IMG/VR virus record: IMGVR_UViG_3300046616_000431
Coordinates: 48,363 to 112,362 of that record
Strand: one strand, 5' to 3'
Length of the DNA stretch: 64,000 nucleotides
Origin: a virus
Part shown: one piece after another, positions 1 through 64,000 of the stretch
Numbering within the stretch: position 1 is the stretch's first letter
Layout of the letters: each line of letters starts with the position of its first letter
Notes under the pieces: model-generated
Told to the model about the DNA's origin: nothing
Seen by the model: only the letters and a program-made list of their open reading frames with translations
The model's database searches: none
Position numbers and translations under genes: made by a program

Positions 1-13
1 ACTTCGATCGGGA

Positions 14-2218
14 GTGGCAGTAATGACGACGCCCCCACCGGGTAACCCCCAGGGTCTGACCGGTGCCCTGACGCGCCTGACGATGCAGCTGCAGGCGATG
101 CTGCACCAGAACCAGACGCTCAACAACCTGCCGTCGAGCGCCCGGCAGTACCTGCAGCAGGCCCGCCAGCAGATCGCCAGCCCGGCCGCGCTGCTGGGCG
201 GCCAGGTGCCGCCTCCGGCCGCGCCGACGGCGCAGTGGATAAACTCGGCGGCGGCGTCGTTCCTGAGCCAGGTGGTGCTCAACCAGCCGAACCGGGGCAC
301 CGGCCAGACCACCACTCCTACGACCCCGGGGCCGACGCCGCCGACCACGCCGCCGATTCCCCAGATGCCGTTCGGGCCGAGCCCGCTCATGTGGGGGTAC
401 CCGGGCGGCCACGGCGGCGGTAGCGGCGGCTACAACGGCCCCTACCCGGGCCTGTACCCGGGCCCCCTCGTCGCCCCGCAGCACGCCGGTGTGGGTGGCG
501 GCAACGGTGGCGCCTCGACGGGCATCGGCTCCTGGGCCCGCCAGAGCGCGCCCATGGTCGGCGCGCGCATCGGAGGCCCCTGGGGCGCCGTGGCGGGCGC
601 GGCCGTCGCTGCGTCCACGCAGATCCCGGCCGAGATCCGCAGCCAGCGCGACAAGAACGCCTACTACCAGTCGATCGAGGGCGGCTCCAACTTCGACGGC
701 TTCGGCGAGCGCATGTCGGAGGAGGCATACCGCTGGTCGACGTTCGGCGTGCTTTCCTCCGATGAGGCCCGCAAGGCCTTCAAGGGCGTCACGAAGCTGG
801 GCTACAACTCCAAGGTCGAGGGCGGCATCGGCCGCCAGGACGCGCTCGACTTCGTCTACCACGGCAAGACCCGGCGCGGCGCCTCGGTGGACGAGTCCCT
901 GCAGACCCTGCAGGTGAACAGCAAGAACGCGCTCGGCAGCCTCAACGACCTCAACGACGCCCTCAACGCGGTGAGCGACAGTGCGGGCAAGGCGGGCATC
1001 AACTCGCAGATGGCCCGAGCCGAGTTCACGCAGCTCATGGACCAGGCCATCAAGCAGGGCTACGGCTCGTCCGCCTCGGGTGTGGCCGCGCTGGAGCAGA
1101 ACATCAAGTCCAGCTACGGCCGGTCCTTCCAGGACGTGGACGTCTCGGGGCGCCTGGGCATCAACCGCGCGTACCTGGCCGCGTCGATGACGGGGACGAC
1201 CGTCTCTAACTACCTGACGGCCGGGCCGACGGCCAAGGGGCAGGCCGACTCGGTCGTCGACCAGAACGTGGCCAAGCTCGGCCTGAAGCCGGGCGTCGAG
1301 GCGTGGATCAAGCAGCAGATCGCCAAGTCCGGCGGCAACGTCAACGAGGGCGTCGAGCAGCAGATCGCCGAGGAGATGCTGCGGAAGTTCTACCCGAACG
1401 ACCCCATGGCGCTGGCGGCCGTGGTGGGCAGCCTGTCGGGCATGCCCAGCCTGGCCTCGGACGCGGTCAAGGCGGCTGCCTGGATCGTCAAGCAGTACAA
1501 CGGCAAGGGCGCTGCCGCCGAGGTGAAGGACCTCACCAGCGCGGACAAGGCGAAGCTCAAGAAGACCAGCCAGGAAAACAAGGTCTCCACCGGCGTCGGC
1601 GAGCTGCAGCGCACCTCCATGGACGACCGGGGGCCGAACGCGGGCAAGAGCAAGCTCGGCGACCTCGACCGCGAGCACTCCGGCGGCTTCCTCGGCTTCG
1701 GCGGCCACAACTCCGACGCCTACAACGCCTACCAGAGCTGGCACAAGAAGAACGGCGGCCAGGAGGACCCGGTCGTCTACGCCCTGCTGAACAAGATCCA
1801 CGGGGACGACAAGACGAAGGTCGCGGTCACCACGAAGGACGGCAAGAAGGTCGTCTCTCTGGCCGACGCGATCAAGCGGCACCGCAACGAGCTGGCGTCC
1901 GGCAACGCCGTCATCCTCGGCCCGGACGGCGGCAAGGGCCAGTCGGTCAGGGACCTCCTCGGCAAGGACAAGATCGACCCCCTGCGGGACTACTCCAAGG
2001 AGGCCAAGGCCAAGGAGAACTCCGGCGAGTCGTTCGAGGCCTGGGAGAAGAAGCACACCAAGAAGACGAAGGACGGCGGGAAGCTGGAGATCGGCCTGAC
2101 GGCCGACGCCCGGCGCCTGCTGACCGTCATGGACTCCACCGGCGTCTCCGGCGCCTCGGCGACCGCGTCCCCGCCGCTGAGCCCGTTCCCCTCCAACCCC
2201 AGCTACGGCGGGGAGTAG
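14..2218 (+). CDS. Probable tail tape measure / tail length protein (Pro/Gly-rich N-terminus, Ala/Gly-rich helical body)
   Basis: 734 aa; composition and position immediately upstream of tail-tube-initiator and baseplate genes. Confidence 0.55.
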   Translation: MAVMTTPPPGNPQGLTGALTRLTMQLQAMLHQNQTLNNLPSSARQYLQQARQQIASPAALLGGQVPPPAAPTAQWINSAAASFLSQVVLNQPNRGTGQTTTPTTPGPTPPTTPPIPQMPFGPSPLMWGYPGGHGGGSGGYNGPYPGLYPGPLVAPQHAGVGGGNGGASTGIGSWARQSAPMVGARIGGPWGAVAGAAVAASTQIPAEIRSQRDKNAYYQSIEGGSNFDGFGERMSEEAYRWSTFGVLSSDEARKAFKGVTKLGYNSKVEGGIGRQDALDFVYHGKTRRGASVDESLQTLQVNSKNALGSLNDLNDALNAVSDSAGKAGINSQMARAEFTQLMDQAIKQGYGSSASGVAALEQNIKSSYGRSFQDVDVSGRLGINRAYLAASMTGTTVSNYLTAGPTAKGQADSVVDQNVAKLGLKPGVEAWIKQQIAKSGGNVNEGVEQQIAEEMLRKFYPNDPMALAAVVGSLSGMPSLASDAVKAAAWIVKQYNGKGAAAEVKDLTSADKAKLKKTSQENKVSTGVGELQRTSMDDRGPNAGKSKLGDLDREHSGGFLGFGGHNSDAYNAYQSWHKKNGGQEDPVVYALLNKIHGDDKTKVAVTTKDGKKVVSLADAIKRHRNELASGNAVILGPDGGKGQSVRDLLGKDKIDPLRDYSKEAKAKENSGESFEAWEKKHTKKTKDGGKLEIGLTADARRLLTVMDSTGVSGASATASPPLSPFPSNPSYGGE

Positions 2219-2221
2219 GCC

Positions 2222-2878
2222 ATGGCTCTCGCGTCCCTGGGCTTCTCCGGCGGCCCGCAGCTCACCTTCCGGATCAACCCCAGCAGCATCAACTGGGGCT
2301 TCGACATCCACAGCAGCGTCACCCACACCGTCGGCGGCCGGGTCGTCCAGATCACCGGCGCGACGCTGCGGGACATGACCGTCACCGGCTACCTCGGCGA
2401 AAACCGCAAGGCGGGCGCGTCCCCGGACAGCCTGCCGGACCATGCGGGCGTCTCCTGGCGCCTGCACGAGGCGTTCATGGCCCGCTGCCGCCAGATCATG
2501 AACCACCAGTCCCGCGACGCCAGCAAGACCGGGAAGATGCACGAGCCCGCGATCTTCAACTACCCGCCGAAGGACTGGCGGTGGCAGGTCTACCTCAAGA
2601 GCGTCGAAGACCTCGACGGCAACGCCAGCATCGAGCACCGCACGGGCAAGTACAGCCACGGCTACAAGCTGACGCTGTTCATCGTCCAGTCCGGCTCGGC
2701 CAGCCTGGTCTCCGCCGGTGCGTCCAAGAACGAGATCGACGCCGCGCAGGCCAAGGCGATCTCCTCGTACATCGAGCGCATCAGCGAGGGCATCGGCTGG
2801 CGCCAGAGCCAGTACAACGGCGGCCTGTCCGACTCAGCCGCCCAGGAGAGCGACAAGGGCCAGAAGGAGGACAAGTAG
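2222..2878 (+). CDS. Tail/baseplate assembly protein (tube-initiator-like)
   Basis: N-terminal 'LTFRINPSSI' resembles the F..NP..I motif of contractile-tail tube initiators; position after tape measure. Confidence 0.55.
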   Translation: MALASLGFSGGPQLTFRINPSSINWGFDIHSSVTHTVGGRVVQITGATLRDMTVTGYLGENRKAGASPDSLPDHAGVSWRLHEAFMARCRQIMNHQSRDASKTGKMHEPAIFNYPPKDWRWQVYLKSVEDLDGNASIEHRTGKYSHGYKLTLFIVQSGSASLVSAGASKNEIDAAQAKAISSYIERISEGIGWRQSQYNGGLSDSAAQESDKGQKEDK

Positions 2879-3072
2879 TGGCTGCAGGCGAACGCGAGTG
2901 CATCATCAAGGTGCTGCGCCACATCGCGCCGAGCGAGCCCACCGGCCGTATCTGGGGACGCAAGCAGTCGGCCGACGGCGGGCAGGGACGAGAGGGCAAC
3001 CTGTGGGCCGCCGACCCGGAGGACCTTGCCGACCTCATCGTCGCCGAGCTGACCCGAGAGCGAGGGTGGTAA
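2878..3072 (+). CDS. Small hypothetical protein (64 aa)
   Basis: GTG overlaps the TAG of the upstream gene, AGGAGG RBS, stop overlaps the next ATG (TAATG). Confidence 0.6.
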   Translation: MAAGERECIIKVLRHIAPSEPTGRIWGRKQSADGGQGREGNLWAADPEDLADLIVAELTRERGW

Positions 3073-3302
3073 TGGCTGACCAGTGGGGGTCCGACGTTCC
3101 CGTCTCGATGCCGCAGCCGCTGCCGAAGGACGTCGTCGGCGTCGTGCACATGGGCGGGTTCGTCATGACCGAGAGCGGCCTCTTCCCTGACCTGTCGGCC
3201 GCCGACCACGAGTGGCTGTCCCGGCCTACCTTCGCGCCGTACAACCCGATGAACGACCTGGTCGAGTCCGTCCCTGACCCCGCCGACGACGAGGATTTCT
3301 AG
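3072..3302 (+). CDS. Small acidic hypothetical protein (76 aa)
   Basis: TAATG coupling with upstream gene; typical codon bias. Confidence 0.6.
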   Translation: MADQWGSDVPVSMPQPLPKDVVGVVHMGGFVMTESGLFPDLSAADHEWLSRPTFAPYNPMNDLVESVPDPADDEDF

Positions 3303-3523
3303 CGCTTGCGCCGTAGCACCACGATGAGCTTCAGCGCCAGGAACGGCCAGGAGAACAAGAGGTGCAACACGATGAGAGGGAGCTGATCTTCCAGGTCCCA
3401 GGCCAGGAACGACCCATCGTTCTTGACGGCCTTGATGGCAATCGAGGAAACCTGCGCCCAGCCGATCATCCAGGCCACACCGGTGATCACGAGCAGTGGC
3501 GTGACGATCGACTCTGGATTCAT
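3299..3523 (-). CDS. Small two-TM membrane protein, antisense within the tail operon
   Basis: 74 aa with two hydrophobic segments and basic C-terminus (LRRKR); fills the gap between plus-strand genes. Confidence 0.6.
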   Translation of the reverse strand: MNPESIVTPLLVITGVAWMIGWAQVSSIAIKAVKNDGSFLAWDLEDQLPLIVLHLLFSWPFLALKLIVVLRRKR

Positions 3524-3555
3524 TCTCCGGAGTCTACCGACTCAAGGAGGGGTTC

Positions 3556-4218
3556 GTGGCCGACAGCCGCAAGGGGCTGAACTGCACCCTGTCCTACCCG
3601 GACGGCAAGACCAACCGGCAGTTCAGGGTGCGTGTCGACTCTATCGGCCACGGCGTGACGATGGTGGCCGACGAGTCGAGCGCCCGTAACTCGCGCGCCT
3701 ACTACCCGCACCGGGTGGCGCCGTCGCGCTTCTACCTGCGGGTGCTCCTGAAGGGGTACGCGGAGCGCCGGGCGTTCTCCAACTGGATGCAGGGCTACGC
3801 CGACCACGTGATGAACCCGGGCCTGGCCGTCGGCAAGAAGTTCCCCGACATGCGCGTCATGGTGCCGTCGAGGAACTTCGACCGCGAGGGCGTGCCGCTG
3901 ACGGGGTTCGAGTGGGGTGACGCCATCGGCGCGATCCTGTGGACGCCGACGATCGTCTTCGAGACGACGGGTGAGCCCCAGGACACCGACTCCTGGACGA
4001 CGAGCAGGTTCGTCAGCGCTGCGGACCCGGACCTGAAGTACTTCTGGCCCGCCGGTACGCAGCTCGGCGGCAACGCCGTGCCGTCGGGCAACTACAACAA
4101 CGTCATCGACGGCTCCGACGGCGGCTCCGACGAGGGTCAGACCCTGGAGGACATCCCCGTGCATGCCCAGCCGAACGAGGGCACCAAGCCGAACGACCGG
4201 TACGACTACGGGAGCTAA
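3556..4218 (+). CDS. Tail/baseplate structural protein, hypothetical
   Basis: AAGGAGG RBS, 220 aa, within tail module. Confidence 0.65.
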   Translation: MADSRKGLNCTLSYPDGKTNRQFRVRVDSIGHGVTMVADESSARNSRAYYPHRVAPSRFYLRVLLKGYAERRAFSNWMQGYADHVMNPGLAVGKKFPDMRVMVPSRNFDREGVPLTGFEWGDAIGAILWTPTIVFETTGEPQDTDSWTTSRFVSAADPDLKYFWPAGTQLGGNAVPSGNYNNVIDGSDGGSDEGQTLEDIPVHAQPNEGTKPNDRYDYGS

Positions 4219-4264
4219 CGCGCTGGCGTCCGCCTCCGCCAAGAGACTACGGACACCAGCGCGT
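4218..4264. terminator. Hairpin, possible terminator
   Basis: ACGCGCTGGCGTCCG (4218-4232) pairs with CGGACACCAGCGCGT (4250-4264), one mismatch, directly after the stop codon. Confidence 0.5.
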
Positions 4265-4426
4265 GCAAGGAATGCCCGGACACCGTAGCAGTTCTCCTGT
4301 TCTCTGATCTGCCATTCGCCTCAACGACGCGGGGCCAGGCTCCCGGTCTGCCCCGGGTCACCTGGCCCCACTTGCAGCTGCCCACGGCGGCTGCCTTGTC
4401 CTGCCAAGGTACCTGATCCGACCTCG

Positions 4427-4460
4427 TGTCCGCACGCATCTGCCGCGCCCCAAGGGGCGG
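4427..4460 (+). promoter_or_regulatory. Candidate late promoter (TGTCCG...AAGGGGCG)
   Basis: TGT at 4427, AAGGGG at 4452 (25 bp); same motif before six other genes. Confidence 0.65.
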
Positions 4461-4462
4461 AG

Positions 4463-6955
4463 GTGGTCCAGATTCCGAACTTCGTGATGGCTCCTGGGGT
4501 CAAGGTCTACATCGCGACCGAGAAGCACGGGATCATCGACGTCTCGGACGACCTGGTCGAGGGCTCGATGACGCGGCGTTCCGACGGCGTCAGCTCGTTC
4601 AGCTTCTCGCTGCAGAACGTGCGCCGGAAGTACGACGGGGTCCTGTCGCCGAACGACCGCGTCGCCGTCCAGATGAAGCGCCTGAAGTGGGTGCAGGTCT
4701 ACACCGGCTACCTGAACAAGGTGCCGCTGGTGACGGCCTGGCCGCGCGTGGTTCACCTGACGTCGTCCTGCTCGCTGAAGCGCCTGCAGTACTGGTACTG
4801 GGACTCCCACGCCGAGGCCTCCCAGATGATGGTGAGGCAGGCGCTGACGGACGCGGGCAAGGAGTCCGGCGTCAGCGACGGCGGCATGACCAACGTGATC
4901 TTGACGATCCTGAAGAAGGTCGTCGGCTGGCCCGAGTCGAGGGTCCACATCGCGAAGATCCCCGGCAACTGGTTCGGCGTCGTCGAGACCCTGGCCAAGC
5001 AGATCAACGCCGAACTCGACAACGCGGACAAGATCGCCCGGACCCTCCTTGAGTCGCTGGGCACCGCTTCGGTCGGCGTGGGCGGCGGCGACGCCAGCTC
5101 GCTGACCGGCGAGTACGGCGGCTTCAACTCCTCCGAGCAGAAGAAGAACGGCGCGACGATCTACTCGGTCGGCAAGCAGAAGGGCGGCAGCACCCGGGAC
5201 TGCATCATCGCGATCATGACGGCGATGCAGGAGTCGGGCCTGGTCAACCTCGACCACGGCGACCGGGACTCGATCGGCCTGTTCCAGCAGCGCCCGAGCC
5301 AGGGCTGGGGAACCAAGGCCGAGATCATGAACCCGGAGTACTCGGCGGGGAAGTTCTTCGAGGCCCTGTTCAAGGTCAAGAACCGCGACAGCATGGAGCT
5401 GTGGGAGGCCTGCCAGGCTGTGCAGCGCTCCGGCCTTCCGAGGGCCTACGCGGCGCACGAGAAGGCCGCCACGGCGATGGTGCGCGACCTGGAGAAGGGC
5501 AAGAGCGGCGACAAGAACACGGACGACCTGAAGTCCAAGCCGCAGGGCACCTCCAGCGGCCTCGCGCTGGCGCAGACGGCCGTGAACTACTGCAGCAAGT
5601 ACCCGAACATCCCGTACACCCAGAAGTACGGCGGCACGCAGATGGACGTCCTGACGGCGAACCCGCCGCCGGGCCTGGACTGCTCCAGCTTCGTGCAGGC
5701 GATGTACCTGCGGACCATGGGCAGCCTCTACAGCCTGCCGCGCGTGGCCGCCGACCAGTACGCCTTCTGCAAGGACGTCTCCGTGGAGACAGCCCTCAAG
5801 ACGCCCGGGGCGCTGGTCTTCAAGGGCGGCTCGGCCAGCGGCATCTACCACGTCGAGATGTCCCTGGGGGACGGCAAGAGCACGGTCGGCGCGCACCGCG
5901 CCGGGGCCAAGCCGCACGATGTCGGCGTCAACCCGCCGTCGGCCGCTAGCTACTGGGACTTCGGCGGCTTCCTGCCCCGCATCGCCTACACGACCGGCGC
6001 GGGCGGGGTCATCTTCGAGGGCACGGACGGGGTCGAGGGGGCCGCCAGCTCCACCGAGCCTGTCGTCGAGCTGGTCACCGGCGCGGACGCGCCCGGCTAC
6101 AACCCGGACGACCCCTTTGACAAGATGTTCGGCGACAACGCCTGGCTGCCGATCTCGACGGCCGAGAACGACCCGAACTACGCCATGGCGCAGATGCTGG
6201 CGGGGCCGCGCGCGCTGCTCAACGACCAGCCGTTGCTGCCCTACCTGAAGAACCTGTTCAACTCGACGATGAGGTCGTTCTCCTCGGCGCCGAACGGGGA
6301 CCTGATCGCCTGGTACCCGGACTACTACGGCATGTGGGGCGCCGCCGCGAAAATGGTCATCGAGCCCATCGAGGTCCAGGACTTCGAGGTGAGCTGGTCG
6401 GACGACTACATGGTCACGCACCAGTTCGTGGTGACCAGCCCGCAGGGGTCGACGAACACCTTCGACCCGGCGACCGGCACCATCCAGTCGATCACCCAGG
6501 ACTACCTGGCCCAGTCGGCGATCTTCACGACAGGCGTGGTCTCGGTGGACTTCCCGGGCGTCTGGAAGGCCCTCTTCGGCATGGATATGACCGAGAAGCA
6601 GGCCAAGGCGTACGCCGACAACATCAAGAAGCGCTTCGGCGCCCGGCCGGACTACCAGCAGCTGCCGGGCCTGGTCGGGCCGAAGGCGCAGCTGTTCGCC
6701 GCGATCTTCCTCTTCATGAGGCAGTTCGCGTACCAGTACCAGGCGTCGGTGCCGCTGACATTCATGCCGGAGCTGTACCCCGGCATGCTCATCCAGATCC
6801 CGGCCTTCAACTTCCAGGCGTACGTCACCACCGTGACGCACACCTTCAAGTTCGGGCCTGACGGCTACTTCAACACGGCGGTCAACATCGCGGCTCCGGC
6901 CCGCCTCACCGGCGACAAGAAGCTGCTCGGACTCCCCATGGCTGGTGGCCAGTGA
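4463..6955 (+). CDS. Baseplate hub protein with internal lytic-transglycosylase-like and NlpC/P60 peptidase domains
   Basis: 'TAMQESGL..GDRDSIGLFQQRPSQGWG' lysozyme-like motif; 'GLDCSSFVQ...HVEM' NlpC/P60 Cys/His; C-terminal 'PELYPGMLIQI...YVTTVTHTF' hub-like region. Confidence 0.8.
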   Translation: MVQIPNFVMAPGVKVYIATEKHGIIDVSDDLVEGSMTRRSDGVSSFSFSLQNVRRKYDGVLSPNDRVAVQMKRLKWVQVYTGYLNKVPLVTAWPRVVHLTSSCSLKRLQYWYWDSHAEASQMMVRQALTDAGKESGVSDGGMTNVILTILKKVVGWPESRVHIAKIPGNWFGVVETLAKQINAELDNADKIARTLLESLGTASVGVGGGDASSLTGEYGGFNSSEQKKNGATIYSVGKQKGGSTRDCIIAIMTAMQESGLVNLDHGDRDSIGLFQQRPSQGWGTKAEIMNPEYSAGKFFEALFKVKNRDSMELWEACQAVQRSGLPRAYAAHEKAATAMVRDLEKGKSGDKNTDDLKSKPQGTSSGLALAQTAVNYCSKYPNIPYTQKYGGTQMDVLTANPPPGLDCSSFVQAMYLRTMGSLYSLPRVAADQYAFCKDVSVETALKTPGALVFKGGSASGIYHVEMSLGDGKSTVGAHRAGAKPHDVGVNPPSAASYWDFGGFLPRIAYTTGAGGVIFEGTDGVEGAASSTEPVVELVTGADAPGYNPDDPFDKMFGDNAWLPISTAENDPNYAMAQMLAGPRALLNDQPLLPYLKNLFNSTMRSFSSAPNGDLIAWYPDYYGMWGAAAKMVIEPIEVQDFEVSWSDDYMVTHQFVVTSPQGSTNTFDPATGTIQSITQDYLAQSAIFTTGVVSVDFPGVWKALFGMDMTEKQAKAYADNIKKRFGARPDYQQLPGLVGPKAQLFAAIFLFMRQFAYQYQASVPLTFMPELYPGMLIQIPAFNFQAYVTTVTHTFKFGPDGYFNTAVNIAAPARLTGDKKLLGLPMAGGQ

Positions 6956-7542
6956 TCGGCAGCGCAGCAACGCACGGGCTCGCCTGGTCCCTGAAGCAGG
7001 TCGTCCTGCGCGAGGTGGACCGGGCCAAGGGGCTGGCCCTCGGGGTCGACACCGAGGGGCAGTACGTCGAGGTGCGCCTGAGCATCCGCCGTTCGGGCAT
7101 CGTCCCGAAGGTAGGCCAGACCTGGCTGATCGACCGCGACTTCGGGGTGTGGTCCCTGGCTGCGCTGGTCGACCTCGCCCCGCCCGACGTGACCGGCGGG
7201 GAGTGGCTGCCGCTGACGCTGAAGAACGGCTGGACCGGCCCCACCACGACGGCTGACGCGCCCGCGCAGGCCCGCCTGAGCAACGGGTGGATCGAGGTCA
7301 GCGGCGTCATCAACGGCGGCACGGTACCGGCCGTGGGGGTCGACCTGGTGGTCGCGACGCTCCCCAGCGCCCTCCCGGCCCACTACAAGGGCAACGCTGT
7401 TCTGGCCAGCAACCTGCCCAGCGGGACGGTCGGCTACGTCCGCGCGGGCCTCCTGCAGAACGGGGACATCACAATCAAGGTCTCGCAGGCCTACACCCCG
7501 GCCTGGATCGACCTCAGCACCCTGAAAGCCCGGGTGACATGA
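6952..7542 (+). CDS. Baseplate spike-like protein with fibre-type C-terminal domain
   Basis: Follows the hub; N-terminal 'PKVGQTWLI' OB-like spike segment; C-terminal 'WLPLTLKNGW...VSGVI..G...ATLP' typical of phage fibre tips. Confidence 0.55.
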   Translation: MIGSAATHGLAWSLKQVVLREVDRAKGLALGVDTEGQYVEVRLSIRRSGIVPKVGQTWLIDRDFGVWSLAALVDLAPPDVTGGEWLPLTLKNGWTGPTTTADAPAQARLSNGWIEVSGVINGGTVPAVGVDLVVATLPSALPAHYKGNAVLASNLPSGTVGYVRAGLLQNGDITIKVSQAYTPAWIDLSTLKARVT

Positions 7543-7543
7543 A

Positions 7544-7571
7544 AAAAGTGAGACCCATGGGTCTCACTTTT
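7544..7571. repeat. 28-bp perfect palindrome AAAAGTGAGACCCATGGGTCTCACTTTT
   Basis: Read directly; lies between convergent genes; could be a bidirectional terminator and/or a protein-binding site. Confidence 0.85.
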
Positions 7572-7581
7572 CCCGCCCTCA

Positions 7582-7643
7582 AAAACTGTGACATGCATGT
7601 CACAGAACTGGGGCTCCGAAAACTGTGACATGCATGTCACAGA
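7582..7643. repeat. Two direct copies of the 20-bp palindrome CTGTGACATGCATGTCACAG (7586-7605, 7623-7642); candidate parS centromere
   Basis: 25-bp direct repeat with 37-bp period immediately downstream of the parA operon. Confidence 0.8.
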
Positions 7644-7650
7644 TCCGAGG

Positions 7651-8535
7651 TCAGCTCTTGAGCAAGCCTTCAGCCTCGGCCAGCCTCTGCTTCATCTCAT
7701 CGACATACTCCTGAGCGGACTGCCGGTCGACCGTGACCAGCTCCTTGAGGAGCCCCAGGTCGATCTTTCCGGCGGCCCGAGCCTCCTTCAGGCGGACATC
7801 GACAGGGCGCGACTGGCGGGCGCCGATCGCCTTCGGCTCCTGCGCAGCGGCGGCACTGGCGTCCATTAGGCGGCGGAGATTCTTTACCGCCGAGACGGTC
7901 ACCGGCCCTTCGGCTGCCAGCTCGTCGTACTTGGCCCGGAGGAGGTCGGGGTCATCCTTACCCAGGGCGTAGAGCTGCTCGACCACCAGCTGCGCCAGCG
8001 GAGTGGTCACTCGACTCCCCAGCGTCGAGTAGACAACGTAGTGCCGGATCGCGCGGTAGTAGACGTGCCGCTCGATGCCGATCGCCTTGGCGAACTTCTC
8101 AACGGACTTGTGGCCGCCCGCCGTGTAGCTGCCCTTCTTCTGAACCTCGGCGAACCAGCGGCCGGTGAGGATCCAGTAGTTGGTCTCGATCTGGGCGAAC
8201 CCGTTCCCGGCCGCTTCGCCGACCTTGCGGATCTGGCGTTCCGCGTGAGCAAGGTGCTGCAAGTCGGAAGAGTCATCCGGCGCCTGGACGTACTCGAAGG
8301 GGTTCGAGGGCTCCGGGGAGTGGATGATCCCTTCGAGAGGCGCCGGGGCGACCTGGTGCGGCACCTCGACCTCGGCCGGGGCGCTCGCTGCAGCCTGGGC
8401 GGCCTCCGTCAGTGCGGGGTCGTCCTCCCCTCGCCGGGCGACCGGCTTGACGGCGGCCAGCGCAGCTGCACCCTTCGCCGCCCGCCTCTCGGCCGCCGTC
8501 TTCGGTCCCTGCTTGGTTCCTTCTCCGAGCCTCAC
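7651..8535 (-). CDS. Putative centromere-binding partner of ParA (atypical ParB-like, 294 aa)
   Basis: GTG overlaps the parA stop (GTGA); low-complexity N-terminus then helical/HTH-like region 'SVEKFAKAIGIERHVYYRAI'; no canonical ParB GxxR motif seen. Confidence 0.6.
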   Translation of the reverse strand: MRLGEGTKQGPKTAAERRAAKGAAALAAVKPVARRGEDDPALTEAAQAAASAPAEVEVPHQVAPAPLEGIIHSPEPSNPFEYVQAPDDSSDLQHLAHAERQIRKVGEAAGNGFAQIETNYWILTGRWFAEVQKKGSYTAGGHKSVEKFAKAIGIERHVYYRAIRHYVVYSTLGSRVTTPLAQLVVEQLYALGKDDPDLLRAKYDELAAEGPVTVSAVKNLRRLMDASAAAAQEPKAIGARQSRPVDVRLKEARAAGKIDLGLLKELVTVDRQSAQEYVDEMKQRLAEAEGLLKS

Positions 8536-9323
8536 GCGGCCTGCTCCTCTTCCTTGATGGCCTCGCGCAGTACGTGACGCACGAGGTGGCTGAACTCGTC
8601 GAGATCGGAGAGCGTGGGGGTCTCCTCCCAGGCTCGGGTGTAGTGCGTGCGGCCACTGACGTCGAAGTAGGGGTGCACGAACGGGACCGGGATGAAGTCC
8701 GGGTCGCGCTCGCTCAGGTCGGTCGCCAGGATGGCCCGCTGCTCTTCGGGGAGCGAGGTCGCGAACTTGCAGGCGACAAAGAAGTAGTGGACGCCGAGCC
8801 CGTTCTCGTTCAGCCGGGCCGCCCTGGCTGCGGTCTGCAGGGTGGCCTGGATGCGGACGGTCTCCCAGCCGGACGGGGCGCTCGGCATCAGGAGGAGATC
8901 CCCCTGAATGCAGAGATCGGTAAAGGCTTCCTTGTCGCCTCCGCCGAGGTCCACGAGGACGACGTCGTAGTCGGCCTTCAGCTCCTTGATGCGCTTCTCC
9001 AGCGTCGGCCCCTTCTGGTCGTTCACGTTGTGCTCGACGAGGGCAAAGGGGACCTTCTCCCCGAGCGCATCGCGGATGGCGACCCAGGTGGCCAGGGTCT
9101 GGCTGTTGAAGTCGGTGTCGACGATGACGACTCGCATTCCGAGGGTCCGGGCGAACCACAGGGCGAGGTAGAGGGTCGAGGTCGACTTGCCGGTGCCGCC
9201 CTTGAGGACACCGATGCCGACGGCGAGACCTCCTCGGGATCGGATCCAGTCCTTGATCTGGGCGACGGGCGCCATGAGCCTCTTCAGCTCTCGGTCGTCC
9301 CTGGGTTTGTGCTTGGGGTTCAT
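8532..9323 (-). CDS. parA: ParA-family partition ATPase
   Basis: Deviant Walker A KGGTGKST, 'VIVDTD..SQ', 'YDVVLVD'; AGGAG RBS before ATG at 9323. Confidence 0.9.
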   Translation of the reverse strand: MNPKHKPRDDRELKRLMAPVAQIKDWIRSRGGLAVGIGVLKGGTGKSTSTLYLALWFARTLGMRVVIVDTDFNSQTLATWVAIRDALGEKVPFALVEHNVNDQKGPTLEKRIKELKADYDVVLVDLGGGDKEAFTDLCIQGDLLLMPSAPSGWETVRIQATLQTAARAARLNENGLGVHYFFVACKFATSLPEEQRAILATDLSERDPDFIPVPFVHPYFDVSGRTHYTRAWEETPTLSDLDEFSHLVRHVLREAIKEEEQAA

Positions 9324-9394
9324 GTGCTCTCCTGATTGGCGGGCTGTGGGGGCCATCCTGCCGCAAGATCCCGCCTCTCAGGCGCACCCGGTCA

Positions 9395-9428
9395 TGTCTC
9401 GGCCCGTCACCGCGCCTCTCAAGGGGCG
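9395..9428 (+). promoter_or_regulatory. Candidate late promoter (TGTCTC...AAGGGGCG)
   Basis: TGT 9395, AAGGGG 9421 (26 bp); restarts the baseplate operon after the par cassette. Confidence 0.6.
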
Positions 9429-9440
9429 AGGAGGTGGCGA

Positions 9441-9869
9441 GTGAAGACTCTGGCGCTCGTAGGCGGCGACCTGGCCCCGGGTGACGGCGGGTACCGGTTC
9501 CTGACTGGTGCTCCGCGCATCCGGCAGGACCTGGCGCTCGCGCTGGCGGAGCCGTTCGGCAACGACACCTACCACCCCGAGTACGGGTCGGTGCTCAGCT
9601 CCTACATCGGCGAGCCGCTGACGGACGAGCTGCAGCTGCTCGTGCGCTCCGAGGTGGTCCGCGTGCTGCAGCAGTACGTCGCCGCTCAGCAGGCGAACAT
9701 CGCGGCCGACTCTCTGTCGGGCTCGCGGTCTCGCTACAGCTTCCAGGACGTTGTGAAGTCGGTGACGTCGATCACGACGGACATCAAGTACGACGTGCTC
9801 AAGGTCGCGGTCTCGCTGACCACCGAGTCCGGAGCGACGGTCAAGATTCTGCGGACGGTGGACGTGTAA
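9441..9869 (+). CDS. gp25/GPW-like baseplate wedge protein
   Basis: 'RIRQDL..AL.EP.G...YHPEYGSVL' typical of the gp25 family; GGAGG RBS; directly before baseplate J. Confidence 0.8.
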   Translation: MKTLALVGGDLAPGDGGYRFLTGAPRIRQDLALALAEPFGNDTYHPEYGSVLSSYIGEPLTDELQLLVRSEVVRVLQQYVAAQQANIAADSLSGSRSRYSFQDVVKSVTSITTDIKYDVLKVAVSLTTESGATVKILRTVDV

Positions 9870-11719
9870 TGGGAGTCTCTCGCGAGGACATCGTCACGCA
9901 GATGCGTGACGCGCTGCTGATCTCCGACCCGGAGGTGGACACTTCCGTCGGCACGCCGCTGCGGAAGATCCTGGACGCGGTGGCCGGGTCTCTGGCGGAC
10001 GCGTACGTCGAGAACCACTTGCTGTCGTACGCCTACGACATCGACTCGAAGATCGACGCCGACCTGGACTCGTTCACGTCGCTGTTCGGTATCTCGCGGA
10101 TCCCAGCCCGGCGCGCGATCGGCTCCGTGACGTTCTCCCGGACCGGGGACCTCACGCCGACCGTCTTCATCCCGGTCGGCACCGAGGTCGCGGCGTCCAG
10201 CGACCCGGCCCTGATCGTCCAGCTGGTCACCGGCGCGACCCTGATGCCCGGCTCGACGTCGGTCACGGTGCCGGTCCAGGCGGTCGCGGCCGGGCCGGAG
10301 GGGAACCTGGGCGCGGGCGTGGCCACGGTCATCACGTCGCCGATCCAGGGGGTCAATTCGGTGGTCAACACCGGCGCATTGACCGGTGGCACCTCCCGGG
10401 AGACGGACACCGAGCTGCGGGCGCGGTGGAAGGCCACGGTCTTCCGGTCGATGGCCGGGACCGAGCAGATGTACCTGGGCGTGGCCCTGGACGACACCGA
10501 CTGCTACGCGGCGCAGGTGGTCGGCTCGTCGAAGACGCGGTCGGAGATCCTGCAGGTGCCGGTCACCGGCAACACGGTCGCACAGATCAACGACGCGAAG
10601 TACGTCTACTCCTCGCCGGTGCAGGTGGCGAAGGCGGACGGCACGCTGCTGGTCAAGGACTACGACTACACCTGGGTGCCCAGCAATCCGCCGCAGCTCG
10701 CCGGGCTGTCGTCGTCGTTCCCGGCCGCTGGTGAGCTACTGACGGTCAACTACCAGTACCTGCCGACGGTGAGCCGGAACGACCCGGCGACGAACATCAC
10801 GAACCGGGTGGACATCTTCACCGGCGGTACCCGGGCGCAGGCGGCGCAGGCCAGCCTGATCTTCAAGAACGACAAGAAGTGGCAGACGGTCTCCACCGTC
10901 GACCTGTACACGGGAGTCTGGCTGCGCGCGGACCAGACGCGGCCGGAGGCGGGCAACGTGTTCATCCCGCTGCCGTTCGGGCCGATCCTGAGCGTGCCCA
11001 CGAACCTCACGGTCGGGGCGACCACGTACGGCCTGGCGACGGCGGCGAACCCGATGGGGACGGTCACGGGCGGCGTCACGTACGCGTATCAGATCGTCCA
11101 CGAGGACTCGGTGGACGGCTGGACACCGACGAGCCGTTTCGGCCTGGAGTGGCACCGCAACTACCTGCCCGCCAACGGCTCCTCGTTCGTGGTCGGCGGG
11201 ACCGGGAACTACACCTACAACGAGGTGCCTGCGAGCGTGCAGGACGCGGTCAATCGCTGGCGGCTGGTGGGCATTGACGCCAAGGTGCACCAGGCCAAGC
11301 AGCGCTGGCTGCGGTTTGCCCTGGGCGTGATGTACACGGCCTCCTCGACCGGGTCGGTTGCCTCGGTCCAGGACGCGATCCGTACGGCACTGAGCGACTA
11401 CCTGAACCGGATGGGGTTCAACAGCAACGTCCAGATCTCCGACGTGCTCTCGGTCATCCACCAGGTTCCCGGGGTGGACAACTGCCGCCTGCTGCACGGC
11501 GGGGACGTGACCGGCTACAGCTCGGCCAACCCGAACGCCTCCATCGTCGGCATGCAGCAGATCGCGCCGGGCAGCGCGTCGAACTCGGCCGCGCTGGCGT
11601 CGTACGTCGAGCCTGCCACCGGCCGGGCCAAGGACAACTACTTCAAGGACGACGAGCTGCCGGTCCTGGGCGCCGTCGTCTTCAAGACGCTCGCGCGCAA
11701 CAGCTTCGGGGTGCTCTGA
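9869..11719 (+). CDS. Baseplate J/gp47-family protein
   Basis: 'A.GSVTFSR','IPVGTEV','AGPEGN','GGTSRETDTELRAR' canonical baseplate J motifs. Confidence 0.9.
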   Translation: MGVSREDIVTQMRDALLISDPEVDTSVGTPLRKILDAVAGSLADAYVENHLLSYAYDIDSKIDADLDSFTSLFGISRIPARRAIGSVTFSRTGDLTPTVFIPVGTEVAASSDPALIVQLVTGATLMPGSTSVTVPVQAVAAGPEGNLGAGVATVITSPIQGVNSVVNTGALTGGTSRETDTELRARWKATVFRSMAGTEQMYLGVALDDTDCYAAQVVGSSKTRSEILQVPVTGNTVAQINDAKYVYSSPVQVAKADGTLLVKDYDYTWVPSNPPQLAGLSSSFPAAGELLTVNYQYLPTVSRNDPATNITNRVDIFTGGTRAQAAQASLIFKNDKKWQTVSTVDLYTGVWLRADQTRPEAGNVFIPLPFGPILSVPTNLTVGATTYGLATAANPMGTVTGGVTYAYQIVHEDSVDGWTPTSRFGLEWHRNYLPANGSSFVVGGTGNYTYNEVPASVQDAVNRWRLVGIDAKVHQAKQRWLRFALGVMYTASSTGSVASVQDAIRTALSDYLNRMGFNSNVQISDVLSVIHQVPGVDNCRLLHGGDVTGYSSANPNASIVGMQQIAPGSASNSAALASYVEPATGRAKDNYFKDDELPVLGAVVFKTLARNSFGVL

Positions 11720-13053
11720 TGACGACTCCCATCCACCAGGGCAGCGGTCTGTACGGCTCGGCCGTCGTCTCCGGCGGCCTGATGCCGCTGCAGGCCGACA
11801 TCACGGTGCCGCAGTCGACGGCGCTGGCCAGCGGTACCGGCATGCTGGTCGCCGACACTGCCATCACCGAGCAGCTGCGGCACTTCCCTGAGGACGTCTA
11901 CGACCTCCGGCCGACGTCGCACCTGGTGCGGCTGATGCAGGTCCTGCTCGGGGAATCCGGCGTCGGCCAGCTGCGCAAGCGTCTCCTCCTGGCCCAGCTG
12001 CAGACGCTGTCCTCGTCGGGGGCGAGATTCTTCGATCTCGACCGCTTCTACGGTGCCCTGTTCGGGGCAACTCGGGCCGACTCCGAGCAGCTGACGATCA
12101 ACCCCATGGAAACGTCGACCGCGACGGCCGCCGAGTGGGAGTCAATCGAGGCTGCCGATGCGTCATTCCGGGACCGGATGACCGCACTTGCCCAGTCAAT
12201 TGCCATGGGCGGCACCGTGCCGGGCCTGACGGCGGCGGCCGAGGCCATCACCGGCGTCGAGTGCGACGTCTTCGAGTCCTGGGCACTCCTGGACGCCACG
12301 GACGATCCCCAGGCGGCCGGGCACGACTGGACGTGGATGGAGGGCGCTGCCAGCTGGGCCGACTACGAGGGCCAGATCTGGGGCGCGCTGGAGGGGACGC
12401 CGTTCTACGGCCGCTCCGGCGTGCTGACGCGCAGCGAGCTGCTGGTCCGGGTGAACCGGGACTACCCCTCGACGCCAGAGGGCCGGTCCCAGCGCACGAG
12501 CGACGAGTGGGCGCTGGTGCGGGTGCTGGAGCGGATCAAGCCCGCGCACATCCTTCTCACGGTCGACACGCAGGGGACCTCGGCGCTGCTGCCCCGGGGT
12601 ATCGCGGCGATCAGGTCCGACAGTGAGCACTGGGAGATCGCCACCCGGGTCACGCCGGGCCAGGTCCCCCTGGGGGCAACCCCCTACCCGCTGTCGCCGC
12701 AGCAGGAGGCAGACGGCATTGACTCCGGGTCATCCCGGGTATTGCCCCGGCCTCCGCTGGTCACGAAGATCGGCGACGAGTGGGCGTACGGGTCACAGAT
12801 CCCGACGTGCCGGACGTACTCGGTCACGCCGACGGACGACGTCGACTTCACCGAGCCTGGACCGGTCCCTGACTCCGGACTTGACTCAATTGACCAGTCA
12901 GTTGTCTGGCGTGACGGGACAAGCACGGTCTACCGGGCGACGCTCGGGTCAATGGACCCGCTGCTGAGCCAGGCGGCCCGCGCGGGCGCCGACGGCGTCC
13001 TGGTGGCGAACCCGTACAGCGGCGACCGTCGGATGGTCCTGACGACCGACTGA
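11719..13053 (+). CDS. Baseplate wedge protein (gpI/gp48-like)
   Basis: Follows baseplate J; 'DASFRDR...GGT..G' and 'LERIKPAH' motifs. Confidence 0.7.
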   Translation: MTTPIHQGSGLYGSAVVSGGLMPLQADITVPQSTALASGTGMLVADTAITEQLRHFPEDVYDLRPTSHLVRLMQVLLGESGVGQLRKRLLLAQLQTLSSSGARFFDLDRFYGALFGATRADSEQLTINPMETSTATAAEWESIEAADASFRDRMTALAQSIAMGGTVPGLTAAAEAITGVECDVFESWALLDATDDPQAAGHDWTWMEGAASWADYEGQIWGALEGTPFYGRSGVLTRSELLVRVNRDYPSTPEGRSQRTSDEWALVRVLERIKPAHILLTVDTQGTSALLPRGIAAIRSDSEHWEIATRVTPGQVPLGATPYPLSPQQEADGIDSGSSRVLPRPPLVTKIGDEWAYGSQIPTCRTYSVTPTDDVDFTEPGPVPDSGLDSIDQSVVWRDGTSTVYRATLGSMDPLLSQAARAGADGVLVANPYSGDRRMVLTTD

Positions 13054-13066
13054 GCCGGGGGCTTCC

Positions 13067-13099
13067 TGTTCGCCGGGCTCTTCGTGCATCCAAGGGGCG
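13067..13099 (+). promoter_or_regulatory. Candidate late promoter (TGTTCG...AAGGGGCG)
   Basis: TGT 13067, AAGGGG 13092 (25 bp). Confidence 0.65.
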
Positions 13100-13125
13100 C
13101 AAGGAGACAACCGCGAGGGAGCCCC

Positions 13126-16100
13126 ATGGCCGACCTGTACGCCAACTACGCCGCGCTGGCCGCCGCCCGCCAGATGGGCGTGGATTACCGGCTGCTGGTC
13201 CGTACTCCGCCGGGTTCCAGGCTCGCCCATATCGCGATCCACGGCGGTGGCATCGAGCCGGGCACCACGGAGATCGCGGACTATCTCTCCGGGTCCGCCA
13301 GCCGGTTCTATTCGTTCGACGGCATGCTGGTCTCGGGCAACTCTGACCTGCACATCACCTCGACGAACTACGACGAGCCGCAGGCCCTGGAGCTGGTCGG
13401 CGCCAGCGACTACGTCATCTCCTGGCACGGCGCGGCCGGGACCGATCCGGTCACCTACATCAGCGGCCTCGACACCGACACCGGGACGCGCATCAAGGAA
13501 GCCCTGGAGCAGGCCGGGTTCACCATCGGCGCGACACCGACGGAGCTCGACGGCAGCAGCCCGACGAACATCGCCAACCGGGGCGCCCGCACGATGGGCG
13601 TCCAGATGGAACTGACGCTCGCGCTGCGCCAGTCTTTCTTCGAGGACTTCACCCGCGCGGGGCGGGACAGCGGCCCGCGTACGGCGGACTTCTACACGTA
13701 CATGACGGCGATCCGGACGGCGCTCAACGGTCTGGATGTCCCGGGCAAGGCCCTCGGGTCCGTCTGGCGTGACCGGGTTGCCCAGCCGGTCAGGGGGACG
13801 GGCTCGGCGTCGGGTGACTTCGGGATCCCGGCCCTTGCTCCGCTGACCGTGGACGGCATGCCCCTGGCCGCGCTCAAGGACGCCCTGCGGCTGCAGACGA
13901 ACACCCGCCAGGTCAGCAGCAACGGCAGCGAGCGGTTCTGGTCGAGCCCGCCCCGGCCGAACGGCAACCCGCTGCGGGAGGTCTTCGAGTTCTCGCTGGC
14001 CACGAACCGGCCGGTCAACCGGGTGGCATTCTCGCTCGCCCGCTTCCCCCAGCGGGCCTGGGTGCAGTGGCGTGACACGGACGGGGTGTGGCACCCGCTG
14101 ACACACGCCCGGACCCAGGCGCCGGTCCAGATCAGCATCATGGACTCATTGCCCGCGATCATCCCGGCGGGCGTACCGGACAACGTCAAGCTGCACCCGC
14201 AGCACTTCGGCTCCGGGCACTGGATGCCTCAGATGGTCGACGTCGTCCCGGTCAATGCCTCCCGGTTCCGGATCATCATGGCCCGGCTGCCCTCGTCATC
14301 GCGGCCGGTCAGCACGGATGGACAGCCGGTGCCGTACTCCCTGGGGGTCAAGGACGCGCAGGTCTCCTACCGGGCCGCGTCCACGGACGACCTGCCGTGG
14401 CTGCCTCAGGCGGACGCCGAGTACACGGCCGCAATTGCCGGGTCAACCGACCTGCTGGGGTCACAGATCGAGTACTCCGTGCGCCGGAACCGGGCGGCCA
14501 ACCTGCTGCCCCCGGCCAGCGGCATCTGGCGCTGCGCCCCTCAGCCGGTGCCGAACGCCGTGGTCAGCCTGCACCTTGACCTGCGGGACTCCTTCAACAA
14601 GCCCCAGGTCATTGACCGGCTGTATGTCGACCCGGTGACCTCGGGCCCGTCGGTGAACCTCTACTACACGGACCAGACGGCGATCCCGGACCGGTTCGCC
14701 CCGGCGACCACTCCGTTGACCCTGCCGCTGGTGCGGCCGTCGGCCGACTTGCCCGTGGCCGACAGCGAGGGCCTGCTGTTTGACCGGTCACGGTCCTACC
14801 TGGACGTGGACAACCGGGCCTGCCAGCTCGACCCGTCCGAGCCGTTCCTCCTGGCCATGACGGTCAACCCCCAGTTCACCTCCTCTGACCTGGGTCAATG
14901 GACGGTCATGGACACCGGTCAACTGACCGTCGGCTTCACGGATGGATCGTTCGTTGTCCGTCTCGGTGACCGCCAGATCGAGATGGACCCGGTCACGTTC
15001 GGGGTCAACGCCTCTTTCCCCGTGGCAATTGCCTACGACGGGTTCACGTTGACCGTCCGCACGCCGTGGGGGCGGAGGGAGCGACAGGACGTCCACCTCC
15101 CCTCGGATCCGCCGAGCACGCTCCGGCTCGGCGGACCTCTGTCGGGCGAGGGCGGTGCGATCCGGATCCGGAGCCTGTTCCTTGCCCGGGGCCGGGCGGC
15201 CGACATCGAGACGATCGAGGCGTACTGGCTCGCCCCGTCCGCGTACGTGCTGCCGCCGGGCCTGGACGCCGACCCGTCCCTGCATACGAGCGCCAACGCG
15301 ATCCTGCGGATGGACACCAGCCTGATCACGCCGGGGGCGGAGTCGGTGTGCCCGTGGGGGCTCATCGGGGGCCCGGCGGTCTGCCACGACTCCCAGGTCT
15401 GGACGCCGGTGCCGGGCGACTTCACCCTGCGCAAGGGGCTGCTGAAGTTCCGGCCCATCAAGGCCGCCCACGTGAAGATGGAGTTCACCAACCTGGCGCC
15501 GCTGGTGCTCACGCCGTCCCAGGCGACACCGATCGTCAAGACGAACCTGTTCCCGGCCGACTCGGGCCAGGGCAGCAGCACCGTGGCGAGCGCAAGCAGT
15601 GCGTCCGGGGCGGTCCCGACCGGGGCCCGGGTGGCTACAGAGCAGGGGTGGGCGTACCGGTACGTCGATGCCCGCAACGTGACGCCCGCCGGTTCCACGG
15701 CGGCGTTCCTGCCGACCGAGGCCCTGTACGCGCCGGACCCGCTCGACGCGCAGGTGCTGCGCCGCTCGGGCCAGCGGTTCCCGTACCAGCCGCTGCCGAG
15801 CACGACGGCGCCTCGCTTCACGAGCACGGGCGTGCACCACTACCGGGTGGCCGAGCTGGCCATGGACACCAAGGTCGGCTACACCGTGGCCCTGTCCCAG
15901 GTGCTCGCCTACTTCTCCGACCCGGTGGCGGAAAGGGATACGGAGCAGTACGTCGAGCTGTTCCACGACACGGCCTACCTGTCCGGGTACACGGAGGACG
16001 ACCCGACCGGCTGGAAGCACAGCGGGTCGGCGATGGTGACCAGCCAGCAGCCGCCGTGGCTCGGCACGAAGGTCACGTCCAAGACCTTCATCAGCAAGCG

Positions 16101-17310
16101 CCGGGTGCTTGGCGTGCAGTTCGCGGCGCAGGCGTCCGACCCAAAGCAGCTGGTGCGGGATCCGGACTTCGACGACCCGAGCCTGCACTTCTGGCGGCCG
16201 GTGGGCGACGCGGCGATCGAGTCGTCGTCGCAGTACGCGGCCTCGATCGGCCGGATGGCCAAGGTGACCCGGGGGCATGCCACGTCCTCGTGGAGCGCCC
16301 TGGAGATGCAGTTCCCGACCTGGGGTGATTTCGAGGACTCCGACCCGCTGCCCAACAGGCCGCTGTGGTGGGAGATCGAGAACGCGACCAGCGAGGCCGA
16401 CAACGGCGGTATCGAGTCTCTGCGGCCGGTCACTCCGGCGCCGGGCGGGCGGCTGTACGCGGCGGCCCGGGTGTACACCGAGGGGCCGCTGGCACAGCCC
16501 CTGCTGCTGCAGCTGGTGAACGGGGACGGCCGCATCCTGGCCGAGGCGGAGCAGGCGATCGACGCCGCCCAGGTCGTGGAGTGGTACGTCGGCGCGACGA
16601 TCCGTACGACCTCGCCGACCGGGCTGCCGACCTGGGACGCGGTGAGCAGCGCGGGCACGCTGTCCTGGAACCAGATGGAGGCCCTCGGCTCCTGGGGCGA
16701 CATCTCCCAGGACTGGGACATCGACAGCGTCTACGACGTCCGCGTCCGGGTCATCCAGCAGGGGCAGTCCGGTACCGGCCAGTGGCTGGTGGACTCGATG
16801 GCCATCTTCAACGACCCGCTGGTCTGGGAGGTCTCGCGGGACGGCGGCGTGACCTGGCACGAGATGGTCGGGATCCGGAACAACCCTCGCGGCGTGTTCC
16901 TGTTCCCGGACCTGCCGCCCGAGGACCGCACCGGCGGCACCCAGCTGCGCTGGCGCGTCACCGGCTACTCGGCCGGGCTGTCGGTGTCGTCCATGGTGCT
17001 GCGGCCCTGGTACGCCACGCTCTCGGGCGCGGTGCCGTACCTGGACACGCTGCAGGCCTCGGGGGCCGCGACGTCGCTGGCGGACTACTACCCGCCGGTG
17101 GAGTCCGACGCCTTGTTCCAGGGGTGGCAGCAGCCGATCCCGCAGGAATGGTGGCTCGCCGCCCGCCAGTGGGCCCAGCAGAACTTCCCGGCCACCGGCC
17201 CGCTGCCCGCGATCACGCTTCCGGAGACCGTGGCAGAGGGCACCGACGAGGGCAACCCCCCGTCGGCCGCGCGGCACGCCCTGCCCAACGCGTTCGTCCT
17301 CAACCGCTAA
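13126..17310 (+). CDS. Large virion structural protein with N-terminal poly-gamma-glutamate hydrolase (PghP/DUF867-like) domain and beta-rich lectin-like regions
   Basis: 'HGGGIEPGTTE','LHITST.YDEP','ISWHG','NIANRG','GVQMEL' match the PghP Zn-peptidase family; the remaining ~1190 aa is beta-rich tail protein. Confidence 0.8.
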   Translation: MADLYANYAALAAARQMGVDYRLLVRTPPGSRLAHIAIHGGGIEPGTTEIADYLSGSASRFYSFDGMLVSGNSDLHITSTNYDEPQALELVGASDYVISWHGAAGTDPVTYISGLDTDTGTRIKEALEQAGFTIGATPTELDGSSPTNIANRGARTMGVQMELTLALRQSFFEDFTRAGRDSGPRTADFYTYMTAIRTALNGLDVPGKALGSVWRDRVAQPVRGTGSASGDFGIPALAPLTVDGMPLAALKDALRLQTNTRQVSSNGSERFWSSPPRPNGNPLREVFEFSLATNRPVNRVAFSLARFPQRAWVQWRDTDGVWHPLTHARTQAPVQISIMDSLPAIIPAGVPDNVKLHPQHFGSGHWMPQMVDVVPVNASRFRIIMARLPSSSRPVSTDGQPVPYSLGVKDAQVSYRAASTDDLPWLPQADAEYTAAIAGSTDLLGSQIEYSVRRNRAANLLPPASGIWRCAPQPVPNAVVSLHLDLRDSFNKPQVIDRLYVDPVTSGPSVNLYYTDQTAIPDRFAPATTPLTLPLVRPSADLPVADSEGLLFDRSRSYLDVDNRACQLDPSEPFLLAMTVNPQFTSSDLGQWTVMDTGQLTVGFTDGSFVVRLGDRQIEMDPVTFGVNASFPVAIAYDGFTLTVRTPWGRRERQDVHLPSDPPSTLRLGGPLSGEGGAIRIRSLFLARGRAADIETIEAYWLAPSAYVLPPGLDADPSLHTSANAILRMDTSLITPGAESVCPWGLIGGPAVCHDSQVWTPVPGDFTLRKGLLKFRPIKAAHVKMEFTNLAPLVLTPSQATPIVKTNLFPADSGQGSSTVASASSASGAVPTGARVATEQGWAYRYVDARNVTPAGSTAAFLPTEALYAPDPLDAQVLRRSGQRFPYQPLPSTTAPRFTSTGVHHYRVAELAMDTKVGYTVALSQVLAYFSDPVAERDTEQYVELFHDTAYLSGYTEDDPTGWKHSGSAMVTSQQPPWLGTKVTSKTFISKRRVLGVQFAAQASDPKQLVRDPDFDDPSLHFWRPVGDAAIESSSQYAASIGRMAKVTRGHATSSWSALEMQFPTWGDFEDSDPLPNRPLWWEIENATSEADNGGIESLRPVTPAPGGRLYAAARVYTEGPLAQPLLLQLVNGDGRILAEAEQAIDAAQVVEWYVGATIRTTSPTGLPTWDAVSSAGTLSWNQMEALGSWGDISQDWDIDSVYDVRVRVIQQGQSGTGQWLVDSMAIFNDPLVWEVSRDGGVTWHEMVGIRNNPRGVFLFPDLPPEDRTGGTQLRWRVTGYSAGLSVSSMVLRPWYATLSGAVPYLDTLQASGAATSLADYYPPVESDALFQGWQQPIPQEWWLAARQWAQQNFPATGPLPAITLPETVAEGTDEGNPPSAARHALPNAFVLNR

Positions 17311-17319
17311 GGAGCACCT

Positions 17320-18099
17320 GTGCGCGCGCACTTCAACCGCCCGCTGATCGACATGATGGGCAACCAGGTCAACCAGGCCGTGGTGCGGCTGCTGGTTGCG
17401 GGCAGCACCACGGAGCTGATCTCCGCCATCGTCTACTCCGAGGCAACCGGAAGCCTGACCCGCACCAACCCGTGGAACATCACCAACGGCGAGGTCGACT
17501 TCTTCCTGGACGCTCCGGCCCGGCTGCAGCTCGGGGTCAAGGTCGGCACCGACCCGGAGGAGTTCTGGGACAACGTCGATGTGCTGGCCGTGGCCACGGA
17601 GTCGACGCACCCGGGCACCGGCACGGACTCCACGGCGATCGGCAACGGCGCGTCGGCGACCGGCGCCGGGGCCATGGCGCTCGGCGCGGGCACCCTGGCG
17701 GACGCCGACTCGGCAACCGTCATCGGCTACCAGGCGTCGGCAGCGCAGGCGGGCGCTACAGCCATCGGGGCGCAGGCGTCGGCCACGGAGCCCGGGGCGC
17801 TGGCGATAGGCCAGTCAGCGCTCGCCCAGGGGCTCCAGGCGGCAGCTCTGGGGGACGGAGCGCAGTCCTCCTGGGACCAGTCGACCGCCGTCGGCGCGGG
17901 CGCCCAGACGACCCGGCCGAACCAGGTCGTGCTCGGAACGGCCGCCGACCTGGTCGACGTCCCGGGCGCGGCGGTCCTGCACAGCCCGGACGGGACGCCG
18001 TTCGTCCTGGCCGTCACCAACGACGGCCGCCTGTACACGCAGCAGCTGGCGCCGTACGAGGCGGTCGAGCTGCCCGAGGGGCCGCCGGAAGTGCCGTGA
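17320..18099 (+). CDS. Tail fibre protein with YadA-head (Hep/Hag-like) repeats
   Basis: 14-residue 'STAIG..ASA' repeats; N-terminal domain shared with 18170 and 21117 proteins. Confidence 0.75.
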   Translation: MRAHFNRPLIDMMGNQVNQAVVRLLVAGSTTELISAIVYSEATGSLTRTNPWNITNGEVDFFLDAPARLQLGVKVGTDPEEFWDNVDVLAVATESTHPGTGTDSTAIGNGASATGAGAMALGAGTLADADSATVIGYQASAAQAGATAIGAQASATEPGALAIGQSALAQGLQAAALGDGAQSSWDQSTAVGAGAQTTRPNQVVLGTAADLVDVPGAAVLHSPDGTPFVLAVTNDGRLYTQQLAPYEAVELPEGPPEVP

Positions 18100-18120
18100 C
18101 CCACTGGGTCTCATTTTTGC

Positions 18121-18153
18121 TGTGCGCCTCCCTAGCTTCGCCCTGAAGGGGTG
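18121..18153 (+). promoter_or_regulatory. Candidate late promoter (TGTGCG...AAGGGGTG)
   Basis: TGT 18121, AAGGGG 18146 (25 bp). Confidence 0.65.
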
Positions 18154-18169
18154 ACGAGAGGGAGGCACA

Positions 18170-19783
18170 GTGTCGCGAGCACATGTCATGCGGCCGATCA
18201 TCGGCGAGAACGGCGACCTGCTGTACGGAGCCACGGTCACTGTGCGCGAGGCCGGTCTGTCGGTGAAGCTGACCCAGGCAATGTACGCCGGGCCCACGGG
18301 AACAGATCCGCTGTCGAACCCCTACGTCGCCGCAAACGGCGTGATCGACTTCTGGGTGGACGAACCGCAGCGGGTGTCCGTCCTCGTCCAGAAGGACCAG
18401 CACTCCGACATCCTGGTCTACCTCGACGCCTCGGTGCCGCCGGAGGAGACCGCCCGTACCGACACGCCGCTGCTCATCACGGGACAGCAGGTACCCGGCA
18501 ACGTGCTCATGGCGGGCGGCACCCCGGGCCAGGCGGTGTGGGGTGCGCCGCCGACGAACGCGGGCGTGACGCCGCTGGTCACGGTGATCAGTGAGTCGTT
18601 CTCGCTCGCGCGCGACCCGGCAGGCTGGACGTTCACCCAGGCCGCGAACACGACCCGCGACTACAGCGACTCCGTACCGGCGGACCAGGGCTTCGAGAAG
18701 TCGCTGCACGCCCGTCACACTGGCAACGCGGGTAGCCTCGCGGCCGTCTCGCCCGGCTTCACCCTGACCGAGCCCGGCTACGTCTCGATGTGGGTCCGTC
18801 CCAGCCTCGTCACCGGCGAGAGCGTCGTCCTCGCGGTGACCAGCCAGGCCAACGTGAAGACGACGCTGCAGACCCTGACCACGACCCGTGACTGGGGCTT
18901 CTACCGCTTCCCCGTGGCGGCCGGTACGTACAAGTCGGTCTCGGTCGAGTTCATCGGAGCCGCAGCCTTCACCGGCGGCGCGGGGCACGAGGTCTGGGTG
19001 ACCGGCGTCAAGGCCCAGTACGGCGGCCTGGTGCCGACGCACACTCACGCGGGCGCGGGCGCGGGATCGGTCCTGCTGGGCCAGTCGGCAGCGGCGGCCG
19101 GGGTCAACGCCATCGCGGTGGGCAATGCCGCCACGGCGTCCGGTGCCAACGCCGTGGCCTTCGGCAACGGCTCGAACGCCACCGCCGTGGACGCCGTCGC
19201 CGTGGGCCCCAGCGCCAAGGCGATCTCCCAGAACTCCCTCGCGGTGGGCGCGCGCGCCACCGGCTCCTCGGCCAACACGGGCTGGACCTCGGTCGGCACC
19301 GATGCGTACGTGGACACGGTGGATGGCGCGGCGGTCGGCCACAGCGCCAAGGTGTACGGCGATACCGGCGTAGCGGTCGGCTACAGCTCCTACGTCGGCC
19401 CCGGCGCAACCAACGCGGTCGCCCTGGGGAAGAACGCGCAAGCGCTGGCGCAGACCAGCCTTGCACTGGGCGCCGACTCGGTGGTGGCCGCCACGCACAG
19501 CGGCTCGGCCGCGATCGGCAACGGCGCGGCCACCAGCGCCGCTGCGCAGACCATGCTCGGCAGCGCGAACTACGCCACCCGCGCCGTCATCGCCGTCAAC
19601 CGGTTCTATGCCATGTCGGCCGTGAACCTCGGCACCGACGACACGTCCCGGCTCGGCTTCTACGGCGCCGAGGGGACCGTCAAGCCCGTCGTGACGGGCG
19701 CTGACGGCGGCAACCTCCCGCTGCGCAACCTCCTGGGCGCCCTGGCCGGGCTCAACCTGATCACCAACAACACCACCCCGTGA
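18170..19783 (+). CDS. Tail fibre protein with carbohydrate-binding-like domain and YadA-head repeats
   Basis: About 11 'A.AVG..A.A' repeats; shared N-terminal domain. Confidence 0.75.
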   Translation: MSRAHVMRPIIGENGDLLYGATVTVREAGLSVKLTQAMYAGPTGTDPLSNPYVAANGVIDFWVDEPQRVSVLVQKDQHSDILVYLDASVPPEETARTDTPLLITGQQVPGNVLMAGGTPGQAVWGAPPTNAGVTPLVTVISESFSLARDPAGWTFTQAANTTRDYSDSVPADQGFEKSLHARHTGNAGSLAAVSPGFTLTEPGYVSMWVRPSLVTGESVVLAVTSQANVKTTLQTLTTTRDWGFYRFPVAAGTYKSVSVEFIGAAAFTGGAGHEVWVTGVKAQYGGLVPTHTHAGAGAGSVLLGQSAAAAGVNAIAVGNAATASGANAVAFGNGSNATAVDAVAVGPSAKAISQNSLAVGARATGSSANTGWTSVGTDAYVDTVDGAAVGHSAKVYGDTGVAVGYSSYVGPGATNAVALGKNAQALAQTSLALGADSVVAATHSGSAAIGNGAATSAAAQTMLGSANYATRAVIAVNRFYAMSAVNLGTDDTSRLGFYGAEGTVKPVVTGADGGNLPLRNLLGALAGLNLITNNTTP

Positions 19784-19793
19784 GCGAGATGTC

Positions 19794-21107
19794 ATGCCAC
19801 TGACCTCAGTACCCGGGCAGGTCTCGGCCGGACCCATCGACGGCTATTTCCGCGACGATGCAGGAGACGGCACGCTCGGCCTGCCCGACTGCTCGCTGGT
19901 GCCGTACGCGTACGCACCGCTGCTCGGCGAGGCCGACTCCGAACCGTCCTGGTCCATCGACCAGTTCCGCAAGGGGGCCTTCGCTGGCTTCAAGGGCTCC
20001 CCGGACGGCTTCGGCGCGCTGCGCTCGGTAGGCGGGCCCCGGGGCTCGGTGGCCATCTCGGTGATCCCGGCCGCGTCCGGGGTGAAGGACACCAGCCCGG
20101 ACGGGAGCCGGGCGCCGGACTACACCTGGGGGCCGCGCGACTTCGCCATCGCGGTCCGGCATCCGGGCACGCCGGACTGGGCTGCGGCCAACACGCGGAC
20201 GTACGTGGCTTTCACGCAGGCCACGAACAGCGTCGGTCTCCGGATCACGACGGCCGCCGCCGAGGGCCCGTGGGACGCCGAGCTGGCCGACTCCGCTGCG
20301 ATCTCCCTGACAGGCCTGGTCAACCTGTGGGACGGGAACCCCCACACGTTCTCCGTCGCCACGTACGGGCAGAACGTGTACTGCCTGATCGACAGCATCA
20401 TCGGGATCCCCTTCCGGGCACCCCGGGCCTACAAGCGCAACCCCAACGGCACAACCGACACGGCGACCTTCTCGAACATGCCGAGCACCGGCAACTACAT
20501 GGGCTACGACTGCAGGGGCCTGGAGAACTCGCTGTGGTCGTGGGCGTCGCTCCAGCCCGGAAGCGGAGATTTTTTCTTCCACGACATGGGCCCCACGGTG
20601 GTGCAGGCCGCACCAGCGACGACGGCCACGCCGACGACGACAGCCTCCGGGGAGGCCTGGTCCGTCACTGGCACCGCGACGGCGAGCAAGGACGGCCTAC
20701 TGCTGGCCGCCAACGCCACCGCGTCCTTCAACGTCGACCAGCCGTACGGCGTGCTGTGCACCCGCTGGGGCCCGGCCACGGCCGAGGGCGGCCTGGTCTT
20801 CCGCAAGGTGGACGCGAACAACCACTACATGGTCACGTCCACCGGGGTCTGGCACAAGATCTCCGGGACGCTGACGCGGTTCCACACGTTCACCACGCCG
20901 CTGACCTCGGGCACCCACGTCGCGGTCAGGAACGTGAAGGACACGATCCGCGTGTACATCAACGGCGTCTCGGTCGCGTTCTACATCGCCGACTTCCACA
21001 AGACGGGCAAGGGCGTGGGATTCCTGTCCCCGGCCGCCGGTACCAGCCAGTTCCGCTACATCGCCTTCCAGCCGATGGTCACCGACCCGATCCTGCCCAC
21101 CGTCTGA
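19794..21107 (+). CDS. Putative receptor-binding protein (ConA/LamG-like beta-sandwich)
   Basis: C-terminal 'GLVFRKVDANNHY...IRVYING...G.GVGF' pattern; in fibre cluster. Confidence 0.55.
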   Translation: MPLTSVPGQVSAGPIDGYFRDDAGDGTLGLPDCSLVPYAYAPLLGEADSEPSWSIDQFRKGAFAGFKGSPDGFGALRSVGGPRGSVAISVIPAASGVKDTSPDGSRAPDYTWGPRDFAIAVRHPGTPDWAAANTRTYVAFTQATNSVGLRITTAAAEGPWDAELADSAAISLTGLVNLWDGNPHTFSVATYGQNVYCLIDSIIGIPFRAPRAYKRNPNGTTDTATFSNMPSTGNYMGYDCRGLENSLWSWASLQPGSGDFFFHDMGPTVVQAAPATTATPTTTASGEAWSVTGTATASKDGLLLAANATASFNVDQPYGVLCTRWGPATAEGGLVFRKVDANNHYMVTSTGVWHKISGTLTRFHTFTTPLTSGTHVAVRNVKDTIRVYINGVSVAFYIADFHKTGKGVGFLSPAAGTSQFRYIAFQPMVTDPILPTV

Positions 21108-21116
21108 GAGGCCGTC

Positions 21117-23171
21117 GTGGACCGCTGCCACCTGTACATGCCGCTGATTGACTCCTCCGGCGAGACCTACCCGTTCGCCGAAGTGACGCTGCTCGACTCC
21201 GAGACGGGCACCCCCATCGAGGTCCCTGTCTACCTGGAGCCGATCGGCGGTGCGCCGCAGACGTGGCCCATCCTCGTCGACCCGGCCGTCGTCGACCTGT
21301 GGCTCGACGCCCCGGCGCGGGTCACACTCCAGGCGCTCCTCCCCGGCGGATCCAGTTTCACCCGCGCTGGCGTGGACATCTCCCCGGCCCCGGCCGCCAC
21401 CGTCCGCACCAGGGAGCCGCTGCACATCGGCTCGGCCGAGGGCCTCAACAGCGACGCCATGCTGGCGGTTTCACCGGACGGCTCGGCGGTCTGGCAGGTC
21501 CTGGACGTGCTCCGAGACCACCGGCACGGCGGCGACGCCCCCGACTCGACCTCGCTCGGCATGGCGGACCTGCAGGACATCTACCCGGGCCAGACCTGGC
21601 TCGGCGGCAGCATCAGCGGCAACCAGGGCACCGACGCCACCGTCATGGGCTACCAGGCCCAGCCCAACGCCGACGAGGCAACCGCGATCGGCCGGGGCGC
21701 GACGGCGGACCTGCACGGTGTCGCTGCCGGAGTCACCTCCACCGGCAATGTCGACGCCGTCGCCCTGGGATTCGGAGCCACCGCGTCGAAGCCGGAGCAG
21801 ATCACTCTCGGCCGCAACGCCAGTGCCGCAGCTGGTCCGAACAGCGCCATCGTGCTCGGCTCCGGGCTGGCCGCCGAGGCCACGACCGACACCAAGGCCC
21901 GGGGCGTGCACCTGCTCACGGACGGCAGCGTCGTCCTGGGCAACGGTCTCCTGCCGGACCTGAGCTGGGTGGGCGACTCATACACCGCGATCCTCGGCAG
22001 CGCGGTCGTACCCCGGTACTTCGCCGCCCGGGACGCCGTCTCTCTCGCCGGGCCGGTCAACCCCCTCGGCTTCTACGGAGGCGCCGGGGACTACCGGCCG
22101 ATCGTCGATGTCAGCGGCATCACGACGGCGACGGTCGGCCGCGACGCGCTGATGTCCCTGATGGCCGCGCTGAACGACCTGGGGATGATCTACGCAACCC
22201 AGGGGGCGATCGACGACGAGCTGGCCGACCTGACGAAGGTCACCGCCTCGGCCAACGTCGTCGTGGAGACTGGAGACGCCGACGGCTCCAAGGCGGGCGA
22301 CACCAACCGGATCAAGCGCAACGCCGCCGGGGTCGGCACGGTCACGTACTTCCGGTCCGCTGGCATCCGGGACTTCCTGGCACGGGCCTTCACCTGGCAC
22401 CAGCCGTCGAACCCAGACAACCACGAGGCCGAGATCATCGCGCACGCCTCGCCGGACAACGTCACCTGGACGCCGGTCAAGATGACGTGGCGCCCGCTGG
22501 TGGCCACGACGGCCGACTGGTACCAGAGCTGGATCTCCAACACGCGCCCCATCCCGGCCGGGATGAAGTACGTGCGCCTCACGCTGGGCGTGAACGTCCA
22601 GGTGTGGACGCCGCAGCTCGGCCGGATCATCGTGCGGGCGTACCCCCGCCGGAACCTGGTCCTGAATCCGACCCTGGGCACGGGCATCGCCAACACGAGC
22701 TACCACGGGTACAACGTCACCCGCGCCTACGACACCACGCAGGGCTTCAGCGGCACCAACTCCATCAAGATCACCAATGGCTCCACGCAGAGCGGCGGCC
22801 CCTCCTTCACCATGGAGCCGGTGTCTGCCCAGCAGATGCTGCAGGCCGGAATCTACGTGAAGCTGCCGACCTCCGGCTTCTCCGCTGGCCAGTTCGTCTG
22901 GCGCTCGGGGACGACGGTGCTGAAGTCGGAGCCCATCACGCCGCCGACGACCGGCGCGTGGACGCGCTTCACCAGCGTGTACACGCTCGCGGCTGGCCAG
23001 ACCTGCGACAACGTCGCTGTCGTCTTCACGCCGACGACAGCGAACCTGTCCTGGAACGCGGACGCAGCCATCGCGGTCGTGGGAGACACGATGCCGGGCT
23101 TCTTCGACGGCACGTCCACGGGAGCCGCCTGGGAGGGCGCCCCCCACGCCTCGGTCTCCCGGCTGGTCTGA
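21117..23171 (+). CDS. Tail fibre protein with YadA-like repeats and two C-terminal carbohydrate-binding-like modules
   Basis: Shared N-terminal domain; 'RNLVLNP...WTRF...FFDG...W.G.PHAS.S' fibre-tip module. Confidence 0.7.
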   Translation: MDRCHLYMPLIDSSGETYPFAEVTLLDSETGTPIEVPVYLEPIGGAPQTWPILVDPAVVDLWLDAPARVTLQALLPGGSSFTRAGVDISPAPAATVRTREPLHIGSAEGLNSDAMLAVSPDGSAVWQVLDVLRDHRHGGDAPDSTSLGMADLQDIYPGQTWLGGSISGNQGTDATVMGYQAQPNADEATAIGRGATADLHGVAAGVTSTGNVDAVALGFGATASKPEQITLGRNASAAAGPNSAIVLGSGLAAEATTDTKARGVHLLTDGSVVLGNGLLPDLSWVGDSYTAILGSAVVPRYFAARDAVSLAGPVNPLGFYGGAGDYRPIVDVSGITTATVGRDALMSLMAALNDLGMIYATQGAIDDELADLTKVTASANVVVETGDADGSKAGDTNRIKRNAAGVGTVTYFRSAGIRDFLARAFTWHQPSNPDNHEAEIIAHASPDNVTWTPVKMTWRPLVATTADWYQSWISNTRPIPAGMKYVRLTLGVNVQVWTPQLGRIIVRAYPRRNLVLNPTLGTGIANTSYHGYNVTRAYDTTQGFSGTNSIKITNGSTQSGGPSFTMEPVSAQQMLQAGIYVKLPTSGFSAGQFVWRSGTTVLKSEPITPPTTGAWTRFTSVYTLAAGQTCDNVAVVFTPTTANLSWNADAAIAVVGDTMPGFFDGTSTGAAWEGAPHASVSRLV

Positions 23172-23181
23172 GGAGGCAGGG

Positions 23182-24729
23182 GTGGCGACCTTCAGCAGCC
23201 CGCACGGCCTTTTTCCATGTCAGCAGGAGGGGGTCGCCTTCGCGTTCCTCAAGCGCTCCGGCCTCATGGTCGCCGACACCGGCATCGGCAAGTCGGTCAT
23301 GGCGCTGGCGCTCGCGGCGCTGCTGGCCGACGAGGACGCCGAGGACCTGGTCCTGCTGGTCTGCAAGACGAACAAGGTCGCCGAGTGGGCCGAGGACTTC
23401 GCCGCCTTCACCACCCTGACCCACCGCGTCCACCACGGTCCGGCCCGGCACAAGCAGCTGGGCAAGCTCGGGGTGCCCCACGTCCTGATCTCCACCTTCG
23501 AGACCCTGCGCACGGACCTGGTGACCTTCGGCGTCCGGCCGGGCAAGCGGGCCACGACGCCCTCGGACGCCCCTCTCCTCGAAGCGCTCCTGCAAGCGCA
23601 GGCCGACGGCCGCCGGATCCTCGTGGTCTACGACGAGATCTCGGACAAGCTGCGCAACCGGTCCAGCCGGATGTACAAGGCCCACTGGTACGCCCTGAAC
23701 CGGCTGCGCAAGGCCCAGCCGGACATGCGGGCCATCGGGCTGACGGCGACGCCGATGGCCAAGTCGTACGAGGACGGCTTCAACCTGCTGCGGCTGCTGG
23801 TCCCGGACGCCATGCCCCAGGTCAAACAGTTCGAGGACGTCGTGATCAAGCAGCGGGACGAGTACGGGCGCCCGCGCTACGACCAGCTCGGCGTCGACTG
23901 GTTCGTGGAGCTGGCCCAGCAGCACATGTGGAGGAAGCGGAAGACGGACCCGGATGTGCGCGGATTGTTCCCAGCGCGCATCGAGGAGTTCCGCAAGCTG
24001 CACATGAATCGCGACCAGCAGCAGCTGTACGACGTCGTGACGTCACTGCAGGATGGCCAGGAGACGCCCGTGCCGGGTCTGTGGACCGCTCTGCGGCAGA
24101 TCGCGGCCCATCCGGCCGCCCTGATCCACTCCGCGACGCACGGCGAGTCCCAGATGGCACGGGAGCTGGTGCAGGCGTTCGGGGCTGAGTTCCTGCGGTC
24201 GGTGTCGTCGAGGAAGGCCGAGGAACTTGTCGAGTACCTGTCACCCATCATCCATGGACAGGGTGACAAAGCGGTCGTGTTCTCTCAATTCGGGCCGTCC
24301 GTACTGCCGTTGCTCGCCGAGGCCCTGCTCAAGGAAGGGATCCGCAGCTACCTCTACGTCGGCGACATGAACACCGCCGAGCGGGAGCAGGCCCGCCGGT
24401 CGTTCCGCGCCGACAGCGGCGCCTGTGTCTTCCTGACCTCCGACGCGGGCAAGGACGGCATCAACCTGCCCGAAGCCACCTACCTGGTCGAGTACGAGTC
24501 CGCGCTGACCTACGAGACCCGCACGCAGCGCCTCGGCCGGATCGACCGGGTCACCTCGACGGCGGCCTCCATCACCTGCACCACGTTCGTCCTGCAGGGC
24601 ACGGTCGAGGACGGCATCGTGGACACCATGCTGGAGCGCAACGAAATGGCGGACCGGTTCCTGGGGGACACCGGCGCCGAAGGCCACGTGGGGGCCGTAC
24701 AGCGCCGCGCCAACCTCGTCTTCAGCTGA
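23182..24729 (+). CDS. SNF2-family (SF2) helicase/ATPase
   Basis: 'QQEGV','DTGIGKS','VYDE','LTATP','VVFSQF','GKDGINL','QRLGRIDR' SF2 motifs. Confidence 0.9.
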   Translation: MATFSSPHGLFPCQQEGVAFAFLKRSGLMVADTGIGKSVMALALAALLADEDAEDLVLLVCKTNKVAEWAEDFAAFTTLTHRVHHGPARHKQLGKLGVPHVLISTFETLRTDLVTFGVRPGKRATTPSDAPLLEALLQAQADGRRILVVYDEISDKLRNRSSRMYKAHWYALNRLRKAQPDMRAIGLTATPMAKSYEDGFNLLRLLVPDAMPQVKQFEDVVIKQRDEYGRPRYDQLGVDWFVELAQQHMWRKRKTDPDVRGLFPARIEEFRKLHMNRDQQQLYDVVTSLQDGQETPVPGLWTALRQIAAHPAALIHSATHGESQMARELVQAFGAEFLRSVSSRKAEELVEYLSPIIHGQGDKAVVFSQFGPSVLPLLAEALLKEGIRSYLYVGDMNTAEREQARRSFRADSGACVFLTSDAGKDGINLPEATYLVEYESALTYETRTQRLGRIDRVTSTAASITCTTFVLQGTVEDGIVDTMLERNEMADRFLGDTGAEGHVGAVQRRANLVFS

Positions 24730-24742
24730 CCTGCACAAAAGA

Positions 24743-24781
24743 CGGGAGCCCCACGGGAATGACCTCCCCCTGGGGCTCCCG
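24743..24781 (-). terminator. Intrinsic terminator hairpin (possibly bidirectional)
   Basis: CGGGAGCCCCA / TGGGGCTCCCG stem; T-run follows on the minus strand. Confidence 0.6.
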
Positions 24782-24868
24782 CTCGCGCGTCGGATTTGGC
24801 TCCCCGGGAACTCCCGGACCAGCACCGCGTGACGACCGTATCACCCACAGTCCGCAGGATGAACAGCT

Positions 24869-24938
24869 TTCTCAGCAACGACACAACCCCAGAGGGGCGC
24901 AGCCTGGGGGGTCACATCGAATGTGTCAAAGCTGAGAA
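24869..24938 (+). repeat. Copy 1 of a 70-bp origin-like element (inverted TTCTCAG-N4-GACACA arms around a GC-rich core)
   Basis: About 61 of 71 positions identical, by manual alignment, to the reverse complement of 25838-25908. Confidence 0.85.
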
Positions 24939-25247
24939 CTCGCTGGTCACACGCTCTTTGAATGCTTCAGGCACCGTGCTGAGGTCCACAGAATCCTGGA
25001 AGCCTATGAAGACAGCCCAGCCATCGCCCCACTTCCGTGCGATGGCGCACATGGGGTAGGGGTCCCGGGTCAGACCTCGGTACTTCAGGTTGTTGCGTAC
25101 GCCTGGAAGGGCGGCCTGTGCCTCTGCTTTAGGCAGGCACCGTGTGGCGGGAATCGGTCGCTGCATGGGCAGAACCGTAGGCGAGCGGAAACAGGCTGGC
25201 AAGGGCACGTATGGCCCCTGATCTGGGGAAACGGTCGTACTGGAAGG

Positions 25248-26645
25248 TCAGGCGGCCTGGGCGAGCTGGTTCCTGCGGACCAACTCGTCGTAGCTGGGCT
25301 CCTCTTCGAGCCAGAGCAGCCTGCCGTCCGAGGCGATGACCAGGTCGGAGATGATCTCGCCGGTCGCCGGGTCGATGACCTCGTTGCCCCACTGCCAGCG
25401 CTGGTCGACCTCGTCGCCACGGACGGGCGTCACGTCGGCCATACGGCGCTCCCGCAGGCGGGGGAGGGTGATCTCGTGCCAGATCAGCCGCTGGGCCTTG
25501 TGCAGCTCCAGGCGGCGCTGAGAGGTCCCCTCGGTGCCCACCTGGGCCGCCACCGCATCCCAGCCGTCCCAGGCCTCGGAGAGCGCCTCCTGGGCCGTCT
25601 CAGTGAGCGCCCAGAGGCTTCCGTCCCGGGTCACCAGGTCGTACTCAGCAAGGCGCTTCAGGTGGCGGTACGCGGTGGCGACGCTGAGCATGGCGCTCTC
25701 GGTCAGTTCGGCCGCCGTCTGCCTGTCGTTCCTGCTCAGGGCGGCCAGCAGCTTCAACGAGGAGGCGCCCAGACCCCGGTGGGCGAAGGCATCGAGGGAC
25801 ATCAGCCGAGAGATGACGGCACCGTCCAGGTCACCGTTTCTCAGGTTCGACACACTCGATTGCGCCCCCCCAGGCTGCGCCCCCATGGGGTTGTGTCGAC
25901 GCTGAGAACGGTCTTCAAAAATCATCCACTGGGACCCCTTCTCACCCGAGCCGGACTCCATCAGCCGGACCCAGCCCTTGAGGCGCTGCGTGGTGGCGAT
26001 GTAGGCGGTCCTGGCGGTGCACCCAGCGATCTCGGCGGCCTCGCGGTAGGAGAGCGTGTAGACGCGGCCCCCAGCGCGGTGGGCGGCCTTCCAGTGGGCC
26101 ATCAGGACGCGGAGGTTGGTCGATCCGGCAGTGCCGCGCCAGGAGGCGCTGGTGATCCGGTCCCGCAGCTCGATGAGGTCGATGACGGCGTCCTGGCGGG
26201 AGCCGATGGCCACCCCGGACCCGACGCACTTGACCGCGCGCTGCCAGACCTTGTCGATGTACTTGTGGGCCGAGGGCATGCTCATGTTGCGGACGTGGTT
26301 GCCGCCGGTGGACGGCCAGTCGATGAGCGCCTCGGTGAACTGGTCCCGGGTCCAGCGGTGCCGGACGGCAGCAGCAGCGACGGCTGCGGTGATCGCGTGG
26401 CCGTGCTTCGACTTCGCGGACTGGAGGCTGGAGGCGTCGGTCGAGCCGTAGCGGCTCTCGGTGTCGCCGTCGATCAACACGCCTGCCATACGCGGCGAGA
26501 GGGCCGGGAAGCGGTGCGACCAGTGGTTCGACTGCAGGTCACGCGGGGACGCGTCGCGCAAGGTCGCGGTTGCGGAAACGACACCGAGATTCAGGTCACT
26601 TTCGGCGTGCCGCACGGGCTGAGAGATACTAAAATGAGCAAGCAC
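25248..26645 (-). CDS. Putative plasmid-type replication initiator (two winged-HTH regions)
   Basis: 'LSYREAAEIAGCTARTAY' and 'TAAELTESAMLSVATAYRHLKRL' HTHs; isolated minus-strand gene with long non-coding flanks and an internal iteron-like element. Confidence 0.55.
   Translation of the reverse strand: MLAHFSISQPVRHAESDLNLGVVSATATLRDASPRDLQSNHWSHRFPALSPRMAGVLIDGDTESRYGSTDASSLQSAKSKHGHAITAAVAAAAVRHRWTRDQFTEALIDWPSTGGNHVRNMSMPSAHKYIDKVWQRAVKCVGSGVAIGSRQDAVIDLIELRDRITSASWRGTAGSTNLRVLMAHWKAAHRAGGRVYTLSYREAAEIAGCTARTAYIATTQRLKGWVRLMESGSGEKGSQWMIFEDRSQRRHNPMGAQPGGAQSSVSNLRNGDLDGAVISRLMSLDAFAHRGLGASSLKLLAALSRNDRQTAAELTESAMLSVATAYRHLKRLAEYDLVTRDGSLWALTETAQEALSEAWDGWDAVAAQVGTEGTSQRRLELHKAQRLIWHEITLPRLRERRMADVTPVRGDEVDQRWQWGNEVIDPATGEIISDLVIASDGRLLWLEEEPSYDELVRRNQLAQAA
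25838..25908 (-). repeat. Copy 2 of the origin-like element, inside the Rep-like CDS
   Basis: Inverted near-copy of 24869-24938, falling in the linker between the two HTH regions. Confidence 0.85.
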
Positions 26646-27162
26646 GGAGTGCTCGGCCCTTCTCTTTGGTCAGACGGAGAGGCCGGACCACCGTGAGGGC
26701 GATGGTCAGACCGCATAGGTCGCGTCGCCTGGCGGGAACCCGTCCTGGCGGGTTGGGTTCCTTTTCCTGCTCGGCTTGCTTGGCGGCTTGACCGAGTGGA
26801 TGAGACCTCCCAGGCGGAGGTCGAGCCTTACGTGAGGGGCGCGGGAACCTGTGGCGGGTTCCTAGCGCCCCTCCAGCTTTTCTACGTGCTGTCCATGATC
26901 GAAAGCTCCCTTGGCGGGGCCGGGCAGCGCGCTGACCGGCGAAGCGTGGTGGTGGGCCGAAGGTGGCGGGTACGGGCCCAGGGCACATTGAACATCATCA
27001 GACCCCGGTATGGGGAGTCAGGGTGCGATATAGCACTCCTGACGGCGTGTCGGCTGCCCGCCAGATCCGAACGACGAGTTCCGTGAGAACGCGGCCCTGC
27101 TTCGGTAGCGTGCGAAATCCGCCAAGATAACCCGCCACGCGTTGCCTAGGGGCCCATCCGCC

Positions 27163-29253
27163 ATGTCTTCAGCCCTGCCTGGAACCTTCCTCTCCACCCA
27201 AGCCGTCCTCTCCCAAGCGCTGCCGAACTACCGCGAACGACCGCAGCAGTTGAACCTCGCCCTCCACATCGAGCACACCTTCATGGACCGCCTGGAGGAG
27301 GAGATCGAGTCGGAGGGGGCCCCGCGCGTCCTCATGGCCGAGGCCGGGACCGGCACGGGCAAGTCGCTCGCCGCGATGATCCCGCTCATCCACGCCAGCC
27401 GCCGGGGCGGCCGGTACATCGTCGCCACCTCGACGATCGCCCTCATGAATCAGTACATTCGTACCGATTTGCCGATGCTGGAGCGCGAACTGGGCAAAGT
27501 GGGCGTCAACTTCACCTGGGCACCGCTCAAGGGAATTTCCAACTTTGCATGTGCCGTCAAGCTCGCCGAGGGCCCGGCCATCGCGAACCTCAAGCCCCTG
27601 CTCGACGAGCTGAACGCCACCGACGACGAAGGCCAGCTCACGCACACCGGCGACAAGGACGACATCCAGACGCCGATCGACCACCGCACCGAGTGGAAGC
27701 TCCTGTCGGCAGGCCAGGACGAGTGCCCCGGCCGCTCCAAGTGCGCCATGGCCGAGAGCTGCTTCGGCATGAAGCACAAGGACCAGGCCATGGAGGCGGG
27801 CATCGTCGTCACCAACACGGCCGTGCTCATGCTGGACACCAAGCTCTACCGGCAGACCCGCCGGACCAGCGCGACCGGCGAGGGCATGCACATCCTGCTC
27901 GGCGACTACGACGGCCTGGTCGTGGACGAGGCGCACGAACTGGAGTCGACCGCGACTTCGCACCTCGGCATCGACGTGAAGCAGGGCGGCCTGATCCGCT
28001 ACACGGACCAGGTCGTGAACTTCATCAACACCCACAGCGAAGACGACGCCGGAGCGCAGCTCCAGCAGGACAAGATCCTCGCGCACCTCGCTGACGTCGG
28101 CGACGGCATCCTGGAGGTACTGGGCAAGGAGGAGCGGGCCACCCTCGGCACCGACTTCATCGTCGAGAACTTCTCCTCGTTCGAGTCGCTCTTCGTCGAG
28201 CTGATGGACCTGATCGCCAAGCTGCGCAAGACCAAGATCGACCGAGGGGACGCCGAGCGGTACGAGGACGTCAAGGCGCGGCTCAGCACCCAGGGGAGCA
28301 ACTACCTCGCCCACCTCAAGGAGATCCTGCTGGCCGAGCCGGACAAGGTCGTGCGCTGGGCCGAGACCTACGGCGACCGCCGCCGCGAGGGAGGCCCGCG
28401 CTGGGCCATCAAGACCGCGCCCATCGAGGTCGGCGACTACCTCCGCGAAGAGCTGTGGAGCCGGGTGCCCTCGGTCCTGATGTCCGCCACCCTCAGCGCC
28501 GGAGTCGGCCGGTCCCGCTTCGACTACATCCAGCGCTCCCTCGGCCTGCAGGGCGCCGAGATCCTCGACGTCGGCACCCCCTTCGACTACCCCAACCAGG
28601 CCCTGCTGTTCGTCCCGGAGTCCAGCGTGCCGTCCCCGAGCCCCAACACCCGGGGCGCCTGGGAGACCTGGGTCCGCGAGGCCACCTTCAAGCTGGTGCA
28701 GATGGCCGGAGGCGGAGCCATGCTGCTCTACACCTCCCGCAAGGCCATGGATGACGCCTACGACGCGCTGTGGCCGCGCCTGCAGGACATCGGCTGCCAG
28801 AGCTTCCTGCAGGGCAGCGACCTCACGAACAAGGAGATCGCAGCCCGCTTCCGCGACGACGAGGACAGCGTCCTGTTCGGCCTGCGCAGCTTCATGACGG
28901 GCATGGACTTCCCCGGCCGGACGAACCGGCTGGTCGTCGTGGACAAGCTGCCCTTCGCCGTGCCGACGGACCCGATCCACATGGCCCGAGAGGACGCCAT
29001 CCGCAACCGCGACGGCAACCCCTTCATCGACCTGGCCATCCCCACCATGACCCTCACGCTGGAGCAGGCCTTCGGCCGCCTGATCCGCAGCACCGACGAC
29101 CGGGGTGTCGTCGCGATCATGGACTCGCGCCTCTCCTCGACCTGGTGGGGCCAGAAGATCCAGGCGGCGCTGCCGCCCGCGCGGCGCACCACGGCCTTCG
29201 CCGACGTGGAGGACTTCTACGCCCAGGACTCCGCGCTGGAACTCGCCTCCTGA
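27163..29253 (+). CDS. dinG: DinG/YoaA-family ATP-dependent helicase
   Basis: 'RPQQ','EAGTGTGKS','VVDEAH','SATL','PFDY','GMDFPG','DKLPF','QAFGRLIR' motifs; Fe-S cysteines. Confidence 0.92.
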   Translation: MSSALPGTFLSTQAVLSQALPNYRERPQQLNLALHIEHTFMDRLEEEIESEGAPRVLMAEAGTGTGKSLAAMIPLIHASRRGGRYIVATSTIALMNQYIRTDLPMLERELGKVGVNFTWAPLKGISNFACAVKLAEGPAIANLKPLLDELNATDDEGQLTHTGDKDDIQTPIDHRTEWKLLSAGQDECPGRSKCAMAESCFGMKHKDQAMEAGIVVTNTAVLMLDTKLYRQTRRTSATGEGMHILLGDYDGLVVDEAHELESTATSHLGIDVKQGGLIRYTDQVVNFINTHSEDDAGAQLQQDKILAHLADVGDGILEVLGKEERATLGTDFIVENFSSFESLFVELMDLIAKLRKTKIDRGDAERYEDVKARLSTQGSNYLAHLKEILLAEPDKVVRWAETYGDRRREGGPRWAIKTAPIEVGDYLREELWSRVPSVLMSATLSAGVGRSRFDYIQRSLGLQGAEILDVGTPFDYPNQALLFVPESSVPSPSPNTRGAWETWVREATFKLVQMAGGGAMLLYTSRKAMDDAYDALWPRLQDIGCQSFLQGSDLTNKEIAARFRDDEDSVLFGLRSFMTGMDFPGRTNRLVVVDKLPFAVPTDPIHMAREDAIRNRDGNPFIDLAIPTMTLTLEQAFGRLIRSTDDRGVVAIMDSRLSSTWWGQKIQAALPPARRTTAFADVEDFYAQDSALELAS

Positions 29254-29336
29254 ATTTGTTGGCACCTACCCCAAAGCTGGGGTACCTTAATTCCACGCCA
29301 AGATAGACCGCCTTAAATCGCACCAGGAGCATCAAC

Positions 29337-30092
29337 ATGTCTGCTGCCACCACTGAGATCGCCCCCACCTACGACTTCGACAAGCTGGCCGTCTCCCTCA
29401 AGGCCAACCCCGAGACCGACCTCGCCTCCCTCCTCAACGAACTCGCCAAGCCCCCGGCGCCCTCCATCGTCGACAAGCCGGTCGTCAAGAAGGCGGATCC
29501 GTCCGCGACCCAGGCCCTCAACGAGGAGATGAACCGCTCCGTCGCGGCCCTCGCGAAGGTCTTCGGCAAGGTGGCTCTCCCGGCGACGCGGCGCGAGCTG
29601 CGCTCCCACGAGCTGACCGGATTCCTGACCGAGCAGGAAGAACTCAACGCCGCGAAGAAGGTCATCGAAAAGCGCCTCGGGCTGATTAAGAGCAGCGTCT
29701 CGGACCACTTCGACGTCGTCGTGGAGAAGGCCGGGATCGCCGAGCCGGGGAAGACCCCGGTCGACAAGAATGGCCACTACCTGGTCGGCGGCAGCAGCAA
29801 GGAGAAGCGCCTGGAGGCGCGAGTCCCGGGCTCGGCGACCTGCTTCGTCCGCGAGAAGGGCGACGACAAGACCTCCCTCAGCGGCGAACTGCTTCTGGAC
29901 CTCTACGAGACCGGCAAGATCACCCGGGCCGAGTACCTGGCGGTCACCAGCGAGGTGACCAGCCGCGTCCTCGACCAGAGCAAGCTGCGCGCCGGTCTCC
30001 TCTCCAAGGCGCGGATGGCGCGCACCCAGGAGATCATCGAGGCGATCACCGTGGTTACCTACGGCAACAACAGCATCAACGTCCGGAAGTAG
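29337..30092 (+). CDS. Hypothetical protein (251 aa)
   Basis: AGGAG RBS, strong codon bias. Confidence 0.75.
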   Translation: MSAATTEIAPTYDFDKLAVSLKANPETDLASLLNELAKPPAPSIVDKPVVKKADPSATQALNEEMNRSVAALAKVFGKVALPATRRELRSHELTGFLTEQEELNAAKKVIEKRLGLIKSSVSDHFDVVVEKAGIAEPGKTPVDKNGHYLVGGSSKEKRLEARVPGSATCFVREKGDDKTSLSGELLLDLYETGKITRAEYLAVTSEVTSRVLDQSKLRAGLLSKARMARTQEIIEAITVVTYGNNSINVRK

Positions 30093-30129
30093 CAGAACAC
30101 CCTCGCAAGAGGGGGTATGCATCAGCCGC

Positions 30130-30161
30130 ACCTCCGCCCCGTAGTGAACAGGGGCGGAGGT
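30130..30161. terminator. Hairpin terminator candidate
   Basis: ACCTCCGCCCC / GGGGCGGAGGT stem after the 29337 gene. Confidence 0.55.
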
Positions 30162-30182
30162 AGCGGCGTATGGAAGGTCATC

Positions 30183-30641
30183 ATGAACGAGCCGGACCCC
30201 ATCATCATTGAGCCCTACGAGGAAAGGCGCAGCGCCGATCCCAAGAGGAACAAATACGTCCTCTACGACGAGGACTTCGCGCTGGAGACCGATCCCCGGT
30301 CCCAGCCGCTGGACCCGGGACAGACGCTACGCATCCCCCATTACTCACTGGGCGTCATCGGTGACTGGGTGTTCGCCCGGAATATCCACTGGCTGCGCAA
30401 CCAGTTCAAAAAAGGCGTCCCCAAGCTGAATGGGAAGCCCCTGAGTTTCCGCTACATCACGGGCCGCGCCGGTCGCCCCGAGAGGCGCCTGACGCTCCCC
30501 GACATTGAGCGTCTCGCCTGGGCCCTGTACGACCGAGGAGACATCGACGGACTGACGCTGCAACGCGCCTCGAAGATCCTGGTCGCCGTCGCCGACCAAT
30601 ACGGTGCCCTCGTGGGCGACGACGGAAAGAAGATCACGTGA
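30183..30641 (+). CDS. Possible MerR-like DNA-binding protein
   Basis: 'YSLG...WLR...RRLTLPDIERL' resembles MerR/Xis-type wHTH. Confidence 0.5.
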   Translation: MNEPDPIIIEPYEERRSADPKRNKYVLYDEDFALETDPRSQPLDPGQTLRIPHYSLGVIGDWVFARNIHWLRNQFKKGVPKLNGKPLSFRYITGRAGRPERRLTLPDIERLAWALYDRGDIDGLTLQRASKILVAVADQYGALVGDDGKKIT

Positions 30642-31531
30642 CCCGGCCGATACTCCTGGTGGACGGCAACAACCTGCTGATCCGCGCCGTCGAGGCCACC
30701 CGCCGGGTCGCCATGAACGCCCCCGACGGCACCGACACCAGCGCGCTGGTCACCTTCACCTCGACCCTGTCCCGCTACACCCGGCAGATCCGGCCGTACA
30801 AGGTCACGGTCCTCTGGGACAGCACCAGCGCGCAGGTGCCGAACTGGCGCAAGAGCATCTACCCGCCGTACAAGGCCAACCGGCCCACCGCGCCTGATGC
30901 GTACGGGCGGAACTCCCGCGAGATGGTCACGACCTTCCTGCGGCTCGCCGGGATCCCTCAGCTCGGCGTCTGGGGCCAGGAGGCCGACGACCTGATCGGC
31001 TCGTACTGGCGCAGGCTCAACATGCCCATGACCATCCTGTCCAACGACAAGGATCTCCTGCAGCTCGTCGGCACGACCCCGCGCGGCGCCCAGTGCGACC
31101 AGATCCGAATATCCAGCGCCGACACCGCCACCGAGTACTGGACGGCGGACCGAGTCGAGGAGCACTACGGCTGCACCCCCGAGCAGCTCCCGCTCGTCCT
31201 CGCGCTCTGGGGAGACTCCTCGGACAACATCCCCGGCGTCCCCGGCATCGGCGTGAAGTTCGCCGTCAAGCACCTCTCGGCCGCCGGATGGGACCTCGAC
31301 AAGGTCGCCCACAAGGGCATCCAGGACCACCGCAAGGAAATCGCGGTGTACCACCAGCTCATCGACCTGCGCGGGCCTCAGTACAGCCTCGACGGCGTGC
31401 TCCCGGCCCCGCCGCCGTTCATGCCGACCTCGCCGGGCGCCGACAAGGCGTGGAAGGACCTGTACGCGTTCCTCTCCGGCTACGGAATGACACGGACGAT
31501 CACGCGCCTGGCCAGCGGCGAACTCTGGTAG
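30638..31531 (+). CDS. 5'-3' exonuclease / flap endonuclease (PolI N-terminal-like)
   Basis: 'LLVDGNNL','YKANR','EADDLIG','SNDKDLLQL','GDSSDNIPGVPGIG.K' motifs. Confidence 0.93.
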   Translation: MTRPILLVDGNNLLIRAVEATRRVAMNAPDGTDTSALVTFTSTLSRYTRQIRPYKVTVLWDSTSAQVPNWRKSIYPPYKANRPTAPDAYGRNSREMVTTFLRLAGIPQLGVWGQEADDLIGSYWRRLNMPMTILSNDKDLLQLVGTTPRGAQCDQIRISSADTATEYWTADRVEEHYGCTPEQLPLVLALWGDSSDNIPGVPGIGVKFAVKHLSAAGWDLDKVAHKGIQDHRKEIAVYHQLIDLRGPQYSLDGVLPAPPPFMPTSPGADKAWKDLYAFLSGYGMTRTITRLASGELW

Positions 31532-31657
31532 GCCAGTTTCTTGCCCCCGGCATGCAGCCGGGATAGCTTCAAGGTGCCTCCCCGCCAAGAGGCCGAATCC
31601 CACGGCAGACAGCACTGATTTGCCGTGCCCAGCCACCGCCAGGTTGGAGCTATCAAC

Positions 31658-32095
31658 TTGATCAACTTCGCCCCCGCCGCGCCGTACGGCAAGGCCGCTC
31701 AAACTGTCGCGAAGCCGAAGAGCGGCACTGTCCGGACAGTCGAGCCGACTTCCCCCGGCATCCAGTCCGCCATGACTCGCCCGCTGCCCGCCACGGCCGC
31801 CACGGACCTTCTGAGCAGCCCCACGGACTGGGACTGGCAGCAGCTGCGCGACTACGTGATGCGCTCCGTCGCCGAGCGCCACGGCCCGCAGCCCGCCATG
31901 GACCCGGTCAAGATCCGGTCCATCTTCCAGTCCTTCGCGCAGCGCTGGGGCAACCAGGCCGGGCCCATCGCCCGCTTCGCGTTCGAGGAGCAGGACGGCT
32001 TCTGGCGCAGCGCCCCGGTCACCCCCTTCAAGTTCGTCAAGAAGTGGGACCCGCACTTCGCGGGCCCGATCAGCGAGCGGCTGGCCGATGCCTGA
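31658..32095 (+). CDS. Hypothetical protein upstream of the helicase loader
   Basis: GGAG RBS before TTG; start uncertain (31625 alternative). Confidence 0.6.
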   Translation: MINFAPAAPYGKAAQTVAKPKSGTVRTVEPTSPGIQSAMTRPLPATAATDLLSSPTDWDWQQLRDYVMRSVAERHGPQPAMDPVKIRSIFQSFAQRWGNQAGPIARFAFEEQDGFWRSAPVTPFKFVKKWDPHFAGPISERLADA

Positions 32096-32360
32096 GCCCG
32101 CCTGCTGCCCCAACTCCTACGTCCGCCCCATCGACGGCGGCCTGGAGATCGAGGACGGCTCCGAACGCTGCTGCGGCCCCGAAGGCCACGTTCTCCTGAA
32201 CGTGGAGGAGTGGCACGACGCCATGTACCGCTGGGAGCAAGAGCTGCTCGACGAGCACATCCGCGCGGTGCTGCCGCCCGGGACCAAGCTGCCGGTCGTC
32301 GTGGACGTCCCAGTGATGATTCCAGTCCAGTCCGAATACATCACCATCAAGTTCGCCTGA
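32088..32360 (+). CDS. Hypothetical protein (90 aa)
   Basis: Overlaps upstream stop; codon bias. Confidence 0.55.
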   Translation: MPEPACCPNSYVRPIDGGLEIEDGSERCCGPEGHVLLNVEEWHDAMYRWEQELLDEHIRAVLPPGTKLPVVVDVPVMIPVQSEYITIKFA

Positions 32361-32407
32361 TCCACCCTGCCCGGCCGCCAACGGGCCCTCATCAAGGACC
32401 GCCAACC

Positions 32408-33244
32408 TTGAAACCGCCACCCAAGCCTGACGCCTGCATGCCGCTGTCCAACCCGGACTTCGAGCGCCTGAAGGCCACCTACCCGAAGCTCTGGGTCGAT
32501 CCGAAGCGCGAGTGCAAGACCTGCCTGAAGCAGAACGGCAACACCTACCGCTGGTGGGCCGACAGCACCCGCACCGAGATCGCCACCTACGAGTGCGACT
32601 GCACCGCCCAGTGGCTGATGCACCTCTGGTTCCTCAACGCGGGCATCGGCCTCAACTACCAGCGGCTCACCTGGGACGACGTCTCCGCCGTGGGCCCGGA
32701 CATCGTTGCGCAGATCGGCGACTACGCCCTGAACGCGGCCCGCCGCGTCTCCGACGGCCGCAACCTCGTCCTGTGGTCGACCGGCCCCGGCACCGGCAAG
32801 ACGCTGCTGCTCACGCTGCTGCTCAAGACGCTCATGGTGCAGGGCTACCAGGTCCACTTCAGCCAGTTCAACGAGATCATCGACCTCTTCACCAACTCCT
32901 GGCGCGACAAGGCCGAGCGCGAGCAGTGGACCCGCCGCGTACGCAACGTCGACGCCCTCGGCATGGACGACATGGGCAAGGAGCACAAGGGCCGCCTGGA
33001 GATGGTCGAGGCCATGGTCGACCAGATCGTCCGCGCCCGCGTCTCCGACTCCCGGCCCATGGCCATCACCTCCAACTTCACCCCCCAGCAGATGCAGGAG
33101 GGGTACGGCGGCTACGTCATGAGCCTGCTCAGCGAGCAGGCCGACTTCATCGAGGTCACCGGTAGCGACTTCCGGCCCCGCCGCCGCGAACTGACCGCCC
33201 AGGAGGCCGCCCTCGGCCTCGCCCGACCGATTGCAGCGGTGTGA
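32408..33244 (+). CDS. DnaC/IstB-like AAA+ helicase loader
   Basis: Zn motif CKTC...CDC, Walker A GPGTGKT, Walker B 'MDDMG', 'ITSN'. Confidence 0.85.
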   Translation: MKPPPKPDACMPLSNPDFERLKATYPKLWVDPKRECKTCLKQNGNTYRWWADSTRTEIATYECDCTAQWLMHLWFLNAGIGLNYQRLTWDDVSAVGPDIVAQIGDYALNAARRVSDGRNLVLWSTGPGTGKTLLLTLLLKTLMVQGYQVHFSQFNEIIDLFTNSWRDKAEREQWTRRVRNVDALGMDDMGKEHKGRLEMVEAMVDQIVRARVSDSRPMAITSNFTPQQMQEGYGGYVMSLLSEQADFIEVTGSDFRPRRRELTAQEAALGLARPIAAV

Positions 33245-33849
33245 CCATGTCGAACGATGATTTTTACAGGACTTCCGCGATCCTGCGGGGCGAGACCCTT
33301 CACAAGGTAGGCCCGGCGGCCCCCGTGGTGAACGCGGTCGGGAACGGAGTGTGGACCCATAACCCCACCCCTGCGCCGGTCGCCATGCCGCGCTCCTTCA
33401 GCCACGCCGCTGCCGGTGTGGACGAGCAGGTCAAGCACGGCAGAGCAAAGCTGGACGCCCTGCGCAACCAGCTGAAGTCGTTCTCGGACCAGCTCATCGA
33501 CATGGACATCGCGGTCGCCCGGATGACCAACAGTCTCCACGGGCCAGGCAGCGAACTCGCTGACGCCAACGAGAAGATCGAGCGCCTGGAAGCGCGCGTC
33601 GCGGCTCTGATCAAGGAAGCCCAGCGCCAGAAGAGGCGCGCAGAGCGCGCCGAGATCCAGCAGCCCGACATCGAGAAGAGCAAGCCCGGCGAGGTCGCCT
33701 TCCTGCGCCGCACGCCCGGCGACGCCATCCGGTACTTCGCCACCGAGGTCATGAAGCACGGTGAGCTCGACATCAATGCCGAGCTGATGGGCGCCGCCAT
33801 GGGCCTGCGCATGGTCGCCGACGAAGTGGATCGGCTGCCGCAGGGATGA
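33241..33849 (+). CDS. Coiled-coil hypothetical protein
   Basis: Heptad-rich, coupled to neighbours. Confidence 0.65.
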   Translation: MTMSNDDFYRTSAILRGETLHKVGPAAPVVNAVGNGVWTHNPTPAPVAMPRSFSHAAAGVDEQVKHGRAKLDALRNQLKSFSDQLIDMDIAVARMTNSLHGPGSELADANEKIERLEARVAALIKEAQRQKRRAERAEIQQPDIEKSKPGEVAFLRRTPGDAIRYFATEVMKHGELDINAELMGAAMGLRMVADEVDRLPQG

Positions 33850-35150
33850 GCACACACGCTGAGGCCACCCTGTACGCCTCGCTGACCGACGTGGACGCGC
33901 TGGAGCAGCTGGCCGACACCGGCCTGGCGCCCGAGTGCATACCGATGGAGGGCATGCGCGACGTCGTCGCCTATGCCGTCGAGTACTTCCACCGCTCCGG
34001 CCGGACCAAGGCCCCCTCCCGTGAGCTGCTCATGGAGCAGTGGGGCAAGCGGCTGGAGCAGTGCCAGGTCACGCTGCCCGAAGCAGACGTACAGGTCGAC
34101 GAGGTCTGGGCCGCGATCGAGTACCTGCGCTCCCAGTACGTCCTCGCCGAGTCTCAGCGAGTCCAGCGGGACATCGCCGTCGAGATCGCCCAGGCCGAGG
34201 CCCACGAGCGCGTGGAGGCCATCCACAAGGCCGCCGCGTTGTTCCATCACCTGTCCATGTCGGTCCGGGACCGCTCGGCCGAGGTCGAGGGCATCACCGG
34301 CCTGCGGGCCTCGCTGGCCCGCTACGACCAGCGTGCCGCCGCCCCGAAGGTCATCACCGGCATGTCGCTCGGGATCCTCGCGGTGGACGAACACTGCCTC
34401 GGCATCCACGACGGCGAGATCTGCACCTGGGCCGCCCCGCCCAAGGGCGCCAAGTCCTGGACGTCCACCCACGTCGCCCACACCGAGTGGAAGCGCGACC
34501 GGGTCGTCGTCCTCTACACGCTGGAGAACAGCGTGCAGATGTCGTACGACCGGCTGGCCTGCCAGATCTGCTGCGTCGACTACCGCGAGTACCAGAAGGG
34601 CACCTGCAGCCCCGAGGAGGTCGACCGCGTCCGCGAGTGGCTCGACACCAACGAGGCCGACCTGAAGGACGGGCTGCACATCCTGTCCCCGGACGCAGGC
34701 CGCCGCACCCCGGCCGCCCTGGTCCGCCAGGCCCAGTCCTACGGCGCGAAGTCGATCATCATCGACCAGCTGAGCCACATCGAGCACCCCAGCCCCGACC
34801 CGCGCCGGGCGCAGCACCAGAAGATCGCCGAAATCATGGCCGAGCTGTCCACGATCATCACCACCGGCCACCAGCAGCTGCCGATCTTCCTGAACGCCCA
34901 GATCAACCGCGAGGGCGTGGCCGCCGCCAGCAAGGCCGGACGGCTGGAGCTGCAGCACCTCGCCGAGTCGGCCGCCATCGAGCGGTACAGCAGCTGGGTG
35001 TTCGGCCTCCTCCGCTCGGAGACCGAGATCGCCGCCGGTATGGCGACCCTGCAGATGCTCGCCTCCCGCCGCATGGACCTCAAGAACTGGCGGATGGCCT
35101 GGGAGCCCTGGTACGGCACCCAGCACTCCCTCGGCGAGGTGACCCTGTGA
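33846..35150 (+). CDS. dnaB: DnaB-like replicative helicase
   Basis: Degenerate Walker A 'APPKGAKS','TLE','IIDQL','AQINR','ESAAIE' SF4 motifs. Confidence 0.85.
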   Translation: MSTHAEATLYASLTDVDALEQLADTGLAPECIPMEGMRDVVAYAVEYFHRSGRTKAPSRELLMEQWGKRLEQCQVTLPEADVQVDEVWAAIEYLRSQYVLAESQRVQRDIAVEIAQAEAHERVEAIHKAAALFHHLSMSVRDRSAEVEGITGLRASLARYDQRAAAPKVITGMSLGILAVDEHCLGIHDGEICTWAAPPKGAKSWTSTHVAHTEWKRDRVVVLYTLENSVQMSYDRLACQICCVDYREYQKGTCSPEEVDRVREWLDTNEADLKDGLHILSPDAGRRTPAALVRQAQSYGAKSIIIDQLSHIEHPSPDPRRAQHQKIAEIMAELSTIITTGHQQLPIFLNAQINREGVAAASKAGRLELQHLAESAAIERYSSWVFGLLRSETEIAAGMATLQMLASRRMDLKNWRMAWEPWYGTQHSLGEVTL

Positions 35151-35404
35151 CCGCCCCGATCATCCACGAGCTGATGACGACGATTTACGTCACCGGCGAC
35201 GAGATCTTCCCCATCGAGGAGTTCACGAGAAACGACCTCGTCCGGCGGTTCCTCCAAGACGCCCCCTGCCTGGAAGGGCGCGAGGAGGCGGTCATGGTCA
35301 CCTCGGAACCCCTGGTCACCCTTCCACAAGCGCAGTTCTACAGCGCGAGGGCCCTCTGCCCCACCCCCGACACCTGCTCACTCCCGAGAAAGGCGGACCG
35401 GTGA
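35147..35404 (+). CDS. Hypothetical protein (85 aa)
   Basis: GTGA overlaps at both ends. Confidence 0.55.
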   Translation: MTAPIIHELMTTIYVTGDEIFPIEEFTRNDLVRRFLQDAPCLEGREEAVMVTSEPLVTLPQAQFYSARALCPTPDTCSLPRKADR

Positions 35405-36063
35405 CTTTCCTCCCTTGCACCACCGCACCGGCCCTGTTCGACAGCATGGGCGGCCCTGACGACCCAGCTGTGATCGAGGCGAAGGCCCTCTGCAAGACCT
35501 GCCCGATGATCTTCATGTGCCGCCAGCAGGGCCGTGACGGCCAGGAGTGGGGAGTCTGGGGCGGCGAGAGCCACATCGAGAGGAACCGGCTCATCGCGCG
35601 GGCGGAGGAGGAAACGGTCGAGTGCGGCACCTACCGCGCCCTGCAGATGCACCGCCTCCTCGGCGAGAAGTGCGAGGTCTGCCAGGAGGCCCGCCGCGAG
35701 CGTGAACGGGCCTACGACGCCAAGCGCCGTGAGGGCAAGAAGCTCGTCAAGGTCAAGAAGCCGATAGGCGGGTTCCGAGAGAAATCCCCCTGCCCCTCGT
35801 ACGGCGCCTACAAGCGGCACATCAAGCGCAAGGAAGACCCGGGCCCGTGCGGCTGCCGCGAGGCGTACCGCATCGCCCGGAAGGCCGAGCGTGACGCCCA
35901 GCCGAAGAAGGAGCGGGACCACACGCCCTGCCCCTCCTCGGCGGGCTACCGGCGGCACCAGCGCAGAGGTGAGGCCGGGATCGAGTGCGGCTGCCGGGAG
36001 GCGAGCCGGAAGGCCAACAGCAAGAGCGAGAAGGCCAAGCGCAAGGCAGGGGCTGTCGCATGA
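35401..36063 (+). CDS. whiB: WhiB-family Fe-S regulator with three extra Cys/His repeats
   Basis: C...CKTC.....C and GVWGG; basic C-terminal extension with repeats. Confidence 0.85.
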   Translation: MTFLPCTTAPALFDSMGGPDDPAVIEAKALCKTCPMIFMCRQQGRDGQEWGVWGGESHIERNRLIARAEEETVECGTYRALQMHRLLGEKCEVCQEARRERERAYDAKRREGKKLVKVKKPIGGFREKSPCPSYGAYKRHIKRKEDPGPCGCREAYRIARKAERDAQPKKERDHTPCPSSAGYRRHQRRGEAGIECGCREASRKANSKSEKAKRKAGAVA

Positions 36064-36350
36064 GCGACCGGTCCTGGCTCTGGGCCTTCGGCGGCGAGCC
36101 GGACGGCCGCTGCCCCAAGTGCCTGATCACGCCAGTCATGACCGAGTACCACGACGCCGTCGTGGTCGGCATGTGCAAGGAGAAGCGTGACGTCGCCCTG
36201 GCGCTGGCTGAATACCCGGAGCACGTCCCTGACGAGGCCACCGAGCACCTCTGCCGGGGGTGCCCCGTGTGCAGCTTCACCTGGAGCGAGCGCGTGGCCA
36301 CCGCAGAGGACATGAAGCGGGCCCAGGGGCTGGTCAGCAGTGACAACTGA
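36060..36350 (+). CDS. Small Zn-ribbon protein
   Basis: CPKC and CPVC pairs; ATGA overlap. Confidence 0.6.
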   Translation: MSDRSWLWAFGGEPDGRCPKCLITPVMTEYHDAVVVGMCKEKRDVALALAEYPEHVPDEATEHLCRGCPVCSFTWSERVATAEDMKRAQGLVSSDN

Positions 36351-37440
36351 CCTTGACCAGCTGACCGCCCTGCCCGAGGCCCACAAGGCGAAGCTGGCCC
36401 GTGACGCCCTGGCCTCCATCGGCATTGACGTCAAGCGCGAGCAGGGCGACGAGCTGATCATCGCCTGCCCGATCGGCGGCTACCACAAGGACCAGGACCG
36501 CAACCCCACCGGCGCCCTGAACGCCTCCAAACTGCTCTACAACTGCCTCGGCTGCCAGGCCAGGGGAACTCTCCTGTGGCTGATCGCCACAGTGCGCGGC
36601 GACGACGACATCGAGCAGGCCCGCCAGTGGCTCTCCGGCGAGGCCGGGCTCACCCGGGCCATGGAACTCCCGGCCCTCCTCGACCTGTTCGACTCGCTCT
36701 ACACCGAGAAGACCCGGGCGCCCATGCCGGTCTACAGCCCGCGCATGCTGGAGCGCTGGGAGGGCGTCCCCGACTACATCGTCGGCGAGCGTGGCATCCC
36801 GATCGAGACGTGCGAGCGGATGGGCATCTGCACCGACCCTGACGGCTTCATGGGGCCGCCGGAGAACCGCGTACGGACCGGCCCCCGGGCCGTCATCCCG
36901 CACTACTGGCAGGGCGAGCTTGTCGGCTGGCAGTCCCGCCGCCTGCCCAATGCCGATCCGACAGCCCCGAAGTACCTCTCGACCCCGTCCTTCCCCCGCG
37001 ACGAGACCGTCTACAACGACCTCCCGTACGAGGACGACCTGGTGGTCGTCGAGTCACCCATGAGCAGCCTGCGACACCGGCACCACTCGCCGATCTCCGC
37101 GACATTCGGCAACGAGGTCACCGACCTGCAGCTCCGCTACCTCGCCCGGAACCGCCGGAAGTTGACCTGGTGGATGGACAACGACGAGGCCGGATGGCGC
37201 GCGGTCGAGGGCTACCAGCGTGAGGGGAGCCGCTTCCGTGCGCCCGGCGCACCACAGCGGGCCTCAGCCTTCTGCGACAACTGGGTCGTCCGGAGCCCCT
37301 TCGCGGCCGACCCGGCCGACCTGTCCGACGAGGTCTACGACATCGTCCTCGAATCAGCCGTGCCCTGGCAGGTCTGGACCCGGCCGGAGAAGCTGTTCTG
37401 CCACCGCTGCCTCAACGTCGCCCACCGGGGCGGGTGCTGA
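36340..37440 (+). CDS. dnaG: DnaG-type DNA primase (Zn finger + TOPRIM)
   Basis: 'CP..H...NCLGC', 'VVVES', 'MDNDEAG' TOPRIM acidic motifs. Confidence 0.85.
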   Translation: MTTDLDQLTALPEAHKAKLARDALASIGIDVKREQGDELIIACPIGGYHKDQDRNPTGALNASKLLYNCLGCQARGTLLWLIATVRGDDDIEQARQWLSGEAGLTRAMELPALLDLFDSLYTEKTRAPMPVYSPRMLERWEGVPDYIVGERGIPIETCERMGICTDPDGFMGPPENRVRTGPRAVIPHYWQGELVGWQSRRLPNADPTAPKYLSTPSFPRDETVYNDLPYEDDLVVVESPMSSLRHRHHSPISATFGNEVTDLQLRYLARNRRKLTWWMDNDEAGWRAVEGYQREGSRFRAPGAPQRASAFCDNWVVRSPFAADPADLSDEVYDIVLESAVPWQVWTRPEKLFCHRCLNVAHRGGC

Positions 37441-37892
37441 TGCGGCACGAGACCTTCCACCTCGGGCCCGATACCCACGTCAAGGACGGCGAGAACTGGA
37501 TGGCCGACCACCGCGTGGACTGGGGGCCGCCCGTTCCGTTCAGGCCCGATGAAACCGTGACTCGGTTCGGTATCTACGCCTCCGACGGCACGATCGAAGC
37601 GATCGGCCCCGGCAAGATGAAGTTCCTGGGCCAGCAACCCCTCTGCGTTGTTGAGGTCGGCGACACGCTGTGCTGGGACGGCACTCGTGTCCGGCTGCAC
37701 CGCTCGCCCCGTCAAGGGGTGCAGACCTGTCGACGGAGGAGATTCAGCATGCTGAAGAAGCACGGCACCGGAACCCTGATCACGGACGACACCGAGGAAG
37801 GTCGTATCGTCCGTACGGCCGTCGCGCTCACCGAGGCGCAGCGTGCTGGCATCCTCGACGAGGGTGAAGAGACGGACACCGAGGGGGAGTAG
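37440..37892 (+). CDS. Hypothetical protein; probably contains a separately initiated 47-aa gene at 37749-37892
   Basis: Internal GGAGGAG RBS plus ATG at 37749, preceded by the late-promoter motif. Confidence 0.5.
   Translation: MRHETFHLGPDTHVKDGENWMADHRVDWGPPVPFRPDETVTRFGIYASDGTIEAIGPGKMKFLGQQPLCVVEVGDTLCWDGTRVRLHRSPRQGVQTCRRRRFSMLKKHGTGTLITDDTEEGRIVRTAVALTEAQRAGILDEGEETDTEGE
37688..37721 (+). promoter_or_regulatory. Candidate late promoter (TGTCCG...AAGGGGTG)
   Basis: TGT 37688, AAGGGG 37714 (26 bp). Confidence 0.5.
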
Positions 37893-37894
37893 GC

Positions 37895-38647
37895 GTGGCC
37901 GACCAGCCGCCTCTCCAGCTCGTCGGCCGCCCGGACACCGCCATCGTGTCCACGAGTACCGCTCTGGTGCCCGTACGGGCGGCCGTGGTGTGTCACGACG
38001 TCAACGGCTACTACCGGGCCCTCGGCGTGGCGCCGGACGCCACCAGGCGCGAGCTGCTGGCCGCCTACACCGCCCGCAACGGGCAGGGCGACGCCCGGCT
38101 CACGTACGTCTTCCACCAGCTCCTGAACGCCGACACACGGGCCCGCTACGACGCCTCGCCCCTCGGCCAGCCCTTCCAGGACCGGTACGTACACGCCGAA
38201 CTCCTGCGCCGCGCCAGCCTGTTCGCCTCCGCACAGAACGCTCTCCACGGCACCCAGAACACGGCTGCCGACATTCTTAAATCTCACGGACTGGGGTCCG
38301 AAGAACCGAAGAACGAATTTCTTGATTCCACCTCCCCAGGACGCTTTAGTGATGACGGGAAGAGGGACCGCCAACCCTCTCCCAGCTCCCCGGCCACCCG
38401 GCCGTACTCCTACCTGCTCCTGGCCTCCACCTGCGACGACGTGTCGCGGATGGACCAGTGGAGGGAAGGACTCGGCAGGGCCCTGGCGGCCCGGAACTGC
38501 CCGCGATTCGCGGTCGGATTCCACGGCATTCCAGGACAGCCGTTCTTCGTGGCGAAAGACCTCGGGACCCCCGTGTTCTTTCTCCACGAAGACCAGCCCG
38601 TGACGGGGGAGTTGATCGCGGCAGCCGCCACTGCCGCAGTCGGATAA
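37895..38647 (+). CDS. J-domain-like protein lacking HPD
   Basis: 'YYRALGV..DAT..EL..AY...L.N..TRARYD'. Confidence 0.7.
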   Translation: MADQPPLQLVGRPDTAIVSTSTALVPVRAAVVCHDVNGYYRALGVAPDATRRELLAAYTARNGQGDARLTYVFHQLLNADTRARYDASPLGQPFQDRYVHAELLRRASLFASAQNALHGTQNTAADILKSHGLGSEEPKNEFLDSTSPGRFSDDGKRDRQPSPSSPATRPYSYLLLASTCDDVSRMDQWREGLGRALAARNCPRFAVGFHGIPGQPFFVAKDLGTPVFFLHEDQPVTGELIAAAATAAVG

Positions 38648-38683
38648 CCGACATCACCCGCCATCAGAACATCAGGAGCATTC

Positions 38684-39664
38684 GTGACCGCCAACACGAG
38701 CCCCGTCGTAGCCTTCCGCAAGGGCGGCAGCGCCGCCGAAGAGGCCGAGAAGGAGTCCAACGCCAGCGGCGGTCGCCGCGACAAGTCCCCGGACTACTTC
38801 TCCCTCAAGGAAGACCAGGCCTCCACCGTCATCCGTCTCCTGACGGACCACGACGACTGGATCTACGTCGAGCAGCACTCGTTTGTGCCGACCAAGGCCG
38901 CCCCCAAGGGTGTCGAGAAGTGGCCCAAGGCCATGACCTCCGTCTGCCGCAAGGACCCGGCCTTCGATGGCCACTACGGGGACTGCTACATCTGCGACAA
39001 CAAGGTCAAGAACTCCTTCGGGAAGGTCGCCTCCTCCCGCATCCGCGTCTGGGCCCTGGCGGTCGAGCGCGAGCTGGTGCGCGGCGACGGCAGCGAGGCC
39101 CTCGGCGGCCCCGCGAAGAAGGGCGTCGTCATCGGCGTCCGGGACAAGGTCGACGAGGTCGACGAGCTGAACGCCGAGGGCAAGACCACCGGCAACAAGC
39201 TGAACTACCCGCGCCTCCTGGTGATCAACCAGCCCATGAAGGGCTTCTTCGCCAATCTCAAGGCGCTGCACGGCCTCTACGGCACCGTCTGTGACCGGGA
39301 CTTCTCGATCACCCGCGACGGCACGGGCACGGACACGAACTACAAGATCGTGCCCATCGACCCGATCCCCGACCTCAAGCCCGGCACCCCGGCCTGGGAG
39401 CTGTACACCCAGTCCGTCGCCGAGCGCCAGGTCGTCCTCGGCTCGATCGTCGCCGAGAAGGCCAGCGACGAGTACTACGGCCGCTTCTTTGACCCCTCCA
39501 AGGAAGTCGACAAGGACGGCAACGTCACCGACGTTGCAGCGGCGGCCACCGGCGCCGTCGCCGTGGGAGGCGTGATGAACCTCCCGAGTGCCACCGCGAC
39601 TGACGCGGGCCTCTCGGCCGACATGCGAGACAAGATCCGCAACCTCGGCGCTCCGACCGGCTGA
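38684..39664 (+). CDS. Probable single-stranded DNA-binding protein (gp32-like)
   Basis: 'IRLL','H','C...CYIC','RDFSITRDGTGTDTNY' pattern; position before DNA polymerase. Confidence 0.7.
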   Translation: MTANTSPVVAFRKGGSAAEEAEKESNASGGRRDKSPDYFSLKEDQASTVIRLLTDHDDWIYVEQHSFVPTKAAPKGVEKWPKAMTSVCRKDPAFDGHYGDCYICDNKVKNSFGKVASSRIRVWALAVERELVRGDGSEALGGPAKKGVVIGVRDKVDEVDELNAEGKTTGNKLNYPRLLVINQPMKGFFANLKALHGLYGTVCDRDFSITRDGTGTDTNYKIVPIDPIPDLKPGTPAWELYTQSVAERQVVLGSIVAEKASDEYYGRFFDPSKEVDKDGNVTDVAAAATGAVAVGGVMNLPSATATDAGLSADMRDKIRNLGAPTG

Positions 39665-39793
39665 TCCAGCCAGGTCCCCAACACCCGGTCCGTCCCGGTG
39701 CCGTCAGATGCGGCGCTCAGCGATCACGTCGCTGCGTTCTTCCCCGGGGCGGACTGGTTCCATCACCCTCTTCATGCGCGAGGACCCACCACC

Positions 39794-42700
39794 GTGCTGC
39801 GCCTGGTCACTTCGTACGCCTCAGAACGCTTCCCCGGAACCGAATACCGCGTCGGCGGGGCGAAGCTCCACCTGCCCGCCCTCGTCGAGCACGAGGAAGA
39901 CGGCACCCGCTGGCTGCTCGTCCCCGCTGCCGCCCCTGTCATCGTCCCGCCGCTGACGTGGCGTCGCGCGCTCAGTGACGGCGCGGCCGGAGTCATGGAA
40001 GTGCTGGAGGACGGCGTCACGGCCGTCCCGGCGCACATGATTGAAGAGCAGGACATCAACGGCGGCAGAGTGTGCCTCGCCTACAGCCGCAACGCGATCT
40101 TCGACGACGAAGACGGCATCCCCACCTACCACGAGGTCCTCGACCAGCTCGAAGCCAAGCTCAGTCCGCCCACGACGGCGGCCGGGTTCGTGCACCTGCA
40201 CACCCACAGCGAGTACAGCCCCCTCGACGGCCTCTCTCGCCTGGACGAGATCGTCACCGAGGTCACCGGCCACGGTCAGACCGCCGTCGGCATCACCGAC
40301 CACGGCAACTGTGCCGGACACCCGGCCCTGCAGCGCGCGGCCGACGCGGCCGGAATCAAGCCGATCTTCGGCATCGAGGCCAACCTCACCGACGACCGGC
40401 TCATGCGCGGCGACACGATCCCCGAGGACGACCCGCGCTTCCACGGCCACACCACCACGGACGACGAAGGCAACGAGAAGCCCATCCCGCCCGCCCGGAT
40501 GCTGCAGAACCACTACTGGCACCTGTGCCTGTACGCCGAGAACAACGACGGCCTGCGCAACATCTGGGCCGCGAGCACCGAGGGCTTCCGCGACGGCTTC
40601 TACGGCCGCCCCCGCATGGACTGGGACACCCTGGCCCGCCACAGCGAAGGCGTCATCGCCTCCACCGGCTGCCTCCGGGGCCCCGTCGCCCGCGCGATCC
40701 TCGCCGAGGACACAGAGCTGGCCCGCCAGCGCCTCACCCGGCTCATGGACATCTTCCCCGGCCGCCTGTACGTCGAGCTGCAGCCCAACGACATGCACGA
40801 CCAGCGCTGGGTCAACACCCAGATGATCGTGCTCGCCAAGGAGTTCGGCCTTCCCCTGCTGGCCACTGTCGACTCCCACTTCCCGACCGAGGAGGACGCC
40901 CACGCCCACCAGGTGTGGATCGCCTGCCAGACCCAGAAGGACGTGCAGGATGAGGCCGACCTCTTCGCTGAAGACCTGGGCCTCTTTCTCAAGGACGAGG
41001 CCTCAGTCCGTGCCGGATTCTCTTACCTCGTCGAGGAAGTGGTCGACGAAGCCATCGCCAACACCGTGGTTCTGGCCGACCGTTGCAATGCCCGCATCGA
41101 AGGCGGGCAGGTAACCCCCTCCTTTACCGGCGACCCGGCTGAGGACGTCCGCCGCCTGCGCGAGCTGTGCCTGGCGAACTGGAACCGGCTGCCTGCCAGC
41201 GCGCAGGACCAGCCCGCCGGGGCCTACCGCATCTACCGCGAGCGCTTCGAGCGCGAGATGGACCTGCTCGTCACCAAGGGCTTCTGCGGCTACTACCTCA
41301 TGGTCGCGGACTACGTCGGCTGGGCCAAGGAGAACGGCATCCTCGTCGGCCCCGGGCGCGGCTCCGGCGGAGGCTCCCTGGTCGCCTACCTCGCCCGCAT
41401 CACCTCTCTGGACCCGATCCGTCACGACCTCCTGTTCGAGCGGTTCCTCACCATGGGCCGCAAGGGCCTGCCCGACTTCGACGTCGACTTCCCCGCCAGC
41501 AAGAAGGCCGCCATCCTCGGCTACCTCCGCCAGCGCTGGGGCACCGACCGCGTCGTCACTATCGGCTCCGAAGGCCGCCTGAAGAACAAGGCCGTCCTGG
41601 ACAACCTGCTGCGGGCCATGAAGTCCCGCCTGCCCGAGGGTGCCGAGGCCGACCTGAAGCAGGTCAAGGAACTGATCAAGGAGGTCGAGGCCGGGACCGC
41701 CGGACTGGGCATGTCCTGGGAGGACCTCTGGGTCCAGCACGGCGACCAGCTCCAGCCCTACGCCGACCGCTACCCCGAACTCTTCGAGATGGCCGAGAAG
41801 TTCGTCGGCCGCCTCAAGAGCTACGGCCGCCACGCCGCCGGGGTCGTCATTTCGACCTCCGTGCCGATCGCCGAGTGGATGCCCATGCGGGCCATCGAGG
41901 GCGAAGAGCAGATGGTGACCCAGTGGGCCATGGATGACGTCGAGGCCATCGGCGGGATCAAGTTCGACATCCTCACCCTCGGCACCCTGGACATCATCCA
42001 GCAGTGCATCGACCTCGTGCACGAGCGCTACGGGATCCGCATCGACCTGGAGGCCTGGGACAAGGAGTTCGAGGACCCCGACGTCTGGGACGAGTTCACC
42101 CACGCACTGACCCTCGGAATCTTCCAGGTCGACACCCCCAGCGGCACCCGCCTGTGCGAGCGGATGCGGCCGGTGAACGTCGCCGAACTCGCCGACATGA
42201 TCACCATCGTCCGGCCCGGCCCGAAGAATAGCGGCCTGACCGACGCCTACCTGCGCCGCCGCGCCGGTGAGCAGGCCGTCAGCTACCCCGACCCGCGCCT
42301 GGAGCGCGTCCTGGCCCCGACCTACGGCGCCATGATCTACCAGGAGCAGGTCATGGCCGTCACCCGGATCATCGCCGGGTACGACGAGTCCGAGGCCGAT
42401 GCCGTCCGCAAGATCCTCGGCAAGAAGAAGGTCGCCGCGATCGAGTCGGCAGGGCAGGAGTTCCTCTCCCGCGCCGACATGCCGCAGGCCGACGCCGCCC
42501 GACTGTGGGCCCAGATGGCCGAGTTCTCCAAGTACGGCTTCAACAAGTCCCATGCATACGCATACGCCTTCCTCGCGTACTGGACGGCCTTCCTCAAGGT
42601 CAACTACCGCCGCGAGTTCCTCGTCGCCGCCATGACCCACGTCGAGAACGAGCGGCTGCCCGAGTTCGTCCGCGAGGCACGCCGCGTCAACGTCTCCGTC

Positions 42701-43597
42701 CAGCCGCCACACATCAACCTCTCCGGCCACGGCTTCTCCGTCGACCCGGCCGAGTACGCCATCCGCTACGGCCTCGACTCCGTCAAGGGCGTGGGCGAGG
42801 CGGCCGTCGGCGACATAACGCCGCACCAGCCGTACAGCCACTGGGACGACTTCCAGGAGCGCAAGGGCAGCAAGGCCCACGCGGGAGTCGTCGCCCTCCT
42901 CGCCCGCATCGGCGCCTTCGACGACCTCGTGCCCAACCGGCGCGGCCTGGAGGCCAAGCTGCTGGCCGCCAAGACCGGCGAGGACGCCCGCTGCGTCTTC
43001 AAGGACGAGTCTCACGACTGGATGGAGCGGGTCACCGAGACGTTCGAGCAGCGCGACGGCGAGATGCACCGCCTCCCGCAGCCGACCTTCTGCACCTTCG
43101 ACTGGTCCACCGAGCCGGTCCCGGTGAACAAGCGCACCGGCAAGAAGCTCAAGCGCAAGCCGCTCCCCAAGCGCTGCACCAAGGCCTGCCGCCAGTACGT
43201 CCCCCGGCCCGCCATGGACCTCGACGACGTCGAGCCGTACACCGACGAGGACATCCGCCAGATCGAGCTGGAGATGCTCGGCTGCTTCCTCTCCAGCACA
43301 CCGTTCGACCGGCTCGACCCGGACGACCGCCAGGCGTGCCTGCACAACGCCACGGCCATCGCCGACGGCCCGAACGGCAACTACATCGTCGCCGCCATCA
43401 TCGCCAGCGCCCGCCCCCACCGCTCCATCCCCATGGGGTTCGTCTCCCTGGAAACCGAGGCCGCCACCCTCAGCGCGGCCGTGTTCCAGGACGCCTGGGC
43501 CGTCGAGAAGCACCGCCTGAACAAGGGCCAGCTCTGCTTCGCCGAAGTCCGCAAGACCGACCGGGGTCTCAACCTCGTCGCCTACCAGCCCGTCTGA
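39794..43597 (+). CDS. dnaE: DNA polymerase III alpha subunit
   Basis: PHP 'HLHTHSEYS.LDG','TDHG','GPGRGSGGGSLVAY','PDFDVDF','HAAGVV','KFDIL','YGFNKSHA'; start set at GTG with GAGGA RBS. Confidence 0.96.
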   Translation: MLRLVTSYASERFPGTEYRVGGAKLHLPALVEHEEDGTRWLLVPAAAPVIVPPLTWRRALSDGAAGVMEVLEDGVTAVPAHMIEEQDINGGRVCLAYSRNAIFDDEDGIPTYHEVLDQLEAKLSPPTTAAGFVHLHTHSEYSPLDGLSRLDEIVTEVTGHGQTAVGITDHGNCAGHPALQRAADAAGIKPIFGIEANLTDDRLMRGDTIPEDDPRFHGHTTTDDEGNEKPIPPARMLQNHYWHLCLYAENNDGLRNIWAASTEGFRDGFYGRPRMDWDTLARHSEGVIASTGCLRGPVARAILAEDTELARQRLTRLMDIFPGRLYVELQPNDMHDQRWVNTQMIVLAKEFGLPLLATVDSHFPTEEDAHAHQVWIACQTQKDVQDEADLFAEDLGLFLKDEASVRAGFSYLVEEVVDEAIANTVVLADRCNARIEGGQVTPSFTGDPAEDVRRLRELCLANWNRLPASAQDQPAGAYRIYRERFEREMDLLVTKGFCGYYLMVADYVGWAKENGILVGPGRGSGGGSLVAYLARITSLDPIRHDLLFERFLTMGRKGLPDFDVDFPASKKAAILGYLRQRWGTDRVVTIGSEGRLKNKAVLDNLLRAMKSRLPEGAEADLKQVKELIKEVEAGTAGLGMSWEDLWVQHGDQLQPYADRYPELFEMAEKFVGRLKSYGRHAAGVVISTSVPIAEWMPMRAIEGEEQMVTQWAMDDVEAIGGIKFDILTLGTLDIIQQCIDLVHERYGIRIDLEAWDKEFEDPDVWDEFTHALTLGIFQVDTPSGTRLCERMRPVNVAELADMITIVRPGPKNSGLTDAYLRRRAGEQAVSYPDPRLERVLAPTYGAMIYQEQVMAVTRIIAGYDESEADAVRKILGKKKVAAIESAGQEFLSRADMPQADAARLWAQMAEFSKYGFNKSHAYAYAFLAYWTAFLKVNYRREFLVAAMTHVENERLPEFVREARRVNVSVQPPHINLSGHGFSVDPAEYAIRYGLDSVKGVGEAAVGDITPHQPYSHWDDFQERKGSKAHAGVVALLARIGAFDDLVPNRRGLEAKLLAAKTGEDARCVFKDESHDWMERVTETFEQRDGEMHRLPQPTFCTFDWSTEPVPVNKRTGKKLKRKPLPKRCTKACRQYVPRPAMDLDDVEPYTDEDIRQIELEMLGCFLSSTPFDRLDPDDRQACLHNATAIADGPNGNYIVAAIIASARPHRSIPMGFVSLETEAATLSAAVFQDAWAVEKHRLNKGQLCFAEVRKTDRGLNLVAYQPV

Positions 43598-43612
43598 CCA
43601 GAAAGGCCCACC

Positions 43613-44065
43613 ATGCTCCGCGACCTGGGCACCGGCGCCCGCTTCTTCCTCTACGTGGTGATCGGCATGATCGCCGTCGCCGTCTTTGCCTTCCTGTCGA
43701 TCTACGTCTTCGGCTCGGTCCAGAACACGACCGCCGACTACCGGGGCCGGACCGACGCCCGCGAGCGCACCGTCGCCGACGGCGCCTTCCGCATCGGCAC
43801 CTACGAGCAGTTCTTCGACCTCTGCCAGTCCGTGCAGACCTCCGAGGCCGCCATCAGGAACGCCCAGAAGGAGCTGGACACCGACCCGGCGGCCGACCGC
43901 AAGGCACAGCTGCAGCAGGTCATCACGGCACAGAGCAACATCCGCGCCGAGTCCATCACGACCTACAACTCCAAGGCCTCCCAGGAGCACCGCCAGGCGT
44001 TCCTGGACGCCGCTCTCCCCGCCCGCCTCGACCTGAACACCCAGGAGACCCAGTGCGCCGCCTGA
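43613..44065 (+). CDS. Membrane-anchored coiled-coil protein
   Basis: Single N-terminal TM helix followed by coiled coil. Confidence 0.7.
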   Translation: MLRDLGTGARFFLYVVIGMIAVAVFAFLSIYVFGSVQNTTADYRGRTDARERTVADGAFRIGTYEQFFDLCQSVQTSEAAIRNAQKELDTDPAADRKAQLQQVITAQSNIRAESITTYNSKASQEHRQAFLDAALPARLDLNTQETQCAA

Positions 44066-44646
44066 CCACCACCCTCGCCGCTACCGCTGCCGTCCTCGGC
44101 CTCGCCTTCGGCGCCACCGCCTGCGACATGGGCGGCGACAGCCAGCCCTCCTCGCGAGCCAAGGAGAACAAGAGCCGCAACAGCAGCTACGACGGCCTCG
44201 TCGCCAAGCAGCCCGCCGAGAAGGTCGACTACAGCCCCACCCGGGCGACCAAGAACTTCTGGATCAAGACCTGGGGCAAGACCCCGAACAAGCTGTCGTA
44301 CGTCTACATCCAGAACGCCAACGGCCAGTACGGCTACTACATCCTCAAGGGCCTGCCCGTCACCTACTGCGTCAGCCTCGTGCCGCCGGAGCAGGCCTCC
44401 CGGCTCGACCTCGGCTCCGACGGCAGCACGGGCGTCGTCGTCCAGGCCCCCTCCATGGACGGCACCTACAGCAGCCAGTCCAACTGCACCTCCTACTACG
44501 GCGAGGACGCGACCAGCGGCGCCTACGTCGAGTGGAGCGTCGGCGCGAACCAGTCGTACTTCCTCTACTCCGAGCCGATGAGCCTGCCGCAGTTCAAGGA
44601 CGCCGTCCCGCTCGGCAAGACCCAGCTCTCCGACGTCAAGCACTGA
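44053..44646 (+). CDS. Lipoprotein
   Basis: AGGAG RBS, GTG, signal peptide with lipobox ATA-C. Confidence 0.75.
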   Translation: MRRLTTTLAATAAVLGLAFGATACDMGGDSQPSSRAKENKSRNSSYDGLVAKQPAEKVDYSPTRATKNFWIKTWGKTPNKLSYVYIQNANGQYGYYILKGLPVTYCVSLVPPEQASRLDLGSDGSTGVVVQAPSMDGTYSSQSNCTSYYGEDATSGAYVEWSVGANQSYFLYSEPMSLPQFKDAVPLGKTQLSDVKH

Positions 44647-44652
44647 CCCACC

Positions 44653-44684
44653 GGCGGGGGCCGACACGACGGTCGGCCCCCGCC
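44653..44684 (+). terminator. Hairpin terminator
   Basis: 13-bp perfect stem GGCGGGGGCCGAC / GTCGGCCCCCGCC. Confidence 0.65.
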
Positions 44685-44704
44685 TCCTGAACGGAGCCCC
44701 TCCC

Positions 44705-45325
44705 ATGTCCAACGTCATCGACAGCATCAGCCACCCGTACTGGGCCAACCTCGGCAACGCGGTCCGCGAGAGCCGCACCAAGCAGCGCTACTCCCAGCAG
44801 TCTGTCGCCGGTGCGGTCGGCCTTTCCGTCCGGGACCTGGCCGCCCTGGAGTCGGGGTTCGTGCCGCCGGAGGTCGCGGTCACCCTCGGCCGCGTCCGCC
44901 TGACTGCCTTCGACGAGATGCTGGGCTGGGAGGAGGGCACCGCCCGCGAGTACGTCACCGAGGCGGTCTCGGCGGTCAGCGTCCCCGAAGGCTTCACGTT
45001 CAGCACCAACGTCGTCGAGCCCCGCAACAGCCTGGACCGCTCTACCTACTCCCGCGCCGACTGGGTCCGCCTCGGCAAGGCCGTCCAGGTCGCCCGCATG
45101 GCGCAGCGCATGACCAAGCCCGTCCTGGCCTTCGCTGTCCAGTCCACCAGCAAGACCATGCTCCGCCTCGAAGAGGGGCGCATCTACGGCGACCCGCGTA
45201 CCGCGCCGCCCGGCGACTACAACTCCGAGAAGTACTGGTTCAAGCGCCTCGCGCTGCTGGAGATGGCCCTGGAGTGGGAAGCGGGCCAGGCCCGCCAGAT
45301 CCTCGACAACACCGCCACCAAGTAG
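44705..45325 (+). CDS. Tandem XRE-HTH transcriptional regulator
   Basis: Two repeats 'W..LG.AV...R....(S/T)...(V/L)A..V........LE.G...L.WE.G.AR'. Confidence 0.75.
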   Translation: MSNVIDSISHPYWANLGNAVRESRTKQRYSQQSVAGAVGLSVRDLAALESGFVPPEVAVTLGRVRLTAFDEMLGWEEGTAREYVTEAVSAVSVPEGFTFSTNVVEPRNSLDRSTYSRADWVRLGKAVQVARMAQRMTKPVLAFAVQSTSKTMLRLEEGRIYGDPRTAPPGDYNSEKYWFKRLALLEMALEWEAGQARQILDNTATK

Positions 45326-45392
45326 CACCTGCAGCACCACCGGCCGACCGCCAACGGCCGCGTACCGCCTCCTACCGCCAGGGAGACCCCTC

Positions 45393-46481
45393 ATGGCCTC
45401 GAAGGGCCTTTCCAAGCTCCGCACCGATCTGACCAAGGTGTACGGGGACCGCGTCACCCGCCGGGATCAGATGATCCCCCCGACGTTCGTCTCCACCGGC
45501 TCCATCACCCTCGACTACGCCATGGGCGGTGGGTTCGCGCTCAAGCGCACCCACGAGATCCTCGGCCCCGAGGGCATGGGCAAGACGTCGCTGGCGAACC
45601 TCACCATGGCCAACGCCCAGCGCCAGTTCCCCGACCGCGCCGTCTCCGTCATCGACATGGAGCAGGCCTACGACTTCGACTGGGCCCGCAGGCTCGGCGT
45701 CGATGTCGACGACGAGGACAGGTTTTTCCACCTCTACCCGAACCACTCCGAGGATGTCTCCGACCAGATCGGCATGCTGCTGCGCAGCGGCGAGGTCTCC
45801 CTGGTCGTCGTCGACTCCATCGGCGGCATGGAGTCCCGTGCCGCGTTCGAGAAGAAGGCCGAGGAGTCGGCCATGGGCAAGAACGCCCAGGTCATCTCCC
45901 GCATGGTCAAGCGCGTCGCCGGACTGTGCCGCGAGAACAACGCCGCCGTCGTCTTCATCAACCAGTACCGCGCCGACATCGGCAACCCGCGCGGCGGCCA
46001 GAAGCCCGCAGGCCCCTCCGCGCTGAAGTACAACACCACGACACAGCTCAAGATGAGCCGCACCGGCGAGACCACCCGCAAGGTCACCATCAGCGACGCC
46101 GTCTCCGAGGCCCCCAAGGACCTGGAGGTCGGCCGCCAGCTGCGCGTGAAGGTCACCCGCAACAAGCTCGCCGCCCAGGGCCGCAGCGCCGACTTCTGGT
46201 TCTACAACGTCGCCACTGAGAAGTACGGCCCCGTCGGCGTCGACCAGATGGACGAGGCCGCCGTCCTCGGCATGGCCACCGGCGCCATCAAGCGCCTGTC
46301 CACCGTGTCCTACGAGTTCCCCGGCGGCGCCCAGGTCAAGGGCGGCCGACCCGGCGTCCTGGCCTACCTCGCCGAGCACCGCGAACTCGTCGGCCAGATC
46401 CGCGAGCTGGCCCTGCAGAGCATCTCCAGCGAAGTCCAGTCCGAGCACACGGTCTCCTACGACGACGAGGAAGCAGCATGA
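45393..46481 (+). CDS. recA: RecA-family recombinase
   Basis: 'STGSITLD..GGG','GPEGMGKT','IDME','VVVDSI','FINQ.R','ALKY','RNK'. Confidence 0.95.
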   Translation: MASKGLSKLRTDLTKVYGDRVTRRDQMIPPTFVSTGSITLDYAMGGGFALKRTHEILGPEGMGKTSLANLTMANAQRQFPDRAVSVIDMEQAYDFDWARRLGVDVDDEDRFFHLYPNHSEDVSDQIGMLLRSGEVSLVVVDSIGGMESRAAFEKKAEESAMGKNAQVISRMVKRVAGLCRENNAAVVFINQYRADIGNPRGGQKPAGPSALKYNTTTQLKMSRTGETTRKVTISDAVSEAPKDLEVGRQLRVKVTRNKLAAQGRSADFWFYNVATEKYGPVGVDQMDEAAVLGMATGAIKRLSTVSYEFPGGAQVKGGRPGVLAYLAEHRELVGQIRELALQSISSEVQSEHTVSYDDEEAA

Positions 46482-46915
46482 GCAAGCTCAAGGCCGACGG
46501 CCCGTACCGGGCCTGGGTCAGGAGGCACGCTCTCCGCCTGGCCATCCTCAACGTCGTGATCCACGCCCTGGCACTCGTGCTGGTGCTCGTCTACTTCGAC
46601 CGCCTGGATCGAGCGGTCGGCAGTGACGCCTTCAACAGAGGCGCCCTCTGGGGGATGGCGTACGTCCTGGTCGTCATGGGGCTGGCCGCGTCGGTGGGCA
46701 CCCTGCGCCGGGTGAGGAAGCCCGCGCCTGTGCCGGTCGACCCGGCCAACCCGCCGACCCCGGGGATCTTCGCCTACGACCCCGAGGACCCTGACGACCC
46801 CGAGGTCCTCTGCCACTGCCACGGCCGCCCCATCGCCGCAGGCCAGTCCGTCGTCCAGTGGCCGCAGCCGCCCAAGTACACCTGCACCGACGCCGACGAG
46901 GAGCGCACCAAGTGA
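46478..46915 (+). CDS. Two-TM membrane protein
   Basis: Two hydrophobic helices; ATGA coupling. Confidence 0.65.
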   Translation: MSKLKADGPYRAWVRRHALRLAILNVVIHALALVLVLVYFDRLDRAVGSDAFNRGALWGMAYVLVVMGLAASVGTLRRVRKPAPVPVDPANPPTPGIFAYDPEDPDDPEVLCHCHGRPIAAGQSVVQWPQPPKYTCTDADEERTK

Positions 46916-47082
46916 CGCACCAGTGCACCCTGCCGCACCCCGGCCGCCACTCGCTCCCCAACGTGACCTGCGGTGAGTGCGGCGCCGAGTACGAGCTGGT
47001 CTACACCGGCCTCTGGGGCCTCCCGCTGCGCTTCAAGCGCCTTTTCCAGGCCCTCGGCCGCAAGCTCAAGGGGCGCCGATGA
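46912..47082 (+). CDS. Small Cys-containing hypothetical protein
   Basis: GTGA overlaps; CGEC. Confidence 0.5.
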   Translation: MTHQCTLPHPGRHSLPNVTCGECGAEYELVYTGLWGLPLRFKRLFQALGRKLKGRR

Positions 47083-47294
47083 GCGGGACGCCCGAGACGC
47101 CCGAGACGCCCATCTGGCACATGTGCTCGGACCTCCCCAAGCCCGACAAGGCCGCGACCAAGATCGTCCGCTGCGGCATCTGCGGCCAGTTCTGGAAGCG
47201 CGACTACTACGCCAGCCATGTCGTCTGGGCGCCGGTGACCGGGAAAGACGCCCGGCGCCTCCGCCGTCAGCTGCGAGTCAGGGGGCAACGCTGA
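47079..47294 (+). CDS. Small Zn-ribbon hypothetical protein
   Basis: H.C...CGIC; ATGA overlap. Confidence 0.5.
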   Translation: MSGTPETPETPIWHMCSDLPKPDKAATKIVRCGICGQFWKRDYYASHVVWAPVTGKDARRLRRQLRVRGQR

Positions 47295-47746
47295 TGTCGC
47301 TCAACAAGGACATGGGTGATGCGCACGAGAAGCGTCTAGCCGAGGTGCTCGGCATGCGCCAGACCCGGGGCTCCGGCAACCAGTGGCGCGACCAGATGGA
47401 CGCCAAGCACAACCGGCTCGACAGCCGGTTCGCCTTCGCGGTCGACGGCAAGTCCACCCTGGCCAAGTCCATCAGCATCACGCGCGCCATGTGGGAGAAG
47501 GCCGGAGAGCAGGCGGGCGGCGAACTCCCCATGCTGGCCCTGCGCTTCTACAACAACGCCTCCCTGGAGGTGCACGCGGACCTCGCCGTCTGCGACCTCC
47601 TGGACTTCGCCGAGATGCGCGAGGCCGCAGAGCTGTGGGCGAAGGCCAAACCGGTCCTGGAGGCGCTCCTGAAGGCTAAGCCGCGCTGCGTCCCGGTCAT
47701 CGTCAGCATGGCGTACGCCGTCCTCGAAGCGGAGGCCTCCGCATGA
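47294..47746 (+). CDS. PD-(D/E)XK nuclease, Holliday-junction-resolvase-like
   Basis: 'G..HE','GSG','D....VDGKST' catalytic pattern. Confidence 0.65.
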   Translation: MSLNKDMGDAHEKRLAEVLGMRQTRGSGNQWRDQMDAKHNRLDSRFAFAVDGKSTLAKSISITRAMWEKAGEQAGGELPMLALRFYNNASLEVHADLAVCDLLDFAEMREAAELWAKAKPVLEALLKAKPRCVPVIVSMAYAVLEAEASA

Positions 47747-48174
47747 TGAACCCCGCCTGGAGCTACGCCCTCACCTTCGTCGGCCTCGTCGGCCAGCTGC
47801 TCGCCGGACGGAAGAAGACCCTCGGCTGGGCCATCGGCTTCTCCGCCCAGGGACTGTGGGCGGCCTACGCCGTCACCACCGGCCAGTACGGCTTCCTCAT
47901 CGGCTCCCTGGCCTACGGCTACGTCTACGCCCTGAACTGGTTCACCTGGCGCCGCGAGCAGGCCGAGAAGGCCAAGGGCCAGACCCCCGACCAGAGGCTG
48001 CAGGAGCTGGCCTACGAGATGCTCTCCACCGCCTCCCCGGACGGCTCGTTGGCCGACCGGGTCCGCCACGCCGAGGTCCTGATCCGCTTCTCCAAGACGG
48101 CCGCCGCCTGGGAGAAGGAGAACGGGACGCCGGAGCGGAAGCGACGGATGCCGAGGGCGAGCGACTACCGATGA
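47743..48174 (+). CDS. PnuC-like small membrane protein
   Basis: Three TMs 'GW.IG...Q.LW..YAV.T.QYGF......Y..NW..W'. Confidence 0.6.
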   Translation: MMNPAWSYALTFVGLVGQLLAGRKKTLGWAIGFSAQGLWAAYAVTTGQYGFLIGSLAYGYVYALNWFTWRREQAEKAKGQTPDQRLQELAYEMLSTASPDGSLADRVRHAEVLIRFSKTAAAWEKENGTPERKRRMPRASDYR

Positions 48175-49007
48175 CCACCTTCACGCCCAGCTTCCGCCGC
48201 GTCGTCTCCCTCAGCCGCGACCTGGTCCTGATCCCGCTGATCGAGAACGCGGTCCAGCAGTGCGCGTTCCCGAAGAAATTCGCCGTCACCTTCGAGGGCT
48301 ACACCGCCACCCGCGAGCCCGACGGCTGGTTCCACCCCTCCACCCACCCCACGATGGACGCCCGCAAGCTGTACTACTACCTCGCCCGGCCCGAGAAGTG
48401 GGTCGAGGACGAGTTCCCCTACGGCGCCCGCATGTCCGTGCTCATGGGCTCGGCCATGCACGACATCTTCCAGCACGTCATGACGGAGATGGGCCTGCTC
48501 GTGCAGCCCACGGGCACCTGCGTCTGCTGCGGCAAGACCCACGGCCGCCGCAAGGGCCAGTGCAACGAGTGGGGCGTCCGCGACGACAACCTCGGCCGCC
48601 GGGGCCACATGGACGGCCTCTTCGAGGACCTGCCGAAGTGGGGCGAGGGCATCTTCGACCTGAAGACCTGCGCCCCTCCGGTCATCCGGGGCATCGAGAG
48701 CCACGACCTCGACGCCTTCAAGATCAAGTGGCCGAAGTACTACGCCCAGGCCCAGGAGTACATGGCCCTGACCGGCAAGGTCCAGAGCCTGATCCTCTTC
48801 CTCGCCATGAGCGAGGGCTGGGACATGCGCGAGTTCACAATTCCTCGCGACGATTCCTTCATTGCCAGCATGGAGGCGAAGTACCGTGTGGTCCGCCAGC
48901 ACGTAGAGATGGGCACCCCGCCACCCGTCGCGTGCTGTTCCACCCGTGCCGCCGCCCGCAAGTGTCCCGCCAGCGCTTGCCCCGTCAAGATCGGCTTCGC
49001 CGCATGA
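48171..49007 (+). CDS. Cas4/RecB-like PD-(D/E)XK exonuclease
   Basis: 'GSAMH','GHMDG','DLKT','QAQEYM', C-terminal Cys cluster; no CRISPR array in window. Confidence 0.75.
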   Translation: MTTFTPSFRRVVSLSRDLVLIPLIENAVQQCAFPKKFAVTFEGYTATREPDGWFHPSTHPTMDARKLYYYLARPEKWVEDEFPYGARMSVLMGSAMHDIFQHVMTEMGLLVQPTGTCVCCGKTHGRRKGQCNEWGVRDDNLGRRGHMDGLFEDLPKWGEGIFDLKTCAPPVIRGIESHDLDAFKIKWPKYYAQAQEYMALTGKVQSLILFLAMSEGWDMREFTIPRDDSFIASMEAKYRVVRQHVEMGTPPPVACCSTRAAARKCPASACPVKIGFAA

Positions 49008-49498
49008 CTGCCATCACCCCTGCGTCAACCCCCTTCAGCGCCTCCGGCAACGCCCTCGGCTTCGTCCGTTACGTGGACGACGCCGAGGAATGGCGCCCCA
49101 ACCACCCCTTCGCCGCCACCCTCCGCATCCACGACGTCAAGCGCAGCGTTTCCTCCTGCCGCATCATCTGGCGCGACGAGACGACCGGCACGCTCTACCC
49201 GATGCTCCTGCCCGAGCTGGAAGACCTGCTCACCGCAGGCACGATCAGCCTCGGTGTCGCCAAGGGCTGGTGGATCATCCGCCAGCGCGGCCGGAACTAC
49301 GGCATCTGCCGCGCCTACGAAGCCGAGATCGTCGCCATGCCGACCCTCGAAGAGCGCGACGGCGACATGACCTGCTCCATGCCCCGCCCCCACATGCCGC
49401 ACGACCTCACCCACGACGCCCGCACCTACCACTGCGACGGCGTCCGCGTCTTCCTCATCCGCCGCCCCGCGCCCGTCCAAGGAGAGCCGACTCAGTGA
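49004..49498 (+). CDS. Hypothetical protein, paralogue of next gene
   Basis: 'EWRPN.PF.A.L...QRGRNYGI'. Confidence 0.7.
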   Translation: MTAITPASTPFSASGNALGFVRYVDDAEEWRPNHPFAATLRIHDVKRSVSSCRIIWRDETTGTLYPMLLPELEDLLTAGTISLGVAKGWWIIRQRGRNYGICRAYEAEIVAMPTLEERDGDMTCSMPRPHMPHDLTHDARTYHCDGVRVFLIRRPAPVQGEPTQ

Positions 49499-50064
49499 GC
49501 CGCACCGGCCTGAGGAAGGCGCCGTTCAACAAGAACGGCAGCCTCCTCAACTACATCAGCTACCCGGACCAGGTCCACGAGTGGCGGCCGAACAAGCCCT
49601 TCCCCGCGATGCTCATCCTCGAAGGCGTCACGCGCGGCATGTCCGCCGCCCGCTTCGTCTGGAACGACGACAAGCACCGCCGCTTCGAGATGTTCATGGC
49701 CGATGCCGCCGACCTCATGCGGGCCAACACCAGCCTGTACGGGGGCACCGTCGACACCTGGTGGATGGTGCAGAAGCGCGGCAAGAACTACGGCGTCCGC
49801 CTCGCCACCAACGACGACCTCAAGTACGCCGGACACATCTCCGGCCCCTCGGCCGACTGCCCCGCCTGCGACGGCGTCACCTACGCGTACGAGAGCTGGT
49901 GCCCGCTCCCGCCGACCGCCGACAAGCCGCACCAGTTCCGCCACGATGCGCTCCACACCGGGCGATGCCTCTGCGGCGAGGTGATGAAGCACCACGTGCA
50001 CGGCCTGTGCACCTGCAGCCCCGAGGACAACACCGCCTGCAGCACCGCCAACAGCCAGGGCTGA
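49495..50064 (+). CDS. Hypothetical protein, paralogue of previous gene, Cys/His-rich tail
   Basis: 'EWRPN.PF.A.L...KRGKNYGV'. Confidence 0.7.
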   Translation: MSRTGLRKAPFNKNGSLLNYISYPDQVHEWRPNKPFPAMLILEGVTRGMSAARFVWNDDKHRRFEMFMADAADLMRANTSLYGGTVDTWWMVQKRGKNYGVRLATNDDLKYAGHISGPSADCPACDGVTYAYESWCPLPPTADKPHQFRHDALHTGRCLCGEVMKHHVHGLCTCSPEDNTACSTANSQG

Positions 50065-50105
50065 CCGCCAACAGCCATCACCCTCCGACCGCCAACGGAG
50101 ATCCC

Positions 50106-50732
50106 ATGAACCAACTCGCCATCCCCGGCCTGGACGACCTGACCCCCCGCAAGGGCTGGACCCCGCCCCAGGCCCCGGGTGACTTCGCCTACGGCACCGT
50201 CCAGGCCTTCGACCAGGCCCTCGCCAACACCGGCATGGTCGTGGTCAAGTCCAACGAAGCTGGCATCCACCTGCTGCTCACCACCCTGATCCGGCCGCCC
50301 GCCGACGTTCAGGAGATCAAGAGCCACGAGGGCAACTACGCCCGCGCCGACAGCCTTTACGCAGCCGTGTGCCGCAACCGCTCCGGCTTCGCCGCCAACG
50401 CCGACGCCGTGGTGTACGAGCGCCCGCCGGTGTCCGGCATGCGCACCGAGTCCATCACCCTCGCCGGACGCGAGATCCACCGCGCCACCGGCGGCCAGGC
50501 CGTCCTCGTCGACAACCGCCACGCCAAGTCGGTCATCGTCGGCACCGCCGGATCGAGCAGGAAGAAGGTCACCAAAGCGCACGTCAAGGCGGCCGTCGAG
50601 CGCTACGTCGTCCCGCCCGCCGACCAGGGCAAGACGATGCCGTGGAACGAACACGTGCGTGACGCCGTCCTGCTGGCCCTGACCTGGCTCTACGACGAGA
50701 AGATCCGCCAGAACCTGGAGGCCGCAGCGTGA
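50106..50732 (+). CDS. RuvC-like resolvase
   Basis: 'AFDQALANTG','VYERP','K..V','H..DA' RNase H-fold acidic residues. Confidence 0.75.
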   Translation: MNQLAIPGLDDLTPRKGWTPPQAPGDFAYGTVQAFDQALANTGMVVVKSNEAGIHLLLTTLIRPPADVQEIKSHEGNYARADSLYAAVCRNRSGFAANADAVVYERPPVSGMRTESITLAGREIHRATGGQAVLVDNRHAKSVIVGTAGSSRKKVTKAHVKAAVERYVVPPADQGKTMPWNEHVRDAVLLALTWLYDEKIRQNLEAAA

Positions 50733-51424
50733 GCACCGAGACACTCGACGACGCCCAGGCCGTCGACCAGGCGCACCGCGTCATCGGCGAGATAGCCCGC
50801 GAGGCCGACGAGCCGCTGGCCGTGGACATCGACCCGGACCGCACCCGCGAGACCTCCACGACCGGCTTCGCCCGCATGCGCACCGACTGGCGCCCCGGCG
50901 AGGGCGCGGAGATCCTCGGCATCGTCCAGCAGGCCCAGGGCATCATCCACCGGACCTTCCCCGACGCCTACCTGATCATGAACGAGCTGTGGGAGCTGGT
51001 CCGCGAACCCGTCGTCAACCAGCAGACCGGAGAGATCGTCACTGACATCTTCGGATGGCCCCAGTGGGAGAAGCTCCCCTCCGGCGCCTACGCCGAGGAC
51101 TACACCCGCCTCACCGCGCGGGAGAAGGAAGACTTCCTGCTCCGCATCACCACCGGCCTGCTGGAGTGGGAGCAGAAGGCGTCCTCTGTGTGGCTGGAGG
51201 CCATGCTGGCCAAGGGTCGCTGGGAGGAGGCCATGGCCACCGGCTTCACCGCCCCCATGCAGGGACGGACCACCGTCGAGGACCGCACCCAGCGCGGCCG
51301 GGTGTACGCGGCCGAGGACCGCTACCACGCCATCTTCCGGGCCGCCGTGAGCCGCTCTGCAGAGCAGCTCGTGCGCTCACTCGAAAGGCTTGGCCAAAGG
51401 TTGAAGGACTCGCTGACAGCATGA
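50729..51424 (+). CDS. Hypothetical helical protein (231 aa)
   Basis: GGAGG RBS, coupled. Confidence 0.7.
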   Translation: MSTETLDDAQAVDQAHRVIGEIAREADEPLAVDIDPDRTRETSTTGFARMRTDWRPGEGAEILGIVQQAQGIIHRTFPDAYLIMNELWELVREPVVNQQTGEIVTDIFGWPQWEKLPSGAYAEDYTRLTAREKEDFLLRITTGLLEWEQKASSVWLEAMLAKGRWEEAMATGFTAPMQGRTTVEDRTQRGRVYAAEDRYHAIFRAAVSRSAEQLVRSLERLGQRLKDSLTA

Positions 51425-51612
51425 GCGAGGAGAAGCCGCAGGCCGAACACCCTGACCCCACCGTGGTCACGATGACCGAAGAGGACCGCAGGTTCCTCAT
51501 GTTCGCCCTTGACCAGGCGGCCGACGAGATGTGCCACCGGGACGGGTTCAACGACGAGGACTGGGCCCTCCTGGAGCGCTGGCGCCACCTGACGGACCCG
51601 CCGACGACCTGA
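51421..51612 (+). CDS. Small hypothetical protein
   Basis: ATGA overlap, 63 aa. Confidence 0.5.
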   Translation: MSEEKPQAEHPDPTVVTMTEEDRRFLMFALDQAADEMCHRDGFNDEDWALLERWRHLTDPPTT

Positions 51613-51762
51613 CTCCTGTCCGGCGGCAAAGTTCGAACGACGAATTAGTGGAACCGTCTGCAGACACCATCCTATGCTGTGGAAAAATCCGGCGATCTTT
51701 GCCCGCCAAGAAGGTCGTCGGAGACGTGACCGCCACACGTCAGCGCAAAGGAACCCGCCTGC

Positions 51763-52149
51763 ATGACAATTTCCGTGCGCACGCTCAGGGAACTGTTCCG
51801 GCACCTCCAGGCATGGAATGCCCTCTACGAAACAGAGGGTAAGGACACCATCACTGGACCGGACGGCACCGAGTACTGCATCCACGACATCGTCCGCCTC
51901 TACGAAACGGCCATTAACGGGCGCGGAGAAAAGGGGAAGCATCTCCTTTCTCCGCGCCAGCGTGAGGCCATTCAGCTGTTCCTCATCGAGAACAAGGCCG
52001 AGCGCGAAGTCGCCCGCATCATGGGCGTCTCCGAGGACAACCCGGTCGCCTCCTACGCCACCCAGGGCCTGTTCCGCCTCAACGAGCTGATCGAGTCCGG
52101 CGCTGTGCCCGGCAACGGCCACTACGCCCTGCTGGAGGCCGCAGCGTGA
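51763..52149 (+). CDS. Sigma-70 region-4-like HTH transcription factor
   Basis: 'LSPRQREAIQL......EREVARIMGVS'. Confidence 0.7.
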   Translation: MTISVRTLRELFRHLQAWNALYETEGKDTITGPDGTEYCIHDIVRLYETAINGRGEKGKHLLSPRQREAIQLFLIENKAEREVARIMGVSEDNPVASYATQGLFRLNELIESGAVPGNGHYALLEAAA

Positions 52150-52439
52150 ACCGCGTACGCCACGGTGTCGACCCGGAGCTGGAGGCCGCCGCCGACGAGC
52201 TGCTCAAGCAGTCCTTCCTTGAGGACCCCGACCCCGACGAGAAGTCCCTGATCCTCACCAAGTACATGCTCCAGAACCGCTACAAGCGTGAGGTCTACAC
52301 CTCCGAGGGAACCCCCGACGGCGCCGTCCGCCGGGGCGCCTTCCATCGGGCCCTGAACGGCAAGCACCTGCACCTCAACGCCATCGAGGGGGTCGCGGCG
52401 CCCCAGCACCGCATCCCCCGGACTGCGGTGGACGAGTGA
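52146..52439 (+). CDS. Hypothetical protein (97 aa)
   Basis: GGAGG RBS, GTGA overlaps. Confidence 0.6.
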   Translation: MNRVRHGVDPELEAAADELLKQSFLEDPDPDEKSLILTKYMLQNRYKREVYTSEGTPDGAVRRGAFHRALNGKHLHLNAIEGVAAPQHRIPRTAVDE

Positions 52440-53086
52440 GCGACAACCTGCCCGCCACGGTCGACCCGGACGACGACGGCCCCTCCAGCCTGGTCATGGT
52501 CCGAGTCGGCGGCCGTACGGTCCCGGCCAAGACCGCGACCCGCTGCCGCGTCTGCCAGTCCCCGCACCGCGTACAGATCGAGAAGTGGATCCTGGAGGCG
52601 TACACCCGCCCCACGATCCTGGCGCACCTGTCAGACATGGAGCCCGGCCCTCTGGGCCACCCCTCCGAGAAGTCGCTGCGCCTGCATGTCGACAAGCACA
52701 TGTCCCTGGGCGACCGCGCCCAGGCCGCCATCCTCGCCCGCCGTGCCGAACAGCTCGGCGAGGAGCTTGAAAAATATGGCGGACGCGTAGCAGACCACCT
52801 CTCCGCCCTGGATATCGTGGTTCTACGGGGTTTCGATGCGCTGCAGCGCGGCGAGATCAAGGTCGACGCCGCCACCCTCATGAAGGCGATCGACCTCAAG
52901 CACAAAATCGAGTCCTCGGTCGACGGGGGAGTGGACGCCAACATCTGGCGCGACGCCCTCATGGAGTACATGCGCATCGCCCTCGGTTTCATCCCGACGG
53001 ACAGACGCAGGGAATTTTCCGCCGCCCTCAACGCGAGTCCTATCCTCGCCGCCCTTTCGAAGAACGCACAGAATCCGTCACATTAA
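52436..53086 (+). CDS. Possible terminase small subunit / Zn-finger HTH protein
   Basis: 'CRVC..PHR..IE...S...H...H' N-terminus plus helical C-terminus; 2.5 kb upstream of terL. Confidence 0.45.
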   Translation: MSDNLPATVDPDDDGPSSLVMVRVGGRTVPAKTATRCRVCQSPHRVQIEKWILEAYTRPTILAHLSDMEPGPLGHPSEKSLRLHVDKHMSLGDRAQAAILARRAEQLGEELEKYGGRVADHLSALDIVVLRGFDALQRGEIKVDAATLMKAIDLKHKIESSVDGGVDANIWRDALMEYMRIALGFIPTDRRREFSAALNASPILAALSKNAQNPSH

Positions 53087-53142
53087 TAAATCCGGACCGC
53101 CACTGGATTTACTCCTTCCCGCCAAGAGGAGAACACCACATC

Positions 53143-54147
53143 ATGTTCCTGCGTGAGCCCGCCACACGTACCCTCGCCGACGTCTACGTCGACTGGAGGA
53201 GCCACGACCGCAGCTGGAACTCCGACGCCTGCGTCCCCGAGGCCGACTTCCAGAAGGAGATCGGCACCTCGCCGACCATCTCCCTGGGCGACCACGAGAT
53301 CGCCCTGGACGACGAGGCCATCGAGCAGCTGTGCTCCTTCTACGAGATCCCCCGCGCGTTCTTCGGCCGCCTGACCCGCGCCGAGCAGCACTTCGTCATG
53401 AACTCCCGGATCCAGCACACCGGCGGCGAAGTCACCATCGAGTACAACGACAAGGGCATCACCGACGTCCGCAAGCCCAGCCAGCCACGCCTGGACGTCG
53501 AGCAGTTCGCCCGCATCGCCCACCGGATCTTCCCCTCCCACGCCCATGTCCTGGACGACTGGTTCACCCCCGACGACCTCCGCCTCGACGTCATCAACCC
53601 GCTGCCCACCGTCGGCGTCGGCGGCCCGGTCTACGGCGGCATCCGCTTCGCCCAGAACCGCAAGCAGAACCTCGCGCCGACGGTGAACCCGATCCTCTTC
53701 CACGCGGACACCACCACCGTCATCCAGGTCCCGGACTGGTCCCTGAAGATCGACGCCCGAGGCGTGTCCATCGAGAAGATCGCCGAGCGCCTGGAAGCCG
53801 AAGCCCTGCGTGCCGAGGCCCGCCTGGACAGCGACGTCAACCACCTGTTCAACCTGCAGCGCACCTCCATCGCCGGGGACCGCATCACCCGCCTGCACCG
53901 CGTCGCCGCCGAGCACGGCCTGCCCGTCCGGCCGCTCGCCGACGTCACCGTGGCGCTCTCCCGCAACGACGAGCCCACCATGTTCGACCTGGTCCTGGTC
54001 ATCGCCAACGCCGCCAACGCCCCCAAGCTCCTCGGCGACCCGGCCAAGCGCACCGTCCGCACCAAGCTCCAGGCCATCGCCGGAGCCGTCGTCACCGACG
54101 AGGCCGAACGCTGCCAGTCCTGCCACGCCCTCGTTTCCGCTGCCTGA
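53143..54147 (+). CDS. DUF932-like phage/plasmid protein
   Basis: 'A..QLC....IP..FF.RL......N' pattern; GAGGAG RBS. Confidence 0.5.
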   Translation: MFLREPATRTLADVYVDWRSHDRSWNSDACVPEADFQKEIGTSPTISLGDHEIALDDEAIEQLCSFYEIPRAFFGRLTRAEQHFVMNSRIQHTGGEVTIEYNDKGITDVRKPSQPRLDVEQFARIAHRIFPSHAHVLDDWFTPDDLRLDVINPLPTVGVGGPVYGGIRFAQNRKQNLAPTVNPILFHADTTTVIQVPDWSLKIDARGVSIEKIAERLEAEALRAEARLDSDVNHLFNLQRTSIAGDRITRLHRVAAEHGLPVRPLADVTVALSRNDEPTMFDLVLVIANAANAPKLLGDPAKRTVRTKLQAIAGAVVTDEAERCQSCHALVSAA

Positions 54148-54165
54148 CCGCCACAGGAGCCCCTG

Positions 54166-54777
54166 ATGACCGAGAACCTCCGTCAGCGCGACGGCGACCA
54201 GCCCCTTCCCACCGAGGGCCAGGAGAACGTCCAGGACCGCCTCCTCGGCCTGATCAAGGAGCGCCGCGCCCTCGGCGTTCAGCGCTACGGCCGCCCGCTG
54301 CAGACCTTCAACGGCCGCAACGCCATCCGTGACCTGATCGAAGAACTCCTCGACGGCGCCACCTACGCCATGCAGGTCGAGATGGAACAGGAGGCACTGA
54401 AGGTCGGAGTGCGCGGAGCCCTCAAGCTCCACGCCGCAGACCAGGGCCTGTGCCGCACCTGTGCGACCAAGGCGCCCTGCGCCACCCGGGTCCTCCTCGT
54501 GGCCCCGCACAAGCCCCAGCCGCAGCCGCAGCCGCAGCTCATCTTCACCGAGGTCCACCCGGTCGAGGAGATCGCCGTCCACCCCGACTCCATGGGCGCC
54601 TTCAAGGAGCACATGAAGCTCGTGGGCGTCGAGGAGCGCCTGGGCAACCCGATCGACGAGCTGTACGGCATCCCCATCCTCGCCGACGAGTCCATCGCGC
54701 CCGGCTATGTGCGCATGCGCCCGCACGGCTTCGACAACCACCCCGCCTTCCGCAGCGCCAAGGAGCAGACCCCGTGA
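54166..54777 (+). CDS. All-alpha NTP pyrophosphatase (MazG-like) N-domain protein
   Basis: 'ERR..G..RYG..L...NGR....D..EELLD...Y'. Confidence 0.5.
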   Translation: MTENLRQRDGDQPLPTEGQENVQDRLLGLIKERRALGVQRYGRPLQTFNGRNAIRDLIEELLDGATYAMQVEMEQEALKVGVRGALKLHAADQGLCRTCATKAPCATRVLLVAPHKPQPQPQPQLIFTEVHPVEEIAVHPDSMGAFKEHMKLVGVEERLGNPIDELYGIPILADESIAPGYVRMRPHGFDNHPAFRSAKEQTP

Positions 54778-55250
54778 CCCGCAGCAACCCCTCCGGCCTC
54801 ATCCTCCCGCCGGGCGTCCAGGGCTCCCCGGCCGCGTCGGCCCCGGACCGCTTCGACCGCGAGTACGGCGAGGTCGGCCAGCGCAGCGAGATGGCCCAGG
54901 GCGACATCCTCGACAGCGAGATCCTCCAGCTGGAAGCCATCTTCGCCGACATGCAGACCCGCTACGGCGCGAAGGCCTTCAACGTTGAGGAGTTCGAGCG
55001 CGAGGCGAAGGAGCGCTGCCACAGCCAGCTCGGCCTCGCCATCGACGTCCTCTGGAAGAAGGTCGTGGACGGCACCGGCCGCATCATCGAGGGCGTTGGT
55101 GCCCCCAGGATCGAGATAGTCGGCCGTGTCGAGAAGAAGATCTTCGACCACGACAAGAAGGTCTTCGAGATCACCCACGACGTCGCCGGACTCGGCGGCC
55201 CCACCGGTGTGATCAAGTCGGACGGCGCGCGCGGAGGGCACCCCCACTGA
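54774..55250 (+). CDS. Hypothetical protein (158 aa)
   Basis: AAGGAG RBS, GTGA overlap. Confidence 0.65.
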   Translation: MTRSNPSGLILPPGVQGSPAASAPDRFDREYGEVGQRSEMAQGDILDSEILQLEAIFADMQTRYGAKAFNVEEFEREAKERCHSQLGLAIDVLWKKVVDGTGRIIEGVGAPRIEIVGRVEKKIFDHDKKVFEITHDVAGLGGPTGVIKSDGARGGHPH

Positions 55251-55504
55251 TGACACGCATCCTCGAACACACCGACGACAGCGTCCTGGTCGGCATCGTC
55301 CCCCAGGAATGCGCCAACTGCGGCGGGCGGTGCGACCGCGTCCGGCTCTCCCTGGAAGTCGTCTCCTCCGACGACGGCGGCCTCCTCGGCATCCGCTCCC
55401 TCGCCACCACCCCGTGCTGCGGCGGCAAGCGCAGCGCCCCCTACCCGGTCGAGCACCTCGCCCGGCTGCTCGACCACCTCAAGGAGTGCTCCAACCCCCA
55501 CTGA
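55250..55504 (+). CDS. Small Cys-rich hypothetical protein
   Basis: CANC...CC; TGATG coupling. Confidence 0.55.
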   Translation: MTRILEHTDDSVLVGIVPQECANCGGRCDRVRLSLEVVSSDDGGLLGIRSLATTPCCGGKRSAPYPVEHLARLLDHLKECSNPH

Positions 55505-55550
55505 CGTCACGACGTCGAACCATCTGCAGCGGCCTGACCACCCGCACCTG

Positions 55551-55583
55551 ACGGCCCTCCCGGAACGCCCGGGAGGGCCGTTT
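55551..55583 (+). terminator. Intrinsic terminator
   Basis: 13-bp stem ACGGCCCTCCCGG / CCGGGAGGGCCGT followed by a short T-run. Confidence 0.65.
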
Positions 55584-55585
55584 GC

Positions 55586-55618
55586 TGTACACGGGCTCCC
55601 GGGCGCCCCCAAGGGGCG
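55586..55618 (+). promoter_or_regulatory. Candidate late promoter (TGTACA...AAGGGGCG)
   Basis: TGT 55586, AAGGGG 55611 (25 bp), directly after a terminator. Confidence 0.65.
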
Positions 55619-55632
55619 AGGAGGGCGCCCCC

Positions 55633-57804
55633 ATGGCCAGCAACAACGAGGACCGTTCGCCGCTTGCGAACTTCGACCCCACCGCGATCCACCAGCTCTT
55701 TCTCGGCCTGGAGATCCCGGACCCGATCACGTTCGTGGTCTCCCCGCAGTACCTGAACCGGCCGAACCTCTACCCGCGCCAGGCCACCCTCCTGAAGTGC
55801 TTCTTCCTGCGCGAGGACCTCTTCACGCCGTACGACTACCAGGTCGTCGCCGAGTGGGACGAGCAGTACCGCACCGCGAAGACGACCAACGAGCAGCGCG
55901 CCGCCCAGGCCCAGCTCGACATGGTCGCCGAACTCGACGGCGACCCCGCCATGGCCCAGGTCCTCGCCGACCTCGAACAGCTGGAGCTGAACGAGGACCG
56001 GCCGAAGATGCCCATCGGCGGCACCCCGGACCTCCTGCGCCGGATGCGCGCGGCCAAGGCGCTGGGCTACCAGTGGTTCCGCGAGATCCTCCTGGTGATG
56101 GGCCGACGCGCAGGCAAGGGCCACATCTCCGCCCTGGCCATGGCGTACGTCCTGTGGAACTACATGGCCAAGGGCGACCCCCAGGACCACTACGGCGTCG
56201 ACCGCGACAAGAAACTCGCGTGCCTGATCTTCGCCGGTAAGCGCGAGCAGGCCAAAGCCAACCTCTGGCGCGACCTCGTCAACGTTGTCACCGGCGGCCC
56301 GTGCTTCGCCCCCTACATCGCCAGCAGCCTCGGCGAGAAGCTCTCCGTGTACGCACCGCACGACTTCATCCGCATCGACGAGATGATGCAGCGCGGCATC
56401 AAGACCGCCCTCGACATGGCCACCTTCGAGATCCTCCCGAAGGAGTCCACCCTGATGGCAGGCCGTGGACCTGCGTCTTTCATCATGGGCTTCGACGAGA
56501 TGGCCCACGTCGTGGCCTCCGGCGCGAACCGCTCGGCCGAGGAGGTCTACACCGCCTCCGTCCCCTCCCTTGACCAGTTCAAGAAGGACGGATTCCTGAT
56601 CGAGCCGTCGTCTCCCTGGCAGATGACCGGCCAGTTCTACTCGAACTACGAGCGCTCTGTCGCCGTCGAGCCGGACGGCGAGCCGACCTACCCGGCCATC
56701 ATGATGATCCAGCTCGCCTCCTGGGACATCTACCTCGACTGGCAGATCGCCCACGAGCTGCCCCTCTTCCCCGAGGGCTTCACCGGCGACAACGACGAGT
56801 ACGAGAACGTAGAGGCGCCCGGCTTCCGCGTCCTCAAGAACGCCATCCAGACCTACGACGACCAGATGCGGAAGCTGGAGAAGGCCGACCCCGACACATT
56901 CGCCGTCGAGCGCCGCGCTCAGTGGGCCACCGTCATGGACGCCTACCTCGACCCCGACAAGGTCGACGCCGTGTTCGGCGCCTGGGCCGGACGCCCGCCC
57001 CAGTACGGCGGCCAGCTCATCGTCCCCACCACCGAGGGCATCCTCTCCAACGAGTACAAGGGCCACGCCGACCCCAGCTCGGTCAACTGCCGCTTCGGCA
57101 TCGCCTGCGCCCACGTCGAGTACGACCTGCAGGGCCGCCCCCACGTCGTCTTCGACAAGATCCACCACTTCGACCCGGCGGACTTCCCCAACCACACGAT
57201 CGACTACGAAGAGGTCGAGGACTGGATCTGGGACGGCATCATCGCCCCCTTCCAGCCCGCCGAGTTCACCTTCGACCAGTACAACTCCGTCGGCTCCACC
57301 CAGAAGCTCGTCAAGAAGGTCGCCAAGGCCCGGCTGCCGAAGAAGGTCAACGTCTTCATCCGCGACGCGAACGCCACCTACAACTGGCAGGTCGCCGAGT
57401 GCTTCAAGGCCGCGATCAACATGGGCCTGGTCCACGCCCCGGAGTACGAAGAGGGCGCCCTGGAGCTCAAGTTCCTCCAGAAGGCACCCAAGGCCAACCG
57501 CGTCGACCACCCGACCGTCGGCCCGGTCCAGACCAAGGACATCGCCGATGCGATCATGATTACAACGTGGTCCCTGATCGGCGAGTGGATCACCGGCTAC
57601 AAGGAGATGCTCAACGCGGCCAGCGCCAGCGGAGCCCTCATGGGCGGCCTGCACGGATCAAGCCCCAGAACCCCCGAAGCCGCAGCTCCGGACCAGGACA
57701 GCCAGGCCCAGTTCGACGCCCTGCGCCGCTTCAGCCGCACCCGCACCGGCCGCGACGGATGGGAAGCCGGACTGGGCCGCCACCGGACCGGATACCGCCG
57801 GTAG
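55633..57804 (+). CDS. terL: Terminase large subunit
   Basis: 'LYPRQ','GRRAGKG' Walker A, 'QA', 'GFDEMAH' Walker B, nuclease 'HADPS','TFDQ','KDIADA'. Confidence 0.88.
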   Translation: MASNNEDRSPLANFDPTAIHQLFLGLEIPDPITFVVSPQYLNRPNLYPRQATLLKCFFLREDLFTPYDYQVVAEWDEQYRTAKTTNEQRAAQAQLDMVAELDGDPAMAQVLADLEQLELNEDRPKMPIGGTPDLLRRMRAAKALGYQWFREILLVMGRRAGKGHISALAMAYVLWNYMAKGDPQDHYGVDRDKKLACLIFAGKREQAKANLWRDLVNVVTGGPCFAPYIASSLGEKLSVYAPHDFIRIDEMMQRGIKTALDMATFEILPKESTLMAGRGPASFIMGFDEMAHVVASGANRSAEEVYTASVPSLDQFKKDGFLIEPSSPWQMTGQFYSNYERSVAVEPDGEPTYPAIMMIQLASWDIYLDWQIAHELPLFPEGFTGDNDEYENVEAPGFRVLKNAIQTYDDQMRKLEKADPDTFAVERRAQWATVMDAYLDPDKVDAVFGAWAGRPPQYGGQLIVPTTEGILSNEYKGHADPSSVNCRFGIACAHVEYDLQGRPHVVFDKIHHFDPADFPNHTIDYEEVEDWIWDGIIAPFQPAEFTFDQYNSVGSTQKLVKKVAKARLPKKVNVFIRDANATYNWQVAECFKAAINMGLVHAPEYEEGALELKFLQKAPKANRVDHPTVGPVQTKDIADAIMITTWSLIGEWITGYKEMLNAASASGALMGGLHGSSPRTPEAAAPDQDSQAQFDALRRFSRTRTGRDGWEAGLGRHRTGYRR

Positions 57805-57880
57805 CGGCAAGGTCGCGCTTGCCGCAGAGGCAAGGGCGTCCTTGCTCGGATCACGCGTACGTGGCACGATGAGCCACATA

Positions 57881-58009
57881 ACGTCTCACGTATGGGCTGC
57901 GAAAGCAGTTGGCGCGTGCGGGACACGCCAGACCGAACAGGTCGGTGCCCCTATGAGTTGGGTCTATCTTGGCGGGTAAACCCTCGCTCGAAAAACGCTC
58001 GTGAGACGT
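57881..58009 (+). ncRNA. Candidate structured non-coding RNA or DNA cis-element
   Basis: 10-bp closing stem ACGTCTCACG/CGTGAGACGT enclosing several hairpins including CTGC-GAAA-GCAG. Confidence 0.45.
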
Positions 58010-58011
58010 CC

Positions 58012-58042
58012 GAGCCCCCCGGCTGCTAGCGCCGGGGGGCTC
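58012..58042 (+). terminator. Hairpin terminator
   Basis: 12-bp stem GAGCCCCCCGGC / GCCGGGGGGCTC. Confidence 0.65.
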
Positions 58043-58048
58043 CATTCA

Positions 58049-58081
58049 TGTCCGCCCCCGGTCCTCCGTCCCGAAGGGCTG
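58049..58081 (+). promoter_or_regulatory. Candidate late promoter (TGTCCG...AAGGGCTG)
   Basis: TGT 58049, AAGGG 58074 (25 bp), directly after a terminator. Confidence 0.6.
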
Positions 58082-58092
58082 GAGGTGCAAGG

Positions 58093-59748
58093 GTGACGGA
58101 CATCAGCGCGACGAGCTTCTTCCGGCGGCACGCTGCCGAGACTATCGAACCTGCGTTCGAACCGGAAGCGGATTCCGCGAACCCTGGCACCCAGAGCCCG
58201 GAATGGATTGCCGAGTGGGGCCACGGCTCCAAGCCCTGCCCCTGCTGCAAGGGCGCAGGCGAGCACGACACCGGCTTCGAGTGCTCCCTGTGCGACGGCG
58301 GCATGGCCGTCGGCAAGGACACCCCCGACGGCTACCGCTGCGACGGCACCCTCCCCGACGGCGGCCACGGCAAGACGGCCGCCTACACCGAGCACCCGCT
58401 GCCCGAGCAGGTCAGGTCGTGGAAGAACACACAGTGGGACGTCCCCGATGAGGTCACCAGCCCGATCCACCGGGGCCTGACCCTGCCGCTGTCACCGAAA
58501 GACCACGAGTACGTCCACAACCTCTCCATCCCCACCGGCAGACGCGCGGCCCACATCGTCGGCCTCGTCCACTCCCAGGGCGGCCTGGGGCGCCACTGGA
58601 CGACTGACGCGGATACCGCAGGCCACTTCTCCCACACCGGCGCAGGAGAACTGCAGCACCACCCCCACCTGCTCTCCGTCACCCTGCACGCGCACCCGCC
58701 AGCCGCCGAGCACATCGAGCACGACCCCGTCGAGCTTGGCCGCATGGGAGTCCAGGGGCAGTCTGTTGAGAGCGAAGTCCCCCTGAAAGCGGCCTCGCCG
58801 GTGCGCTTGTACGGCGTGAGCTGGCAGAACACCCGCGACTCCACCCAATGGGGCAACCACATCGCCACCGCCGATGCCAAGGGCATCACCCGGAGCGCCT
58901 CCGCCGACACCCCCGTGCCGGACAACACCAAGCCGTACGAGCACAAGCACCCCTGGCTGCCCCGCGACCACTTCTTCGCCCCCACCCCCAAGGGCCTGGA
59001 CGAGCGGCTCTTCGACGGCGACCACATGCGCCCCGACGTCCGCCGCCACATCCTCGGCCTGATCAACAGCCTCTGGGCCCCGCGCTACGGCGACTCCTGG
59101 CAGACCTGGGCCCGCGTCTACCTCGCCGGATCCGAGGCCAGCCACTTCTACGGCAACAACGACCTCGACGTCCTGATCGGCATCGACCACGACGCCCTCA
59201 ACCAGCACGTGGACGCCTTCTGTGGCGAGCCGGACGCCGTCATCGACGAGCGCCTGACCGACGAGCTGCGCGAGCACCTCAACGACGACGCCCGCATGCT
59301 GCCCGGCCCCGGCGGCGAGACCGGCCCCTGGGAAAGCACTTTCTACGTGAACCCGGCCAGCTATGACATACGGGACATCAAGCCGTACGCCGCCTACGAC
59401 ATCACCCGCGACGAGTGGGCCGTCCGGCCGGTCGAGGTCCCCGACGACTTCGGCCCCGAGAAACTCCCCGAGTCGACCTGGGACGTCTTCGAGGCCCTGC
59501 AGACCCTGATCAAGGCCGTCGCGGAGCTGCCCGAAGGAACCCGGGAGCGCGAGGGCGCCGCTCTGTACGATTACCTCCACACTGACCGCCACAGTGCCTT
59601 CGGCCCGGACGGAACAGGCCTCTACGACCCGGCCAACGCGGTCTGGAAGGCCCTCGACAAGGCCCCCGGCAAGCCCCTGCAGCAGCTTATCGACTGGAAG
59701 CACGCCCACGACGGCGCGACCGCCAACGCCCAGGAGACCGCAGCATGA
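58093..59748 (+). CDS. Multidomain protein: Zn ribbon + ADP-ribosyltransferase-like domain + Pol-beta-family nucleotidyltransferase
   Basis: CPCC/CSLC; 'HRG...HWT...ESEV'; 'LAGS......DLDVLI' NTase motif; GGAGG RBS before GTG 58093. Confidence 0.7.
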   Translation: MTDISATSFFRRHAAETIEPAFEPEADSANPGTQSPEWIAEWGHGSKPCPCCKGAGEHDTGFECSLCDGGMAVGKDTPDGYRCDGTLPDGGHGKTAAYTEHPLPEQVRSWKNTQWDVPDEVTSPIHRGLTLPLSPKDHEYVHNLSIPTGRRAAHIVGLVHSQGGLGRHWTTDADTAGHFSHTGAGELQHHPHLLSVTLHAHPPAAEHIEHDPVELGRMGVQGQSVESEVPLKAASPVRLYGVSWQNTRDSTQWGNHIATADAKGITRSASADTPVPDNTKPYEHKHPWLPRDHFFAPTPKGLDERLFDGDHMRPDVRRHILGLINSLWAPRYGDSWQTWARVYLAGSEASHFYGNNDLDVLIGIDHDALNQHVDAFCGEPDAVIDERLTDELREHLNDDARMLPGPGGETGPWESTFYVNPASYDIRDIKPYAAYDITRDEWAVRPVEVPDDFGPEKLPESTWDVFEALQTLIKAVAELPEGTREREGAALYDYLHTDRHSAFGPDGTGLYDPANAVWKALDKAPGKPLQQLIDWKHAHDGATANAQETAA

Positions 59749-62700
59749 CCCACACCGACGCGACCTCCTTCTTCCGGCAGGCCGCCTGGTCCGATGGGGA
59801 GGGCCTCTCCGACAAGACCCGGGCCGCCGTCGACCAGGCCGAGGGCGACTGGCACACCCACCGCCAGTACCTCGCCGAAGACCACATGAACAAGCAGCTC
59901 GACCCCGAGGCCAACCGGCTCGCCCACCAGGGCCACGCGCAGCGCACCGCCGACAAGATCACCGACGCCGAAGGCCTGCCCCGCATCAAGGTCCTCGTCC
60001 ACGACTCGCCGAACGTCTCCGGACTAGGCAAGGCCGCCGACGGCTCGCCAGTCATCGCGCTCGGCGAGAACTCCCTGAAGCACAGCACGCTCATCCACGA
60101 GCTGACCCACCACAAGCGCCAGCCCGCCGAAGACGACCCCGACCACAACGCCGGGGGTTTCTACGGCGACTACATCGGCATGCTGCAACGCCACCACCCC
60201 GACCCGGACGCCTGGACACACATGATGGCCGCCAACAAGCTCGCCGTGGCCCACATGCGCAACAACCCGGACAAGTTCCCTCCCCGCACCGCCACGGCGT
60301 TCTTCCGGCAGGCCAGCGAGCCGCAGGAGTGGTTCCACGGCACCTCCAACTCCACGCCGACCACTCACTTCGACTTCGACAAGGAGCGCGGCCACCAGGA
60401 CGAGACCGGCCTGCCGCGCTACTGGAACTCCCACCTTGGCGCGCACTTCACCTCGGTCCACTCCGTAGCCAGGGACGTCGCCAGGGAGTGGAGTCACCGA
60501 GGCGGGCACATCACGCACGCCCACCTGGACATGGCGAACCCCAAGCACTACGGGACCGAAGACGACATGGACCACGAGGCGTACAACTGGGCCGAGAAGA
60601 ACGGCTACGACCCCATGGCGCACAGGGACAAGAACCAGCTGCACGGCCTGGGCGGCCTGCTGACCGTGCACCCTCAGGCCCGGGAGATCGCCCACGGCTT
60701 CCGCGACCACCTCAAGGCCCAGGGCCACGACAGCGTCACCTACGGCAACACCATCGAAGGCCCCTACGCCCACAAGTGCGCCATCGCCTTCCACCCAGAC
60801 CAGATCCACGTCACCGGCACCCACGGGATCAACGAACCCTGTCCCCCCGGCGGACACACCGCCACGGCGTTCTTGCGGGAGGCGGGGCAAAGTGGCGAGT
60901 TGCCCGAGGGTCTGTCCTTCAAGTACTACGGGCCCGGTCACTTCCCCTCGGTGGGCAATCGCCCATTCCACTGCCTGGTGGCACACCATCCCGACGCACC
61001 AGACAAAGCATGGCCGAACCAAGCGGGCCACCTCGTCTGGTGGGGGCCGGACGGCGGCATAGATTCGGTGCACGTGCAGCCGGATTTCCGGCGTCGCGGA
61101 GTGGCGACCGAACTGTGGAATCGGGCGAAGGAGATGGAACCGCGTCTCCACCACAGCACCCTCCAGACAGAGGACGGCAAGGCGTGGGCACCACACGTCT
61201 CCTCGAAGCACACCGCCACGGCGTTCTTCGCACAGGCGGCCACGGACGGCTACAATCCCACTACTCAGAAGGAGGGGGAGCATGGAACCGATGAGTCCCG
61301 ACGTTCAGCAGGAGATCCTGCGCCGCGCGGCCACGCCGGGCGACCGGCGGCAGGTCAGCCTGAACCAGCTCCGCTGCACCGTCGCGAAGCGACTGCAGAA
61401 GGCGTAGAGCGCCACCCCGAGCTGCAGGGAGACCTGGACCGGCTCGGGGGCGGCGCCCGCCACGTCCAGAACACCATCGACGCCCTGCACCAGGGCGGCT
61501 CCGGCGTCACCACCTACCCTCTGTCCCACCCGCTGGAGGGCTGGCACGCCGCGCTCACCGGCGGCGGCCACCAGGTAGTGCACCGCCACGACCCCGAGAC
61601 CGGCTCCCTGCACGTCGGCTACGCCGGGCATAACATCTCCGACGCCGAACAGCGCCTGGGCGCAACCGAGTCCGGCTCCAAGGCCCTGCCGGTCGACTTC
61701 CACGGCGGCGCCGAGAAGGACTTCGACAAGCTGCACCCCGAGGTCCAGGACAAGGTCCTCAACACCATCGACCGCCTCTCGCGCGGCGAGCAGCACAGGG
61801 ACGACCACGCCCTGCACGGCAAGGACATGGTGAACGGCGGCTGGCGCTCGGCCCGAGCCGACTTCCTGCACCGCGTCACCCACCGCTTCGAGGACGCCGA
61901 CGGCAACCCCACCTCGCACGAGAACGCCTCCCGGCTGTTCATCGGCCACGTCGGCCCCCACAACTATGAAGCCGCCGAGAAGCGCCTGTCCTCCGAGAAG
62001 CGCCTGTCCTCCCTGACCGCGCACCTCAAGAAGGCCTTCCAGGGCGACACCCCCGAAGGCACCCTCGTGCGCGGGATGAACGTCTCCCTCCCCGCCGACA
62101 AGCATTCGTTTATCCACGACGAGCGCCAGCCGCTGCCCGCCCGCGCGCACATGCTGCTCTCGGAACTGAAGAAGCCCACCGGCTCCATCTCCAACGAGGA
62201 ACTCAAGGGCTCCAGCGGCGGCCTGGGGGAGTTCTGGACCCGCAACCACCTCGTCTCCGACGACGCCGCCGCCGCACAGCACGAGGAGCGCCCGCCGGGA
62301 CAGCGCTCCACCACCGTCACCCTCCACGCCCGCGAGCCGGACGGGAAGCACTTCTGGAACGAGATGACCGGCGGCCACGGCGACTACGAGGGAAACTGGC
62401 GCGTCCCGCTGCACCCCGGCACCCCGCTCGGCGTCCACGCCATCACCTGGGGCGAGCCCGGCGGCACCCAGCACCACTACGACTTCTCCCACCCCGTCGA
62501 CAAGCACGCCACCAAGGGCACCGACAACGAGGGCCACCTGGTTGAGCTGGACCCCATCGACGGCTGGCAGCATGCCGACGGCTCCGTCTCCCACGACGAC
62601 GGCACCACCATCTCCGACCACCCCGTCAAGGAGGCGTCAGCCTCCGCTGAAGGAGACCACGCGGTGGTCTACCACGGCACGACAGCGGATCGGGTCGACT

Positions 62701-63554
62701 CCATCCGGCAGAACGGGCTCCGGCCGCCCAAGGGGAAGGAAGGCTCCGCCCGCTGGTTCATGCTCACCGACAGCCGTGAGCGGGCCGCCCACGAATCCGG
62801 GGGCAATGCCGGGAACGGGAAGCAGCGAGTCGTCCTGGAATACCACCTTCCCCGGGACCAGGCCTTCCGTCGTGAACCCGGGGTGCCGAGGCGGAACAGC
62901 GACGCCTACCTCTGGGAGGGCCACCCCTACATGGGCAGCACGGCCCACGCCATCATGAATCCGATCCCGGGGGAGCACCTGCACGCCGTGCATCCCGTAG
63001 AGCCCGAGGACGGCCAGCGCAAGGAAGCGGCGGCAGTCGACAACTCCACAGGCGTGATGGTGGCCTTGGTGCCGCCCCGCGAGATCGCCGAGCAGCTCGC
63101 CATGAAGGACGGCCAGCCGGTCGACGACCTCCACGTCACCCTCGCCTACCTCGGCAAGACCTCCGACTACACGCCCGAGCAGCTCAAGCTGCTGCCGCAG
63201 ATCGTCAGTTCATGGGCGCTGCGCCAGAAGCCGGTCGACATGCGCATAGGCGGCACGGGCAAGTTCAACAGCAGCCACAAGGGCCAGCACGTCCTGTACG
63301 CCGCTGTCGACATCCCCGGCGGCGCGCAGATGCACGCCGACCTCGCCCGCTATCTGCAGGGCCACGGATACGAACTCCCGAGCGAACACGGCTGGACACC
63401 ACACCTCACGCTGGCGTACGTTGATCGCCACTTCCGTTTCATGCCACATCTGGATGAGCACCGCTGGACGGCCGACCAGGTCGTCACCGAGATCGGGCAG
63501 ACCCGCCACCAGGCCCGCCTCGGCACCATCCCCAGCGGAAGACACCAGCTCTAG
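59745..63554 (+). CDS. Polyvalent protein: zincin, ART-PolyVal-like, GNAT, two RelE-like, two further ART-like and a 2H phosphoesterase domain
   Basis: HELTH; 'FHGT...GAHFT...NP...GHDSV...AFHPDQI'; 'V.PDFRRRGVAT'; 'AEKDFDKL...H.LHG...R..H...VGPH'; 'YHGT...IRQNGL'; two HxT motifs (HVTL, HLTL). Confidence 0.8.
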   Translation: MTHTDATSFFRQAAWSDGEGLSDKTRAAVDQAEGDWHTHRQYLAEDHMNKQLDPEANRLAHQGHAQRTADKITDAEGLPRIKVLVHDSPNVSGLGKAADGSPVIALGENSLKHSTLIHELTHHKRQPAEDDPDHNAGGFYGDYIGMLQRHHPDPDAWTHMMAANKLAVAHMRNNPDKFPPRTATAFFRQASEPQEWFHGTSNSTPTTHFDFDKERGHQDETGLPRYWNSHLGAHFTSVHSVARDVAREWSHRGGHITHAHLDMANPKHYGTEDDMDHEAYNWAEKNGYDPMAHRDKNQLHGLGGLLTVHPQAREIAHGFRDHLKAQGHDSVTYGNTIEGPYAHKCAIAFHPDQIHVTGTHGINEPCPPGGHTATAFLREAGQSGELPEGLSFKYYGPGHFPSVGNRPFHCLVAHHPDAPDKAWPNQAGHLVWWGPDGGIDSVHVQPDFRRRGVATELWNRAKEMEPRLHHSTLQTEDGKAWAPHVSSKHTATAFFAQAATDGYNPTTQKEGEHGTDESRRSAGDPAPRGHAGRPAAGQPEPAPLHRREATAEGVERHPELQGDLDRLGGGARHVQNTIDALHQGGSGVTTYPLSHPLEGWHAALTGGGHQVVHRHDPETGSLHVGYAGHNISDAEQRLGATESGSKALPVDFHGGAEKDFDKLHPEVQDKVLNTIDRLSRGEQHRDDHALHGKDMVNGGWRSARADFLHRVTHRFEDADGNPTSHENASRLFIGHVGPHNYEAAEKRLSSEKRLSSLTAHLKKAFQGDTPEGTLVRGMNVSLPADKHSFIHDERQPLPARAHMLLSELKKPTGSISNEELKGSSGGLGEFWTRNHLVSDDAAAAQHEERPPGQRSTTVTLHAREPDGKHFWNEMTGGHGDYEGNWRVPLHPGTPLGVHAITWGEPGGTQHHYDFSHPVDKHATKGTDNEGHLVELDPIDGWQHADGSVSHDDGTTISDHPVKEASASAEGDHAVVYHGTTADRVDSIRQNGLRPPKGKEGSARWFMLTDSRERAAHESGGNAGNGKQRVVLEYHLPRDQAFRREPGVPRRNSDAYLWEGHPYMGSTAHAIMNPIPGEHLHAVHPVEPEDGQRKEAAAVDNSTGVMVALVPPREIAEQLAMKDGQPVDDLHVTLAYLGKTSDYTPEQLKLLPQIVSSWALRQKPVDMRIGGTGKFNSSHKGQHVLYAAVDIPGGAQMHADLARYLQGHGYELPSEHGWTPHLTLAYVDRHFRFMPHLDEHRWTADQVVTEIGQTRHQARLGTIPSGRHQL

Positions 63555-63589
63555 TCGCCAAGCTAGGGCCCCAAGGGAGACCGCCACTC

Positions 63590-64000
63590 ATGAGCACCGT
63601 CACGACTTCCAGGATCCCCGACTACATCGAGCGCGCCAGGCTGGACGCGGACCGCGTGGGGTGGGACGTGGTCTGTACGTCCAAGAGCGTCACCATCACC
63701 GCGCCCGGCTGGAGGAAAGGCCTCAGCTTCTCGCTGACCAAGCCGCCCACGGCCGACCAGGTCCGCATCCAGCTGGACAGGGCCGGTCTGTACAGTGCCC
63801 TGAAGAAGCTGCAGTCCGAGAGTGCCACGGAGCTGCCCGAGCCCGAGCCGGAGCACGGTATGTCCGAAGCGAAGACCGACACGCCCCAGAAGGCCGGGCA
63901 CGTCTGCCCCGAGTGCCAGAATCCCTTCAAGAGCCCGGCGGGTCTGGCAACCCATCGACAGAAGGTGCACGGCGTGCCCGGATCGTCCAAAGCAACCCTT
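63590..64000 (+). CDS. C2H2 zinc-finger protein (runs off the window)
   Basis: Manual translation from ATG 63590 is open to the window end and contains CPECQNPFKSPAGLATHRQKVH. Confidence 0.7.
   Translation, partial: MSTVTTSRIPDYIERARLDADRVGWDVVCTSKSVTITAPGWRKGLSFSLTKPPTADQVRIQLDRAGLYSALKKLQSESATELPEPEPEHGMSEAKTDTPQKAGHVCPECQNPFKSPAGLATHRQKVHGVPGSSKATL

Follow-up and report, generated by a model that had tools for sequence, protein, structure and literature searches.

A two-part peptide at the joints and N-termini of two polyvalent proteins encoded downstream of terL in a large Streptomyces-type phage

The DNA considered here (the window) is a stretch of 64,000 nucleotides from a virus record, a 112,362-bp contig that also encodes terminase, portal, head protease and major head protein. 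The phage is a large one of the Streptomyces type. The terL product belongs to the terminase large subunit family phrog_2 (E 3e-9), the gene matches at the DNA level the terminase genes of Rhodococcus phage Finch and of Gordonia phages, and TerL orthologues occur in 26 viral contigs at 45-82% identity. Directly downstream of terL lie the two genes that are the subject of this report (Table 1), coupled to each other, as the initial annotation had described, by an ATGA overlap; all coordinates of that annotation were right. Gene 1 starts at a GTG codon with GGAGG 7 nt upstream, as do its orthologues, which begin MTDISATSFFRQ. A counterpart of the open reading frame beyond gene 2 follows gene 2 in a related locus (L129) as well. 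In complete relatives, terL and the two genes are located about 70 kb away from the other head genes, and hence gene position offers little support for packaging of their products.

Table 1. Genes, modules, joints and other features of the locus (positions in the window)
Feature	Position	Strand	Remarks
terL (phrog_2)	55582..57804	+	longest ORF; true start probably internal ATG near 55630
G+C-rich inverted repeat, terL-gene 1 gap	58013..58043	+	terminator-like hairpin without T run; read from sequence
Gene 1, polyvalent protein 1, 551 aa	58093..59748	+	GTG start 58093
FF tag copy 1, SATSFFRRHA, gene 1 N-terminus	58105..58134	+	PSSM 16.2 bits
Short joint KTAA, upstream of gene 1 ART-like module	58372..58383	+	homology starts cluster at residue 125
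Short joint RSASAD, upstream of NTase-like domain	58891..58908	+	homology border
Gene 2, polyvalent protein 2, 1269 aa	59745..63554	+	ATGA overlap 59745-59748 couples translation to gene 1
FF tag copy 2, DATSFFRQAA, gene 2 N-terminus	59757..59786	+	PSSM 29.9 bits
M1, zincin-like metallopeptidase	59802..60278	+	HELTHH 60096-60113; confident AlphaFold domain residues 20-178
FF joint copy 3, TATAFFRQAS, R before	60288..60317	+	PSSM 35.7 bits; breakpoint residue 188
M2, ADP-ribosyltransferase (ART-PolyVal)	60321..60853	+	PF18760 E 4.9e-8, above curated cut-off
FF joint copy 4, TATAFLREAG, H before	60858..60887	+	PSSM 24.8 bits; breakpoint residue 378
M3, GNAT acetyltransferase	60873..61214	+	PF00583, 21.4 bits vs cut-off 20.7
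FF joint copy 5, TATAFFAQAA, KH before	61212..61241	+	PSSM 34.5 bits; breakpoints residues 485/510
Nested 41-codon ORF, other frame	61282..61407	+	own AAGGAGG ribosome-binding site
M4, two tandem RelE/YoeB/ParE-fold domains	61389..61964	+	residues 549-635, 647-740
Decayed FF joint, LTAHLKKAF	62013..62039	+	breakpoint residue 767
M5, ART-like module	62043..62516	+	confident AlphaFold domain residues 767-924
Short joint KHAT	62502..62513	+	homology starts/ends pile up, residues 901-940
M6, small conserved GTDNEGH...DGW.H.DGS module, fold unassigned	62508..62630	+	homology segment 916/922-965; low-confidence AlphaFold
Short joint KEAS	62628..62639	+	homology border
M7, small Arr/PARP-like ART (lead only)	62643..63002	+	Atlas search
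Short joint KEAA, ahead of 2H domain	63021..63032	+	33 homologues start aligning at residue 1093
M8, constant C-terminal 2H phosphoesterase (LigT-like)	63030..63551	+	PF13563 E 4.9e-12, PF02834
Downstream ORF with C2H2-type CPEC...H...H motif	63590..64000	+	runs off contig end

The product of gene 1 has 3-4 modules and comprises an N-terminal tag described below, a Cys-rich zinc-ribbon-like stretch, an ART-like module and a constant C-terminal NTase-like domain. In the AlphaFold model, residues 119-278 resemble ADP-ribosyltransferases of the pertussis/cholera type (Z 6.3) and residues 299-442 resemble MNT nucleotidyltransferases (Z about 4), both being weak fold matches; the G-S...D-L-D motif of the latter domain is invariant.

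Gene 2 has 8-9 modules as judged from Pfam, homology breakpoints and AlphaFold, with Pfam matches to ART-PolyVal, GNAT and 2H, and in its 43 relatives the module order is shuffled. M1 has no Pfam match; its HExxH motif is conserved in homologues, and an Atlas search gave the SprT-like and M78 families as leads only. The fold of M2 (residues 190-364) matches a chain of the cyanophage A4 pre-ejectosome (Z 9.4, 152 residues aligned) and also MbcT and ParT. More than 100 homologous GNAT segments correspond to M3, where the AlphaFold model is poor. With VIA-align, M4 reaches Z 11.6 to M. tuberculosis RelE1 (rmsd 1.8, 80 aligned) and Z 11.3 to RelK. The nested open reading frame stops 6 nt ahead of the HPELQGDL landmark where these RelE-fold modules begin; 10 related loci have a conserved counterpart of 41-56 aa in the equivalent position, and this is the only immunity-like element found here.

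The remaining modules of gene 2 have relatives of several kinds. M5 is a paralogue of the central gene 1 module and of two modules in the head-region protein P0190, all of which have an hRG...HD...GGhG.FW signature in common, while a module of the M6 type precedes the NTase domain in distant relatives. For M7, which has no Pfam match, 22 of the 30 nearest named Atlas clusters were Arr-ms and others PARP or Tox-ART-HYD1 (scores 0.90-0.92, at low pLDDT). M8 scores below the cut-off of TIGR02258, and both of its H-x-T motifs are invariant; other phages have fusions of the 2H domain to portal or head-protease proteins. The recurrence of M5-type modules in a protein of the head gene cluster points towards the virion, and the 2H fusions and the pre-ejectosome likeness of M2 are further pointers of this kind. 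The initial annotation had proposed about 11 mostly enzyme-like domains for the two proteins; the multi-enzyme layout stands, with a count closer to 12-13.

Both proteins, as well as modules M2 to M5, begin with a peptide of the consensus A-T-[SA]-F-[FL], referred to here as the FF motif. A search of the 112,362-bp contig in all six frames with the pattern [AT]T[SA]F[FL] gave five matches, every one of them within genes 1 and 2. When a PSSM trained solely on the copies of other genomes was applied to 194,458 positions, these five sites scored 16-36 bits, and the next best position, which is on the wrong strand, reached 10.3 bits. The internal copies of gene 2, at residues 183, 373, 491 and (decayed) about 756, compare with homology breakpoints at residues 188, 378, 485/510 and 767, and in the AlphaFold model they occupy segments of pLDDT below 50 between confident domains (residues 179-192 for copy 3). 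The decayed copy is orthologous to intact SATAYFKQAY and TATAFFRQAV in three relatives (P0004, P0007 and P0010). The claims that the motif starts both proteins and recurs exactly at domain junctions, and that LTAHLKKAF is a degenerate copy, are thereby borne out, and the suggested check of AlphaFold domain boundaries places the internal copies outside the confident domains.

The same PSSM scan of the contig found the long motif in none of the portal, protease, scaffold-like and capsid proteins, so FF is not a general head-protein site. Neither is it needed at every joint: joints without FF are numerous in gene 1 and in distant relatives, and several FF copies are decayed in one related contig (G001), indicating that FF is dispensable at individual joints.

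Most of the remaining joints were said to carry a short basic-x-Ala form, and this too is well supported. [KR]xA[AST] occurs 8 times in gene 2 (2.5+-1.5 in shuffled sequences), in all 8 cases in joints or linkers, and 5 times in gene 1 (1.1+-1.0 in shuffles). The orthologues of gene 1 have GKTAAY or GKTATY at the KTAA joint, and RLAAAD, RNATAD or RHASVD at the same border as RSASAD; in gene 2, residues A1096, A1097 and V1098 of the KEAA joint region are nearly invariant. For the longer pattern [KR]xA[AST]A, the stretches of 28 residues that precede homology breakpoints show an 11.6-fold enrichment (22 in 3930 residues vs 14 in 28,947) while four control patterns were flat, with the caveat that the p-value of this test is inflated because the sequences are related proteins.

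Where else does the short form occur? It follows the head protease domain as GKAAAID in this genome and as GKAAS-K[ST]AAxD in 9 orthologues, another 2 loci being too heavily truncated for the stretch to be read. In the scaffold-like protein, an invariant KTADI with indels just upstream is located at a domain border, and P0190 contains the form as KKAS[AS]LF. These occurrences at the protease border and in the scaffold-like protein would fit a prohead-protease cut site, as judged from sequence. The short form is low in information, and [KR]xA[AST]A has 18 occurrences in 68 ORFs, five of them in the two effectors and others in tail and replication proteins, and a PSSM built from the Finch sites described below ranks a replication protein first.

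The FF motif is retained before different modules in about 20 relatives (P0004-P0019 among these), and in every close relative both post-terL genes have it at the N-terminus; FF tag copy 1 is kept in 13 distinct orthologous starts. The codons differ among the gene 1, gene 2 and internal copies (Ser AGC/TCC, Thr ACG/ACC, Ala GCG/GCC) while the residues are kept. Three internal copies have an identical 18-bp stretch, synonymous sites included. More distant relatives, with TerL about 52% identical, keep N-terminal variants such as TLTELF, NLSELF and SLSSFFRSA; these phages have a single fused gene, with copies of the RRTLSGLFSQA type between the NTase and 2H domains. The split between genes 1 and 2 in the present phage falls at that NTase-2H motif, whose equivalent is FF tag copy 2. 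Breakpoints in module order likewise fall at or inside the motif, as in P0047, where the break lies between RLSSLT and GFFRQASLPQEW. The FF motif is a genuine signature of junctions and N-termini, and its conservation is seen in the protein sequence.

Genes 1 and 2 encode polyvalent proteins in the sense of Iyer et al. 2017, having zincin-like, three to four ART-like, GNAT, two RelE-fold, NTase-like and 2H phosphoesterase domains. Such proteins have 2-15 unrelated effector-type domains per chain, and packaging and processing were proposed for the class (PMC5512222). The likeness lies in the many unrelated effector-type domains combined in one polypeptide, in both genes, and in a phage that has a packaging apparatus of the terminase-portal type. 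Among the signature domains, ART, RelE and GNAT are matched, the zincin is assigned from HExxH and Atlas leads only, and the NTase match is weak. The effector-type assignment of the initial annotation is in agreement with the Pfam matches, fold matches and homology breakpoints. Two differences stand out: the available part of the class description states no cut site or junction motif (PMC5512222), whereas here a two-part peptide marks the joints and also forms both N-termini, and the zincin is dispensable here for keeping the motif.

The internal proteins of T4 have only an N-terminal capsid-targeting sequence in common (PMC3012670), and together with Alt, the precedent for an ART as cargo (PMC9026906), they resemble the present case in that unrelated cargo has a shared N-terminal peptide. 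Here the same short N-terminal peptide stands ahead of unrelated proteins and modules, also in relatives, and address and cut site would lie together at the N-terminus, with the cleavage made by gp21 in T4 and a putative one here. The gp21 cut site ends in Glu (L/I-x-E), whereas the motif of the close clade is without Glu (ATSFF, TATAFF) and L-[ST]-E-L-F was read only in N-terminal copies of distant relatives. T4 also differs in having separate cargo genes, as opposed to the tandem-fused units, the putative basic-x-Ala-small-Ala site and the other protease family here. In SPN3US and phiKZ, the head protease recognises a single short consensus, at which it processes many internal head proteins as well as itself; most of these cuts take off N-terminal propeptides at a Glu-ending motif, with no separation of tandem modules and no FF-type label (PMC10052503). 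The likeness is that the short form of the present phage also adjoins the protease domain, the motif being present at the border of that domain as well as in the scaffold-like protein.

Polymorphic toxins provide a parallel of another kind. The VENN-type pre-toxin motif in CdiA marks a swappable cassette border and a point of recombination, and the constant delivery part of such toxins is followed by one variable C-terminal toxin with an immunity gene downstream. A conserved peptide and DNA junction where variable modules are exchanged is common to both systems, but here the variable modules come first, there are several joints, and the constant domain is C-terminal. Finally, in the large actinophage Finch, related by its terminase, the adjacent gp12 and gp13 (NC_054724, annotated as hypothetical) of the terminase-portal interval contain [KR]KTA or AKTA 12 times. 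This basic-T-A core resembles the R-T-A-T-A core found here, the difference being that gp12 and gp13 have small repeated acidic domains, not recognisable enzymes, and are without the FF extension.

How might the two parts of the joint be used? We infer packaging, cutting, the identity of the protease and a role for FF from the patterns above, and the explanation that we consider best, at a probability a little short of even, is that the joint combines a cut site of the head-protease type with an effector-specific FF label. The two genes encode polyvalent effectors, enzyme chains for use against the host, in which variable modules precede an unvarying C-terminal domain, the NTase-like one of gene 1 or the 2H phosphoesterase of gene 2. 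The first part, [K/R/H]-x-A-[S/T/A]-A, present at nearly all joints, would most likely be the cut site; the second part, F-F-[R/A]-Q-A, lies directly after it, in these effectors only, and also stands at both native N-termini. A cut in the first part would therefore give the released modules a native-like N-terminus, x-A-T-A-F-F-R-Q-A. The FF label is most likely an address peptide, which may serve loading into or retention in the head, or hand-over at ejection, comparable to the capsid-targeting sequence of T4. Because the DNA is conserved too, the joint is also the crossover point at which cassettes are swapped or inserted and at which, once, a gene was split in two. The head protease matches phrog_18299, a family known from its PHROG label alone, with no gp21-type family among the matches, and a literature search found no paper on cut sites in related actinophages.

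Several other explanations need to be weighed against this one. Recombination alone, with proteins that act uncut and a peptide that has no role, would account for the identical 18 bp at the three internal copies, for the shuffled modules with breakpoints inside the motif and for gene fission at the motif. We nevertheless consider it improbable: residues are kept though codons differ between paralogous copies and genomes, variants persist at the same two positions where TerL is only about 52% identical, native N-terminal copies need no in-frame joint, and the basic-x-Ala part is common to unshuffled head proteins. Alternatively, the joints might be cut in cis by the N-terminal zincin M1, before or after delivery, with the head protease uninvolved. 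Gene 2 does open with an HExxH domain (HELTHH), which is retained in many relatives, and Iyer et al. propose autoprocessing by the zincin as a common theme (PMC5512222). An in-cis zincin is unlikely as the universal reader, however, because three relatives with 100% complete genomes (G002 to G004, terminal repeats being present in one) nowhere encode a homologue of M1 and yet retain FF. Five proteins (P0004, P0007, P0012, P0014 and P0019) have 3-5 FF joints without M1 or HExxH, distant homologues with the zincin are without FF, and the short form is also found at the protease border and in the scaffold-like protein; on balance, cutting by M1 seems quite improbable.

The FF peptide could also be an intracellular docking motif for a host or phage hub, for instance of the clamp or chaperone type, by which the enzymes would reach their sites of action, and unrelated to the capsid. 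Linear docking motifs are typically short and disordered or helical, with a hydrophobic pair after small residues, and the FF peptide is similar, being short and lying, at termini and in linkers, within stretches predicted to be disordered or to form short helices. The spacing of FF would not seem to fit the known clamp-binding pentapeptide, and docking leaves the basic-x-Ala part at the protease border and in the scaffold-like protein unexplained, so that we rate this role as very improbable. Much the same small weight goes to the view that the proteins are not virion cargo at all and are synthesised intracellularly, either in the course of infection or in a plasmid-prophage state, with any cutting done by a host protease. 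Such a view would accommodate the distance of the genes from the head module in complete relatives and the nested antitoxin-like ORF before the RelE-fold modules, which suggests that toxicity is managed in the producing cell. It sits less well with genes that are directly downstream of terL and mutually coupled, with the fusions of 2H to head proteins elsewhere and the pre-ejectosome look-alike of an ART module, and with a joint form common to the protease and the scaffold-like protein. Taken together, the initial interpretation is supported as to the polyvalent proteins and the junction signature, and the short form shared with the head protease border and the scaffold-like protein fits it; FF is not a general head-protein site and is not needed at every joint, and the genes adjoin terL but not the head module.

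Returning to the cut site with its FF label, a broader proposal, unlikely but deserving of attention, is that the two parts make up a portable cargo code: any enzyme placed behind such a joint would enter the capsid as part of the chain and be freed by the head protease, and its new FF N-terminus would then serve to retain or eject it. If true, this would constitute a modular head-loading system comparable to the cargo peptides of encapsulins, and would account for the gain and loss of effectors as cassettes in these phages.

The two coupled genes that follow the large terminase gene terL encode members of the polyvalent protein class (PMC5512222), and a short peptide, A-T-[SA]-F-[FL] (the FF motif), stands both at their N-termini and at joints between their modules. 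The window makes up the right-hand 64 kb of virus contig G000 (112,362 bp). This contig covers only part of a genome of about 155 kb; complete close relatives measure 154-157 kb, one of them with direct terminal repeats. In complete relatives, about 70 kb separate terL and both effector genes from the head module (the portal-to-capsid cluster). The hosts are Streptomyces-type soil bacteria, and homologues in NCBI come from Streptomyces contigs of 147-158 kb, consistent with an extrachromosomal prophage. A G+C-rich hairpin separates terL from gene 1, whose GTG start has GGAGG 7 nt upstream and agrees with the orthologue start ATG ACG GAC ATC AGC; gene 2 starts in an ATGA overlap with gene 1. 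Gene 2 is followed by an ORF that runs off the contig end; it has a C2H2-type motif (CPEC...H...H) and a positional counterpart in a relative, L129 (11144-12052).

Module borders in the gene 2 protein were set by homology breakpoints against 187 fetched relatives together with an AlphaFold model; the L129 row was left out of the fold-modelling alignment. In fold, M2 further matches one domain of a cyanophage pre-ejectosome chain of solved structure (Z 9.4). The gene 1 protein consists of an FF tag, a Cys-rich stretch, a weakly matched ART-like module (Z 6.3) and a weakly matched MNT-like nucleotidyltransferase domain in which the motif G-S...D-L-D is invariant; the protein had no match in Pfam, PHROGs or NCBIfam. 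PDB sequence searches with gene 2 and the head protease domain likewise gave no match. AlphaFold gave no model for M3, M6, M7 or residues 1-113 of gene 1, which is not a sign of novel folds.

Features of the effector locus and of related head-cluster genes
Feature	Position	Assignment	Remarks
terL	55582-57804	large terminase
Gene 1	58093-59748 (+)	polyvalent protein	551 aa
Gene 2	59745-63554 (+)	polyvalent protein	1269 aa
M1	residues 20-178	zincin-like, HELTHH	HExxH kept; SprT/M78 are Atlas leads only
M2	residues 193-369	ART-PolyVal	PF18760
M3	residues 377-490	GNAT	PF00583, at cut-off
M4	residues 549-635 and 647-740	two RelE/YoeB-fold domains	Z 11.6 and 11.3
M5	residues 767-924	ART-like	confident AlphaFold domain
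M6	residues 922-962	small module without assigned fold	homology segment
M7	residues 967-1086	Arr/PARP-like	lead only
M8	residues 1096-1269	2H phosphoesterase	PF13563
18-bp stretches at internal FF joints	60287-60304, 60857-60874, 61211-61228		identical
Nested ORF	61282-61407 (+)	41 codons	other frame of gene 2
ORF after gene 2	63590-64000	C2H2-type motif	cut by contig end
Zinc-ribbon-like protein	G000 11137-11661		just upstream of portal gene
952-residue head-cluster protein	G000 19732-22590 (L126:1732-4590)	two ART-like modules	outside window
899-residue protease fusion	G000 26480-29179 (L126:8480-11179)	head maturation protease	outside window

How specific is the FF motif to these two proteins? 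In the six frames of the contig, [AT]T[SA]F[FL] occurs five times, each time in gene 1 or gene 2. When scored with a matrix trained on copies from other genomes only, the five sites reached 16-36 bits, while the runner-up among 194,458 positions scored 10.3 and lay on the wrong strand. The copies at residues 6, 183, 373 and 491, along with a decayed copy near residue 756, lie in segments with pLDDT below 50 immediately N-terminal to confident AlphaFold domains, and the copies coincide with homology breakpoints. The junction motif described in the initial annotation is thus confirmed, being placed at breakpoints and exclusive to the two genes, and none of its copies falls within a folded domain. 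Many joints have no FF motif, and in one relative the motif has decayed.

The peptide is well conserved. It is found at the N-terminus and ahead of differing modules in 16 close homologues (P0004-P0019). Twenty-six viral loci were fetched with terminase as the anchor. In most of those with TerL at least 74% identical and DNA reaching far enough, gene 1 starts with MTDIS-A-x-x-F-F-[RQ] and gene 2 with MTE[FH][NS]-A-[TV]-A-[FHY]-F-R; the exception, L223, has a single fused gene starting with MTTAAEFFR. Because codons vary among the FF copies (Ser AGC/TCC, Thr ACG/ACC, Ala GCG/GCC) while the residues stay constant, the constraint acts on the peptide. Where TerL is only about 52% identical, relatives have a single fused gene with an FF variant at its N-terminus (TLTELF, NLSELF or SLSSFFRSA) and a second between the nucleotidyltransferase and 2H domains (RRTLSGLFSQA, RTTLTTLFDS or RTILSMLFDA), so that the gene 1/gene 2 split of the close clade falls exactly at this nucleotidyltransferase/2H joint. 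The additional modules of gene 2 were inserted behind the split joint, each with one FF copy. Protein scans of genome contigs found no relative, and scans with the DNA pattern of the motif gave only chance matches in high-GC genomes. None of 80 metagenome loci recruited through the 2H domain fit the FF pattern used; a variant, SVTAFFRE, was read by eye in L129 after that scan. In other large polyvalent proteins, P0050 among them, only GNAT motifs recurred and no junction motif was seen.

The joints are also crossover points, because module order varies among relatives with at least one breakpoint inside the FF motif itself (RLSSLT|GFFRQASLPQEW), and because one 18-bp stretch, CACCGCCACGGCGTTCTT, recurs unchanged at the three internal FF joints, synonymous sites included. 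The chance of such identity at three joints is about 0.005, a rough estimate from codon bias, and the shared stretch suggests recent duplication or gene conversion. One of the cassettes carries an ORF within a gene: the nested ORF has a strong ribosome-binding site, AAGGAGG, and stops 6 nt short of HPELQGDL, the landmark where the two RelE-fold modules start; 10 related loci have a conserved counterpart of 41-56 aa in the corresponding position. The RelE cassette may have an antitoxin-like gene built into it in this form.

A shorter motif, [KR]xA[AST], accompanies the FF motif and extends to head proteins. It is over-represented in gene 2 (8 copies against 2.5+-1.5 expected, all eight in joints or linkers) and in gene 1 (5 against 1.1+-1.0). 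With breakpoints set by homology alone in 25 family proteins, [KR]xA[AST]A was 11.6-fold enriched within 28 residues upstream of a breakpoint, with a p-value inflated by the relatedness of the proteins; four control patterns were flat in the same test. The long motif itself opens with the short form (R-T-A-T-A-F-F), giving a common frame, [KRH]-x-A-[STA]-A and then F-F or D. The 899-residue fusion protein has the head maturation protease as its N-terminal domain and also comprises DUF7178 and a long acidic, Cys-rich tail. Directly after the protease domain, GKAAS-K[ST]AAxD stands in the nine orthologues with a readable border (two more loci are too truncated), and G000 reads GKAAAID; orthologues keep K-x-A-A motifs at this border, separated by insertions. 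An invariant KTADI marks a border of the scaffold-like protein that has indels just upstream. In the 952-residue protein, a long poly-Asp/Ser linker is followed by KKDASALF, a SWIM-like CxCKWGAY finger and two ART-like modules paralogous to M5; KKAS[AS]LFSD after the acidic linker is kept in close orthologues. The zinc-ribbon-like protein has an acidic Gly/Pro/Asp linker and ends in FEKKESAFRTTAG, which resembles the basic-x-small-A-F joint. The short form is also found in unrelated proteins.

What would read the joints? Internal translation starts are ruled out by the lack of a start codon at the three internal FF copies, and we take the FF motif not to be a twin-arginine or other export signal, since its residue order does not fit. 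Zincin autoprocessing has been proposed for polyvalent proteins, in passages that name no cut site (PMC5512222). The in-cis zincin, M1, is disfavoured as a universal reader, because several proteins with 3-5 FF joints lack M1, and three complete relatives without any M1 homologue genome-wide keep the FF motif. In T4 (PMC3012670) and SPN3US (PMC10052503), a single consensus serves the head protease for cutting both itself and internal proteins. By this analogy, the short form shared by the protease border and the scaffold-like protein makes the head protease the leading candidate for the reader. The initial annotation had proposed a capsid-targeting or cleavage signal on packaged effectors; that reading is partly supported, by membership of the polyvalent class and the shared short form. 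The portal, protease fusion, scaffold-like and major head proteins contained no weaker copy when scored with the FF matrix, and the location of the two genes, far from the head cluster in complete relatives, lends packaging little support. No cut-site data for related actinophages turned up in our literature search.

Rhodococcus phage Finch (L001) offers a parallel. Between terminase and portal, gp12 and gp13 (6105-10084) contain 12 copies of [KR]KTA/AKTA that separate small repeated acidic modules, and the portal (10645) has one further copy in its N-terminal region; other frames of the 13-kb stretch have none. The Finch motif has the same basic-T-A core as the joints of genes 1 and 2, and a scoring matrix built from its [KR]KTA sites was not specific within the G000 proteome. 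The 2H enzyme is repeatedly tied to the head interior, because its fusion partners in other phages are portal proteins (PF04860) and a 920-residue 'head maturation protease' (P0037, P0040, P0042-P0044, P0046; L235 is Gordonia phage Phinally gp18).

Polyvalent proteins form a large class of presumed weapons of phages and plasmids, whose cutting and cut sites have been at issue since their first description. The new details within this known class are the two-part joint, its identity with the native N-terminus, gene fission at a joint and the connection with the protease border. The joint in this phage group is defined and testable: a basic-x-Ala site common to the protease border and scaffold-like protein is combined with an effector-only FF peptide that equals the native N-terminus. 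If this reading is true, the joint would reveal the code by which an actinophage head protease selects its cut sites, provide a candidate tag for directing proteins into capsids, and explain the exchange of effector cassettes, including a toxin cassette with its own putative nested antidote-like gene. With Streptomyces-type hosts, the experiments would be ordinary phage work.
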